A DNA stretch of 64,000 bases from Lama glama (lineage: Eukaryota): NCBI GenBank assembly GCA_028534125.1, contig CM052833.1, forward strand, positions 3,534,001 to 3,598,000, read 5' to 3'. The notes below the pieces were generated by a model. It worked only from the letters and a program-made list of their open reading frames with translations, had not been told where the DNA came from and searched no databases. This document shows, piece after piece, positions 1-64,000 of the stretch (position 1 is the first letter of the stretch; each line of letters starts with the position of its first letter). The position numbers and the translations under genes are program-made.

Positions 1-858
1 TAAAGGAGTTCTTCCCATTACTCCCAGAAAAGAGAACCCTGAGAAATGGCAGTCCTAAAGGGGCAAGCTGGAGTAGGAAGGACAGGGAAGAACAGGGAGC
101 CCTGCGTTGAGGAATGGGGAACAGGCAAAGGCTGAGCATTTGATCACAGAGAGCACAGGAGGTAAGTGGGAATAAGACCCCAGAGGGGTTGGGAGGACAG
201 CAAGGAAAGGCACCCAACAAAAATTTTCCAGCTGTAAGGCCATCTGTGGGTAGCCCACAGGGAGAGCCAGAGGACACCGTGTCAAGTGCCCCATCCTGAG
301 TTCTCCCACATACTCTGCCTGGAGCTTGACTGAGCTCAGAAAGAGGTGGGAGGAAGGCCAGTGATTTGAGATCCTATCCCCAGCCTGGGTGGGCAGGGGG
401 CTGTCTAAAGAAACGCTCCCTCGTGCAGGGGAAGGCACGGAACCTGTGCATAAAATGTTTGGGAAGCCACGTCAGCCTGGTCCCAGTGAGCCATGTGGGA
501 AAAGCTGGGTCCACCACTGTCCACCTTCAGGCTTTAACGTGGGCCGGCCCAGGCAGAAGCATGTTGACAAGGAGAGAGGTGCTGAGCAGGGCTCCATGGC
601 TCTTCGGAAGAGGACTCGATGATGAATAAAGTAGGTCTTCATTAGGATCATAAATGTGCGGCTCTGAAACAAATTAAAAATTTGATCCAGAGCTCCAGTC
701 AAATTACTGTCACACACCTGTCATTTTGTACGACAGGAGATGGCTCCTACCCCAGCCTGAAATTCAGGTACCAACACAGGAAGTCTACAGGGGACTCTGT
801 CTACTTTCTCCAACATTTGCACAATTTCAGGGTAATTTTTTTACCACATATAGATGCA

Positions 859-990
859 NNNNNNNNNNNNNNNNNNNNNNNNNNNNNNNNNNNNNNNNNN
901 NNNNNNNNNNNNNNNNNNNNNNNNNNNNNNNNNNNNNNNNNNNNNNNNNNNNNNNNNNNNNNNNNNNNNNNNNNNNNNNNNNNNNNNNNN
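859..990. other. Assembly gap (N run)
   Basis: Run of n; followed by a (TTA)n-like tract at ~1005-1045. Confidence 0.99.
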
Positions 991-1521
991 TAATATATTA
1001 CAATTTATTATTATTATTATTATTATACTATTATTATTTCTTATTATTTTAAAAACCTGGAATGAAATGAAAGTATCCTTTATGGTACCACCTAACACGA
1101 TTGCTGCCCTCCTTTTTCTATATTTCCTTTCAGTTCTTACACATTTCTCTCTTCTTCGTTATTTATTTTTAATCTCTTCTTTCTTGTTTATTTTTGAAAA
1201 GGAAATACATTCATATGGTGGAAAAGGCGCAGTGCCTCTCCCCTATCCTGTCCCCACAGCTGCCAGATTCCCCTCCTCAGAGGCAGCCAAAGGAACCAGT
1301 TTCTTATTCAGATATGCATTTACTGTGTCTCGAAAGCAAGTCTAAAACCTGCTTTTATTTGCCTAAACAACTCATTCCAGGTTGCTACACTAAAAAATGA
1401 TGTTAACAACTACATGATATCCCATTGAGTCGACAATTTGCTTAAATGTATCCTACTGCAATTAAACATTAAGATTGCTCTCAGATTTTCATTATAAATC
1501 GTGCTGCAAAAGTCATCAGGG

Positions 1522-1691
1522 AGATGGAGGGTATAGCTCAAGTGGTAGAGTGCATGCTTAGCATGCACGAGGTCCTGGGTTCAATCCCCAGTACCTCCAT
1601 CAAAAAACTGAATAAATAAATAAACCTAATTACTTCCCCCTGCAAAAAAAAAAAAAGAAAGAAAAGAAAAAATTAATTAAGTTAAAAAAAA
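1522..1691 (+). mobile_element. Camelid tRNA(Ala)-derived SINE (vic-1 type)
   Basis: GGAGGGTATAGCTCAAGTGGTAGAG...GAGGTCCTGGGTTCAATCCCCAGTACCTCC head with Pol III A box (TAGCTCAAGTGG) and B box (GGTTCAATCC); A-rich tail; exact 14-bp TSD AAAAGTCATCAGGG at 1508-1521 and 1692-1705. Confidence 0.92.
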
Positions 1692-3469
1692 AAAAGTCAT
1701 CAGGGGACACTGGCTAGTTTTTGCCATATTGTGGACTATTTCCTGAGGCTGGAGCTGTCCATCCATGCCCCTCCCCGTCTCCACCAGCCCTTCTGACAGC
1801 CACACTGAGGATAAAGAGAAGCATGTGGTCCACACCATATGAAGCTCTAGGGTCCACAGTCCGCACCAGCCCCGCTACCCTACTGGAAAGATCAGCTCAT
1901 GTGGAAAAAACAAAACCTATCAAATTGGGCCAGGTCAAGCTGATGGTGCCCAGACCCTGCCATCACACACCAAAGCCAAATCGAACATCACATCCCCAGA
2001 CCAAGCACAAAGGCATGTGGATGACGGTATTTTGAGAGGTCCTCTGGCCTGGGCCCCTCCAACACTTGCTCACACCCCCGGGATCTGCAGTGACATGGGG
2101 TTAATCCACAGGGTTAGCATGCCCCATCCTGTGCCTCAATCTTACTCAAAGGTCTGGAAGATGCAGTATTAGTACATTTACATTAATCATGATCCTCAGA
2201 ATGTGGAAGGCAGAGTCAAAATGAGTTTCTAAAATAAAGCTAAGAAAACAAGGAAAGATTTCAGCAGCATTTTGGTAGAGGCAGGCTGCTAAAGCGCTGC
2301 CCGCTGAAGCTCCAGCCTGAGGATGCTGCCTAATTGAGCCCCGCTCACTCTGACCTCTGGATGGATCGTAAAGACACTGTGGGCTTTGATAGAACTGCAT
2401 CTCGAATCCCAAAGAGATGGAGCTGCCACGGGTGCTGTGTGGAAACGCCTTTTAGGTGATCACACAGGTCCAGGGCAAGGACCCAAGGGCTTTCTGCCAC
2501 ACGGTCCACCTCCCCAGCAAAGGAGAACCAGGCAGGCTTTCTTCACTGTACCTTGGTCGCCGTCTTACTCATTTTATTAAGTTTTTATCCAGGAAGACAT
2601 ACCCAGTAGATAAACAAAGGAATAAAACAGTTCAGCTTTCAATAACTATTCTCATGGAGGCAGACGGGCACATTAACAACTCTTAGCGCACCAAGGGCGC
2701 AGGGAGTGCATGGAGGTGGGGCCAAAGCAAGACTGTGAATTGCGTCTGTGTCCGAGCTGGCCACCACCAGGCAGCTTTCCTTCAGGACCGACCTAGGACA
2801 GGATGTGAATTCACAACCTCCCCAGCCTGGGCGCCTCCCTCAATTCTCTCTACTTACTAGCAGATCCTTACCGACTTGCAAAGCCTTTCCATTCAAAAAA
2901 AGGGTTCAACTTGGGACGTGCGGATTAAAGTGAGGCAAAACTTGCCAATAGGAATTATCCCATGACCTCCCCGGGGAGCAGTCTCCAACGCTGACGAGAC
3001 AGCGTGTTGGAAAAGGAAAATGCCCACAGAGGCTAATGCTGCTGAGTAAGAGAAATCAATACGGAGATTTTTTTTTTTAAACTGTTAGAAGACAGCCTGA
3101 CTGTGTTGCTGGCTTCTCGTGTTGCTGGTGATTTCAGGCTGTCGCTGACAATGAGCCGTCCTTCTGAGAGCCCCCAGGGCCCTTTTGCGTGGCAGGAAGA
3201 CTAGGTCCCTAGCGTTCTGGACCCCCAAGCACCAGTCCTGAGGGACAACATCACATTTTGAGGTCTGGTTTTTCAACACTTTGCTTACCCAACATGGCTC
3301 AGTCCTGTATTTGCAGCAAAATTAACTGTGGATGAGTCTTCAGCCGTTCTAAACACTTTACCGTCTGCTGTCCTAGCAACATGCCCCCATCCTTGAAGCC
3401 TCACCCAGGACAGGAACCAGTGTCTCAGTTCATCAGCAGAAGTCTGGAGAAAGGCTTCACTTCTTTGTT

Positions 3470-3700
3470 CGTTTTTGTTTTTAATTGAAATATAGTCAGT
3501 TTACAATGTTGTATTAACTTCTGGTATACAGCATAATGATTCAGTTATGTATATATGCCTTTTCATACTCTTTTTCACTATAGGCCATTACAAGGTATTG
3601 AATAAAGTTCCCTGTGCTCTACAGTAGGACCTTGCCGTTTATCTATTTTATACATAGTAGTTAGTATCTTCAAATCTCAAACTCCCAACTTATCCCTCCC
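3470..3700 (-). mobile_element. 5'-truncated L1 3' tail (artiodactyl/camelid type)
   Basis: TTAATTGAAATATAGTCAGTTTACAATGTTG...CCCTGTGCTCTACAGTAGGACCTTG; same family as the 25793-26327 copy; diverged TSD AAGGCTTCACTTCTTT / AAGGATTCAGTGCTTT. Confidence 0.85.
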
Positions 3701-4599
3701 TAAGGATTCAGTGCTTTGAATGCAACAGAAAGCACTGGAGAACCCTGGAATGGGGTCCAGAACGCTCCATTAGTTGACCTAGAAAAAAAAATTGTGATTT
3801 TATTTTCAACCTGACTTGTATTGAGATCCAGGGGACTACAGTCATGATTGCTGTGGCTAACCAGATAAAGCCTCGGTGGTACCACCTGGAAAGGTCCACT
3901 GTCCCTGGAACTCGCCAACAGGGCATCCTCAACTGGAAAGAGGAAACCTGAGATGGGGCAGAGGCCCAAACCTTCATAATCACACCCTTAGCCAAGCTGT
4001 CAAATATTGAGGTTAAACAAAGTTTATTTTTATAGAGATTTTAAACACAGCCTCATGGTCAGCCAGTGGAATAATTTAGAATCCCTCTTCTTTCTTCAAA
4101 TTAAGTGGACAGGATTGGGAAATGGAGAGGGGAAATAACTATCACTGTGTACCACTCCGTTTACGATTTATTTACTCCTCAGATCAGCCACATCAACCCC
4201 ACCAGACATTGACGTGGACTTTCCATACATTAGTATTTATTATTCTAATTTCCCAGGGAGGTTAAATAAAACATCTGCTTAGGAGTTATACCACTAAAAC
4301 CCAAGGCAGGACTCAAACCCAGAAGTTTTTAACCCAATTCCCACCCCTACCCCCACCCCATGTTCTTTCCCTAAAAAATGGTATCATTTCATTCACCGCC
4401 ACGAGCAGCAGGCTCCACTGGTAGCCTAGAAAAGCATGGATTATCTGAATCTCAAACTGGCCTCTCTTCGTCTTCCACTATACTGTTTTGGTGCCCTAGA
4501 AGACAGGAGAGGGACAGGGCAATGGGCCAAGCTCCCCACTCTCCGAGGGAACCACTCACCCATCTCTACAACCAGTGAATATTGTCACAGCCGCCACTT

Positions 4600-6900
4600 T
4601 TGGCAAACACAAGTCACAGTTTTCTAAGATTGTCCTATTCAAATTATCCAACCACAGTTTTTGGAGGGGAATTTGGCAACATCTCAACTGTAGAGACACT
4701 TTATCTTTTGGCTTATCATTTACTTCTAGGGATTTACCCAGACAAAACACCTCTCACAACATGAAATATACAAGCATGATGCTATTCATCATGGTATTGT
4801 CTGTAATTGCAACACATCAAAAACAACTTACATGCCAACATAGGACAGAGCTGTGAGATAAACTGCGGTCCCTCCACACAATGAAATACATCACAGCTGC
4901 AAAGAACTGAGGAAGATCTCTGTGAACTGAGATGAAGTGATTTGCAGGACATTCTGTTAAGTAAAAAGAGCAAAGCATGAAAGAATACCCAAAGCATGCT
5001 GCCCTTCGTGTAAGGAAGAGATATGAAAACATTCATGTATCTGCTCATTTGTGCAACAAGAAATACAGAACGAGAATTGAGAAACTAAGGAGGTCGGTAA
5101 TCTACGCAGTATAGCTGGGCACATGGTGGAAAGAAGGAGGAAATGGGAACTTCAGAGTAGGGCAAGGAGGAAGCAGCACTTCTCTGACTATGCCCTTCTG
5201 TATTGTTTCGATTTTTTAAACCTTGCTTATGTTTCTGACATATTCAAAAAAAAAAAAACAATTAAAGTCAACCAGGATGTGAAGGGAACCCAAAATGGAA
5301 TAAGAAGAGTAACAAATGAATCTAATGATACTACAAATGAATAATACAACCTCATTGAAGGGGGTGAGGAAAGAATAGGAGTAACAAGTAATTTTGGAAA
5401 ACAGTTGCTTTCTTGACCAGATACTGTAAGGCTAAAATCTATACTCAAGTTTTTTCCACAGGCACAAGGATTAACAATTTGGAAACTATTGCACTTTATT
5501 GCATACCTAAGGCTGAGTACATAAGTAAACACATTGTGGCTAACAGCAGCCAGGTGTCTCTCTGATGGAGAAAAGTGTTACAAATAATAAAAGGGAGGAG
5601 GACTAGAATGAGCCCTGTGCTGGTAGTTTAGAATCAGTCATATTGGTACAAATTCAAAGTTTTTGATAGACAGAAACGTAGACACATAGACAGATATATA
5701 ATTCGACAGAGATAGGGAAGTATATGTGTACGTGTGTGTGCATTTATGTATTTCCCAGCTCTGTGCTCTGAGAAGGTATAAAACCAATGACACCTCAATA
5801 CGAATGAGCACATCTAGCCTCTAAGATCTTGGTTTCTAAACACCATTCTCCACTAAAGGAAACAGAGCTCTTTGGAGAAACTGCTTCCAGGACTGGACAG
5901 GGCAAGTACAGAATAAGCATAAAATATCTTGAAGTGCCATAAATGAAAAAGTCCAAAAAAATATGATGTGGGAATATCTAAAGGACACAGGAGTCATCTC
6001 AAAAGATCTCCGAATGGTCAAATCTGGCAAGTCTGGAACAATCTGAGCAACAAAATAAACCAATGGACTGAAACAAATATCCCTGAGTCCATACTGATAT
6101 TAACAAATACATGAATAAATAGATAAAGGAAGCTGTTTCTTACAGCAGAATTCCAATGCACAAATGTACATGGGATGATAGAAATAAAAAGGTACCATTT
6201 AGCACACATCATAGTAATGACTGTCACGGGTAAGAATTACCAAGGGATTTCAAAGTATGAGGAGAAGCAGGGTATTTATACAATCGCAAAGCATTTCCTG
6301 ACAAGATTAATTTAAAAGGGGGAAACTAAAACGTTTTAGTGGCGAGAGCTTACAGATAGCACTTTACACAAGTGACCCAAGTTACCAGCACCAGCAGTGA
6401 AACCTACGGGTATCACGTACCTCCTCGTATGACGAACTGAGGAGGACACAACCTTTCTGTGGCATTTCTGTGTCTGCAAAAATGCGTCATTTAAGTTTGA
6501 GGGAGCATCACACAAACCCATTTTGAGAGACTGCCTACAAAATAACTGGCCAGTGCTCTTCAAAACTGTCAAGGTCATAAAAGAAAGAGACTGAGGGACG
6601 GTCACAAACCAGAAGAGACGAGGAAGACGTGACGACGTCTAAAACGAAATGTGCGACCTGGGACTGCATGCTGAATCGGACCCTGGAACTGAAAAAAAGA
6701 CAACAGTGGGACAACTGACAAAATCTGCATGGCACAGTGAACCCATCGCAGCAACATTACTCTCCTGGTTTGGACGCCTGTGCTACAGTTTACCAGATGA
6801 CAACACCTGGCAAAGGCTGGCAAAGCACTTGAAGTCTATGTCCTATTTTTGTCATGGGTAGGGGGAGTCTGCAGTTATTTCAAATGAGAAGCTAAAATGT
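4600..6900 (+). mobile_element. Old L1 (L1MC-like) ORF2 end plus long 3' UTR
   Basis: Decayed ORF2 C-terminal motifs (ttacttctagggatttaccc, cacacaatgaaatacatcacagc) followed by L1MC-type 3'UTR sequence (actgcctacaaaataactggccagtgctcttcaaaactgtcaaggtcataaaa). Confidence 0.7.
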
Positions 6901-8039
6901 AAAAATAAGTGCAAAAAGCAAAAATTTTCCACCAAATTCTCATTTCTTGGGAAGTTGCCTTTTTCCTATGCGACCACGTAAGGTGAGACAGAGAAACAGA
7001 CTGAATGAAAAGTAAGAAATCCAAATGCCAACATAAGAGAGTCATGTGATTAAAAAATATCTAGTAGAAAAAAATCCACTTATAAAGAGATGAGGGGTAA
7101 AATCCACTAGTTTTGGGGGTATATGAGGAAATACATTTGTGTGTATGAAAAACGTGTTATCGTGGATATACCTTCAAAGAAAAGTTAAAAAACTGTTGGC
7201 CTCCACAAACTATTTTCTGCTCAAAAAAATGTCACAAACTCTGAGGAATGTTTGAACCACGATCTTACAGACATATTACATGATAAAGAACAAACATGAA
7301 TGGGGCCACGGGGGAATGGGAGGGAGAGGGGGGCGCTCCAAGAACACATGCACGTCCAGCGTCTGGAAGTTGCTGAGTATTCCAGTTGCTGGCAATGACA
7401 ATTCTGAACTGTGAAAAATAATGACACTCTCACACCATGACTCACAGAGGAAACACTCTGTAATCGGTAATTTATTATTCTGTTCCTCTGTTTTACTCAC
7501 TGACTTCCATGAGCCGAAGTAAAAAAGCCTCACTTAGCGTGACTTGACTTGGCCTTTCCGCTGTGGGGGGAGGGCGATTTCCCATCACGTTAACAAGTCA
7601 ATGCTAGTTGACCAAGGTCCCTTCTAACACTACCAAACAAATTCACTGGGTCCACAACTCTTTGAGTGGGTACATTTTGTTCCACAGGCAGGAGCTGCAC
7701 CTAAAATGTGATGGAGACACAGCGCTGGACTGTGCTAGGATTCAGGCACATAAAGGCAATCGCACAGCCCAGCTGTGCAATTTGAGTGACACTTGCCCTG
7801 TAACGTGTGGTTCCCCAGTGTACCATCTCTACAGTGACCTCAGATGTCAAATCAAGGTGCCACCAAACATAAAGCATAGATCCTGCCAGCCAGGGCTCTG
7901 CCCACTGCAATGGCTATCAGACATCCAGTCTGAAGCAAGGCTGTCATACATGTGTGGACCCCAATTCAGGCCTCCCTGTCTCCAGGTGGACTTCCTTTAG
8001 ACCCCAGCCTCAGTCCAGTCCTCCTCTTCTATGTCCCCA

Positions 8040-8220
8040 GAGAACCCTGAGCTTCCACATTTGCTGGCACTTCACACAATGAAATAGAATTGGCCGTTTT
8101 CCTTCCCTCTCTCCCAGCTGGATTTGAGCGACCTGAAGGCAGGGTCCACGCACACCTTTCTGTATGTCCCCAGCGTCCAACGCGATACTTGGCCCGATGC
8201 AGGTTGGCGGGCAGGTGGAG
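8040..8220 (+). mobile_element. L2 3' end fragment
   Basis: tgagcgacctgaaggcagggtcc...tgtatgtccccagcgtccaacgcgatacttggc resembles the L2 terminal consensus. Confidence 0.55.
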
Positions 8221-8259
8221 CCCGTGGGAGCCACGCCTGACACACTGCAGTCCAGCTAC

Positions 8260-8400
8260 AGGGCTCATCCACGTTACTGAGCTCCTGCGTGCCAGCAGCG
8301 TTCTAGGTGGCGAGAACGCTGCAGGGACAAGGACGGTAGAAAGACTAGCCTTTGGAGTTGACAATCTAATGAGGGAGACCAACTTTAAACACACATCCAT
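8260..8400 (-). mobile_element. L2 3' end fragment (tail-to-tail with previous)
   Basis: ttactgagctcctgcgtgccagcagcgttctaggtgg...ggagttgacaatctaatgagggagac resembles the reverse complement of the L2 end. Confidence 0.5.
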
Positions 8401-9254
8401 GCAGGCTGGGAAAAACATGGTTAAAAAACAAACCCAAAAGTATATAGCAGGTTTATAAGATCATGTAACTGGATGATCTGACCATGTGAGCTATGAATTT
8501 TAAAAGCTTCCCCAAGGCAGTAACAGAGGTTGGGGAGGTTGGATGGGGAGGGGAATAAACTCAGCAGACAGGCATAAGCTCACTGTGTAAAACAGAGGGA
8601 AAAAAACTGGAGAGGAGCCAAGCGGCAGCCTCAGGGGAACGGCCACACATGGCCTTAGCCAGGCAACCGGAGGGAATGCAACTACTGAGCCATTTAAAAA
8701 TGACAAGTATGTGGACTATGTTGATATGTGGGAAGATATTAATAGAGTTTATTATGGATTGGATTTTTTTTTCTACCATAGAGGTGTTTAGGTTCATTAA
8801 CAAAAATTTTGGAACTCAGCCCCAGTCACCCCTGTCTCAAGATCATCTTAATACTCCTGGAGGCTGGCGGCACTGGTGACCTCGGGGTCTTGGTGGCAAA
8901 GTAGGAGCATCAGGAGTGCTTGGGAGGTCCTCCAACGGAGCCGTCATTTTCCAGATGCAGACTCAGAGTCGGCTGGTCAGAGCGCCCACCTGGGACGGTG
9001 CCTCACGCCCTTTCCGTCCCACGTGTGGCCCTTTCCAGGGGTTCCTCAAATAAGGAAGGAGGCTGGAGATCTGGCGGGTAACCACATCCTCCGTCAGGAA
9101 GAAAAGGCTCTCCCCCAGGCGGATGTGGAAAGCCTTCCTGAAATACTTTGGAGCCTGCTCCCACTTTGGAAGAGGACAGCTGGCCAGTCCTCAGTGCAGG
9201 TGGCCGGCTCAACCTGAACGGCCCCACTATTTTTTAAGGTTAGGGGATCAATCC

Positions 9255-9420
9255 TTAGCTCTGCAAAGCGTGAATTCTGGACCAGGCAGCTCCAGCATCA
9301 GCCAGGAGTTTGTGAGAAACACAGGAGCTTGGTCCCACCCAGACCTACTGAAGCATCACCTGCATTTTAACAAGGGCCCCAGGCAAGTCCCATGCATGTT
9401 GAGATCTGAGAAGTGCTGAC
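9255..9420. mobile_element. MER5A-like hAT-Charlie MITE
   Basis: cagcatcagccaggagtttgtgagaaac...cccacccagacctactgaagcatcacctgcattttaacaag...tgagaagtgctg. Confidence 0.7.
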
Positions 9421-9989
9421 TGACTCCTAGAGCACAGGAGGATTCATTTACTCACTCCTCACTCACTCACTCACTCACTTCTGTGCTAAATCCTGGGCAG
9501 ATCCAAAGACCTGACCAGGCACCTAGAGGTCCAGGTGGGCAGGTGATGCAGCTGCCCTTCTGCAGCCCCAGGGAGAGGAAATCCACAGCTTAAGATCTTT
9601 TGAGAAGGAAGCTGGAGAGTCCAAGGTTGGGGATGGATCAATGAAAGTCTTTAGAAAACCTGTGTATTAACTGCAATGAAAGAGCACCCTTAATAAAAAC
9701 CATCGACCGTTAACGCAACTTTTGTCAGTCAGTAAGGTGCTGCGCTGTTCTTTCCACTTTGCGTGCCCTGCTGGCTAGAAACTTCCACATTCTCTCTTGC
9801 CCGAAACTTCTGTGAGATGCTGGTAGATTAACTTCGTTTTATTGCAGATAATATGGGTCCTGAACAGCAAGCATCGGCATCTCACTGTGTTCAGCACGAC
9901 CTGGCGTTCAGGGTAGACAGAGTTGTCCGAGCTGAGCCCAGACACGCTCGGGCCAGGCTGCAAAGGGTCTGCGCCACACCCCAAGGCCA

Positions 9990-10520
9990 CAGGGAGGTCA
10001 GATCAGCACTGGATTTTTAAGTGAAAATGTGGGTCCCCAAGTGGAGGAGAAGCTGGAGGAAGAGAGCCTGGAGAGAGGAATGGGAGGCAGATGAGAGAGG
10101 GCCTGAGCCCAGGCAGGGCGAGGACCGATCACAGAGCTCGAGGCTGGAAGGATTCAGGCAGTGGACGCCAGGCATGGCCTCCAAGCCCTGTGCGCGGGTG
10201 GGGGAAGGGAGCTGACCAGGTCTCAGGCCTCAGGGTTGGGGACCATCATCACATAAGAGATCTACTGAACGGTGAATATTCTGAGTCTGAGGGGCTGCAA
10301 GACGGACGTGACACCCTGCAGACAGACAGGTACAAGCCAGAGGGGAGGGACTGGGGTCTGGGCAGAAAGGCTACTGAGGCCACAGCTGGAGGAGAGTGGA
10401 CAGAGTGAGACCTGAGGAAAGGGCCAGAGCGGGGGCGTCACACCAGGAGCCAGAAAAGGGCTCGGAAAAGCTACCAGAAAGAGAGAGGTGAGAAAGCAGT
10501 TGGACAGATGGAAACAGCAG
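9990..10520 (-). mobile_element. L2 internal fragment
   Basis: Purine-rich decayed sequence with L2-like motifs (ggatttttaagtgaaaatgtggg; gagctgaccaggtctcaggcctcaggg; ggagccagaaaagggc). Confidence 0.45.
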
Positions 10521-10699
10521 AGAGCCCCCACACCTCCTCACCAAACGCAAAGCATGAAAACAAGGCTTTACGCACGGCAAGTGCTCACAGCAGCAGCAAT
10601 TACTAGTCTCGCTCAATTTGTCAATGTCTCAGAAACTAAGATAAACTATACCCGGAAACATAATCCAACTGTGCATTAAGGTTGTATGCTGCTCAACAA

Positions 10700-11718
10700 T
10701 ACTTATTAGCTTTTATAATTTGCAGGTTATCTCTTTAGGCCTATTTTCTGTGTTCTTCCAAAACTCTCAGGATATATCCGAAATGAAGCATGCAGCTCTG
10801 TGCAATTTCAGTAACATCCATCTTCCAGTATAGAATCCTTTCTCCAGTTTTGTTCATATGATTCCTAACCTGTCCACTGAGTATTTAAATTAACTACTCC
10901 ACTTTGGTTTTGATTTTTTTTTTACATCTGCCTTTTCTTTTTTGATAACATCTTTCTATTCTTATGCTTTAAATTTCTTCTTTTATGTCTCCAATAGTTT
11001 GAAACAAACCTATTTAATATTCTCCATCCAGCAGTCTGCTATCTAACTTTATGGCCCTCTAACCCCACTGCTGACTGTGTGTACTAAACCTCAGGTGCAG
11101 TGGATGGTTCCCTCAGGGGGTCTTTAATTTTGGATTGTGAGCCCATTTTCAGGAGTTTGATATGTGGAAATCCTGCGCAGCTGAGTATATTGTGACCCTC
11201 AAGAAAAGCATCACCATCTAGAGACCTCTCTTCTGCTAATAAGATTGAAGATTCTTACACAAGTAATATCATTCAAACCCTGAACCCAAGAGAAGGTACA
11301 CCTGAGATTACAAATCCCACCAGACCCAGCCCTAACCCAGGGGGTGGTAATCTCCCCCAGGGGGCATAATTTCTGTGGTCCATTCTTTCACCAAGGATGT
11401 GGTCCTGAGGAGCCTGGCTTTAAACAGGAATCCCCACCCTCCTCCAGCCTAAGGTCTCATCTTCTATGCCCACGCCCCCGTAGGTGCTGTTAGGTCACCA
11501 AGACTGGCCAACCAGCCCAAGGTTGCTCTAGCATCTGCTCACATAGTTCTCGCTCATGAAAAGGTTTCTGGGCACTGGGGATTCCCTGTGATTTCTTGTC
11601 ATCTCTGCCTTGCTTTTAAAAGGATGCTCAGTGTTTTACAGCCAGCAGTACTACGTGTTCTGCAAGACAAAGGTTTCCCAGATACCCCATTTGCCATGTT
11701 GCCAGGAGCAGAAGCCCC
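10700..11718 (-). mobile_element. Old L1M/HAL1-like 5' region
   Basis: T-rich ORF1-like antisense sequence then taattttggattgtgagcccattttc, ending in ttgccatgttgccaggagcagaag, typical of old L1 5' termini. Confidence 0.45.
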
Positions 11719-12239
11719 AGGATATACAATCAATAAGTTTGAGATATCTTAAGCCAAGCATTTTTTTTCATACACTAGCTACGCATGCAAAATAATTTAA
11801 ATCCCATCTAGCCTAGCCTCTCATCCATAAAAGGTCTGATCCTGTGACCCACCAGCGGCTGGAGTAAGTCAAACGAACACATTTTTTAAAGATGCTGAAA
11901 AATGCCAGCAGATAGAAAGGAGAAACAGTACCAACCCTGCTACTATCAGACATATAACTTATTTACTATGCTTATTATTAGAATTCATGATTATAAATAA
12001 TGTTTTATGACTATGTTTTGCATTTCATTAGATTTCCTTAGGCTTGATTCCTGGGACAACTACTGGGACAAAAGAATAGATTTGTAAAGGTCTTTTCTAA
12101 GAACAACAAAAGTGATACATAAAAACATGTTGCTTAATTTCTTTTCTGAAAGAACTGTGCTTTCAAAGCAAGAGCAATTTGAGAACATCCACTTCCCAGT
12201 GTCCTATGAAGTTTGGGTTGTAACGGTGATTATATTTAA

Positions 12240-12582
12240 GATATCACTTACACGTGGGATCTAAAAAAAAAAAAGATAAATTTATTTGCAAAACAGAAAC
12301 AGACTCTCAGACATCGAGAACAAACTTGTGGTTACCAGGGTTGGGGGGAAGGGGGTGGGAGGGGGTAAACTGGGAGTTCAAGATTTGCAGATACCAACTG
12401 ATATATATAGAATAGATAAACGTGTTCATGCTGTATTGCACAGGCAACTATATTTGATATCTCGTAGTAACTGAATATATGTACGTTCATGTATGACGGA
12501 AGCATTGTGCTGTACACCAGAAACTGACACAACATTGTAAACTGACTATACTTCAATAAACATATATATATACCAAAAAAAA
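12240..12582 (+). mobile_element. 5'-truncated L1 3' tail
   Basis: gatatcacttacacgtgggatctaaaaaaa...acaaacttgtggttaccagg...gtacaccagaaactgacacaacattgtaaactgactatacttcaataaa + A tail. Confidence 0.9.
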
Positions 12583-14404
12583 GTCACTGTTTAGGCCTAA
12601 GACATTAAGATACTTGAACAATTAAAGGGAATGGAAAACAGAAGATAAGGCTTTAATTCAAATGGAAAAGGCAAAGAATCAGAAGACCAGAAAAAAGCCA
12701 TCCCCCCAAAAAACTACAGCCCAAACATACGATAAACAGCGCCAAGCAAAAGTCAAGACTCAGCCATTACTATATAGAAGGTAAGCATTTGCTTTTCAAA
12801 AGCAGCAAGAAGGTGCCATTTACTGCCCTTTGCGGTTGACCGTGACCCATGAGTCCAAGTACGTCTTGGTCGGTTCCACCTGCCAGCCTTCCTCCCTTCC
12901 ACGCGTGACCCTGACACGCCCAGGGAAGGACCAGCAGAACAGGGCAAACAGCACACACTCCTTCCCAGGCTGTAATCAGAGGACTAACTCCAGAGGCCCA
13001 CGGTTCCTTCCCTCGTCTGTGGAAGATGAAGCTGGCAGAGGTATTAGCCCTTCCCACTTTGCTAGGAAAAAAGACGTTTAGCATAAACCTTGAACTGGAG
13101 ATTTGATTTTCAACCTCCCCATCCACTGAAGTTAAGGAAGCAGAAAGCTCCACCTCAACAGTTTCTCAACAGCAAACATCAAAATTGATTGTCCTATTTG
13201 AAATTTTAAAAAGTAGAGAAAGAAAAGAAAGTCTTTAGACTGGCATCCAGCTGGCACTCTATAGACGCTTTGTATAGTGGATTTTAAATTACAGATTAGA
13301 GTAAAACAGCATGAGCAAAAATAAAGAGTAATCAGGGTCTCTTTCTGCAGAAAATCCCCAGGACGGCCATGGTCTTGACGGTTTTCGGCCGCCCATGCCA
13401 GCTGTAATAACGGCTCAGAAAATCACAGCTCCCCGAGAGCAGAGCTTTCTTGGTACAGCAAAGCTATGATTACTGGAAAGTAGAAATGCTCAAAAAGAAT
13501 CACCAAAGGGAAAAAGGAGAATTTAGGAAAAAAAAAAAAACTTCAGATTTATCAAATGGAATCGACCTTTAGTGACTGAACGCAAAACGCATTTTGGGGA
13601 CACACTGCCCATGCCACACGTTTGCTAAGGACTCCCTCCAGTCACTGCCTATTTTTCAAGTGAGAAATTTGATTTTATCATCACAACTACATTTCACAAG
13701 ACTCATTCTCTGCAAAACAGTCCTTTTGCTGCTCTGGAAACTTCCTTGAGCCTTCCCACTTAAAGGACAGTCCCATCACAGTCTCCTTTTATAGTATTAC
13801 ACAACCTAAATTATAATGATAAACTCATCTCGAAACCATATGTTGGTGACTCTGAAATTAAAACAAAATGTAGATTGTCCAGGACTGCAGAATCTCAGAT
13901 TTGGAAGGGCCCTCAGAGGGCACCAAGTTCTATTCTCCACCCACTGAAGACCTGCCCTAAGCCAGCCATCAAGCTTGCTCAACTCTGAGCCCAATCCGGC
14001 CCCCAGTAACCTCTACCCACAGAGGTAGTGCCGCCCTCTGGAGCCACCCAGAACAGGTCGCTCCATCCCCAGGAGAGTCGTGAAAGTCGGGAGAAGGCTC
14101 TTGACAACCCTTCCAGGTTTCCAGGCCAGGCCTCCCCACGCCCTCTGGCAGCCCAGTATTCTCCTGCATTCTGCACAGGACACCCTCCAAAGAGTCCGGG
14201 GCCCTCCTAAAATACGGCTCACAGAGCACTGCAGCCAGGGCCTTTGAACCCCTTTGACAGAATGTAAAGCTTTACAAGCCATCTCATCCAACAAAGCTTT
14301 ATGTTCTATAAATGTGGTCAACTAAAACACACAGGTCATCTTTTACAGAAATGCAGGTTTTCCAGTCTCTCTTTATTCTTATGTAATAAAATGTTACACA
14401 TTTG

Positions 14405-14652
14405 ATATTAGCAGATACACACTACTGTATATAAAATACATAAGCAACAAAGACCTACGGTAGAGCACACAGAACTGTAATACCTTATAATAACCTATAA
14501 TGGAAAGGAATCTGAAAAAGAAAATATACATGTACAACTGAATCACAATACTGTACGCGTGAAACACTACAAATCAACTGTATTTCAATAAAAAATAAAA
14601 ATTAAAAAAAAGCAAATACAAAATTAAGCAAACACGACAGTATAAAAAAAAA
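14405..14652 (+). mobile_element. 5'-truncated L1 3' tail
   Basis: cagatacacactactgtatataaaatacataagcaacaaagacctac...aaatcaactgtatttcaataaaaaa + A-rich tail. Confidence 0.85.
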
Positions 14653-14729
14653 AGTTTTATCCAAGAAGTAAAACATGTATTTCATTTCTGTTTTACCTTT
14701 TTTAGTTGGTTTCAACCCACTGACATCTC

Positions 14730-14969
14730 AACTTTGTCATGTAATATTAGTTGTTCCTTCTAGCTTTCTGTCACTCGAAATTGTTCTGAGTAAGACCTCC
14801 AGATACAGGACACTGATTTTTTGTAAGTGAAGACATGGCAGCCTCATGATATCCCGTGCGTCTGCCTGTCCCTTGTTGATGACCCAAAACAAAAACAAAA
14901 ACAAAACACACCAACCACATTGTTTTTAAGCAAATGGTGACTTCATCTAACTAACGCCTAACCCACAAG
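14730..14969 (+). repeat. Left arm of 240-bp inverted repeat
   Basis: Base-by-base reverse complement of 15930-16169 with 8 substitutions and no indels. Confidence 0.97.
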
Positions 14970-15929
14970 GATTAAAGAACCCCTACCAAATGTGTTCCTA
15001 AAATAAGATCTGCGAGCCCAAAGTTACCTCCATTCACTTCCAGCTAACCCGGGACATTGGCTCCTAGTAATTCTGCAGTTGTTTAGAAATTGTCACAATA
15101 CCCTTATCAACTTGTCCCAAATCTTTGCTTCTGATTTAATTTAAAAAAAAAAAACCCTACTGATTATCAACTATGTACTGGGTAGAACAGACTTCACTAC
15201 AGATTACTGTCACACTTCGAAGGTTAAAACAGAATAGACATTTTAACCTTGTTTATTTTCCATTTGAAAAAAAAACTGGCTTATTTGCCTAGTCTTCTGA
15301 CAAATGGAGACCACGTACAATGAAATAACCTGTAATTTAGTTCAGCACAGCCGTCAAAGTCCCATAGCTGTGGTCTCTTTGAAATCAAGATCCTTCAGCC
15401 ATCAGAAGAGATCAAAGTTTCTCCTGTGTTTTGAGGTCTTTCAGCTTCACATCCAGAATCTCAAGGTTTCTGGAGACAAAGCCTGAGGTGAAGCGCCTGG
15501 ACGAGGCAACAGGCACCCCTTCCCGTCGGTGAGCAACCTGGGAGCTGGGGGGACTGGTCAGGCTCTGCTCCATCACGGAAACGAGCAGGGGAAGGAGACA
15601 CCCAGGTCTGCGGGCAGTCAGCCCTGCAGATGGCTGCTTCTCTCCTTCCCCTTGCTGCTAAGCAACGAGGGTCCCCCCCCATGCTGGCACTGGCATGCTA
15701 CCTCGGGATGCTCCAGGGAACAGGGACGCCTCTCGCCCAAGAAGCCCCTCGCTTCTTCCTGTGGCCCTGCCCTCATTTCTACTGAAATGCCCCCTCTTGC
15801 CCTGCACGGCCTTTGTCTGTCAAGCCCTGGGTCCTCTTTCACCTTGACGCCTGGTTATTTCTCCAATCCTAAGAATTCCTCAATCTGGGTTAACAGGCAA
15901 AAAGCAGAGAGAGATCCTTGAGAGCCATT

Positions 15930-16169
15930 CTTGTGGGCTAGGCGTTAGTTAGATGAAGTTACCACTTGCTTAAAAACAATGTGGTTGGTGTGTTTTGTTT
16001 TTGTTTTTGTTTTGGGTCATCAACAAGGGACAGGCAGACGCACGGGATATCATGAGGCTACCATGTCTTCACTTACAAAAAATCAGTGTCCTGTATCTGG
16101 AGGTCTTACTCAGAACAATTTCGAGTGACAGAAAGCTAGTAGGAACACCTAATGTTATATGACAAAGTT
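15930..16169 (-). repeat. Right arm of 240-bp inverted repeat
   Basis: Reverse complement of 14730-14969, 232/240 identical; 960-bp spacer between arms. Confidence 0.97.
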
Positions 16170-16804
16170 ATATCTCATTAGTTGTAAGTCTATGTAGCTC
16201 TTCCACCCCTCTTTCCCATTAAAGTGTGCTGATCTTTTCAGACTGGTAGCAATTAATACTCTGCAAGGTGTCACTCCCATCCCCCTCCTGTAAGCAGACA
16301 CAGCAGATGCACAGAACACCCTGAAGAGCCTGCCCGCCCAGCGCTGCTTCTCACCGCAGAGTAAGCCACCTGCATGAACTTCCGGCCCCTGTGTGCCACG
16401 CTGCTCGGTCAGACTCGGCCAGATTTCCTGGTGGCACGGGCTTCTGGGGAAAACCATCTTCAGTTTCTAATTGGACCTCAAAACCCTTCATGAGGCGCCA
16501 CTTCCTAGGCCACAGCCTCATGCACCAGCACGGCAGGTCTCTCTCTTTATTCCAAGCAATGCTGGCACGTGGCCCCGTAATCAGCATGCTCATCTCAATT
16601 GACTCCTCCTGAATCAGATTTTAAATGTCACTCGAGAAGCCCGGCACGCCCGGTCAGCCCACAGCCGCTTCTGGTGACCTGCTCTCCCAATCTTGCTTGA
16701 AGATGTCGACACCCTGTGACTCCATCTCTCTGGCCACAGCAGAGAGGATGAGGGAACCCCTGACCTAAGGGAACCAATCAAGTTTCTCCTCCTAAAAATG
16801 GATT

Positions 16805-16966
16805 CTGAAAGTCAGAAAGTGTGAAAAACTTACATTGAAAGTCAGAAAGTGTGAAAAACTTACACTGAAGGTCAGAAAGTGTGGAAAAACTTATACTGAA
16901 GGTCAGAAAGTGAAAACAATTTATACTGGAAGTCAGAAAGTGAGAAAAATGTTTACTGAAAGTCAG
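16805..16966 (+). repeat. 30-bp minisatellite, ~5.4 copies
   Basis: Unit CTGAAAGTCAGAAAGTGTGAAAAACTTACA starting at 16805, 16835, 16865, 16896, 16926 and partial at 16956. Confidence 0.95.
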
Positions 16967-18699
16967 GCAATGTAGTATGGTCCCCATTCATCCATCCATC
17001 CACCTACCCATTCCACAAACACCAACTGGGCACCAGGAGCATGAATGTGGGGAAGAGATAGCCTCAATCCGTGAAAATCCCTGGACCATTAGGAGAGTCA
17101 GCCGATGGCTGCAAACCAGTGTCCCAAATTCATGAGAGTAAAGTTAGCAAAGTTCTGGGTAACAGAAGATGAGACAACTAAGGGGTTGGGAAGAGTCTTC
17201 CTCAAGGTAACTGAACTAGATTTTGCAAGAGGGAAAGAGGTGGTGCCTTTGGGAAGAAAGAAGAGCCTTAACTGTATTATTAGATGAAAACACAGAGGGT
17301 ATTCAGAGCTGGAGAGAGGAGCGTTTGTGTGAGCTGCCTGGGGAGGTGGCGGGAGACTGACCACAACGGCAGACAGGCCAAGAATCATACTCTGTAGACA
17401 GCGGGAGCCAGGAAGGACTGTGTTTTGGAAGAGAGACAGGATCCGATCTGATTTTGAGAAGAATCCCTCTGCTGGCACCATAATCACCTTTGTCTCATTA
17501 GTTACCATATTTTAAGCCACGTCTCTGTAAACTGTGACAACTTGATAATCTTGTTTTTCTTCTAAATGTAAGGTCTCCATCATTCTAAGCACACATATAT
17601 TTGTATTACGCTTTCTAGGAACTTAATCGCCTCTGTCTCAGATCTCCTCCCATAATTTTTCTAGAAACACACCACAACATGTACCTTATTTGTAATGGGA
17701 GAAGCAAACGCTGTGAAGACAGATCTGAGTCCAAATCCCAACTGTGCTACTTCCTCACTGTGTGTCTTTCCTAAAAATAATTCCTCCCACACTGCTTGGT
17801 GGGTGAGGACTAAACAAAGCCACTGACTGTGTGACTTTGCACATATTCTTCGAGTTTTATGGGAAATGAAGATCATAAGAGAACCAACCGTGGGGACCGG
17901 GAGTGGGTGGGTAGGCACTGTAAAGATTAAACGAGACACAAGGAAAAGCACATATCCACAAAATCCAGCCCCAAAAGCATTAGTTACTAACACAAGGTAT
18001 AAAAAGCCTCCAGTCCAATGCTTAGCGTGACGTAGGACCTGAATAAATGGCAGTTCCTTCCTTTATGCACGTGTCTATGCGTTCTGCTTCTTTGCATATT
18101 TTGCCTCCTTTTGATGTCAAGGGCACCTCCCAAAGCACCTAGTCAGTGGATGGGGTGCCCATCATATAAAGCAGTCAAGCACTTGCCCCGCTACGATTCC
18201 TCATGCTCTCCTCACTTGGGTACCAACTGCACTGTTCTTTCTTCCTTACATCTCTATCACCGGCTCCTGGAGGGCAGAAGACGGTTTTCTTAATTGAAAC
18301 CACCAGGACCTAGTGAAATGTTCTCAGTGCATGGAGGCACTGGCTTTGCCTTCAAAACCCTCCAATCTCAGGCCCACCGCTCACCATGGAGTTGTTTAGT
18401 CTCCCTGGGCCTCAGTTTCTTCATCTGCAGGATGAGACTAACAGCTCCTATCCTGCAGGGCTATTGTGAGGATGAAATGAAATAATGCACAGAAACTGCT
18501 CCCATCACCGCATCACAAAGTTCCACACATAGGGGTACATGTGTGCTTGCACACACATCCCCATCTATAATTCTAGCCAAGAGTTTAACATCCACACTCG
18601 ATCCACACCTTCATTTACTAAGTGCTAACCACATACATATTTTAAATATACCTGACAGGTGATGGAGCAATGATGCAATGACTTAAGAAATTCAGTTAG

Positions 18700-18703
<4 letters not shown>

Positions 18704-18745
<42 letters not shown>
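18704..18745. repeat. (AC)21 microsatellite
   Basis: Uninterrupted AC run. Confidence 0.97.
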
Positions 18746-18747
<2 letters not shown>

Positions 18748-19357
18748 AGGTCCTTCCTAACAACTGACCGAAAATATTTTCTGAATTTAAAAGAATTTCC
18801 TTTTTTGTTTATTAAATTATTTTGGGGTCCCACGCCATCATTAGGATCTCTTCTTTTTCTGATTTTACTAAATGAACATAACTGCCCCGTTGGTAGGTCT
18901 GGCCATGTTGGCTATTCTGATTGTTTTTCCTTTAACTGATTTTGAATACACTATCAGAACGCTTCTTCCAGAATTCAAATTCTAAGAAGCTCTGTGACCT
19001 ATACCCCACATTTCCATTCCTGCCTCCCTTGATAAGCTGTGTCAGCCCAAGAGACAGATGTGTCTGCCAAACTCAACTGCTATCCTCAATCCCTTAACTG
19101 TAATAACCCGTTCTTTAACAGAACCATTCATCTGCAACAGAGTATGGCCAGAATGTGATTTTCAGTCAAAGGTCTGGTGAGTCAGTCATTCAGCAAATAC
19201 TTGTTGAGCCCCTGCTCAGGGCCAGATACTGAGAAGATGCTATAAATGCAAAAGCAAATGATCAGGAGACCCTGCCCACCGTGAACTGACATGGGGCGGG
19301 GGTGGGGGGCCAGAGAGACAGGACAACAGTGAACACAACGAGGTAATCGTCCTCAAG

Positions 19358-19929
19358 TAGTCAGTGCTGCTGTGACACCACGTACGCTCCTGCAAATCAC
19401 CATGCTATGCAAAAATCACTCACCCAAAACCAAAGGGCATGCGGGGGAAAAAAGACAAGAACCTAAAAAAAAAAAAAACTACAGCACAATTTTGTATATG
19501 CTGAACAGTTATGAAATACATCAACACTACAGCTAACAGGGCACTTTACACAGGAAAGGAACCTGAAGTTGGCCGATGGATGTAGGGGCCAGAAAGACCG
19601 CAGCACGTGAGGAATTGTGGGGCGGCAAGGAAGGTTATCAGAAACTGGACAAAAGTCACCACATGTGGACAGGGTGTGCCTCAGACAACGAGACAAGAAC
19701 TGAGGCAGCTGGGAGATGTCTGAGGTGTGTGCACGTGTGTGTTCTGTGTATCCCCGTGTGGCTTGGCTCGGCTGGGTGCAGTTTGCTGCATTTATCTGGT
19801 GCTTTTGCAAAGAAAATTGCCCATCAGCAAATGTGAAACCTAGGTTATGCCCAAAGTGTTTCCGAAGATATCAGTCGTGTTAGAACAAATATATGTTTTT
19901 AAAACAAGGGTTATACAGAAATGAATGTA
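19358..19929 (-). mobile_element. Tigger13a-like TcMar-Tigger DNA transposon fossil
   Basis: gctcggctgggtgcagtttgctgcatttatctggtgcttt...atcagtcgtgttagaacaaatatatgtttttaaaacaagggttatacagaaatgaatg matches the reverse complement of the recalled Tigger13a consensus. Confidence 0.75.
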
Positions 19930-21374
19930 TAATATAAAGAGATAATTGCTGTGAAAAACTATAGCTGGATGAGGGAAAGTGAGAAGGGGGATTTTGTTTA
20001 AATTTTGACTGCATTATTGTACACCACTGTATTCACTCTATACCAACCGTTCATAGAAACCTGGGTGTGTCCTGCATTTATGTGCGAGCCTGCAATCATT
20101 CTGGTGTTTTCTCCACCTTCAGAAGTGTGTGTTGTTGTCACGTGGCCTCTAACACTGTGCCCACGGAGCAAAGCCCTTCTATGGGGTCCCCGGGAACTTT
20201 TCACTATTATTCACTTTATAAAGCAGTATGATTCAATGCATTGAAAAGACAGCACAGTATTTCCAAATCAGCCCCTCTGTGTGATTAGTGACCCCGAACA
20301 CATTCTTAGCACCGACGATCATTCTAATTCTCACTGTGTGTTCAGGAATTCGCATCAGATTCAGCCCAGCAAAATGCTGTTAGGTTGCCTTTGCTTCGCA
20401 CTTTCCTAGTGGTCAAAAATGTGGTGAGATAATTTCTGCTGCCCCCCATCCTTTAAGAATGTCACCCAAATTGAACTCAGTCCGTTTCCAACCTCCTTTC
20501 CCACACCTGCTCATTCTTTATCTCCAATTCAATCTAATCTCTAACAAATTCCAAAACTGGAATCCCAGATTGAAATCACTAACATTGCAAATTTTCTATC
20601 ATAAACATGTATGGCTCTTATTACCTGAAAAAAAATTTCATGAGTTAAATTTGTAAATTGAGAGCAGAGGAAGGATTTGGACCCGAGGCTTCAGGAGGTG
20701 GAGAAGCAGGCAGAGGGGTGAGGCGGACAGGTGTACTGGGAATCCCCAGGAGGCTGAAGCAAGGAGTAGTGGGGAAGCCGAGGCAGTGGGACACCCAGAA
20801 AGGCCCCCTGGGCTGTATTCCCCAACCTAGCAACTCTAGCTTGGTGGTTTCACGCCTCGTGTTGAAATAATGGCAACATTAATTCTTTTCTGTTCAATGT
20901 TAAAAACACTCATAATGCAAGCTGACTGCTCCTCTCTCCGATTACACCCTTCCTGCACATCTAATAAAGACAGCGACCCATCCATGTTTAATTTAATCTA
21001 ATTCACCAAGGGCTTACTCAGGGACACTGTTTTCTAACCTAAACTGCATCCTCTTTGTTTCTCAAAAGGCTTTTTCAGCCAGGGCTGCTGCTGGGGGATT
21101 AGAGCAAGGCACCCCTCTGGGCAGCCTGGAGGGTGACTTGGATCTCACACCTGTTCACACACCATTAGGCAGGGGCCCTGGGCCGGATACAAAGGCTCTG
21201 CTGTCCCCAGTGGGTCAGTCTTACAGGAAGCCAGGACTCGGTGATCCCCTGCTCTGCTGGGAAGCACTGCTGTCACCTTTCTGATGGTGCTTTCAGACAT
21301 GCACATAGAATATGCTTTCTGCATCACAGTTTGATGCCCAAAGAGGTATTCCTTTCATCTGAATTGACCAACCT

Positions 21375-21960
21375 CAAATTGCTGGTGGCAAATGAGAACA
21401 AGTTCTTTAGAAGGCAATCTGGCAAAAAATCTATCAAAATTATAGGTGCACAGACCACTTGACCCAGGAATCCCACCTTCTGGAGTTTATCCTACAGGTA
21501 AACTTGCATGTGTGCAAAATGGCATATAGAGTTATTCACTGCAGTGTTGTTTACTACGGCCAACAATAGGCAACAGACCAACTAGTCATTAATAGGAGAT
21601 GGAGTAAATAAAGGTTCCTATAATGCATGCCATGGAATATTATGCAGCTGTCAAAAAGAAACAGGAAGCTCCCTATTTACCAATATGGTAAGCCCCTCAA
21701 GAAATACTAAATGCAAAAAGTGCATATGATATGATATGGTATCTCTTTTATTTTTAAAAGGGGAATAAATTATGCATTTTTATTCACACATAGAAACACA
21801 GAGAATTAATAACACCGATTACAAGCAGTGGCAAATTGGGGAGCTTTGGGAGTGGGAGTGGAGAACATGGCTAGGGTAAGAAGGCAGGAAAGTTTACTAC
21901 ACATCATTCTATACTTTTTAAAGTTGCAGCCATGTGGATATGTCAATTTGTCAAAAATAT
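21375..21960 (+). mobile_element. Old L1 (L1ME-like) 3' fragment
   Basis: ttgctggtggcaaatgagaac...ttgacccaggaatcccaccttctggagtttatcctac...catggaatattatgcagctgtcaaaaagaa (ORF2 C-terminal relic). Confidence 0.75.
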
Positions 21961-23770
21961 AGGATTTAATTAAAGAACTTTAAAAAATTAAAATAAAAAC
22001 CATACATCTTGTTGAAGTGCCATCCCTACTCCAAAACTGACGGTTGTACGCCCATCTAGGAGGAGAGAGGCTTTGGGTGTACTGGGACCTGTGAGACCCC
22101 TGCCCTCTCTTCCTGTCTCCATCCTGGCCTGCAGGGTCCCCACCAATTCCTATGCTGACTCCTTCACAGTTCTCTTTCTTCACATAGCATGCTCCTTCCC
22201 CATTATAGACTGCTTATCCCAGGTGCTTCCACCCAGAAGCCAGCATGGCCCTGCTGACCCCTAGAACTGGCATAGGACCCCAAACCACCACCAACATTCA
22301 TGGCAGCCCTGGCTGGATATCAAGGTTGCACATCGCTGCTGTCTTCCTGTTGACTACTGATTCTGGAGAACTATCCCAGAAAATCTGCTCGCATCCCCGA
22401 CGGGACTCAGGCCCACATTCATGTTTTCAACAGTACACCGCCCATTGATGGCTCTGAAACATTTTCTAAAGGGAGAAAACCGTTAAAGCCAGTCACCACT
22501 CTACTTTCATTCTCCATTCTAAAATTTAGCCCATGCAAACAATTAACTATGTACAATCTCAGGCTTGCTTTACACCGTAAAGTTTAAGATCTTTGCAGTA
22601 TTCACTCCACAAACTCTCGGTTCAACTGAAGCTAAGTTTTCAGGGCCAGCTAATTTACAGGGATGAGAAAAGTCTGACTTAAGGAAGCTATCCAACTTCC
22701 TCGTCCAGTACTGCTTGACTAAGTATTTGGAAATTCAAAAGCATCTCTCTTTTGTTATCAAAGCATAAAAGTTAGATTTAGTTCAATTGTGTGTATTTCC
22801 TCACACATGAATGTCATGCAGCAAATCAACCTGATCCACCTTTTCATTAAAAAGTGTTAGTTTTTGAAATATGCCCGGGAATACTTTATTAGCTTATTAC
22901 CTGAATCAGTTCCAATCACAAGCAATGAAACCTTAGTGAAAACAAAGATAATTGAAAGGTCAGCATGCCAGTTTCAACACAGCCTGTGATGGTGACACTG
23001 TCTTTCCCGATGGCCCCTGTTGGGCTCCTGCAGAGCCTTGGCTGAGTCACGGCCATATTTAGCCTCACCATTTGTCCTTCGGGTAGGAAAAGGGTGGGGG
23101 TGAAAGAGATGGTGGTAAACATCAAAACCCCAGCAGCACTGGAGTCATCAGCTGAAAGGAAAGGCCAGTAAGACATCTTTCCACTCACCATTTACCCCGA
23201 CCGTGTGACTTCCTATGTACTTTCCTGAACTGCCACCAGTCAGACCCCGACGGGCACTGAGCTGCTGGCACTTACACGTGTTCAGTGATGCTGGAGGGGG
23301 CCAGGCCTCCCAGGTGGCCAGCGGGAGATGGGATTCTAGGTGGGTGCCTGACAGTCCCTAAGTGTTTGGAGCTGGTCCATGACTTGCAGGCCGCAAGGTC
23401 TCAGTCTGTGTGACACCTGACTGGACTGGGCGACCACAGACACTCAAGAATTGTGACTTGTCTGCTTTCTGCACCATCAGTTAATTCAACAGTGGCAGGG
23501 GCCTGGCCCTGCCATGGAGGACCAAGATGGGTGAGGACAGACTGGTATAAGCCTGCAACAAGTATAAGAACATGCAGGGCCTACATCCTCCCTTCCTGGC
23601 CTCTGCATCCAGAGAGAAAATCAGCCTCGCAGAGGGGTGAGCCCGGGAGGAGGGAGAAGAGTTAACCGAGTGTAACTGGACACGAGAGTCTGTTGGAAGC
23701 CGTCTGACGCCTCTGAAAGTCATGTAGGCCAGTGTCTTCTTCAAGAAAAGGCGCAAACTCTTTCTCAGTC

Positions 23771-24345
23771 TTATTTTTAGGCCTTCGCAGTAGCCTGTGC
23801 TCCAGAGCCCACACTCCCCCAGCAGGCTATTCCTGTGATTCAAGCATCTGCTCCTCTTGATATGAAAAGAAAGACAAAACAGAGCGTACCCTCCTCCCCA
23901 GGCTGGGATTCTCCAGGGCCACCCGAGACCGCGCTGGCCCCAGGAAGCCCTCTCATCACTGAGGTCCGTCAGACTCACTTACTGGCTATTTATAGACGCC
24001 CCGTTCACCCATTCCTCAGGCACTTAGAAGAGCATCAGTCCTAAGCTGTGTCAGCACAGATGCTGGTGCGCCTTCAGCGTGTGCTCTTACAGGAAACCTA
24101 AGAATTAAAAGGAACAAGCTGCTACAGGGTAACTATTGAGTATCAGCATTCTTTCCTTCCATGGTTTATGTCAATTCGGGAAAACATGTGTGAAGCATCT
24201 GCCTTTTTATTTAAACCGAAAGCAAGAGCTCAGATTGCCGGGCCGTGGCATGTTTATGCACAAACCCAATGGCTAAATTGGGAGCTGCGTCCACGGGAGG
24301 GGCCCACTTGAGTCAGGCCACCGCAGCTGCCCTGGCCACCAGCTG
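23771..24345. promoter_or_regulatory. Candidate muscle/cardiac enhancer or alternative promoter (MEF2 x2, MCAT, NKE/AP-1, paired E-boxes)
   Basis: TTATTTTTAG 23771-80; CTATTTATAG 23986-95; CATTCCT 24010-16; CACTTGA 24305-11 overlapping TGAGTCA 24309-15; CAGCTG 24324-29 and 24340-45. Motif evidence only. Confidence 0.45.
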
Positions 24346-25145
24346 CCCAGGAGGCCACCCCCTGAACCATAGGGGAGACAGTCAACAACAGAGCACAGCC
24401 AAGCCCTCAGAGACAAGACTGAGAGTTCCTGATGACACCACAGCTACGGGGTAAGATTCCAAAGTCCAGTTGACTAAGGAGAAGACAGTACATGAGAATT
24501 GTTTTTAAATTCCTTTTACTGCATGCAGAGTTATTTCACAACATTTTCCTTGAATTTGATACTGGTAAGGATTTAATATGTTTATGGCCAGACCGATTGT
24601 AAAACTAAGAAAGCACAATTCTAACATTGCAAATTCTCCTCCCAGCCCTCCACTTTTTCTACCCTTCTTTGCCCTCGGATGTTGAGAATTCTCTCCCAGA
24701 CCAACGTTTCAGTTCCATTTGTCCAAGTCAGATTCCCATTTAGCAAGAGGATGTGGATTCTGACAGAAGGGTCTGACTTGGGTCGCATCGTAAGAACCAG
24801 GCAGCAGAAGTCAACACGCCTTTCCTTTTTTCATCATAAACCCAAACTCCCCTGTCACCTCAGGTCCATGGTAATACTCCCAAACCCCAAACGGTCTGGT
24901 TCTCGAGTACAAAGCATCCAAATTAATGTGGAATATCATCAAAGTGCTTTTACAAAAGCAACACGGTGCTTTCTAAGAAACTACAACAGAGGATAAAACA
25001 CTTTACTCAGTCTTCCTACCCCTAAACTCTTTACTTAGACAAACATTCTGAAAGCTACTCCCTGTGAAGTTCCGTTTCAGAATACATGAAAATGTAGAGC
25101 TGTTAGGAAAATCTCAATTCTGAGATAGCCACCCACCACTCTGAG

Positions 25146-25645
25146 NNNNNNNNNNNNNNNNNNNNNNNNNNNNNNNNNNNNNNNNNNNNNNNNNNNNNNN
25201 NNNNNNNNNNNNNNNNNNNNNNNNNNNNNNNNNNNNNNNNNNNNNNNNNNNNNNNNNNNNNNNNNNNNNNNNNNNNNNNNNNNNNNNNNNNNNNNNNNNN
25301 NNNNNNNNNNNNNNNNNNNNNNNNNNNNNNNNNNNNNNNNNNNNNNNNNNNNNNNNNNNNNNNNNNNNNNNNNNNNNNNNNNNNNNNNNNNNNNNNNNNN
25401 NNNNNNNNNNNNNNNNNNNNNNNNNNNNNNNNNNNNNNNNNNNNNNNNNNNNNNNNNNNNNNNNNNNNNNNNNNNNNNNNNNNNNNNNNNNNNNNNNNNN
25501 NNNNNNNNNNNNNNNNNNNNNNNNNNNNNNNNNNNNNNNNNNNNNNNNNNNNNNNNNNNNNNNNNNNNNNNNNNNNNNNNNNNNNNNNNNNNNNNNNNNN
25601 NNNNNNNNNNNNNNNNNNNNNNNNNNNNNNNNNNNNNNNNNNNNN
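25146..25645. other. Assembly gap (~500 N)
   Basis: Run of n. Confidence 0.97.
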
Positions 25646-25792
25646 GGGTGTATGAATGTGTAGGTGATGGCTAAGTCAGTCACCTGTGTCGGGTAAACAA
25701 AGGTGCCCAGGACAGGGGTTAAGGACTTGTCCCACTTCCTAAGTGATGTCCAACCCATCTTCTCATATTTCAGAGTAATGATAGATGGTTAT

Positions 25793-26327
25793 GAAGACAT
25801 GTAAACAACCTAAATGTTCACTGACAGATGACTGGATAAAGAAGGTGTGGTATATTTATACAGTGGAATATTACTCGGCCATAAAAAAGAATAAAATAAT
25901 GCCATTTGCAGCAACATGGATGGACCGAGAGATCATCATTCTAAGTGAAGGTAGTAGGCTAGAAAGAGAAAGAAAAATACTGTATGATATCACTCATATG
26001 TGGAGTCTAAAAAAAAAAGAAAAGAGGACACTAATGAACTCACCTACAAAACAGAAAACAGATTCACAGACATAGGAAACAGTCTTATGGTTACCGAGTG
26101 AAAGGGGGTGGGAAGGGATAAATTTAGGAATTTGACATTTGTAAATGTTAGCCATTGTGTATAGAAATAGATTTTTAAAATTTCTTCTGTGTAGCACAGG
26201 GAAGTATACGCAATATCTTGTAATAACTTTAATGAAAATGAATATATGTATGTATACGCATGACTGGGACATTGTGCTGTACACCAGAAGCTGATATACT
26301 GTAACTGACTGTACTTCAATTTAAAAA
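25793..26327 (+). mobile_element. 5'-truncated young L1 with ORF2 C-terminus and 3' UTR
   Basis: Translates to KTCKQPKCSLTDDWIKKVWYIYTVEYYSAIKKNKIMPFAATWMD (L1 ORF2p C-terminus); exact 16-bp TSD AATGATAGATGGTTAT at 25777-25792 and 26328-26343. Confidence 0.95.
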
Positions 26328-27064
26328 AATGATAGATGGTTATAAAATGACACCTGTATCTGTGATGATCAGACATTCAGGTGTTCAAGATTTGTTTGGA
26401 AAGTGAATTCATCTCCAGTTGGTTCACAAGCAAAACAGGATGAAAGGGGAAAAGATCACTTGATGATCGTTTGCTTAGATCAAATTTCCGAGAGACCAGC
26501 TCCCTTTCTCTTTCTCTTGTGGGATGCTGCGGCATGGAAAAAAGAAAGACCAGCCTTACTATGCAGACTTGGGAAAACAATCACTTGTTGGTGGAACAAG
26601 AAGGTCCGTGTGAAATTAAAAATACACCACTGAATGTCCCCCAGAGCTTGGCACTTCTTTTAGGACTTAAGCAGCATGCTGATTATTTTCACCCTATTGG
26701 AAAGGACTTACAACGTTACTGGGGCTTATGCTAAATATAGATTTACTGCAGCCTGGTAAACTTTCAAACATCAACCAATTAAATATTTATTGCCTGGATA
26801 AAACGATTCAAATGAAATGAAGCCGAAAAGGAACCATTTGTCCTCAGTGACAGACTGAATCATCTAAGTCTTAACGATGGATGAATACATCCCTGCACAC
26901 CAAGATTTCTAAAAGTCAACTTCGCTTCTTCTCAGTCTTTTCTTCCCCCTTCTCCTGCTGACAGCCAAATCAATTCTCATCCTATCGCCTTCTTGCTGCT
27001 GGGACTGCTTGTCAAAGGAGACTCACTGCTCCCTTCTGACTTGATTTTACCAGACTCCACTCAG

Positions 27065-27235
27065 CAGGCAACAACTCTGCAAGATAAGTATTATCGTCAT
27101 CTTTTTACAGATGAGGACACTGAGGGACAGAATGTAAGTAGGACGTTCAAGTTCCCAGCCAATGAGTGGCAGAGCCAGGATTCAAATCCAGGCAGCTTGA
27201 CCGTGGGGGTCCACATTCTGAATCCCACCATTGGT
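27065..27235 (-). mobile_element. MIR SINE
   Basis: tttttacagatgaggacactgaggg...gtggcagagccaggattcaaatccaggcag (MIR core, antisense). Confidence 0.8.
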
Positions 27236-27284
27236 AGAATGTGAATTAATATAGGTGTCCGCAAAGCTCCAAGCAGAGTTTAGT

Positions 27285-27540
27285 GAAGCAGCCTAACTTA
27301 TGGAAAGGACACGGCTCTGGAGTCAGACAGGCCTTGGTTCAAATCCTTGCTCTCCCACCTAAACCTGTCTTTGGCAGTCTGTGAATCTTTCTGAGCCTCA
27401 GTCTTCCTATCTGTAAGATGAGGATGACAACACCTATTTTGCAAGCCTGTGAGACTTGAATTAGACTGAAATGATGTGTGGGGCTCCTAACACGTGCAGA
27501 TGTGTGCCTGACGCATCAGGGCCGTTACGCTATCATTAGC
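27285..27540 (+). mobile_element. MIR SINE
   Basis: ggctctggagtcagacaggccttggttcaaatcc...ctgagcctcagtcttcctatctgtaagatgagg. Confidence 0.8.
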
Positions 27541-28763
27541 CCTCATAAGGTCAGAGAGCAGGGAGAACACTGTGGGGAGATGCAACATCAGGGCAGATCA
27601 AGGAACTGGTGGAGACTTGGAGCAAAAGGAGAATCTGGAAAGTAGTAGTTCTTAATTTGGCTGCACACTGGAATCACCCAGAAAGCTTTACAAGAGCACC
27701 TCGGGCTTACCCTATGTCTGCTTTTCTGAAGTCCTCCACAGGTGACTCTGGACCGCGCTCCTGCACGATTGGGGAAGGGGAACAAGAACAGCCCTGGGAG
27801 AGGAAGGTGAAGGGTGGGTCAAGAGGGAAGGGAAGCCAGAGGATGGCAGACTCTCCTCATTGCTGAGTGATCCAGTCGGACCAGGCACTTAGACTTGTAT
27901 CAGTGCACCCTGATGGCTCGCTACGTGCAAAGCCCTGGACTCACTGGCAACCGCATCCCTCCGCAGGACAGAAGCACGTGTGCTGAGTCAGTGTTTACAG
28001 GTGGGTGGGTGCCTGCGTGATGTGACAAGCCAGGATGGGAGCCCACATGTGGTCTGACTATCCCAGCAAGGACCCCACAATTCCCCAATAACACTCCAAA
28101 AATAAGAGTGCCCGGTCCCGATGGGCAGCCGATCTCAGGTAACAGACAATTCAGATCAAACTCACTCATTCCAAGGTGAGGATGACTGGTAGCCTAGAAG
28201 GGGCAGATTTTCAAAAGGAAGAGTTAATCCAAACGTACCTGCTCTCAGTGTCACGTGGGAGAGGTATCTGTACCCTTCCCTCACCACCCACCCACTCCAA
28301 ATCCTAGACCAGAGGTCCCCACACAAACACGCCACTCTCCTCCCAACACGTGTCCAAGGCTGGGTTTTCAGAAACTCTCTGAAAGGAAAATTCTTGCAAA
28401 GGCGTAACATTCAGCTCTCAAAAACATGAGAATAATAAAACAAGGCAGGAGCACTGGTGGGTTTGGGAGGTGTCCCGCTAAGAGAGCCTAAATCCGTATC
28501 TCTGTCCACGTGCCAGCAAGTCCATCTGCAGCGCTGATGCCCATTAAATGCCACGCACAGCGGACATGCAACCCAGCATCAGCCGGTAAGCGTTCCCTGA
28601 AAGCCAGCACTCATTTCCCATTGCCCCTAAAAGCATCTGCAGATGCCATCTCGCTTTAAAAACCAGACGAGGCCACAGTGTGAACTTAGGGCAGATCAAA
28701 GTCCATCAGCGTCCCCACTCCTGAAATGGATTTGCCATCTGGCCATTATCAAGAACTTCCTAC

Positions 28764-28863
28764 AGGAGGGTGTAGCTCAGTGGCAGAGCATGTGCTCAGC
28801 ATGCATGAGGTCCTGGGTTCAATCCCCAGTACCTCCATTTAAAAAGGAAACATAAACCATGGA
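28764..28863 (+). mobile_element. Short vic-1-type camelid SINE
   Basis: GGAGGGTGTAGCTCAGTGGCAGAG...GAGGTCCTGGGTTCAATCCCCAGTACCTCC; diverged TSD AAGAACTTCCTAC (28751-63) / AAGAACCTACTAC (28864-76). Confidence 0.88.
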
Positions 28864-29462
28864 AAGAACCTACTACGTGCTTAGCAATGCTGGGCTCAGA
28901 CCCCTGCACAGCTGATTCAAATTCTGGCACCCAGGGGCAAATCTGACGTACCATGTTTAAATGAGAACAGCCTCGTCTCATTTGACAAAAAAAGGGAGAA
29001 AAAGGAAAACAATTGTTAGGCAATCCCCAGCCTACATGAACCTTACAGCCACAAACAAGAGTTATTCCTCCACATGGACAAGAAGGACATCTGCTCCATA
29101 TGTTGACACGTTCACGGTCACATAAAAACGTCCTCACAGCTGGCTCCTTGGGAACCATGAGAAGACGCATTCTTTGTTTATCCTGAGTTCTATAAACTTT
29201 GGTCCTGAGCTTTTATTCCTCTTCAGTTTTTGATTATCATATTTTCACTGGCATTTTATATATTCAAGAAATACTTAATTAAGATGTCTCACATCCAACA
29301 AATAACGTAGGGAAAACAATTAAAACTTGAAAGTTTAAACTGCATCTTGTAAGCACTGCATTTCACACCTATCAATTTTGCTCCTGGCATGACACCCCCA
29401 CCCCACTACCACCAAAGAAAGCAAGGGAAAAGGGACATCTCCAGAGCTTTAAAAATGTTTTG

Positions 29463-29675
29463 ATTTTTTTTAATGAAGTATAGTCAGTTTACCACGTTGT
29501 GTCAATTTCTGATGTACAGCATAGTTTTTCAGTCATACACGTACATTCATATGTTCCTTTTCATATTCTTTTTCGTTATAGTTACTATAAGATATTGAAT
29601 ATAGCTCCCTGTGCTGTACAGTATAAACTTGTTGTTTATCTATTTTATATATAGTAATTAGTATCTGCAAATCTC
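29463..29675 (-). mobile_element. 5'-truncated L1 3' tail
   Basis: poly-T then aatgaagtatagtcagtttaccacgttgtgtcaatttctg...ccctgtgctgtacagtataaacttgttg. Confidence 0.87.
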
Positions 29676-30295
29676 CACGGTGGGCTCTACAGCCCCTGAT
29701 TTACAGACCTGGAGAGGTTATGTGAGGTCACAGAGCAGCAAGAGGCCAGGGCCGTGAACCAAGGCCAGCCCGGGAGCCCCCTGCTTCCATTCCAGGGGGT
29801 GTGTCACCAGCACCCCAAGCGGATCTGCCTGACCCGGGGCTGGCACTCCAGGGCACTGGGCAGGAGGCAGTACAGCTCAGGGGGTGGGGGAGGCCTGGGC
29901 TGGAGGCCAGCACTGCCCAGACCTCCCCGGGGCAGCCTGGAGGTGGGGAAGCCTCCAGTTACTGAACCCAGGAAGCTCAGTTTCTGCCTCTGTATGGAGG
30001 GGATAATGCAGCCTTCCCACTAATGAGGAAGAGATGTGATCCCATGAGTTGAGGGCTTAGCGCAGGTGGAGCACAGAGCAAGGGTTCGGCTGCAGTTCCC
30101 CCAAGGCACTGGGACATGAGTCAGCGCCCTGAGAATCACCTGGGGGAGCTTTTAAAGGACACCGATGCCCAGACCCACCCCCAGGAAGTCACATCCCACT
30201 GGGCTGCAGTGGAATCCAGCTACCCGTTCTTTTTAGAAATTGCTTGGGTGTCCCAAAACAGTGACAACTATTCCTACCTTAAATTGAAGTGTCTT

Positions 30296-30305
30296 TGATT
30301 GACAG
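30296..30305 (+). promoter_or_regulatory. PBX-MEIS/PREP decamer motif
   Basis: Exact TGATTGACAG, overlapping CAGGTG E-box, with TAAT/ATTA cores in the following 70 bp. Confidence 0.35.
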
Positions 30306-31789
30306 GTGCTGGGAAAAGTGCGGAATCAATTACAAAGTGAACTGCTCTAATGAAATCCGTAATTATTGTGCTAAGGCCTTCTCAAGACTTTCTGTGTTTC
30401 TTAACAAACTCTCCACTGTTTTTTGTGATAGCTGAGTGCTGTAACTCCTTCCTGGAGCGTAGCATTAAGATGAACAGGCTGGTCCCTGAACGGTAAGTTC
30501 CACTGGAAGAGCCCGTATCTATAAAAATGCCCTGGCACATGGGAGGACTTCTAATGTTCCAGTCTCAGTCGGCGACACAGAAAAAAAGACTTGCAGGCTC
30601 ATTTATACGCATCGGGTAGATAACTGGAGATGTCTTTTTTTAAGGTGGGAAGAGAATCTCGGGGTTCTGTGAACTAACCAGGATCCCTCTTTCTACGCTG
30701 ACACCTCTCAGTACGAGTCACCTTCAGCGGTGTCCTGCTCTGTTCTACCAGGCTCGTTCCACAGTGGGGGCTGCAGGGAGGCTGCAGAGGCTGGAACGCA
30801 ACCCCGGCCAGCCCCCAGAGAAGCCAGGAGGAGGGTGGCCCAAGACCTCTCCCCACACCCTCAGCTGGCCCAGGGCCTGCCCAGCTCTGGCCTTGGAGGA
30901 CACCACCCAGGAGGTCACGAGGAGCCCAGGAGCCGGAGCCCTGCACCATCACAGCCCCTTCCCAATAAAACCATCCTCGTGGATTTTCGCTTCATTGTCA
31001 TGATTTAGCAAAGTCAACCCCAGGAGAACTTTCCTACCACCTTGCCAGCTTGAGTTTCTGCCTTGCGTCACTGTTGGCCGCAGCTTCGGGCCAGGCAGCC
31101 CCGCCGCTCGGCAGCTGTGAAACAGGAGATGCTGCCGGGTGTAAATGGTGGGTTTTCTGCAGCTGATGAAAGGTCACTGTGGTTCGGGTTTAGACACTCT
31201 GAAACCTATTTGTTGAGGCCTTAAAATTCAGAGCGAGATGAAACTGCACTCTGCACAAAGCCCTCTCCCTTTCAGACACAAAGGAAGGGGCTTCAAAGGG
31301 CTCCCACAATGTCACCTCAAAGGAGAAGCAGGGACTGTCAGGGAAAGAGGATGGATCCAATGTCACAGTCCTGGCCTCACTGGTTACAAGCTGCAGGACC
31401 TTGGACGAGTCACCCCTCCCCTCGGCTATTTTCATGGATGTATCTAGATGCCGACCAAGATGTTTGGACATTGATCAAGAGATGCACTGAAGTTCTTTGC
31501 GGTCATCAGAGTTTCTGGGTCTTTACTGAGGAAGGCCTCTCGGCTGCCATGATGAAAGGAAAACAAGGCATTCCTGGCCTTTCCCACCCCTGGAGCTTCG
31601 GCAGGTTTCCTGCCTTTAAAAAAACTAAAAGGTAAAAGCCCTGCCACCCTGAGCCCTCTCTCCTATGCTGCCGGCCCCAGGGGGACCTGCTCCCTGCCAT
31701 CTCCTCCTCCTCTCGAGGCTGAAATGAACCAGCACAATTTCCAAAGCACCATGTGTAAAAGAGTCCTGTCTACAGAAACCAATGGATGT

Positions 31790-32330
31790 TTTAAATGGCG
31801 GCTAAAAGAACATATTCAAGAGAACCGAAAACCTATGTTCACTTAAACACTCATCCAGCTACGTTAGTCCTGACAGCCAAAAAGGTGGAAACAACTCAAA
31901 TGTCCATCGACTGAGGGCAAAACGTGCTCAAACCAAACAATGGAATAATATTCTACTCTTAAAAGGAATCAAGTACTGATCCATGGTGCAGCGTGGCTGA
32001 TGCCTGAAAACAGGATGCTTAGGGAAGAAACCAGACTCAAAAGGCCACATATCACAGAAGTCTATTTATATTAAACTGCCAGTAGAGGCAAATCCATAGA
32101 GACAACGAGTAGATTAGTGGCTGCCAAGGACCTGGGGGGGTGGAATGGAGAGTAACTGCTAATGGGCACAAGGTTTCTTTTGGGGGGTGATGAAAACATT
32201 CTGGAATTAGATATGGTGATGGCTGCACAGCTCCATGAATATACTGAAAAGCCAGGGAGAATACTAAATGCTTTTTAAAGGATGGGGAGGGTTATGGTAT
32301 GTGAATTATATCTCAATAAACTCATAAAAA
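31790..32330 (+). mobile_element. L1MB-like 3' fragment
   Basis: gccaaaaaggtggaaacaactcaaatgtccatc...aatccatagagacaacgagtagattagtggctgcc...ggtgatgaaaacattctggaattagat...gtgaattatatctcaataaa. Confidence 0.85.
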
Positions 32331-33864
32331 AGTAAGCCTACGTACCTAGATGTGTGGGACGCTAGTGTAAAAATCTTCCCAACTTTTCCGGCAGCATCAC
32401 TGAGGGAAAGCTGCCCTGTCCCACGGCCTCCTGCTCCCATGAGACAGGCTGGTCACAGTGGGCTCCCCCTACCTGGCACATCAAATCCTTCCCCCTCTCA
32501 CCCACTTGCAAGGAGAGAGAGGAGCCAGCTCCGTCTCTGAGCATCCTCTCCTGGGCGACTGACACATTTCTGGATGTAAATCAATAACTTGGATTTGTTT
32601 AGCCAATTACAGCCAGCCCATGGTACACCCCGTGTGAGATTTCCTGCATGAGAAGCCTCATCCACAAAAGCTGAGGCCAGGTGAAGGATGGCACTCACAG
32701 ATTTTCAGCCCTTTACTTCCTTAATCGTATCTGAGACTCACAAGGGCCCAGAGAGCACAGGGTGGTGTTGTGCCCATTTTACAGACTGGAAAACTGAGGA
32801 TCAGAGAAGCGCGATGACCCACCCAAAGTCACACAATAGTGGGAAATGGTGCATAGGGCAAGAACCTGGCACCTGGACTCCTGGTCCGGCGCTCTGTTTA
32901 AGACACCTGCCTGCCCCTCCTTCCCACATACTTGGCAGTTGAGAAAGACCATGCACCTCGTCGTCCAAAACGCTTCTTTTCCATAACTAGAACTCAATGG
33001 CTCACCCCTGGAATGAAGAGTCGTGCACCTGTCCCCACCTGCCCCCCTGCCCAGAGCAAGAGGCCAACTACACTGCCACCTTCAGACCTGAGACACAGAG
33101 ACGGAAGCTTATGGCCCTGACACTTCCCTCTGGCTCTTCTCCCTAAAACCCCTCCTTCAGTGTCAGATGTCTTCACAATCCCTTTTCTTTTCTGACCATC
33201 TGCTTTGGGGCTACATCCTCTCCTCCCCTGTCCATGGAGAGAAAACAAAGATTGCGTCTCAAGGGAGATGGCTGCAGGCACCCACTTCCTGGTCACGTTT
33301 GTTGAGTCCTCCGCCCCCTGGTCACTCCTGTTGTCCCAGGGCCGGTCCTGTCCTCACCTCTGTGGACAGGCTGGGTGAGAAGAGCAGCCCCTGTGCCCGT
33401 CGGTTCCCCAGGCTGCAGGCCCACTGCCCCGCCTCACAGAGGCCTCCCTCTCAAAGCCACCAGAGTGGCTGAACATGCTCAGACTTGAATGCGTTCACCA
33501 TTCACCCAGTGATCTGGATGGGGCCTGAGATGCTGCATTTCTAAGCACGTGACGCCAGTGATGCCGGCCTGGAGACCACACCTGGCACGTTCCAGCGGTC
33601 TCCACTGAAGAACTGGGGCTGAGACAGACAGACAGCAACCAGCCAAACTTAAAAGAAAACAGTCCTGCTCATTTAGAAGGGACGTGGGCAGGAAAAGTGT
33701 TTCTATCTTTCCTTTGTGTGACTGCACTTGGTGTGACTGCACTTTTAGAGTCCTCAAATTCATAGAAACAGAAAGTGAAATGGTGGTTGCCAGGGGCCGG
33801 GGGAGGGAGAAATGAGGAGTTATTGTTTCACTTGTTTGGGGTTTCAGATCTGCAAGATGAGAGT

Positions 33865-33998
33865 NNNNNNNNNNNNNNNNNNNNNNNNNNNNNNNNNNNN
33901 NNNNNNNNNNNNNNNNNNNNNNNNNNNNNNNNNNNNNNNNNNNNNNNNNNNNNNNNNNNNNNNNNNNNNNNNNNNNNNNNNNNNNNNNNNNNNNNNNN
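33865..33998. other. Assembly gap (N run), preceded by an L1M 3' fragment from ~33750
   Basis: Run of n; upstream caaattcatagaaacagaaagtgaaatggtggttgccagggg. Confidence 0.95.
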
Positions 33999-34342
33999 GG
34001 AGAAACAGTCAGTAACTTGCTTGCAGACATGTGTGACTTGAAACCAGCTTGCAAACAAGCATGGTTTGAAGGGGAGGGTGGTATTTCCAAACGCTGAGAT
34101 TCTGAACAAGCACAGGGAGAGAGCAGGAAAGCCAGGGCACAAGGGGGACGACCAAACAGCAGAAATAATGGAGAAACTGAGAGCCAAGACACATTGTTGT
34201 GTTAGAGACAAGATGTCTTCTTGAGGAAAAGATGCCAAATTTCCTCTTGAAGATTCTCTGTGTTTCTGACCAAAGGGCTTTATCTATGTTGCCACTGAAG
34301 GACCAGCTAATCTGTTATAGGATGTTAGTTACAACACAGCTC

Positions 34343-34543
34343 TCTATATAAAAATAGATATAAAAACAAATTTCCTCTGTAGAGCACAGGCAACTATATT
34401 CAATATCTTATAATAATCTATAATGAAAAAGAATATGAAAACAAATATATGTGTATATATATATATATGACTGGGACATTGTGCTGTACACCAGAAACTG
34501 ACACATGGTAACTGACTGTACTTCAATTTAAAAAAAAAAAAAA
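34343..34543 (+). mobile_element. 5'-truncated L1 3' tail
   Basis: agcacaggcaactatattcaatatc...tgactgggacattgtgctgtacaccagaaactgacac...gtacttcaattt + poly-A. Confidence 0.88.
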
Positions 34544-34829
34544 CAGTGACTCAGGAAGCACTGCCAGAAAGACAGAGAAGGCCATGTCTCCCCTCCCGCC
34601 ACTGCCGCCTGGAGAGGAAAGGTCTGCGCTGACTGAGATGCCATGAGGATCCCAAGCTTTGTGCAAAGAAGTTCAGTTCAGAGCACTGAATTGTTTTAAT
34701 TTGCAAAACAGCATAAATTTAAAAAGAAAAACATGCTAAGATTAAAATCTCACTCAAAATGTCCTTTTAACTTCTGACATATTCATTCACTTTCTGTAAG
34801 TTTACATTCAAGCACACAGCAGAAAAAGT

Positions 34830-35312
34830 CCATTGCTTCCTGAGCTGCCTGTCCCCCGTGTTCACTCTCCCCTTCTTTCTCAGGCAGAGAAGCCCGGTTT
34901 TACTTAGGGTGGCCATGCAACCAGCTAAAAACCTTCATTTCCATGACTCCTTAGCAACTACCAGGAGCTCCAGAACTAAATTCAGGCCAATCCAGTGTCA
35001 GCAGAAACTTTCGGAAAGTCAGAGGATGGTACAAGCTCTTTCTCAGCCCCCCTCCTCTCTGCAGCCTAGAACACAGAAGTGATGACTAGAGCTCAGATGG
35101 TCATCCTGGACTGCAAGGCGACATGCTAAGAACAACAGAACAACAGAGAAAAAATCCCATCCCTGATGACCCGGGAACCACCCTACTGACTCTGGAATGT
35201 ATCCCCCAGATGTCTGTCCTTCACACAATAAGAAAGGAATCTTCTGCCTTTAAACCACTCATTATTGTTTTGAGGGTTTTGTTATGCAATGGTAAACTGA
35301 TTTTAAATAACA
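34830..35312 (+). mobile_element. MLT1 (ERVL-MaLR) solo LTR, old subfamily
   Basis: catttccatgactccttagcaacta...ggccaat...cctttaaaccactcattattgttttgagggttttgttatgcaa...aataaca. Confidence 0.65.
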
Positions 35313-35344
35313 ATTTTAAGGAAACATTTTTAAGAATCCCCCAT

Positions 35345-37800
35345 GGAGAGAGGAGTCTATGAAGATGGCATAGTGAGAGAGAATATTTTGTGTATCTTCC
35401 AAAACCCCACATAAAAATAGAGAAACCAATGTATGGATATGTGGGATCTCTCTGTACGATTCTTTACAACTGCATGTGAATCTCTATCTCAAAATATATT
35501 TAATTTCTAAGTACTAGCTTTAAAAAAATCAACCAGAGAGCAAAAAAAAAAACAACCCATACACAACATTTACAAGAAAATGACAAGCGTCAAGTACAAC
35601 TAAGTGGGAAAAAATTCCACAAACACTAAAACATAAGTGGGTGAGGACACACCACAACTGCTGTAAGGCACGCATCGTATTGTCATCTGCTCAGCAGAAA
35701 ACAGAGGGAAACAATAAGGCATCTGACAGACGTGAGATCAGGGGAACCCAAAATAGCTGACAGGTATTCACTGGAAAGTATGGCAGGCCAGTGTGAGAGT
35801 AGCAGCTGAAACTGAGAGGGGTGTTGACCAATCCAGCACAAGGCAGGTCATGAGCCCATTGCTGGACTAAAAGAGTGGGGCCATCTAGTCCCTAGGAACT
35901 CTTGAAAATGGACCCCAGGGCACCCCTCCAGGAAAGGAGTCACTGCTGGGAGTGGAATCAAAACCGAGCAAGACAGGAGCAATAATACAGAGGAAAGCGA
36001 TGGTCCAATTAAAGATGAGAGACAGAAACAGAGCCCAGAAATCTCAGAATGCAACCAGCCGTGTTTCTGAACACGCTACCAAAAGAGACAAGGAGGATCT
36101 GCGAAGTTAGAAAAACAACTCTGAAACAAGTCTCCTCCTAAAAGTTCAGAAAAACTTATTTCACATAAAAATGAGCACCATAAAAGCATAAAGGTCAAAC
36201 CACATGCAGAGTCGTTAGAGGGAAAACGTGAATAAGGAGCTGAGCAACATCTTTATAGACAGTGAAAGTATGCCAGAAGGACCGATCTAAAGAACAAATC
36301 AAATTTGTACCCCAGTTTTTTAAAAGTGGGGAAAATATATAGTGAAATGATATAAGACAAGGAAGAATGATATAAATCAGAAATAGGAAAGCTCAGACAT
36401 GAGAACTCGGGCACTTCAAAGAACAAGAAAATCCCTAATATTCAGAAATGACTCTTAAAGTGAAATAAACACAGAAGCAAATAAATACAACAGGTAATCC
36501 TTTAAGTTACGGAGAAAGTCAAATTGGGACTTTATTTTTTAATTCAAAAAGAAGAAAATAATTCAAAAGAAAGCACATTACTCCCAGTAGGTCAAGAAGC
36601 TCTAACACACAGAAAATAGGAGTCCCTGAAGAAGACGAGCAAAACAAGGGAAAAGAACCAACATTTAAAACTATAATACAAGAATACTTTCCTACAATTA
36701 AAAAAAAATATGTATTTGAAAACACATATTGAAAGAGCATGCTGTGTACCTGAGAATACTGGTCCAGAATGACTCACCCCAAGACACAGTCTAATTACTG
36801 AACTTCACAGAAGAAGAAAAAAAAAGTTGTTTGGGAGTCTTAGCGAAAATGACTTATAAGGGAAAGAAAAGTGGATCAGCACCAGACTCTTCAAAAGCAA
36901 CACTTTATATAGAAGAAAATGGGGTGATAAAAAGAAGATGGGAGCCAAGGACATGACATATAGTAAAACTTAAGTATAAACTGTATCAATAAACTGTTAA
37001 CTGTGCAAAACCCTGAAGGTTTTCCTAAAGAATCTATTAGAACAAGGGTCCTCAAATTTTTTATCTTCAACTCCTTACCCTCATCAAATTACTAAACAGC
37101 CCAAAGAGCTTTGTTTATGTGGGTGCTAGACACGTCATTTACCTTTCAGGAATTAAAACAGAAATTTTTAATGTATTTTTAACTAGTCAAAAGTAACAAA
37201 CTCATATGCCAACATCAATAGCATATTTTAGGAAAAATAACTGTTTTCCTAAACAAAAATAATTAGCGAACAGAGTAGCATTGTTTTCATTGTTTTAAAT
37301 CGCTTTACTATCTCTCCTGATACAAACAGCCAGACTCACCTGTCTGTTTGCATGTTCAGTCTGCTGGGGTATCGCAGGTCCCAGAGCTGTACCCTCATGA
37401 GGGGGAGAAAGTGGTGGGAAAGGGGGAAACATCTTAGAATGATCATGAGAACAGCTTTGACCTCAAGGACTCCGTGCCTGGAGAATGAGCTAGAGACACA
37501 CAAAATGACTAGAAAGACAAGAATACAAGGTTTGGGGGTGAACTTTAACCATGAAGATACTTGTAGAACTAAGAGTCAACAAGGGCTAAAATGAAGAGAG
37601 GACAGTTTGAGATGGCTACATATCCTGACTCTGCAGATACAGAACTGCTAAAAAATGAGGAGAGCAAATGCAAAAACAAAAATAAAATCTTAACTCTTCT
37701 CAGTAATTATACTGCTGGTGGTAACAGTCTTGTTAATCTCATACTTCCCGGAGTGTCGGGGAAGGTAAAGGGGTAAATATGGGCTATTCTATCCAGCCCT
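35345..37800 (+). mobile_element. HAL1-like (half-L1, ORF1-only) element, interrupted
   Basis: A-rich decayed ORF1 motifs (aataggagtccctgaagaag; ataatacaagaatactttcctacaattaaa; attgaaagagcatgctgtgtacctg; tataagggaaagaaaa); sequence resumes after the DNA transposon at ggagaatgagc. Confidence 0.65.
37043..37478 (+). mobile_element. MER119/Charlie7-like hAT transposon nested in HAL1
   Basis: cccaaagagctttgtttatgtggg...gaaaaataactgttttcctaaacaaaa...gagtagcattgtttt...ctttgacctcaaggac. Confidence 0.65.
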
Positions 37801-38540
37801 GGGTTTGTGTGCAGGATCAGAAGCAACCCTAAACTCATATCCCAGCTCTCCCTTCTCACATGTCTCTAGTACCATCTTTCCAAGCAAGATATCTGGTCCT
37901 TATTCTAGGCTTGACCGGCCCCAAACTGAACACGTGACCATCTCCCCAAACCAGCCATCCACTCAGGTCCTCCGTCTCCTTTAGGTTTAGCTGTCCTCCC
38001 TCCGTGCAGGGTTAAAAACTGCTGGGTTTTCCCCGACTGGCTTTCTCTCCAGGTCATCAAAAATATTCATAAAGAACATTGTCTTAACTGCCTACGGACA
38101 CCTGTTCAAAGTGTGTGTCCTCTCACACAATAATTCACTCTCTGTGTGTACACCTGGGAGGCGGGGTTGAGTAAATCACTGTCTCACCACACAGTCCAGC
38201 ACTCTGTGTGCATCTGTAGGTGTGTTCATACTTGCTCTCACACGCCTGGACCATCCCGGGAAAGATACACAAGAAACTGATGACACGGACGAGCCAAGCC
38301 AAAGGGTGACCGGGCAGGAATGGGAGGGGACTGTTCACTCTTTGTCCTTTATGCCTTTTAATTTTCAAATTGTTGTAGTACCTATCAAATTTTATCAAAA
38401 GTTTAATTGCAAAATTAAACCAGTTTTATTATATGCAAATGACCCTATACACAGAATTAGTTAATAATTCCAGGGAAACTCAATTTATAAGCACAAACCA
38501 ATTAAAAGACAGAATGAGTTTATATATACATATATATATA

Positions 38541-38789
38541 TTTTTTTTTTACTGAAGTATAGTTTACAATGCTGTGTCCATTTCTGGTGTACAGCACAAT
38601 GCTTCAGTCATACATGAATGTACATATATTCATTTTCATATTCTTTTTCACTGTAAGTTACTACAAGATATCAAATATAGTTTCCTGCGCTTTTACGGCA
38701 GGAACTTGTTGTTTATCTGTTCTATATACATCAGTTAGTGTCTGCAAACCTCAAACTCCCAGTTTATTCCTTCCTACACCCCGCTCCCC
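38541..38789 (-). mobile_element. 5'-truncated L1 3' tail
   Basis: poly-T, actgaagtatagtttacaatgctgtgtccatttctggtgtacagcacaatg...caaactcccagtttattcc. Confidence 0.88.
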
Positions 38790-40652
38790 AGTACAGTTTT
38801 TAGTAGCTAGAAAAAAACAAAGTACATGGATTCCTCTTCATCAAAACCCCAAGCCAATCATCAAGGTTCTGCCTTTGCCCAGGGAGGCAGTAATTCCTGC
38901 CTCAGCCCCAGCTGGAGGCAGACAGACAGCTGGGCAGGTGTATTCACCCTTCCTCTTGGCTTCTCTGTCCCTTACTCAGGTTCCTTCAAATCAAAGTGTG
39001 AGCTTGGTTCTCTGCAGAATTCAGCCTGCATGAACTTCACTGAAACACATCTGTGCACCGGTATAGCATCCCCCCAGCACTTTGGAACCACAGACAAAAC
39101 CAGAACCCACGCCCGCCATGCTGCATGGCATCAGCTGAGACTCAGGAAGGGTCTGGTCAAAACAGAAATGATGTCACTCAGACCATTGGGGCGGGATTTT
39201 AAAGGGGGCCTCCATTTTTTTCCAAAGAGGCTCAATATAAGAAGCACCCATTTTCGTAAGATCTGGGTGGATTTTTAAAACCTGTAGCTACATTTTCTGT
39301 GCCTTTGTATGATGATCTAAATAAATCAGAACCAAAATACTGGTTTCTTCCTCCAGACCACCTCAAAGGGATACCCCAAACAAAGAGAAACCTCTAGGTT
39401 CTAAGGCAGTGACCTCCCTTTACAATGAAACTACCAGGGTGTTTGAGGACCAGTTGCAGTAACAAATTCACCCCAGATGCTGGTCACTTCTGTTTCTTTG
39501 TTCCCTATCATCTGTCATGGTCCATATTTGTCTGATACTGTTTTGTGTCATTTTAATACTGCATATCACTTCCAATCATTTTAGGAAACAGGAAAAAGTC
39601 TAACCGCAGTCAGTCACTCATGGAGTCAGCCACTGCCTCCTGCAATCACACTTCACACACAATTATAGCCCTGGAGCCCCTCCCCACTGACAAGACCCCC
39701 TCTGGCCAGTGACACCAGCCTCCTCTCCTCCACCCTGACCTCTGAGCTCCTCCCCACCCAATTCCTCCTATATACCACCTCCAGAATATTCTTCCTCAAA
39801 TCCTATTCCCATCAGATCACTCCCCTGCTCAAAATCTGATTTCAATGATTTCCTTATTTTCTATTTAGTAAAGTAAGAAATCTCACTGTCTCCTTGTAAA
39901 GCCTGTCTACACAGTCTTTATTAATCATCTTTATCTGGGCAGCCCAATATTTTAGCATCGTGTTTGAAACTGACAATGAACCCTTGAAGCAGACAGCATC
40001 CTCTCCAGTTGACAGCTCAGAAAACCCAGATAATCCTCAGCCACACCACCCTCCTAACCCTGTCAGACCCACACCCACGTTGTTTCCTGCCTTGATCTTC
40101 TGTCCAAGTAGGTTGGATTCTCTTTGCTGCCAAACTGCCTTTACTCCTGTGCATGTGCATCTATGTATCTTTTCACCAGGGGCATCTTCAGCCCCTCCGT
40201 GTTACCTACTAAAATCCTTCCAGGCTCTGATCAAGCTGCGCAACTCCCAGACCTTTCCTATGACCAATTTATCTGTACATCCCAGGCCTGTGAATCCAAA
40301 CGGATTAGCTCTCTGCCCTCGCGGGGGAGCCCATCAGAACCCAGATCTGCCCAGTGTGGGGGCCATAATATCAACCCAGTCAGGAGTTAGGAGTGGGCCC
40401 AGTTAGTACAATTAAAGGGGAAGCCTTCTGGCCCCATCAAAACACCCATTTTCTTAAACTTTTCAGAGATCATCCTCAGTCTCCTTCATATTCTCTGGGA
40501 ATGACACAGTGCCGGGCACACACTGGGGCTCTGTGATTACTGGTTTCCTGAGGGGATGAGTCACCAGTTGTCTTGGTGTGGATCAGTCTAATCAGTCAGA
40601 TTCCTCTTTCAGCACTGGCTCTTGTGGGCCTGACTGCAGCTCCTCAGTCCTT

Positions 40653-40862
40653 CTGTGGCTCTTCTGGGGCCAGGTCTGCCCCCCAAGGGACACTTGTCAA
40701 TACCTGCAGGCATTTTTTGCCATCGTAAGCAGGGGAGTTGTTACTGATATCTAGCAGGCAGAGGCCAGGGTTGCCAGCAAACGTCCTACGATGCACAGCA
40801 TGACCCACAATAAATCAGTATCTGGCCCAAAATGTCAGTGCTGCTGAGGTCAAGATATTCTG
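40653..40862 (+). mobile_element. MER20 hAT-Charlie MITE
   Basis: tgccccccaagggacacttgtcaata...atctagcaggcagaggccaggg...ggcccaaaatgtcagtgctgctgaggt. Confidence 0.85.
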
Positions 40863-42210
40863 CTCCAGAGGGAACAAAACAACAAAAAAGGGGGAAGTGC
40901 CCCAAAGACTGAGGTCCTCTAAAAGAAGTGATGGAAACATCACAACATTAGTAGCCAGATCCGTCATAAATGCTTTCAACATTACGTGAATGATTTAACT
41001 CCAAAATTACACAGCACAGCCTCCCGCCCTGAGGCCGTCCCAGAAGCACGTGGTGGGCGTGGCAGACGCTCCGGAGTGACCACATCACAAATGACCGGGG
41101 CTGGCGGCCACACTGCTGCCTACTCACTTTAATCTCCCGTCCTCAAAGGTCATGAGTATTTTCAGACCTCTCAGCACACGCACATTATGGGCAGACTTGA
41201 TACAGGGTGCTTCCCGTGGGCAGAGCACTTCACTCGCCAGCACCCCCAAGCTGAGTTACAGGCTCAACTTTGTCCCTGTCACTCTCCAAGGGACTTATCA
41301 GGCCCATTATCCTAATTGGCAAATGATATGTAAGCACCAGAAGGTTATGCGTCTGCAATTGTATTTACAATAAAAGCTTAATCTCCAAAAGAAAACAGTA
41401 ATTCATTAAAACCGCCCTTCCCATCTGCCATTCCAGGACCCGAAAAAGAAATAGTCTGCTTCCTGGTGAGGCACAAATTAGCTGCCAGAGCATGAAATGC
41501 AGACAAAGCCAGACAAAGAAGCAAGAGATGCGTCCGCTCGGTTCCAGTCAAGTGTGGCCCTGGCTGCAGGCAGACTTGCTGCATCCCTGCCGCGTCTCTG
41601 GGGAGGGGCTGGGGGCGGAGTCAGCAGCCAGAGGGCCAGGGTCTGGGAAGGCAGGAAGCCGTTCTCCACTGTCCTCTGCTCAGGGCAAGCTTTGTTAGCA
41701 GATACTTCAGCTTTGGCCACCACCTCTTATCAGCACTTTAAGGAAACTTGAGAGGGATTCAGGAAGAAAAGGGAGATGATTCCGCGGTCTGATATTTCAG
41801 CTGGACTCTCACCATCATCCCAAACTCTGCTCCCTTACTACTCCGATGGATATATTAAGACCCACCCCGCGGCTGTGCACTGTGCTGGAAAGCCGATCAC
41901 AGCCGCCCCATCGCGTTCACACAGCCCTCACTGTGTGCCAGGTAGGGCTCTAAATACCTGGCATGGATCAATTCATTCCCCACTCCACCCGAGCAACCCT
42001 TGGACTGTCTCATTTAACAGGTGAGACGAGGGGCAGAGAGAAGGCACTAGTTCAAGGCCACACAGCCTTTTAGTGGCGGAGCCAGGGTATGAGACAGGTG
42101 ACCCAGCTCCATGTCCACCCTCCCACACGGGGCCCAGCGTCCCCGCAGCAGGACAACCAGCACTCACCTCGGGCCCCAGGCTGTGACGGAGCTTGACAGA
42201 GCTAGCTCAC

Positions 42211-42283
42211 CTGTAGGGGACACGGACGGCCACGAGCCATCTTCCCTGCGGCGTGGCGGGATAGTTCAGTAGAGCCCCAAAGT
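42211..42283 (-). other. Candidate 73-nt internal exon (unassigned)
   Basis: Minus strand: tgtctgtgtctgcctttgttgattccttctcag|ACTTTGGGG...CCCCTACAG|gtgagc; a second donor GAG|gtgagt lies 43 nt further on. No recognisable peptide. Confidence 0.25.
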
Positions 42284-44758
42284 CTGAGAAGGAATCAACA
42301 AAGGCAGACACAGACATGGAGCGGTGGGACCCCCGGCCTGCCTGGGAGGGCATCCGTGCCCAGACTCCCAGCCCGCCCTGTCTAGCAGGTGCACACAGGG
42401 ACGATCAGCCCCCGACAAGACCCACCTGAGGCCTCAGGAGATGAAGTGACCTGTTCAAGGTCACACTATGGTCAGTGGTGGATTCGGGGCTCAAGCTGGG
42501 CATGTCTGCTACACAGCTCCTGCTCCCAGGACTTCCAAAGATCCAGGACATGCCACCCTCAGGGCACTCCCCTGTGGCTGGAGACCCTGAACTTGCCTGA
42601 GCTCCAACTTCCTGAGTTTGCCACTGTCCCCAACCCCTCCTTTAGAACCTTCTGTTGTAAAGAAGCTTCCTGGGCAAGGTGGCCCCAACCTGGTACACGA
42701 CACTGCCCAGGTACCCACATGCCTCCTTGTGGGTCCACAATCCAGGCCCTTATGTACGATGAGGGCCAACCTTCAGCCAAGTGGCCTCTCTTTACCCGCC
42801 CATGAGCTTTCCCCTTTAAAAGTGGGTACACTCTGCCCTCATGCACCAAATGCCTCTGTGGTACACAAAACCTACTCCATGGAGAGGCCCTGAACTTGGT
42901 GATGGCAGTGAGGCATCCCCTCCCTGAAGTGCTGGCAACCTCATGTGAACCCAGGCCTTGTGCTCTCGGGGAGAGGCTCCAGCATCAGAACAGAGCCCTT
43001 ACTGATGACTACGAGTTCCTAGCTGTCTTCCCTCCAACTTCCAAGTTTCCAATGCAGAGGCAACAATCATTACTGGTGAATATTCACAGACTACCTTCCA
43101 CGGGCAAGAGGAAAGGAAGCTAAGGCAGTGTCTTTCCCTGTCCACGGAGGTGGGCTATTGATCTTTCCAAGTTGGCTTCACTCATGAGTGACACGTGATT
43201 GATCCATGTGGTCCAGGCATTATTTTCCCCCAAATTTTGCAATCTCTCCATCAATTTTATTATCTGACTAGTCCAGGTCCAGAGTTTATTAGTTGAATAA
43301 CTCCCTTCCTCCCCCTCAGGATGCTCTAAGTGGAGAGTCACGCCAGGTGTCACAGAACCACCATCACTGGTGAACATGTGTCCTCTGCTACATCAGTCAC
43401 TCTCAAAGGGACTTTTCTCAAGCAAGTTTGGGGAAAATGCCTTCATCTCAAAACCATGTCTTGTTCACACCTTGATACACAAAGCAGCTGAGGTCAGGGT
43501 GATGTGCCAAATTGCTTTTGTTATATTATTCAGAAATATCAAAGGTACAGAACGTGCTCCCAGAAAGTCAAAACCAGCAGCCCTCGGCACGATGGGCATC
43601 ATGCACGCCGAGCAGGACCCCAGCCCTGGACCCCCAGCCCTGGAGCCGGTTCCATCTCCTCCTCCACAGCAGCGAACCAAGAGGGCCTCTGGCTGCATGC
43701 CCCGGACAGAGTCACATTTTATTTTAGACTCACTCCCTCTCTTTAACCTCAAATACTCCAGCCTTAAAAAGAACAATGCTCAGGGCATCTCCAGTTTTAA
43801 TTTAGCCTGGCGCAGCCTCACTGCTTTGAGGGAAGAAAGGCAGGAGCAGCTGCCTGTGTGCTGCGCTCTGGACACGTCATCCCTTCCTTCCGTGGACACA
43901 GCGCATCTCTCTAAGCCGCTTGACGATGCAGGTCTACGCCCCCAGGAGAAGGGTTAGGGAGAAGGTGCTCAAACCCCCAACCCCTTAGCCCCATTAGCAG
44001 AGACCTTCTCTGCCTTCTCTGGGGCTAAAGGGGGTCCAGGATAACGTGTGGTCTTTCCCGCCTGAGTTCAGAAGCACACGGGGAAAGAGGCACCCCGGGC
44101 GGACTAACGGAGCCGCACCGCGATGTGGCTCAGGAGACAGCTGGCCTGGCAGCTGGGGCCAGAGGGCTCCCTAATATTTCAGGGAAAGATCACTGGCCCA
44201 CCGCAGGGGCAGGCTGCAAGCCCACGGCAGATCAAAGACCTGGAGGATCCTCAAAATCGAACACTCAAAGAAGAGGGAGAGGCACCCGCTCACTGCCTTC
44301 TCCCCACCCACCCACGAAGGGGGACAGCAGAGGCCACAGTGTCCTCCTGGGGAGCTGAGCAGAATCCCCTGCTCTCTCTGGCAGTAGGGAAAGTGGGACA
44401 CAAGGGTTCCCCTGAGATGTACTCACATCAGAGGAAAATGCAAATCAATGCCGCATCATCCAAGGGGCTGTGCGTACATTTTTAACAAACAGCGCCCCAG
44501 AAGAGAACAGTAACAGTAACTAGGTAAGTTTGCTTGGAAATAAGGAGGTGATTTCTTCAATTCTTGGCTCTGGCAGTGTTGCCCTCCTGAAGTATAAGGT
44601 AGGAAAAAAAAAAAAGAAAGAAAGGCACCTTGCAAGATCAGGCAGGAATGGAGGGCTGCCTGCCCCACTCTGTCATCCTGGGTCTTTCCTGGGTCTGAGC
44701 TATAGTCTTAAGAACACACTGTGTTCTGTTTCCAGCTAAGAAACAAGAGACCAAGGGA

Positions 44759-45216
44759 TGTAACCAAGCAGGACCCCGTGGGGCCTTCCCAGGACAGACC
44801 TTTCCCACCACGTGCTCTGCTGTGGCTCCTCTCTGAAGTACTCAGACAATAGTTATCTCATGTATATTTCCTGAGTTTTTTCCGATACTAAAAACCACCA
44901 CTAAAGGGAGCAAATTAATCACTTGATGATCATGAGCACGCAGCCCCCAGACTTTCTGGTGCCTAAGGATTGATTATCATCAAGCAATCAGAGATTTGTG
45001 CACGAGCTGATCGTGTACCCTGCAACTCCCCTCCCTTACCCGCCCTTTAAATATGCTTTCCTGAAACCCTCTGGGGATTTTGGGGTATTCTTGGGTATGA
45101 GCCACCCTGTCCTTCTTGCTCAGCCCTGCAATAAACCTTTCTCTGCTTCAAACTCCAATGTTTCGGTTTGTTTGGCCTCACGGTGCATCGGGCACATAAA
45201 CTTGTATTTGGTAATA
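44759..45216 (+). mobile_element. ERV1-type solo LTR (458 bp)
   Basis: TGTAACC...GGTAATA termini, 4-bp TSD GGGA (44755-58 / 45217-20), TATA-like TTTAAATA ~45046, AATAAA 45130-35; homologous to 48897-49351. Confidence 0.9.
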
Positions 45217-46836
45217 GGGAGGCATGTGGAATATCAAGGAGTTTTGTTTGGTTTTTCTCTGCTTAGTTTGGGCCTTAAATCTAGTTTATGAATCAGGGAA
45301 AAGTCAGAAAGACATGGTGTGCTACAGAGTCAGGATGAGAGAAATAAAGAGTATAATTAAACTTTTATGAGCAAATATCCTTGGAGAAAAACGCAACAAA
45401 AAGACAAAAGATTTAAGAGAAAGCCCAATGTGGCCAAACTATTAAAAAAAAAGACCCTCCCCAAAATACTTTTTAAATGTATACAGAGAATTTTCCAATT
45501 TTTAAATGAACTATGTCTCCAAGTTCAGGTGGGGAAATTGAGGCTCAGGGCAGTTCTATGATTGGCTCCTAGAAGCCCCAGACTCCCTCCTCTTCTGAAA
45601 CTCCTCCACCCCAGAGAGAGGAATGTCCCTACTCCTGCCCTTAAGGTCACACAGCATCACTGGGAAACAGGACATGGACAGATCACACACCTGGAGAAGC
45701 AAGAGGCAAATGGTCAGCATATTGTGCTAAAAGCCCTGGGGACATGAGGTGGGTGGGCTGGAACCCCTCCAATGGGAGATGGGAGATGCTTGAGATGAAG
45801 TTCAGGAATCCAGGGGACACAGCGCACATCTCAGCAACAGATCCAGAAGGCAGGGCAGAGTTGGAAACTTGAAGCACATAGCTTCTAGTTAGAATCAAGA
45901 GAAGAGGGAACCGCTTCATGTTTCTACTGCACTCACCATGTGCCGATTTATTCCCTTTATAGCACTTACCACAGTGGTGGCATCCAGGAGGCATTTCATA
46001 AACGCTGGTGAGTTACTGTCTACGTCAGGTGGAGAGCTGGCTATCTCTCATGCTACAGTAACAGAAATGATACTGATGTTTTCAACCCCACCCGTAAGAT
46101 GCTGTCTATTTCTGGCAGTAGCAGCAACAAAGCTCATGCAAAATCCTGCCAGATGCCAGGTTCTTGACCTAAGAAAGCCTCCCGGCGCATCAGTCCTTCA
46201 GCAGCTCCTAAGGGAAGCATGAGGGTCTCCGTTTTTGGAGAAGTCAGTGCCATGTTCCAGGTCTAGCTGTCTGACGATGCTTAGCAGAATCAGAATCCTG
46301 CCTCCCATGGCTCCTCCCTTACCCCTCACTGCCCCTCAACCAGGACACCCTCCCCAGAAGAGGCACCAACACCCTGAGCTACAGTCTGGGCCCCAGACCT
46401 GAGCAGGACATCTCCAGGGCACCTGCTTTTTTTTTTTTTTTTTTTGATTTCTTATTTTGTCTTCTAAGCCATTGGGTTTAAGAAAGATGAAAACATGCCA
46501 AAGGAGGATTACATAAAATAAAAACTCGTATGTTTTAAATATTTAATCTTGGATTCTAGGCACAGCCTCATTTGGAGGTGACATCACGAATTCCTCCCCC
46601 AAGGCCCAAGTCAGCAGCCTCCTGCCCTGACCATGAGTGAGACCCCCACATTCCCCCAGCCCCCCCTCCGAGGCAGGTGCCACAGCCTGCAGCCCCCTAA
46701 GAGCCCCAACAAAGTCCAGATCTCAAGTCAGACACCAGAAAGGACTGAACCCCAAGCCTTGGAGGACAGTCGAGGGGAGGCAGGGCTACAACTAGAAGCC
46801 GAGGCCAAGCTGCCCCTGAGCACCCCCATCCCAATA

Positions 46837-46850
46837 CCCGCAGGGGGCAC
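46837..46850 (+). promoter_or_regulatory. CTCF-like core motif
   Basis: CCCGCAGGGGGCAC, one mismatch to CCASYAGRKGGCRS. Confidence 0.3.
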
Positions 46851-48829
46851 ATCCCAGCACTCCTGCCCTGGAGAAGCCTGAGCTGTTCCGGGCAGTCTGT
46901 GAGGCCATCCCAACAGACACACGTCTCTTTAAGATTTCGCTATCTTCCATCGAAAAAAAAAAAAAAAAAAACCACAGCACAAATTTTATCGGTGATTCAC
47001 CCTGGCCTTGGCAATTCCTGGCTAGGCTGCTTCGTGGAGCACCTTTCCAGAGTCCCTAACGGGCTGGTCATTGCTTTCACGGCTTTCCGATGAGCTGTAC
47101 AGTGCTCCAGGGCACTCTGCAGAGCTTGCCGGTGGCCTTGGAGCCAATGCCTGGTGAAGGGGGCAAGGGCTTGGTCAGCCCATCCTTGGCCCCCACATGA
47201 CCCTCACCAACCCCAGCACCCATGCCCCATGCCCAGACGCCCTGAGTCGCCCGCTCACTGCAGGGAGATGAGGGGCAAAAGAGGCCCACGTGTGACATCA
47301 TGGGACCGCTTTTTACTGTAACTTGGGTCAAACAAGTCATTTAAAAAATCCTCCAGATCCTGGGTTATCGGACAGAACTACTGCCATGTGTGTAGGAGAA
47401 GTTTACCATCACTAGTATGGTTGCTGTAAACAAACACATTGCCTGTATTTTTAGGTGCAATTGGAACAGCTCATCTCTCTGAGCATTTTTGTAAATATCA
47501 ACTCATATAGAACTTTTTTTTTACTACTTTTTAGTGCTTAGAGCATAATGTTTCAACTTTAAAATTACTACACAATGTAACTAGCCCTAGGCATTATGTC
47601 ATCGTGTTTTTGTTCCTTTTCACACGTTTGACTGTCTTGTTTGCTTTCTGAGACGCTTCAGCCTCCACTTTCTCAGTGCCTCCAGGAGAGCACGATCTGG
47701 GAACACAAAGGACGGGGGAGGGAGACTGCCTTCACTATTACAAAACCCACTGGATTTCAGTGAAGATGAGAGTTTTCCAGTAAACATGCTGTCCAATGCT
47801 TGCCAAAACTGGAGCATTCTGAAATGTATGAAAACCAGGATAAATGAAGAGAGAGGAACCACAAAAATGACCCCGATGCCACTGGCTAAACAGGAACCAG
47901 GGACTCACTCCAAATGGCCCTTCAGGTCTTGGTGTGGCCAACTCCATTGTGTAACATCAAAGGCAACGTCCACGGAAATTTACTGCCCTGCAGTTTCCAA
48001 TCGGTCTGCCAATCAGAAAAGGACGGCTGGTAAAACATGCTCTAAATACATTGGTTGGGTGTTAGCTGCATTTCATATTTATGAATTCCACAATTTCTGG
48101 CTGTGGTTTAACATTTAATACAACTCTGCGATCCAGTTCTAGACAAGGAATGTAGGGTCCTTCAAGAATTGGAGAGAAGACATGCATTTCATACACATCA
48201 GTTCTATCTATGAACGAATCAAATACTCTAAAGGTAGTCCCCTTTAAGAGCCACTCGATAATCACATTTCGATGCTGCGCTCACAAGCTGTAAAGCAACA
48301 AAACACAAACTCTGCGATGATGGTGATATTCCAGGTGCCCCAGGTGCTTGTGTCAGGCAGCATGCTTGGACCTGTTCACACACTATCTCCAAGAATACTT
48401 ACATCATCACCAGGAGGGAGGCACCAGGACCCTCCTTGTCCTCACTGTCATAAATAAACAGACAGTCCTAAAAGACTTGGGCAACTTCCTCACAGACACA
48501 CCGAGGCAGGGCTGGCATTCAAAGCCCAATTTGTCTGATTCTAAAGCACACACCTGTTCTTTGAGCCCGCAAATCAATACCCAATATAAGCTTTGCTTTT
48601 AAACACTGGAGCCAGTGAAATAGTTATTTAATCCTCTAATGATGCTCTAAGGAGATATTACCATCCCCTCTTGATACATGAAGACACTGAGGTTCAGAGA
48701 GGTGAGGTTACTTGCCTAAGGTCACACAGCTTCTCAGAGGGCAGGTCTGACTCTAGGGCTGTGTTCCCTTGAAGGGCTCAGCAGACTCCTGGAGCATAGC
48801 GAGTGCCCAGCTAGTGTGAGAGCAGGCAG

Positions 48830-49525
48830 CAGAGCACAGTGGTGGAACACAAGGCCCGTGGAGTCAGGAAGACCCGAGTGAGCATCTCAGCTCTGTTGTT
48901 ACCGAATGCAAATCCATGTGCCCAACGCACCATGAGGTCAAAGAAACCAAAGTGTCGGAGTATGGAGCAGAGAAAGGTTTATTGCAGGGCCGAGCAAGGA
49001 GGATGGGATTGCTTATACCCAAGAAAACCCCCAAATCCCCGAAGGGTTTCAGCAAAGCATATTTAAAGGTCAGGTAAGGGAGGGGGATCGTAGGGGACAT
49101 GATCAGCTCATGCACGATTCTCTGACTGCTTGATGGTGATCAATACTTAGGCATCAGAAGATCTGGGGGCCACATGCTCATGATCATCAAGTAGTTGATT
49201 TCTTCTCTGTGGTGGTGGTTTTTTGGCATTGGAGAAACTCAGGAAATACACATGAGATACTGTTGTCTGGGAACTTCAGCGAGGAGCTGCTGTAGAGGAC
49301 ATGGGGGAGGGGTCTGTCCTGGGAAGCCCTCCAGAGTCCTGCTCAGTTACACTGTCATTCCCCCAGAGACCTTGCCCAAGTAATCAGAGCATGAGTGCCT
49401 CAGTCTCCTCATCTGTTAAATGGGAACTGCAATCCCCCTCAGAGGTTATGGTCAGGATTACAGGAGATGGTATCTGCGGAGGGCTTCGCTCAGGGTCTGG
49501 TGGGAAGACAGTTCATTTAATGCTT
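48830..49525 (+). mobile_element. MIR SINE split by the LTR insertion
   Basis: 5' part gcacagtggtggaacacaaggcccgtggagtcaggaagacc...tctcagctctg; 3' part gaccttgcccaag...gtgcctcagtctcctcatctgttaaatggg. Confidence 0.7.
48897..49351 (-). mobile_element. ERV1-type solo LTR (455 bp), same family as 44759-45216
   Basis: TGTTACC...GTTACA termini, 4-bp TSD CTGT (48893-96 / 49352-55), TTTATT poly(A) signal on the plus strand; colinear with the other LTR. Confidence 0.9.
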
Positions 49526-50729
49526 AGTGGAAACTTCCCTTTCTGCTCTGGAAAACTTTGTCAAAAGTAACAGAACAGGACTTTTCTATTGAATAGTGAA
49601 TCAGATGTGGATTTGAATACAACTTTGCCATTTAGCTCTTTGCCCCTGGGTGAGCTACCAAAGCTCTCTGAATCAGTTTCTTCCCCTGTAAAGTAAGGAT
49701 AATGAATGTGTCAGGAGGATAAATGGAATAACCTACATTAAGCGCCCTGCACAGAGCAGCTGCTCAATCGTGCTGATGGGGCCGGAGGATGACTCAGTGC
49801 AGCACAAACCCCCAAAACGCGCCGTGAAGCCGGTGTTTGTCCTCCTCCCTTAGACTCAGGTGCCGTGGCAGGGGGAGCGTCATGATTCATAATGACGCCA
49901 ACTCTGCTTTGAGACAAAATCTTCAGACCCAAATCCCTGTGCTCCTTCTATCCATCCATCCATCCATCCACCTGTCCATCCCCAGGTGACATCTAGGGCA
50001 CACTGCTCACCCACGCAGGAAGAAGCCCACCAAAGAACAGGGGACACTAGGACTAGAAGGGCTCTCAAAGCCTCCATATGCCGCCCGCACAGGGCGCCCA
50101 CCAGGCCTTGGCCACACACCGCGTTCTGAACAATCAGAGCCAGCACTCCCCATTGGGGCACACTCCACCGCCAGCCATGGGAGGATCCACGGATCGCCCT
50201 TCACGATGCTTCACGGGCTTCTTCATTTGTTCTTCGACAGTTGTCATCCACTTCTTACTTCTGAGGCCAAGAGCATCCACCCCAACCCCTCAAAGAAGTG
50301 AAGCAGGCTCTGTTTCATAGAGCAGGCATCTATCAGGTCATTAGCCCCAATCACCACCATCTTACATCCATCCTCAGGACCCAGACTGAAGGTTCATGGC
50401 TCCATGGAGACCCCAGACCACCCAGGGTGGGGGTAGCGAGTGGCCCCCCCAGACCCCATACACATCCCCCTGCCTGGCACCGAGCCACCGGAAACCATGC
50501 ACCGTGCATTTCCAGCTTCACACCATACCCCGCAGAACCGAGAGTCCTCCCGGAAACACTCTTTAAAGGACATCCTACCCCCTTCCACGGCTTCTTTCCT
50601 TTCTGTTTACTTTCACATTCTATTCACTGCCTTTTATTCTTCTTCCTGAGAAAATACCAAAGAAACCCATTTCTGAAGTAAACAAATTAAATTTAAATAT
50701 TTGTCAGTTTTACAATCTCCTGAGTGGCT

Positions 50730-51755
50730 CTTTTGGGTTCCTGGACAGCAAGCAGTTCTCAAACTACCAGACAGGTGTCCTACAATTCAACTCAATTCTG
50801 ACCCTATCTCCCTACAAGTAGTCCTGCAAGGCCGCCCCCACCCACTTCAGAGGCCAATCACAAGTCCAGGCTGTTACCCCTGCTTCTGATCAACCGACTG
50901 GCAACAGATCACAGGTTCCAACGATCCCCTCCTTGCATCTGATTACTCTGCTAGAGTGGCTCCCAGAACTCAGAGAAACATCTCACTCACTAGATCACCA
51001 GCTTATTACAAAGGGATGTAACAGCCACATGGATGAGATGCTCAGGGCAAAGCATGGGGAGAAGGCGAGGCTCTTCCATGCCCTCTCCAAGCCTGCTGCT
51101 CTCCCTGAATCTCCATGTGGTCACCAGCCCAGAAGCATTCCGAACCCCATCCTTTTTGAGTTTTTAATGGAGGCGCCATTACATGGTCATGATTAACTGA
51201 TTAAATCCCTGGCCACTAAAGATTTATTCAACCTCTACCCTTTCTTACCTCCCTGAAGGTCAAGGGGGTAAACTGGAAAGTTCCAACCCTCTAATCACAT
51301 GGCTGGCCCTGCTGGCAACCAGTCCCCATCCCAAGGTGTGGGTCCAGAAGTCACCTCATTATCTCAACAAAAAACACCTTTGTTGCTCTCAAGAAATTTC
51401 AGAGGTTTTAAGAGCTCTGTGCCAGATGAAGATCAAATAGAGATTTCTTAATTATAAATCTGTGCTCTTTAAAATTAGCATTTTCAGATACACATATCTA
51501 TACATAAAACAGATAAACAACAAGAACCGACTGTACAGCACAGGGAACTGTATTCAGTTTCTTGTAATAATGTGTAGTGGAAAAGAATCTGAAAAGAAAA
51601 TATAAATATATATGTATAACTGAGTCACTTTGCTGAACACCTGAAACTAACATTGTAAACCAACTACACTCCAATAAAAAATTAAAAAATTAAAATTAAA
51701 AAAAAAGAACTCAAAAAACAAATACACATTTCTTAACAGAAACCACAGTATTGCA
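50730..51755 (-). mobile_element. MER21-like LTR
   Basis: ggtgtcctacaattcaactcaattctgac...gctagagtggctcccagaactcagagaaaca...aaagttccaaccctctaatcacatgg...agagctctgtgccag; terminus resumes after the L1 insertion (ccacagtattgca). Confidence 0.8.
51484..51718 (+). mobile_element. L1 3' tail inserted in MER21 terminus
   Basis: gtacagcacagggaactgtattcag...ctgagtcactttgctgaacacctgaaactaac...caataaaaa; 18-bp TSD CAAATAGAGATTTCTTAA (51434-51) / CAAATACACATTTCTTAA (51719-36). Confidence 0.85.
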
Positions 51756-54700
51756 GAGGCTTTATTTAATCAACAAACATCAGGGGCTGCTTCTGTGGGC
51801 TGGACACAAAACAGTCCACCTTCAATACTCAAGAGCTAGCTGCTCCCTGGCACAGAATCCTTATCTCCCAGATCTTCCCAGATGAGAACCAGATCTCCAA
51901 ACCCGGAGCAGGAGGACTCATGGCCTCCAGCCCAGAACCCTTCTGCTCCTTTGGGGCAGCTCCTAAAGCAGCAGGCAACAATTTCCAGTGAATTCCTAAC
52001 GCGCAGCCCCAGATGAGAGGCCGTAGAGGCCGTGTGTCCAGTGGGTCAGGATGGAGCCTGGCAGGGGCCCGGAAGCTCCAGTTCCACCTCCAGGAGGAGC
52101 CGCAGCCCAGCTCGGAAGGCGGGAGCAGGGATTTTAACTGCATTACCAAACACAGTTAGCTCTCAAAGGGTGAAATCCATTTTTCTTCGCTGTTTCTTCT
52201 CCCCTACAGTAAACTGTGAACCACACAGGGGCTCAGCATGAAGACCCTCCTTGGAAGCCTGGTGAAACGTCATGGAGGGAAAATGTTTGGAAAGACATAT
52301 ATTTAGGTGTTTGGGCAGCTCTTCTCAAACTTTTCAAAGCAGAAGGGTTGCATCAGTCCCGCAATCACAAATGTAAAAAAAGGCTAAAAGATTGTGCATA
52401 AAATGGCCTAAAGAGAGAAACAGCGGCCCAGCGCAGAGACCACCAGTCAGGTAATGCAGAGCGGCCAGCCTGAGCCCCCCCACCTCCTAGGCACGTGGCC
52501 TAGAGAAAACACCACCTTCCTGGCCCCTCCTGTGGCTGGGGGCAGCGGGGAGGGGACGGCCCATGAAATGTGGCTGAGAACAGGAAAAAAAATGCAAAGA
52601 TCTTTCAGTGTCTTTCACTGAACGCGGTTCACATTACTTTTTCAAAATGACCAAGGTAAACAATTTACAATTTAATAGAGTTCTTCTCAAACGAGTCATC
52701 TTTGTAACATTTTACAACTTTTGAAATACTTGTAGCTACAGTATCAAGCTGCAGTATCTAGGATGACCATTGAATCTAAAGTGGAGCCTTTTTTTAAAGC
52801 GAGGAAATGACCGAAGTTCTGGATGCATACCAGCTCTACACCTCGTCCCACAGACACCCCTACATCCCTGTAAAGCGGACACCTTCCTGCCCACACCATC
52901 ACAGTCCAGTTACTAGGATATCGACATATCACGCCACGTCGGGGTGTAATTCACAACAGAATTCATGCTTCTTTTCAATTACACTAACAAGATTTCAATT
53001 ATGCTAACCTTCTTAATTTTCTCCTTTGCTGTTTGTTCCACTGCTATTACTCTATTACGTGAACTTGAGACCAACAGCACTTGTAAAAGATTCTCCATCA
53101 CCTTTTTTTTCCCCTTGGAGTTAAATCTTGAACGGGCTGCATGTCTTGATGAACTACTAAAGCTTTCCATGATTTTTTCCCCTAAGTTAAAACATGTCCC
53201 TTTAGGTATTTCCAACTTAATAGAATTTCCCAAAGAATCCCTCTCCCCAGAAATGTTTTCTCCAAGTCTCTCTGCAAGACCTGAAAAGTACCTGAGTATG
53301 CACCCAATCCTTGAAGAACTTCGACTTAGCAGGACATCAGCAAGCCATCCATCCTACTTGTCAGCTCCCAAGCCCTCTGGATATCAACGTCTCTAGGAAC
53401 GAGACAAAGCATTTGTTTCCTGACATGCATTCTTACTGATTGGTGACAAAATTGAGGTCGTCTCTTTATGGGATTGGTGCAGGTGCAGAGAGCCAGGCAC
53501 TAGACCCCACATGCAGCTCAGACCTGCGAGCAGAAAGCATTTGTAGGAAGGACTCTCCTAAAGAAGTCAAAAATACAGTGGTTCCCTTTCCAGGGGTTGC
53601 TTTCTGGATAGAAGTAAGGTTCTGCTGGACAGCAGCTTTGGAGTCCAACTGCCAGCACAGGGTTTAAACTTGGAGCATCTGCTACGGAGTGTCTCCACCA
53701 ATATGACCACATTCTCCAGGGCCATTTGGGGGGAGGGGGAAGAATTTCATGTTCCTTGTGAAGGAGATAAGCAATCACCAGGAAAATGCAAAACCAACAC
53801 AATGATAATGGTTCTCGGGCAACGTTCACATTCTGTCATCCAACATCTAGAGCTCCTTAGAGATGAGAGGTAACAAAGTCCTACAGAGACAGTGAGCAAA
53901 CAATTGAAATACGGTGAAAGTCTGGGGGGGGGGGTGGGTACAGAGCACAAATAAGAACGAAAGCTGCCGTAAGAAACCGGGATACACCTGCTTTTCTCTC
54001 CTGGGCTTCAGTTCCCTTTGCTGGTGTCCATAGTTCCTTTCTTGATGCCTCTTAATTTCTGCAGCTGACCTGACTTTCCAGCTGCATCTGGAAGGTCCTC
54101 GTGCTCTCTCATGGGTTTGTGTCTTCTGTTCTTTATTTACCCCCACATTTATGTTCACCTGAGTGTCTACAGATGGTGGAGTCATTCTTTAAATTCATCC
54201 TCTAGTTGTTCTTTTTAATTTGAGGCAACACATCCTTCCTGACCTATCTGCATACCCTATGATGACAGCATTAGGGACAGGCATGTTGACAACTGACTGG
54301 TGTACTTTACATCCTTCCTGTGTCTTTCCTCCATTTGTGGGGGGTGGGGGAGGGTACATCTGTCAATCACTGACCACGCGGCAACTTATGGCACGGAGCA
54401 GAGAGAAGCTGCCAAGCTGGTCTCCCCCAGCCCAGACCCAATGGCCCTCTAGACACAGGGACCTTCTGTGGGGTCTGCCATCTGGGAGCTGAGACAGATT
54501 AATAGGAAACAAATGACAAGAGGTGTTTAATCTGATTAACCCAGAGAGCTTGTTTTTACCTAGAGAGCAGAACTCTGAGCAAAAATGGGTCACAGACTTG
54601 ACAGAGTACAAAAGGGAAGAGGGTTCTTTAAAAAAGTAAATAAATAGGCCCTGGAAGTGTCCTTCTGCAACAGGAGACTCAGGATTTCAAATCCAAGCCC

Positions 54701-57700
54701 ATCTAGTGCCAAGGCTGCGGCCAGCCACTCGGGGCTCCGCGGAAAGGCGGCAGAAACGAGAGGTGGGCTCCAGGGCTTATGGAGAACCCCTGCATCCCTA
54801 CATCAAAGGACAGAAGGCAGGATCCGTGACCCACGGCACCTAAACGCACTAGGAAAGAGTACGGTCAGGACGCTGTGGCTTTGGCCACCGTGACATCCAC
54901 AAACAGGGCAGGAGGGAACCCCCGCCCTAACCGACGGCTGCGGAGGCAGGACCAGCACAGGACCGGCCCCCTGTTGCTGCAGGACAAGAAGCCTGAGTCC
55001 AAGACCCAGAGTTAGAGAAAGAAGGGCGGGGGTCCCACAGGGGCCAGAACGACCTGGGGGTGGCTCCGGGTCAGAGAACAGCCTGTTTCACTCTGCTTCT
55101 GCAGATACACAGTGGACGGGGCGGGGGGACCAGGGGGCAGAACATCAGACAACAGAGAGCCACCAGCACCTGTGTGGACCCCCTACCCCGGCACCCAGAC
55201 GAGCCAGTCAACCAAGCTAGTGCGTGTCACTGCGCAGGCGTCTCAGCGCCCACAGTGCAGAAGCCAATGCGGAAGCACCACGCAGGTGCCGTTAGCTTCA
55301 AGAGTGTCAAAAAGGCATTCTGATGTCTCCAGAAGGAAAGGTCTAGTTTTAACAGAAACCCCAAACCGTCAGAATCAAGACGCAGTAAGGGTCACTTGGT
55401 TAACACTTAGCAGCCCACCTGTGGGGCGAACGTAACATCAGAAAAGGTAGCTGGAGGGGAGGGAGCCTCCCTGCAGGGCCAGGAGGGCTCAGACACACAA
55501 AACCAGCTCACACGGAGCCAAGAGGGAAAGACAGCCAGAGGCGGGGAAAGAGGTACTCGCTCGGCAAGGTGGGAGAGGACGGAGGAGGCACGCCAAACTC
55601 ACAGGCATGAGAAAAAAGGGAGAACCTGAGAAAGGGACTGGGGACCAGGAGGGACTGGTGGCAGGACTCATGGATCACCTCCACTCCACACCTCTGCATA
55701 CAGAAGCCCAGCGCCCTCTACACTGTATCTCCAGGGGGTTCCAACACTGGACAGAATCTGTAGCTCGCCGGGAGCCATCATCCACACCATACAGACTCAC
55801 ACACCACCTCCATCACCACCAATGGAAGCCGGCCCAAAGACAGGATGCTGACCCATTAAGACCGCACACACTCTCAGGATCCTTCCGAACATGGTGGCCC
55901 AGGGAGCCACCTCCTCCGCATCTGCTAGCACACGAGCTGAATCCCCGCAGCCACTCTTACACCAGAGGGTTCTTCTTGAAGAGATAGATGCTCCACTGTT
56001 GGTCATTCCGCTCTTTGCTACAGCAGAGCAGTGCAAAGCACACAGCTGCAGGACTTAGCTGGTGAGTGGAAAATGCTTTGCAAATGATACACTGATGCCT
56101 CATTCCATTGATGTTTCTCATATACAGTTACATTCCCTCCAATTACGAAGAAGGAAATGCCTTTGACAATCTTTGAATTTGACCAGTGGTGCTGTTGCAA
56201 AATACATTTTAATTGACAACACTAGGGTTTTTGTACAAAATAGTAATGAAAGCCATGGAAGGTTATAGCTTAATCTCTGAGAAATGTTCTTAAATTTTAT
56301 TTTTAAGAGTGTAAGGAATAATGTTTTAACGAAAGAAGACAAATTGTCCCAGGATCCTTACTAAGAGTAAGCAAAGGGGTATTTAAACTGATCCACCAAC
56401 GGAACTAGATGGGAATATTTGGGACTTTAGTTTCACCACCATTTAGGTCCCACCGAATTTTGTGAATTCCTGTGTTTGTATTATCTGTTCCAAGAAGTTA
56501 CTCTGCCCTGGCTCTGTGTCATCTCACTCATTGACTTAGAAAGTGCCCTTCAAAGGACTCTGTTCACTGGTGCACTTCCCAATGAATTAAAATTCATTTC
56601 TGTTCTAGTGGGGAAAAAATTACATCTGTTGATGTTGCTGGAAATTGACTAATTTCCCGCATCAGTGGATGAAGCGGCCGTCTCCTGTGTCGTTTTCTTG
56701 CCTTTAAAAGTGTCTGTCTCCCTGTGATTTGATCTTTCATGAGCGATGAGACTAATCTGGAGAGATTAATCACTTCGGATTCCTTGCCAGCTTCTGCCGA
56801 GCTCACCTCTTATCTTCACAGGCAGACCTCATCCTCACAGAGGTTTGAGGGAAGCCTCTGAAGGGTTTAAAGACCCTTTGCACCAAGTGGTTCCTCCCGA
56901 CTACAAGTATAAATCACACTTTAGAATCGTCAGACAATTTTTTATCCTTTCATTTCACTCAATGCTGGATACTTTAAAGTGTCAGCCTTATGGGTCCCAG
57001 GGAATCAATCAACTGGGTTTATTTTCTTGATGAAAAGACAGGGTCTGCTTCAGAAAACTGAAGCACCAGAGGTTTTAAGCCAAACAAAATGCCTTCAAAG
57101 TCAGCAGATAGAAAACACTCAGATATTAACTTTAGGACCCTAAAGACATCAAACCTTATTTTTTTTAAATTCTCAGTTCCGTTCCTTACCCACGATTCTC
57201 CCACTCCTCTTCTCCTCACAACGAGATTTAGTCACCAGAGCCAGTTGGCCCTCTGATCATTCTTCTGGTGTCTGGCAATAGGATGACTTACCGGGACCAA
57301 AAAATTTATTTTCTCTAGCTAACTTCATTAAATGCAGACTTCACATGCCTGTCATAGATGTTTTTTTTTAAATTTATATCTGTAAGTTCATGCCCACAGT
57401 ATGACCATCACGGCTTTTTCTTTTCTTTCTTTCTTTTTTATTTATTTATTTTTTTGAGTGACTGAAGTTAGATTAAGAAGGTAAGGCACGCACTGTTTAC
57501 TACCTTATGTTACATTAGTGGGCACACTAAAAATGTGCGAAGAACTACAGCGGAGAGGAGCTCAGAGGTACAAAAAGCTCGGGGCCTCTCTCCCCACCAA
57601 AATCTCACTCCAGCTTCCTGCTGCATGATCAGCAAAGACCTGTCTCGGCGCCTAGCTGTGACTGTCGGAGCAGCGCCCCGTGGCCTTCATTGCTCGTGAG

Positions 57701-59287
57701 GTTTGCTATCTGCTCTCATCCCAATGGGTACAGAGTTCCAAAGTCAACACTGGAGAATTCCAAAGGCATGTCGCCTCCAATTCATCAACATGCAGTCCTG
57801 GATTCTAAACATTCCTATACTTAATAAAAACAGGAATGAAGGAAAAGAGAACATAGGGTGAAAAACATTATTTTGGAGAAATTTACTTGACAGCACTTGA
57901 AGCCCATGAGCCTAAGCGGATCCCGGATCCTTCCAGCCCAATGGTGCGGTGGGGAGGAAGGTCCTTGGGGGAGTTGCCTGTGATCTTCGGCAGAAGGCAG
58001 CAGCCACTGTCCAATGGCTACAATAATTTAACCATTTCTCAAATGGTGAAGAGGGGAAATAATCTTGAAAAGAAATAAAGACTCAACCAACTGATGAGAA
58101 ATAGGTTTTCTCCCCTTTGTCATGTTTTCTTTTGTTATTTCAACCGAAGATTATTCCAGGTTTGGTTTTTTTGTTTTTTTTTTAAATCCCAAAGAAATCT
58201 CATCTAATACTGCCCTTTGGAAGAAGAAAGAACACGTCACAATGGGGGTTGGTGGGTACATCACACATAAGATGAACACATTCCTCTTTCATATATAAAC
58301 CAAAGGATAATATTAGTGCTATTATAGTACATCTATTCCAGATCTTGCCAATAACAGGAAATGGAAGGAGAAAGAGGATTTTTTTTAACACAAAGGAAAA
58401 CCTTTGCCTTCTTGGGTACCGACGTTAATTCACACAGTCAAACCCTCTCAGCCGACATACTCGGGCCTGAGGTAACTGATGGTGAAAACTGATGAAAGCA
58501 GAAAATCCTTTAAAAATGATACATACACACCTTAAGACTTGACTTTAATGTGCAGCCACGGTGACTGATGGTCTTGTTTCCTGGGATGAGGCACAGCCGG
58601 TGGCCAGGCGTACAGCACAGGAGACGCACCCTCACACCGCTGGGGGCCATGACCCTCCTTTGGACAGAGGTCTGATGGAGCTCCCACGGACCTTCCTGCG
58701 TGAATGGTGCCCAGTCTAGGAGTTCGCAGCCTCGTAATTCCCAATCTCAGTTTCTTTGAAGTTGAGCGAGAACTGAAGATACGTATGAAGACTAGACTCT
58801 TTCCGGATTTTTACAACATTCCCCCACTTTTTATAGCTGTCCCAACCCACTCACATTGACAGACATGCTTTTGTAGTCACAAGTGTTGAATCCTCTCCAA
58901 AATACTCACAGCAGTGACTTTTGCTACTTACATTTAATCAGTTTATAAAATGCTGATGTCCCATTTCATTAAACTACATAATTCCAGTAGCAAGTGGCTC
59001 AAGGAGGTTTGAGAACAAATGCGCTGATCCTGTCAGCACCCAGTTCCACCCCTCAAGCAGGAAGACATGGGTGTCCTGGGAGAGAGTGGGCTGTACCAGC
59101 CGCTGGTGCCCAGGTGCCCCAGGGACAAGATGTGTGTTGACACGTACTACACGGGACTGTAGAAGGATACAGCAGTTAATGCAGTGAGTCAATAACATGG
59201 AAGCCGGCTAGAAAACTCCTGTACTTGAAATTTTTTAAGGGTCTACTGCAAAAGAGTGAGTTTTCTTTTTTCTTCTTTTTTTAAAAA

Positions 59288-59481
59288 AATTTTATTGAAG
59301 TGCAGTTGATTTACAATCCTAGTTTCAGGTGTACAGCAAAGTGATTCAGTTATACATACACATACATATATATTTTTTCTTTTCAGATTCTTTTCCATTA
59401 TATGTTATTACAAGAAATTGAATAGAATTCCCTGTGCTACACAGTAGTTCTTTGTTGCTCATCTATTTTATACATAGTAAC
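59288..59481 (-). mobile_element. L1 3' tail running into gap
   Basis: tttattgaagtgcagttgatttacaat...gtttcaggtgtacagcaaagtgattcag...ccctgtgctacacagtag. Confidence 0.88.
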
Positions 59482-59981
59482 NNNNNNNNNNNNNNNNNNN
59501 NNNNNNNNNNNNNNNNNNNNNNNNNNNNNNNNNNNNNNNNNNNNNNNNNNNNNNNNNNNNNNNNNNNNNNNNNNNNNNNNNNNNNNNNNNNNNNNNNNNN
59601 NNNNNNNNNNNNNNNNNNNNNNNNNNNNNNNNNNNNNNNNNNNNNNNNNNNNNNNNNNNNNNNNNNNNNNNNNNNNNNNNNNNNNNNNNNNNNNNNNNNN
59701 NNNNNNNNNNNNNNNNNNNNNNNNNNNNNNNNNNNNNNNNNNNNNNNNNNNNNNNNNNNNNNNNNNNNNNNNNNNNNNNNNNNNNNNNNNNNNNNNNNNN
59801 NNNNNNNNNNNNNNNNNNNNNNNNNNNNNNNNNNNNNNNNNNNNNNNNNNNNNNNNNNNNNNNNNNNNNNNNNNNNNNNNNNNNNNNNNNNNNNNNNNNN
59901 NNNNNNNNNNNNNNNNNNNNNNNNNNNNNNNNNNNNNNNNNNNNNNNNNNNNNNNNNNNNNNNNNNNNNNNNNNNNNNNNN
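59482..59981. other. Assembly gap (500 N)
   Basis: Run of n. Confidence 0.99.
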
Positions 59982-62034
59982 GCCACCAGGTGTGCAACTC
60001 ACCCAGAGCTGAGCCCAGGGCTGAGCTGGGGGCAGAAACCAGTGAACCCCTGATGATGATGGCCAGACCTGCACTATTATAACCAGCAAAACCCGAAGCC
60101 CTTGAATCTGGAGGATTTTCTGTAACTCCTGTTACTAGCAGTTATGAGTCAATAATAAATAGCAAATGAACAGATAAAATGCATGCTCTAGATGCCCAGA
60201 GGTGGGGAGCACAGGATGGCAGCAGAAAATATTTCAGAATACCTGAAGTTCTGAAGAAGTTCAGAAAGGGCCCACTGAGAGCCCCCACTTTATCTTCCAA
60301 CAACTGCCAGGTTGCATTTGGAGGAAGTACTTCAGTTTTCCCACAGAATTCTCCAGTCCTGTGGTCACGTGGGATTTCAGACACCTGCATGAGAACTAGG
60401 ACAATCCTCTGAGAAGCCACGCAGCCCCACCCCTCTGGAGGGGCCATCTTTTCTCTGCTTATGCACTGAGAAACCAGGCTGTCGGACTGGTTAAGTTAAA
60501 CCCTAATGGAATTTAAGAGCTCCAAGAGCAAAACAGGTCTATTTTTTAGTAGCTTTTCCCTTTTAATTCCTCTGCCTCAATATTTCCACCTCCTTCCCTG
60601 CCTGCCCTTGCACGCAAAATCCAACGATGGAAGAAACCTGAGTGAAACTGGGAGCCAAAGGCTGCGGAAGCCCCCTAACACGGGATGAGGCTCCAGGCTC
60701 CAGGAGCTCCTGGCAAAGGAGGGGGCCCACCAAGGTGGAGGCGAGGGGGTGGTGAGTGCAGCCAGGTCCACAGAAGCTGTCCTCCCTCTCCCGCCCGACT
60801 CTCGCTTTCTCCCACCTGTGGTGTGAGTACCATTGCTCTGCCCATTCTGCAGATGAGGAAAGCAAAGCTTGTAGTAATGATGTAACCTGCATGAAGTCAC
60901 GTGGCTGGTGGAAACAGACCTGGGCTAAAAGCAGAGTGTCTGTCTCCACCATCGCTCACACACCATCTTGCCTTTTGCTGTACAAGTGCCTCACTCTATA
61001 ACCTTCTCCAGAACTTACTGAGGATAAAAAGTATCCTAAGGGCAAATATGCGGAGCAAAGGATATTTTTCTGTGGCTGAATTTTCTGTTTCTGTAGCATT
61101 GCCAATATTGTGATTTATGCAAAGGAATAGAAAAATCAATATAATGATTTAATGTAATACTACCTTAAAGATAGTAATAAAATAATAAATTAAAGATAGT
61201 AATAGTCCTATGGTATTAATGAAAAAACTGAGGTCAAAAGAAATAATTTGCTCAAATTTATATTGTAAGTACTGAAAACAGTACTGGGATCTTGGGATAG
61301 CATATACCAAAATATATGTTTCTTTTTTCTACTGCATGCCATCATGTGTTACATACCTTAGAAGGAAATAACATGGAACACTGATATAAATGTGTATGTC
61401 CCTGTGAAAGTTTACTGTGTATCATCAATGAAGAATAAACAAAGTGATAAAAAAAAAAGTGTCCTGGGTTTTTTTAAGGAACTGGTTTAACCTCAATACT
61501 AAAATCTAACAAAGAGGACACACAAACAATTAAGATGCAAAGATCTAAGAAAACATTGGCAAAGCAAAGTATGCAATTTGTGAAAATAACAAAACAGGAC
61601 CAAATACGGTTTATCTTAGGAATTCAAGAAGAATTACAAGAAGCCTATGTTTTATTTCTCTGTATCAAATATCAGTGTACAGGGGACACACAACAGGAGG
61701 CTCTCCAAATTAGACAGCTTCCCTCCTTCCATTACTATATTTCCTAATTGATTAATGCTGACACATTAGAGAAAGATTAAGTGTCATGTATCTCTTTATA
61801 TATGGCCATCTTGCTGCTAATACTGATTCGAAAAATCTTCTGACTGATTCTTTTGGCTTCTTCTACAGAAATAATCATATCAACCATTTTAAAATAATCA
61901 TTTTATCCTCACTTTTCTAGTAAATATGCCTGTCTTCTGTTTCCTGGCTAAAGCTTTCAGAGGAAAATTAAATAATCATGGGTCTACTTTTCTCAGCCCC
62001 CAGTGGGATACTGTGTCAGTTTGGGTTCAGAAAA

Positions 62035-62250
62035 CAATAATCATAATCGCTCTTAACATTTACAGAATTCTTATCTTGTGCCAGATGAGGTTCTAAGTAC
62101 TTTATACCGATTCAGCCTTCATAAAACTCCTATGAAGTGGGTAACATTATTGCTGTTTTTAAAGAGAGGAGATTGAGGCCCAAAAGAGTTTGCAACGTTG
62201 CTGAAGTCACATAGAAAGTGACAGAGCTCGGCCCCAACCCGGGCAGCCTG
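62035..62250 (-). mobile_element. MIR SINE
   Basis: aacatttacagaattcttatcttgtgccag...ctaagtacttta...cctatgaagtgggtaacattatt...gaggagattgaggcccaaaagag...aagtcacatag. Confidence 0.75.
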
Positions 62251-62369
62251 GGGCCTCCCTGGAGCCTCCCAAATGCTGCCTCCCAGATGGGTGTTCTCAT
62301 GCACGCTCTCATTCCACACGTGTCCACTGGCGTCTACCCTGAGCTGGACTCTACGTTAGGTGCCCAAGG

Positions 62370-62656
62370 GACAGTCAGCCTCGAGACAGCAACACAGAAA
62401 TCCTGCCTGCCAGGCGGTCGTGCAGATCTCGGACTCACGACTGCAATGTCAATTCTCATCTGAATCTCCAGCCTGCTGGCCCATTCTACAGATCTCAGGT
62501 TTGCCAGGCCCCATAATGGCGTGAGCTAATTACCTGAAGTAACCCTCTCTGGGCAGACCAGATGGAATGGACAGATTAAGCTAGATTAGACTAGATGGAT
62601 GGACAGCGAGACAGATATCTTACTGGCGCTATTTCTCTGGAGAACTCTAACACCAA
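62370..62656 (+). mobile_element. MLT2 (ERVL) LTR 3' part
   Basis: tgaatctccagcctgctggcccattctacagatctcaggtttgccagg...gtgagctaatt...tactggcgctatttctctggagaactctaacacca. Confidence 0.75.
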
Positions 62657-64000
62657 GTTGGGGTCTGCCTTAGTGGAGCTCCCGTATTTCCAAAGTAAAA
62701 TCAGTAACAGGCTGTCAATGTGTGTGCCCTCGAGGCATGTTAGTGGTCCTTCTCTCCCTGATATCGGTAGGCTGGATCAGCGTCACAGCTGCCCCTCCTT
62801 CCAAACCTGCCTGTTTGCAGCGGAGTGAAATGGGAACGCACCAAGTACTAGAATCTGGTGACCCAGAGGCAAAGGCAGTTTGGTTTGACCCAAAACTCCC
62901 CAGGCAGACTCAGACTCCATTCCTATCAGTGCAGCCACTGCCAGGTAATGGGGTGCCCACCCCCCAGGCCAATGCTACCCAAGCAGTGAGGGCACCAAAA
63001 CGTACGCTCAGTTCAAAGAGACTCCTGCCGAGGCACACGTGCCAGGGATGTGACGGCACTAGCGCTGAAGGAACTGGCCAAAACGTCCGTTTCGCAGAAC
63101 TACCATAATGTCTATGGCCTTGGGAAAAAGATCTGGTTTAACCAAATAAGTCTCATAGAAACCCATGTCCCCGTCTCTCAAGAAAATATTTCTATAAGAA
63201 TATCATGTAACATGTACATGTAATGTAACTTGCATTATCTTATTGAGTGGCCTGGAGCCAAAGGCTTGAGTTTTTCTCACAATCAATAGCAGAAATCAAT
63301 GCCCCCAGATATTCCTCCACTCGAATTCAGACTCAGCTGTCATTTCGGTCAGGAGCAGAAAACACGTGTTTGATGATACAGCAGGAGCAGAGACTGCCCC
63401 AGGAATGTGCCAGCCAGCGCTCTGCTGAAGAAGGATCTGAATCAGTCATCAGCTAGTAAAAGGGTGGTACTCACGAAGATTGATTTGCTCAGAAGCTCAA
63501 AGGCTAAGAGAGCTAGGAGCCACTACGCTCATCTCCAGATGTGTTCTGGAGCATAAACTCTGCAGCCAGCTGTGCGATCCTGCACAAGTTCCTTAGCTTC
63601 TATGAGCCTCAGCTTCCTTGTCTCCGACACAGGCTAATATTATGCTTTTGGTGTCAGATCTAAGAAACGAAGCCTTACTCCTATTTTCTTCTAAGAGTTT
63701 TATAGTTTTAGCTTCTCCCCATCAGGTCTCTCCTAATGGGAAAGAAGCCTCTGTTCAACCACAATTTCCAGTTCCTGTGCAGTCCTACTGCCCCGCTGTC
63801 TCAGCCCCACCTTCTCTCCCTGCCCCATCTTCAGCTGCACCCCCCCCCAACTACTCTCTGCTTCCTTTCTCCCCAGGACACCGCAAAGCTCCTCTGTACC
63901 ACTCCCTTGGCCTTGCCTTTGGCCTCTCACAACCTGAATTTTCTGTAGCACAGTCTTCTTAACTGCCCTTTCTTTGAAATTTTCTGCTGGCCGAGGCAGA

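What the first reader, a model, noticed from the sequence alone, without database searches (positions are those of the whole stretch)
14730..16169. 240-bp near-perfect inverted repeat of non-recognisable sequence around a 960-bp spacer: candidate flip-flop segment kept homogeneous by arm-to-arm gene conversion
Seen: arms 14730-14969 and 15930-16169 align with no indels and 8 substitutions (left positions 14741, 14745, 14751, 14759, 14839, 14934, 14939, 14961). Seven of the eight sit in the terminal ~30-36 bp of the arms, while the central 174 bp (14760-14933) has one. The slippage-prone (CAAAA)n tract has identical length in both arms, four CpGs are retained in both, and weaker similarity continues ~20 bp outward. 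The arms match no SINE, LINE or LTR I recognise. Established: inverted repeats can be homogenised by gene conversion and mediate recurrent inversion of the spacer (e.g. the FLNA-EMD repeats on the eutherian X). Inference: a near-identical core with diverged edges fits an older duplication under ongoing conversion better than a single recent copy event, so the spacer may be an orientation polymorphism.
Basis: partly seen in the sequence, partly recalled or inferred. Interest (0 to 1): 0.72.

Follow-up and report, generated by a model that had tools for sequence, protein, structure and literature searches.

The report
Old inverted duplication in FHOD3 intron
A 243-base piece of intron DNA in the heart-muscle formin gene FHOD3 of a camel-family mammal is present twice, back to back and about 950 bases apart; the two copies have likely swapped sequence now and then and likely form an edited RNA stem, but nothing seen shows that the piece between them flips or that the structure has a job.

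Summary
The repeat is real: arms 14730-14972 and 15927-16169, 96.3% alike, with the 8 substitutions where stated. Searches of the genome found two arm copies and one spacer, and 6 of 6 DNA runs laid hold both arms. It lies in an FHOD3 intron on the minus strand. RNA contigs of a relative about 3.6% diverged also have both arms on the spacer, so the duplication is old. In one such run both arms carry the same changed letter at the mirror sites 14957/15942, a sign of gene conversion (about 0.015-0.018 such sites expected by parallel mutation). Mismatches cluster at the edges (p 0.004-0.03). Against this, the total of 8 in 240 equals the no-conversion expectation (8.7), and one run has an unmirrored 14-base deletion. 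Nothing shows a flip. T>C changes in the relative's arms hint at A-to-I editing; if they are edits, the spacer has the same orientation there. This is the common 'inverted duplication' class of structural variant, with modest evidence for conversion. Interest is low to moderate.

The parts
14730..14972 (+). Left arm of the inverted duplication (243 nt)
   Evidence: two copies found in the genome
15927..16169 (-). Right arm, 96.3% identical reverse complement of the left arm; mirror rule right = 30899 - left
14973..15926 (.). Spacer, 954 nt, one copy found; A+T-rich left half, G+C-rich right half; no Pfam hit in the spacer ORFs scanned
14760..14933 (+). Near-identical core (mirror 15966-16139), one mismatch at 14839; one collapsed contig at 1.5-2.3 times flank depth in the DNA runs (174 nt in 5 of 6, 126 nt in X2)
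14957..14957 (+). Concerted site, left copy: C in the window, T in RNA contigs of the relative (X15, X19)
   Evidence: table 3
15942..15942 (+). Concerted site, mirror position in the right arm: G in the window, A in X15
   Evidence: table 3; mirror rule
14723..14729 (+). 7-nt near-direct repeat (6 of 7) of 16170-16176 just outside the arms; junction scar or chance (about 1.5% of random pairs)
16170..16176 (+). Partner of the 7-nt near-direct repeat
1..64000 (-). Host gene FHOD3: the whole window lies between coding exon 2 (contig 3601551-3601655) and exon 4 (3492015-3492080); the repeat is 51 kb past exon 2 and 57 kb before exon 4; exon 3 was not placed, so the intron is 2 or 3

Best explanation
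This is a local inverted duplication of 243 bases in an FHOD3 intron, older than the split from a relative 3.6% diverged, whose arms have likely been partly re-matched by occasional arm-to-arm gene conversion and likely pair in the pre-mRNA to give an A-to-I edited stem, likely without flipping of the spacer and likely without a selected function. Step 1 (inferred): one replication or repair template switch copied a unique intronic stretch backwards about 1 kb away. Step 2 (shown for presence): both arms were inherited by the window's group and by the relative. Step 3 (one site shown, mechanism inferred): short non-crossover conversion tracts between the close arms copy letters across, most often in the centre, so the edges decay first. 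Conversion is sporadic, because new one-arm changes persist. Step 4 (predicted fold, editing hinted): FHOD3 is read on the minus strand through both arms, and the roughly 240-bp stem is a typical ADAR substrate. Crossover, which would invert the spacer, is taken to be rare at this length.
For: Real and found twice only; held by 6 of 6 DNA runs laid, one for each of six organism labels. Old: X15 has a left-arm-plus-spacer contig (14821-15594) and a spacer-plus-right-arm contig (15660-15982); divergence outside the arms is 111 of 3049 letters, 3.6% (X15 and X19 overlap, so not independent). Conversion: 14957 C>T (X15, X19) and its mirror 15942 G>A (X15) at a non-CpG site; neither is an A-to-I type change; 0.015-0.018 such sites are expected by parallel mutation over the 46-56 sites visible on both arms. 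A likely second case: the X15 left arm has one more letter in the T run 14817-14822, and the X15 record on 16055-16149 has 96 letters on 95 places, where the only run of 4 or more is the mirror A run 16077-16082 (the gap's place was not printed). Core 1 of 174 against 6.3 expected (P=0.012, boundary chosen after the fact); a boundary-free simulation without conversion gives P=0.037 at 3.6% (0.08 at 3.0%, 0.012 at 4.4%). Editing hint: 7 of 12 visible arm changes in X15/X19 are T>C, which is A>G on the FHOD3 strand; X15, which covers the arms, lists T>C 26 against A>G 11 (p=0.02), X19 13 against 10; the arms do not collapse into one contig in X15 as they do in all six DNA runs. The stem is in both the MFE and centroid folds. 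Class: 54% of sequenced human 'inversions' were inverted duplications, nearly all under 1 kb inserted within 5 kb (PMC4617611, passages).
Against: Whole-arm divergence of 8 in 240 matches the 8.7 expected with no conversion at all (P(<=8)=0.49). The conversion case rests on one printed site in RNA contigs of depth 6-8. X2 has a 14-base deletion at 14788 and A>T at 14807 in the left core only, and X15 has 15944 G>A with no mirror change among the rows shown. The 3-against-3 split of letters at 14839 among the DNA runs cannot be used, because bubble removal in contigs gives the same picture and the depth ratios (1.5-2.3) straddle both expectations (1.7-1.8 and 2.0). The T>C share in the arms (7 of 12) is not significantly above that outside (9 of 30 rows shown; Fisher p=0.16), and no DNA run of the relative was laid. 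If those T>C changes are genomic, the relative's arms differ strongly from each other, which would count against conversion in that lineage. One search printed 40 of 104 difference rows and 12 of 15 indel rows.
Confidence: 0.6

Rival explanations
1. One duplication shortly before the split from the relative, then independent neutral decay with no conversion; the mirrored change is a parallel mutation and the clean core is luck.
For: 8 of 240 against 8.7 expected; unmirrored changes in X2 and X15; a clean core of this length arises in 4-8% of simulations at 3.0-3.6% divergence.
Against: Mirrored change at a non-CpG site (expected 0.015-0.018), the likely mirrored insertion, and edge clustering p 0.004-0.03.
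Confidence: 0.2
2. One reading: conversion is ongoing and crossovers between the arms invert the 954-base spacer repeatedly, so both orientations segregate.
For: Conversion signs as above. NAHR inversions recur in humans and apes (PMC6748972, passages). Exchange over matching stretches under 50 bp is reported for close repeats (PMC2583991, passages).
Against: No joints in 8 of 8 runs, though contigs cannot show orientation once the core collapses. If the T>C changes are edits on the FHOD3 strand, the arm joined to the spacer's left end is read as in the window, which means the same orientation in X15 and X19. The longest perfect match is 94 nt, against about 300-500 bp for efficient human meiotic NAHR (PMC2583991). 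In the much larger palindrome P6, conversion is frequent yet only three inversions were seen among 378 chromosomes (PMC3723533, abstract).
Confidence: 0.12
3. Alternative origin, compatible with later conversion: the arms are the scar of a single inversion (staggered break or two-switch template jump), so the spacer was inverted once relative to the ancestor and then fixed.
For: Such events give this same arm-spacer-arm layout (own knowledge); weak inverted similarity and a 7-nt near-direct repeat at the outer junctions.
Against: The outward similarity is not significant (24 of 300). Simple inverted duplication is the commoner class in human data (PMC4617611; 21 opposite-strand non-tandem duplications among 166 rearrangements, PMC5829575, passages). 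No outgroup could be read.
Confidence: 0.25
4. An orphan DNA transposon or foldback element with 243-base terminal inverted repeats and a 7-base target-site duplication.
For: The near-direct repeat 14723-14729 / 16170-16176 directly abuts both arms; about 1.5% of random pairs show this.
Against: Neither arm nor spacer has other copies in the genome searches, while a real dispersed repeat gave 3102 candidates; no Pfam hit in the spacer ORFs scanned.
Confidence: 0.04
5. Assembly artefact.
For: The assembly is fragmented (1,072,352 contigs) and holds alleles as separate small contigs.
Against: 6 of 6 DNA runs give distinct flank-arm and arm-spacer contigs for both arms and a core at raised depth.
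Confidence: 0.01

Closest known systems
Inverted duplications ('inv-dup') of the 1000 Genomes SV map (PMC4617611, passages) and opposite-strand non-tandem duplications (PMC5829575, passages)
   Same: A stretch under 1 kb copied in reverse within 5 kb of its partner; unique sequence; no mobile element needed.
   Different: Those are young and polymorphic in humans. This one is present in all runs laid, is shared with a 3.6% diverged relative, and shows a sign of later arm-to-arm exchange. Source and target copy are not identified here.
FLNA-EMD recurrent inversion (HsInv0389) and other human NAHR inversions (PMC3961182, PMC6748972, passages; the original FLNA-EMD paper was not held, and is recalled)
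   Same: Inverted repeats around a unique spacer, with signs of concerted evolution.
   Different: Those repeats are 654 bp to 24.2 kb in the 24-inversion set, and both orientations are documented. Here the arms are 243 nt, the spacer holds no known gene, and only one orientation is known.
Sex-chromosome palindromes such as human Y P6 (PMC3723533, abstract)
   Same: Arm-to-arm conversion with rare inversion.
   Different: Arm identity above 99.9% and kilobase tracts there; 96% and a far smaller, apparently autosomal repeat here (autosomal position of FHOD3 recalled).
Intronic inverted-repeat dsRNA edited by ADAR, such as inverted Alu/SINE pairs (own knowledge; search listing)
   Same: Two close inverted copies in one pre-mRNA, a long predicted stem, and changes of the A>G type on the transcribed strand.
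   Different: The arms are not a repeat family; editing is only hinted, in a relative, without matched DNA.

Membership tests
Local inverted duplication (inv-dup) | Copy under 1 kb in reverse orientation within 5 kb of its partner | tested here: met
   243 nt, 954 nt apart
Local inverted duplication (inv-dup) | Not two insertions of a dispersed repeat family | tested here: met
   2 of 2 candidates in the genome against 3102 for a control pair; very old, highly diverged repeats could be missed
Local inverted duplication (inv-dup) | Ancestral allele with one copy and the spacer in the same orientation | not testable with these tools
   No outgroup mammal sequence reachable (no relatives for G000; metagenome scans empty)
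Inverted repeat under concerted evolution | Lineage-specific letters shared by both arms | tested here: met
   One printed site, 14957/15942; a second only inferred
Inverted repeat under concerted evolution | Arm-to-arm divergence below ortholog divergence | tested here: inconclusive
   Core 1 of 174 is below, whole arm 8 of 240 is not, against 3.6%
Inverted repeat under concerted evolution | Arms group by species in a tree | not testable with these tools
   The relative's full arm sequences are not delivered by read laying
Recurrent NAHR inversion (FLNA-EMD type) | Both spacer orientations exist within or between species | tested here: inconclusive
   No joints in 8 of 8 runs, but contigs cannot show it; editing polarity would mean the same orientation in the relative
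Recurrent NAHR inversion (FLNA-EMD type) | Repeats long enough for efficient crossover (hundreds of perfectly matched bases) | tested here: not met
   Longest perfect run 94 nt, at most 174, against 300-500 bp and 654 bp; exceptions are known for close repeats
DNA transposon / foldback element | Target-site duplication abutting both terminal repeats | tested here: inconclusive
   6 of 7 match, chance about 1.5%
DNA transposon / foldback element | Other family members or a transposase | tested here: not met
ADAR-edited intronic dsRNA | Both arms in one transcript and able to pair | tested here: met
   Both lie inside FHOD3; stem predicted; a transcript through both arms is not shown
ADAR-edited intronic dsRNA | A>G in RNA absent from DNA of the same individual | tested here: inconclusive
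   T>C excess in X15, no matched DNA run

The most novel reading that the evidence does not exclude
Small local inverted duplications, well below the length usually given for efficient ectopic crossover, are kept alive for many millions of years by intramolecular gene conversion, and so form a lasting class of non-repeat ADAR substrates in mammalian introns. This FHOD3 pair would be a clean case that is conversion-maintained and edited, and in the boldest form it also flips its 1-kb spacer within camelid populations.
Probability: 0.2. Interest if true: 0.55.

Novelty: new member of a known kind. Interest (0 to 1): 0.3.

Why it matters
If the mirrored changes hold up in DNA, the locus is a small natural test of how short an inverted repeat can be and still undergo arm-to-arm conversion over evolutionary time, and it can be scored from existing camelid assemblies. 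It would also be an example of an edited double-stranded RNA made from unique sequence. No effect on FHOD3 or on the animal is shown; the repeat is more than 50 kb from the placed coding exons. I found no paper on this locus: 'FHOD3 + inversion + inverted repeat' gave 0 papers; 'FHOD3 + inversion + intron' gave 18, of which 17 were listed and none looked relevant by title and abstract start; a camelid search listed 12 of 31, none on it. Human FHOD3 is marked 'Overlapped: No, Flanked: Yes' in one row of Supplementary Table 4 of PMC11794170. I did not read that table's definitions or orientation, so it is not used as evidence about a human ortholog.

Tried and rejected
Pfam on 264 window ORFs of 70 aa or more: no family above its cutoff. 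Rfam on the window: two tRNA-like hits, none at the repeat. TRF: nothing in the arms. A 22-nt arm pattern with up to 2 mismatches found both arms plus 2 hits that do not extend. Two metagenome scans: 0 matches. Outward extension of the arms: not above chance. The letter at 14839 in collapsed cores (right-arm letter in X1, X3, X10; left-arm letter in X2, X4, X9) looked like concerted polymorphism but was dropped, because contig bubble removal gives the same result. 14751 T>G in X2 matches the right arm but cannot be polarised. Parts without cover in the RNA contigs (left outer edge, stretches of the right core) were not read as absence. RNA contigs over the locus do not prove transcription; no separate silent stretch was laid, and X19 is only guessed to be RNA. 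I laid 6 of 14 DNA holders and 2 of the 6 RNA or RNA-guess runs that hold part of the stretch. FHOD3 exon 3 was not found in the 264 kb held; it matches two 1,541-nt contigs that overlap nothing held. Look-ups of earlier scan findings near the locus, by sequence and in relatives returned nothing. A literature search for concerted evolution of short inverted repeats in mammals returned 0 papers at 4 of 5 terms, and a last search listed 3 papers, none on this question by title and abstract start. Supplements of bioRxiv inversion catalogues were closed, and I did not search human inversion tables by coordinate; a human or other ortholog inversion is therefore not excluded.

Full report
Observation. 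The arms align without gaps at the stated places and differ at the eight stated positions. BLAST and the repeat finder give 14730-14972 and 15927-16169, 243 nt, 96.3%. The CAAAA tract and four CpGs are alike in both arms. In the 264 kb held (window plus 100 kb on each side) no other inverted pair of 80 nt or more exceeds about 90%.

Copy number and reality. A search of the window's own genome gave 2 matches from 2 candidates for the arm and 1 from 1 for the spacer. The 81% inverted pair at 44759-49351 in the same window gave 3102 candidates, so the search does see dispersed repeats. A 22-nt arm pattern with 2 mismatches added two hits that do not extend. Fourteen DNA runs under six organism labels hold 0.88-0.94 of the sampled words. 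I laid six of them, one per label. All six give separate contigs for left flank plus outer edge, inner edges plus spacer, and outer edge plus right flank, and one collapsed core at 1.5-2.3 times the flank depth. The repeat is not an assembly artefact. One of these runs may be the assembly's source.

Context. No ORF of 70 aa or more in the window passes a Pfam cutoff (0 of 264). An exon scan of the flanks, Pfam and PDB, a homolog search and tblastn place FHOD3 coding exons 1 and 2 on one side of the window and exons 4 and 5 on the other, all on the minus strand. Further out lie exons with aminotransferase class V, MOSC_N and MOSC domains (read as MOCOS from my own knowledge). Exon 3 was found only on two small contigs that overlap nothing held, so the intron is number 2 or 3. 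A predicted Camelus bactrianus protein matches two further stretches here at 96-97%, which marks the genome as camel-family.

Age. Runs X15 (RNA on record) and X19 (RNA by guess) come from a relative that differs at 111 of 3049 letters outside the arms (3.6%). X15 has one contig joining the left arm to the spacer and another joining the spacer to the right arm; further contigs run from the right arm's outer part into the right flank. The duplication therefore predates that split. That the relative is the other camelid tribe, and that the split is some 16-20 million years old, is my inference and recall, not a result.

Conversion, for. At 14957 both relative runs read T for C. At the mirror place 15942, X15 reads A for G. 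Both arms of the window have one letter and both arms of the relative have the other. The site is not a CpG and neither change is of the A-to-I type. Parallel mutation would give 0.015-0.018 such sites over the 46-56 places visible on both arms. A second case is likely but not printed: the left T run 14817-14822 is one letter longer in X15, and the X15 record on 16055-16149 carries one extra letter where the only homopolymer is the mirror A run; homopolymers slip easily, so this weighs little. Mismatches cluster at the edges (p=0.011 and 0.004; 0.032 and 0.013 without the allelic site 14961). A 174-nt stretch with at most one mismatch arises without conversion in 3.7% of simulations at 3.6% divergence and in 8% at 3.0%.

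Conversion, against. The total of 8 in 240 is what independent decay since the split predicts (8.7). Run X2 has a 14-base deletion and a substitution in the left core that the right arm lacks. X15 has a CpG change at 15944 with no mirror among the rows shown. The split of core letters at 14839 among DNA runs is uninformative. One search printed only 40 of 104 difference rows, the contigs have depth 6-8, and the call could not be repeated. I put occasional conversion at about 0.75 and strong continuous homogenisation much lower.

RNA. The minus-strand transcript is predicted to pair the arms into one stem of about 240 bp. Of 12 visible arm changes in X15/X19, 7 are T>C on the plus strand, that is A>G on the FHOD3 strand, and one sits in a UAG context. 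X15, which covers the arms, lists 26 T>C and 11 A>G; X19, which covers little of them, lists 13 and 10 (p=0.02 for X15; the excess of 13 to 1 has a rough p=0.004, but at least 4 of these lie outside the arms). Editing would explain why the arms do not collapse in X15. Against: T>C is also common outside the arms (9 of 30 rows shown; Fisher p=0.16), and no DNA of the relative was laid. If these changes are genomic, the relative's arms are well diverged from each other, which would weaken the conversion case. I put editing at about 0.55.

Orientation. Contigs cannot show it once the core collapses, and no joints were listed in 8 of 8 runs. One indirect sign exists. If the T>C changes are edits on the FHOD3 strand, the arm joined to the spacer's left end is read in the same sense as in the window; a reversed spacer would have shown A>G there. 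That means the same orientation in two samples of the relative. Published figures also argue against frequent flipping: 654 bp is the shortest repeat among 24 human NAHR inversions (PMC6748972, passages); efficient human meiotic NAHR needs about 300-500 bp, with exceptions under 50 bp for close repeats (PMC2583991, passages); and palindrome P6 shows frequent conversion but three inversions in 378 chromosomes (PMC3723533, abstract). The longest perfect match here is 94 nt.

Origin. Without an outgroup I cannot name the source copy or tell a simple inverted duplication from an inversion scar. A 7-nt near-direct repeat abuts both arms (chance about 1.5%), but no family or transposase was found, so a transposon is unlikely.

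Comparison and verdict. The layout is that of inverted duplications, which made up 54% of sequenced human inversion calls, nearly all under 1 kb and within 5 kb (PMC4617611, passages), and of opposite-strand non-tandem duplications (21 of 166; PMC5829575, passages). Earlier, unchecked notes of this scan list five similar pairs of 48-112 nt in the same genome, so the class seems common here. What sets this one apart is its greater length and one printed sign of arm-to-arm exchange. It works like a miniature palindrome under weak concerted evolution; it is not shown to be a recurrent inversion. Other papers: PMC3961182, PMC3924818, PMC8605555 and PMC11794170 were seen as passages (plus one supplement row of the last); all others as search listings only. 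Verdict: new member of a known kind, interest 0.3.

Noticed in passing
window 44759-45214 and 48899-49351: Second inverted pair, 81% over 457 nt; two copies of a common dispersed repeat (3102 candidates), so ordinary. The partner is the best non-self hit by a small margin (419 bits against 417).
   Followed up: yes
G000:C271036 and G000:C271070 (L024, L025), 827-901 minus: FHOD3 exon 3 matches two 1,541-nt contigs that differ at 14 places (99.1%), likely two alleles; it was not found in the 264 kb of the main contig held.
   Followed up: partly
window about 14404-14607: Fragment of a very high-copy repeat (summed depth in the hundreds of thousands; looks like an L1 3' end, label recalled) ending about 120 nt left of the left arm.
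   Followed up: no
window 16805-16966: 30-nt tandem repeat, 5.4 copies, about 640 nt right of the right arm; contigs break there in X9, X15 and X19, so it may vary in length.
   Followed up: no
window 14788-14807: Run X2 (organism B) has a 14-base deletion and a substitution in the left arm only, plus the right-arm letter at 14751.
   Followed up: partly
L013:4850-4945 and L007:8645-8716, minus strand: Stretches matching non-canonical first and last exons of a predicted Camelus bactrianus FHOD3 fragment (P0022); probably gene-prediction products.
   Followed up: no
window 1527-1599 and 28766-28837: tRNA-like Rfam hits, 87% alike and followed by A runs; likely tRNA-derived SINEs.
   Followed up: no
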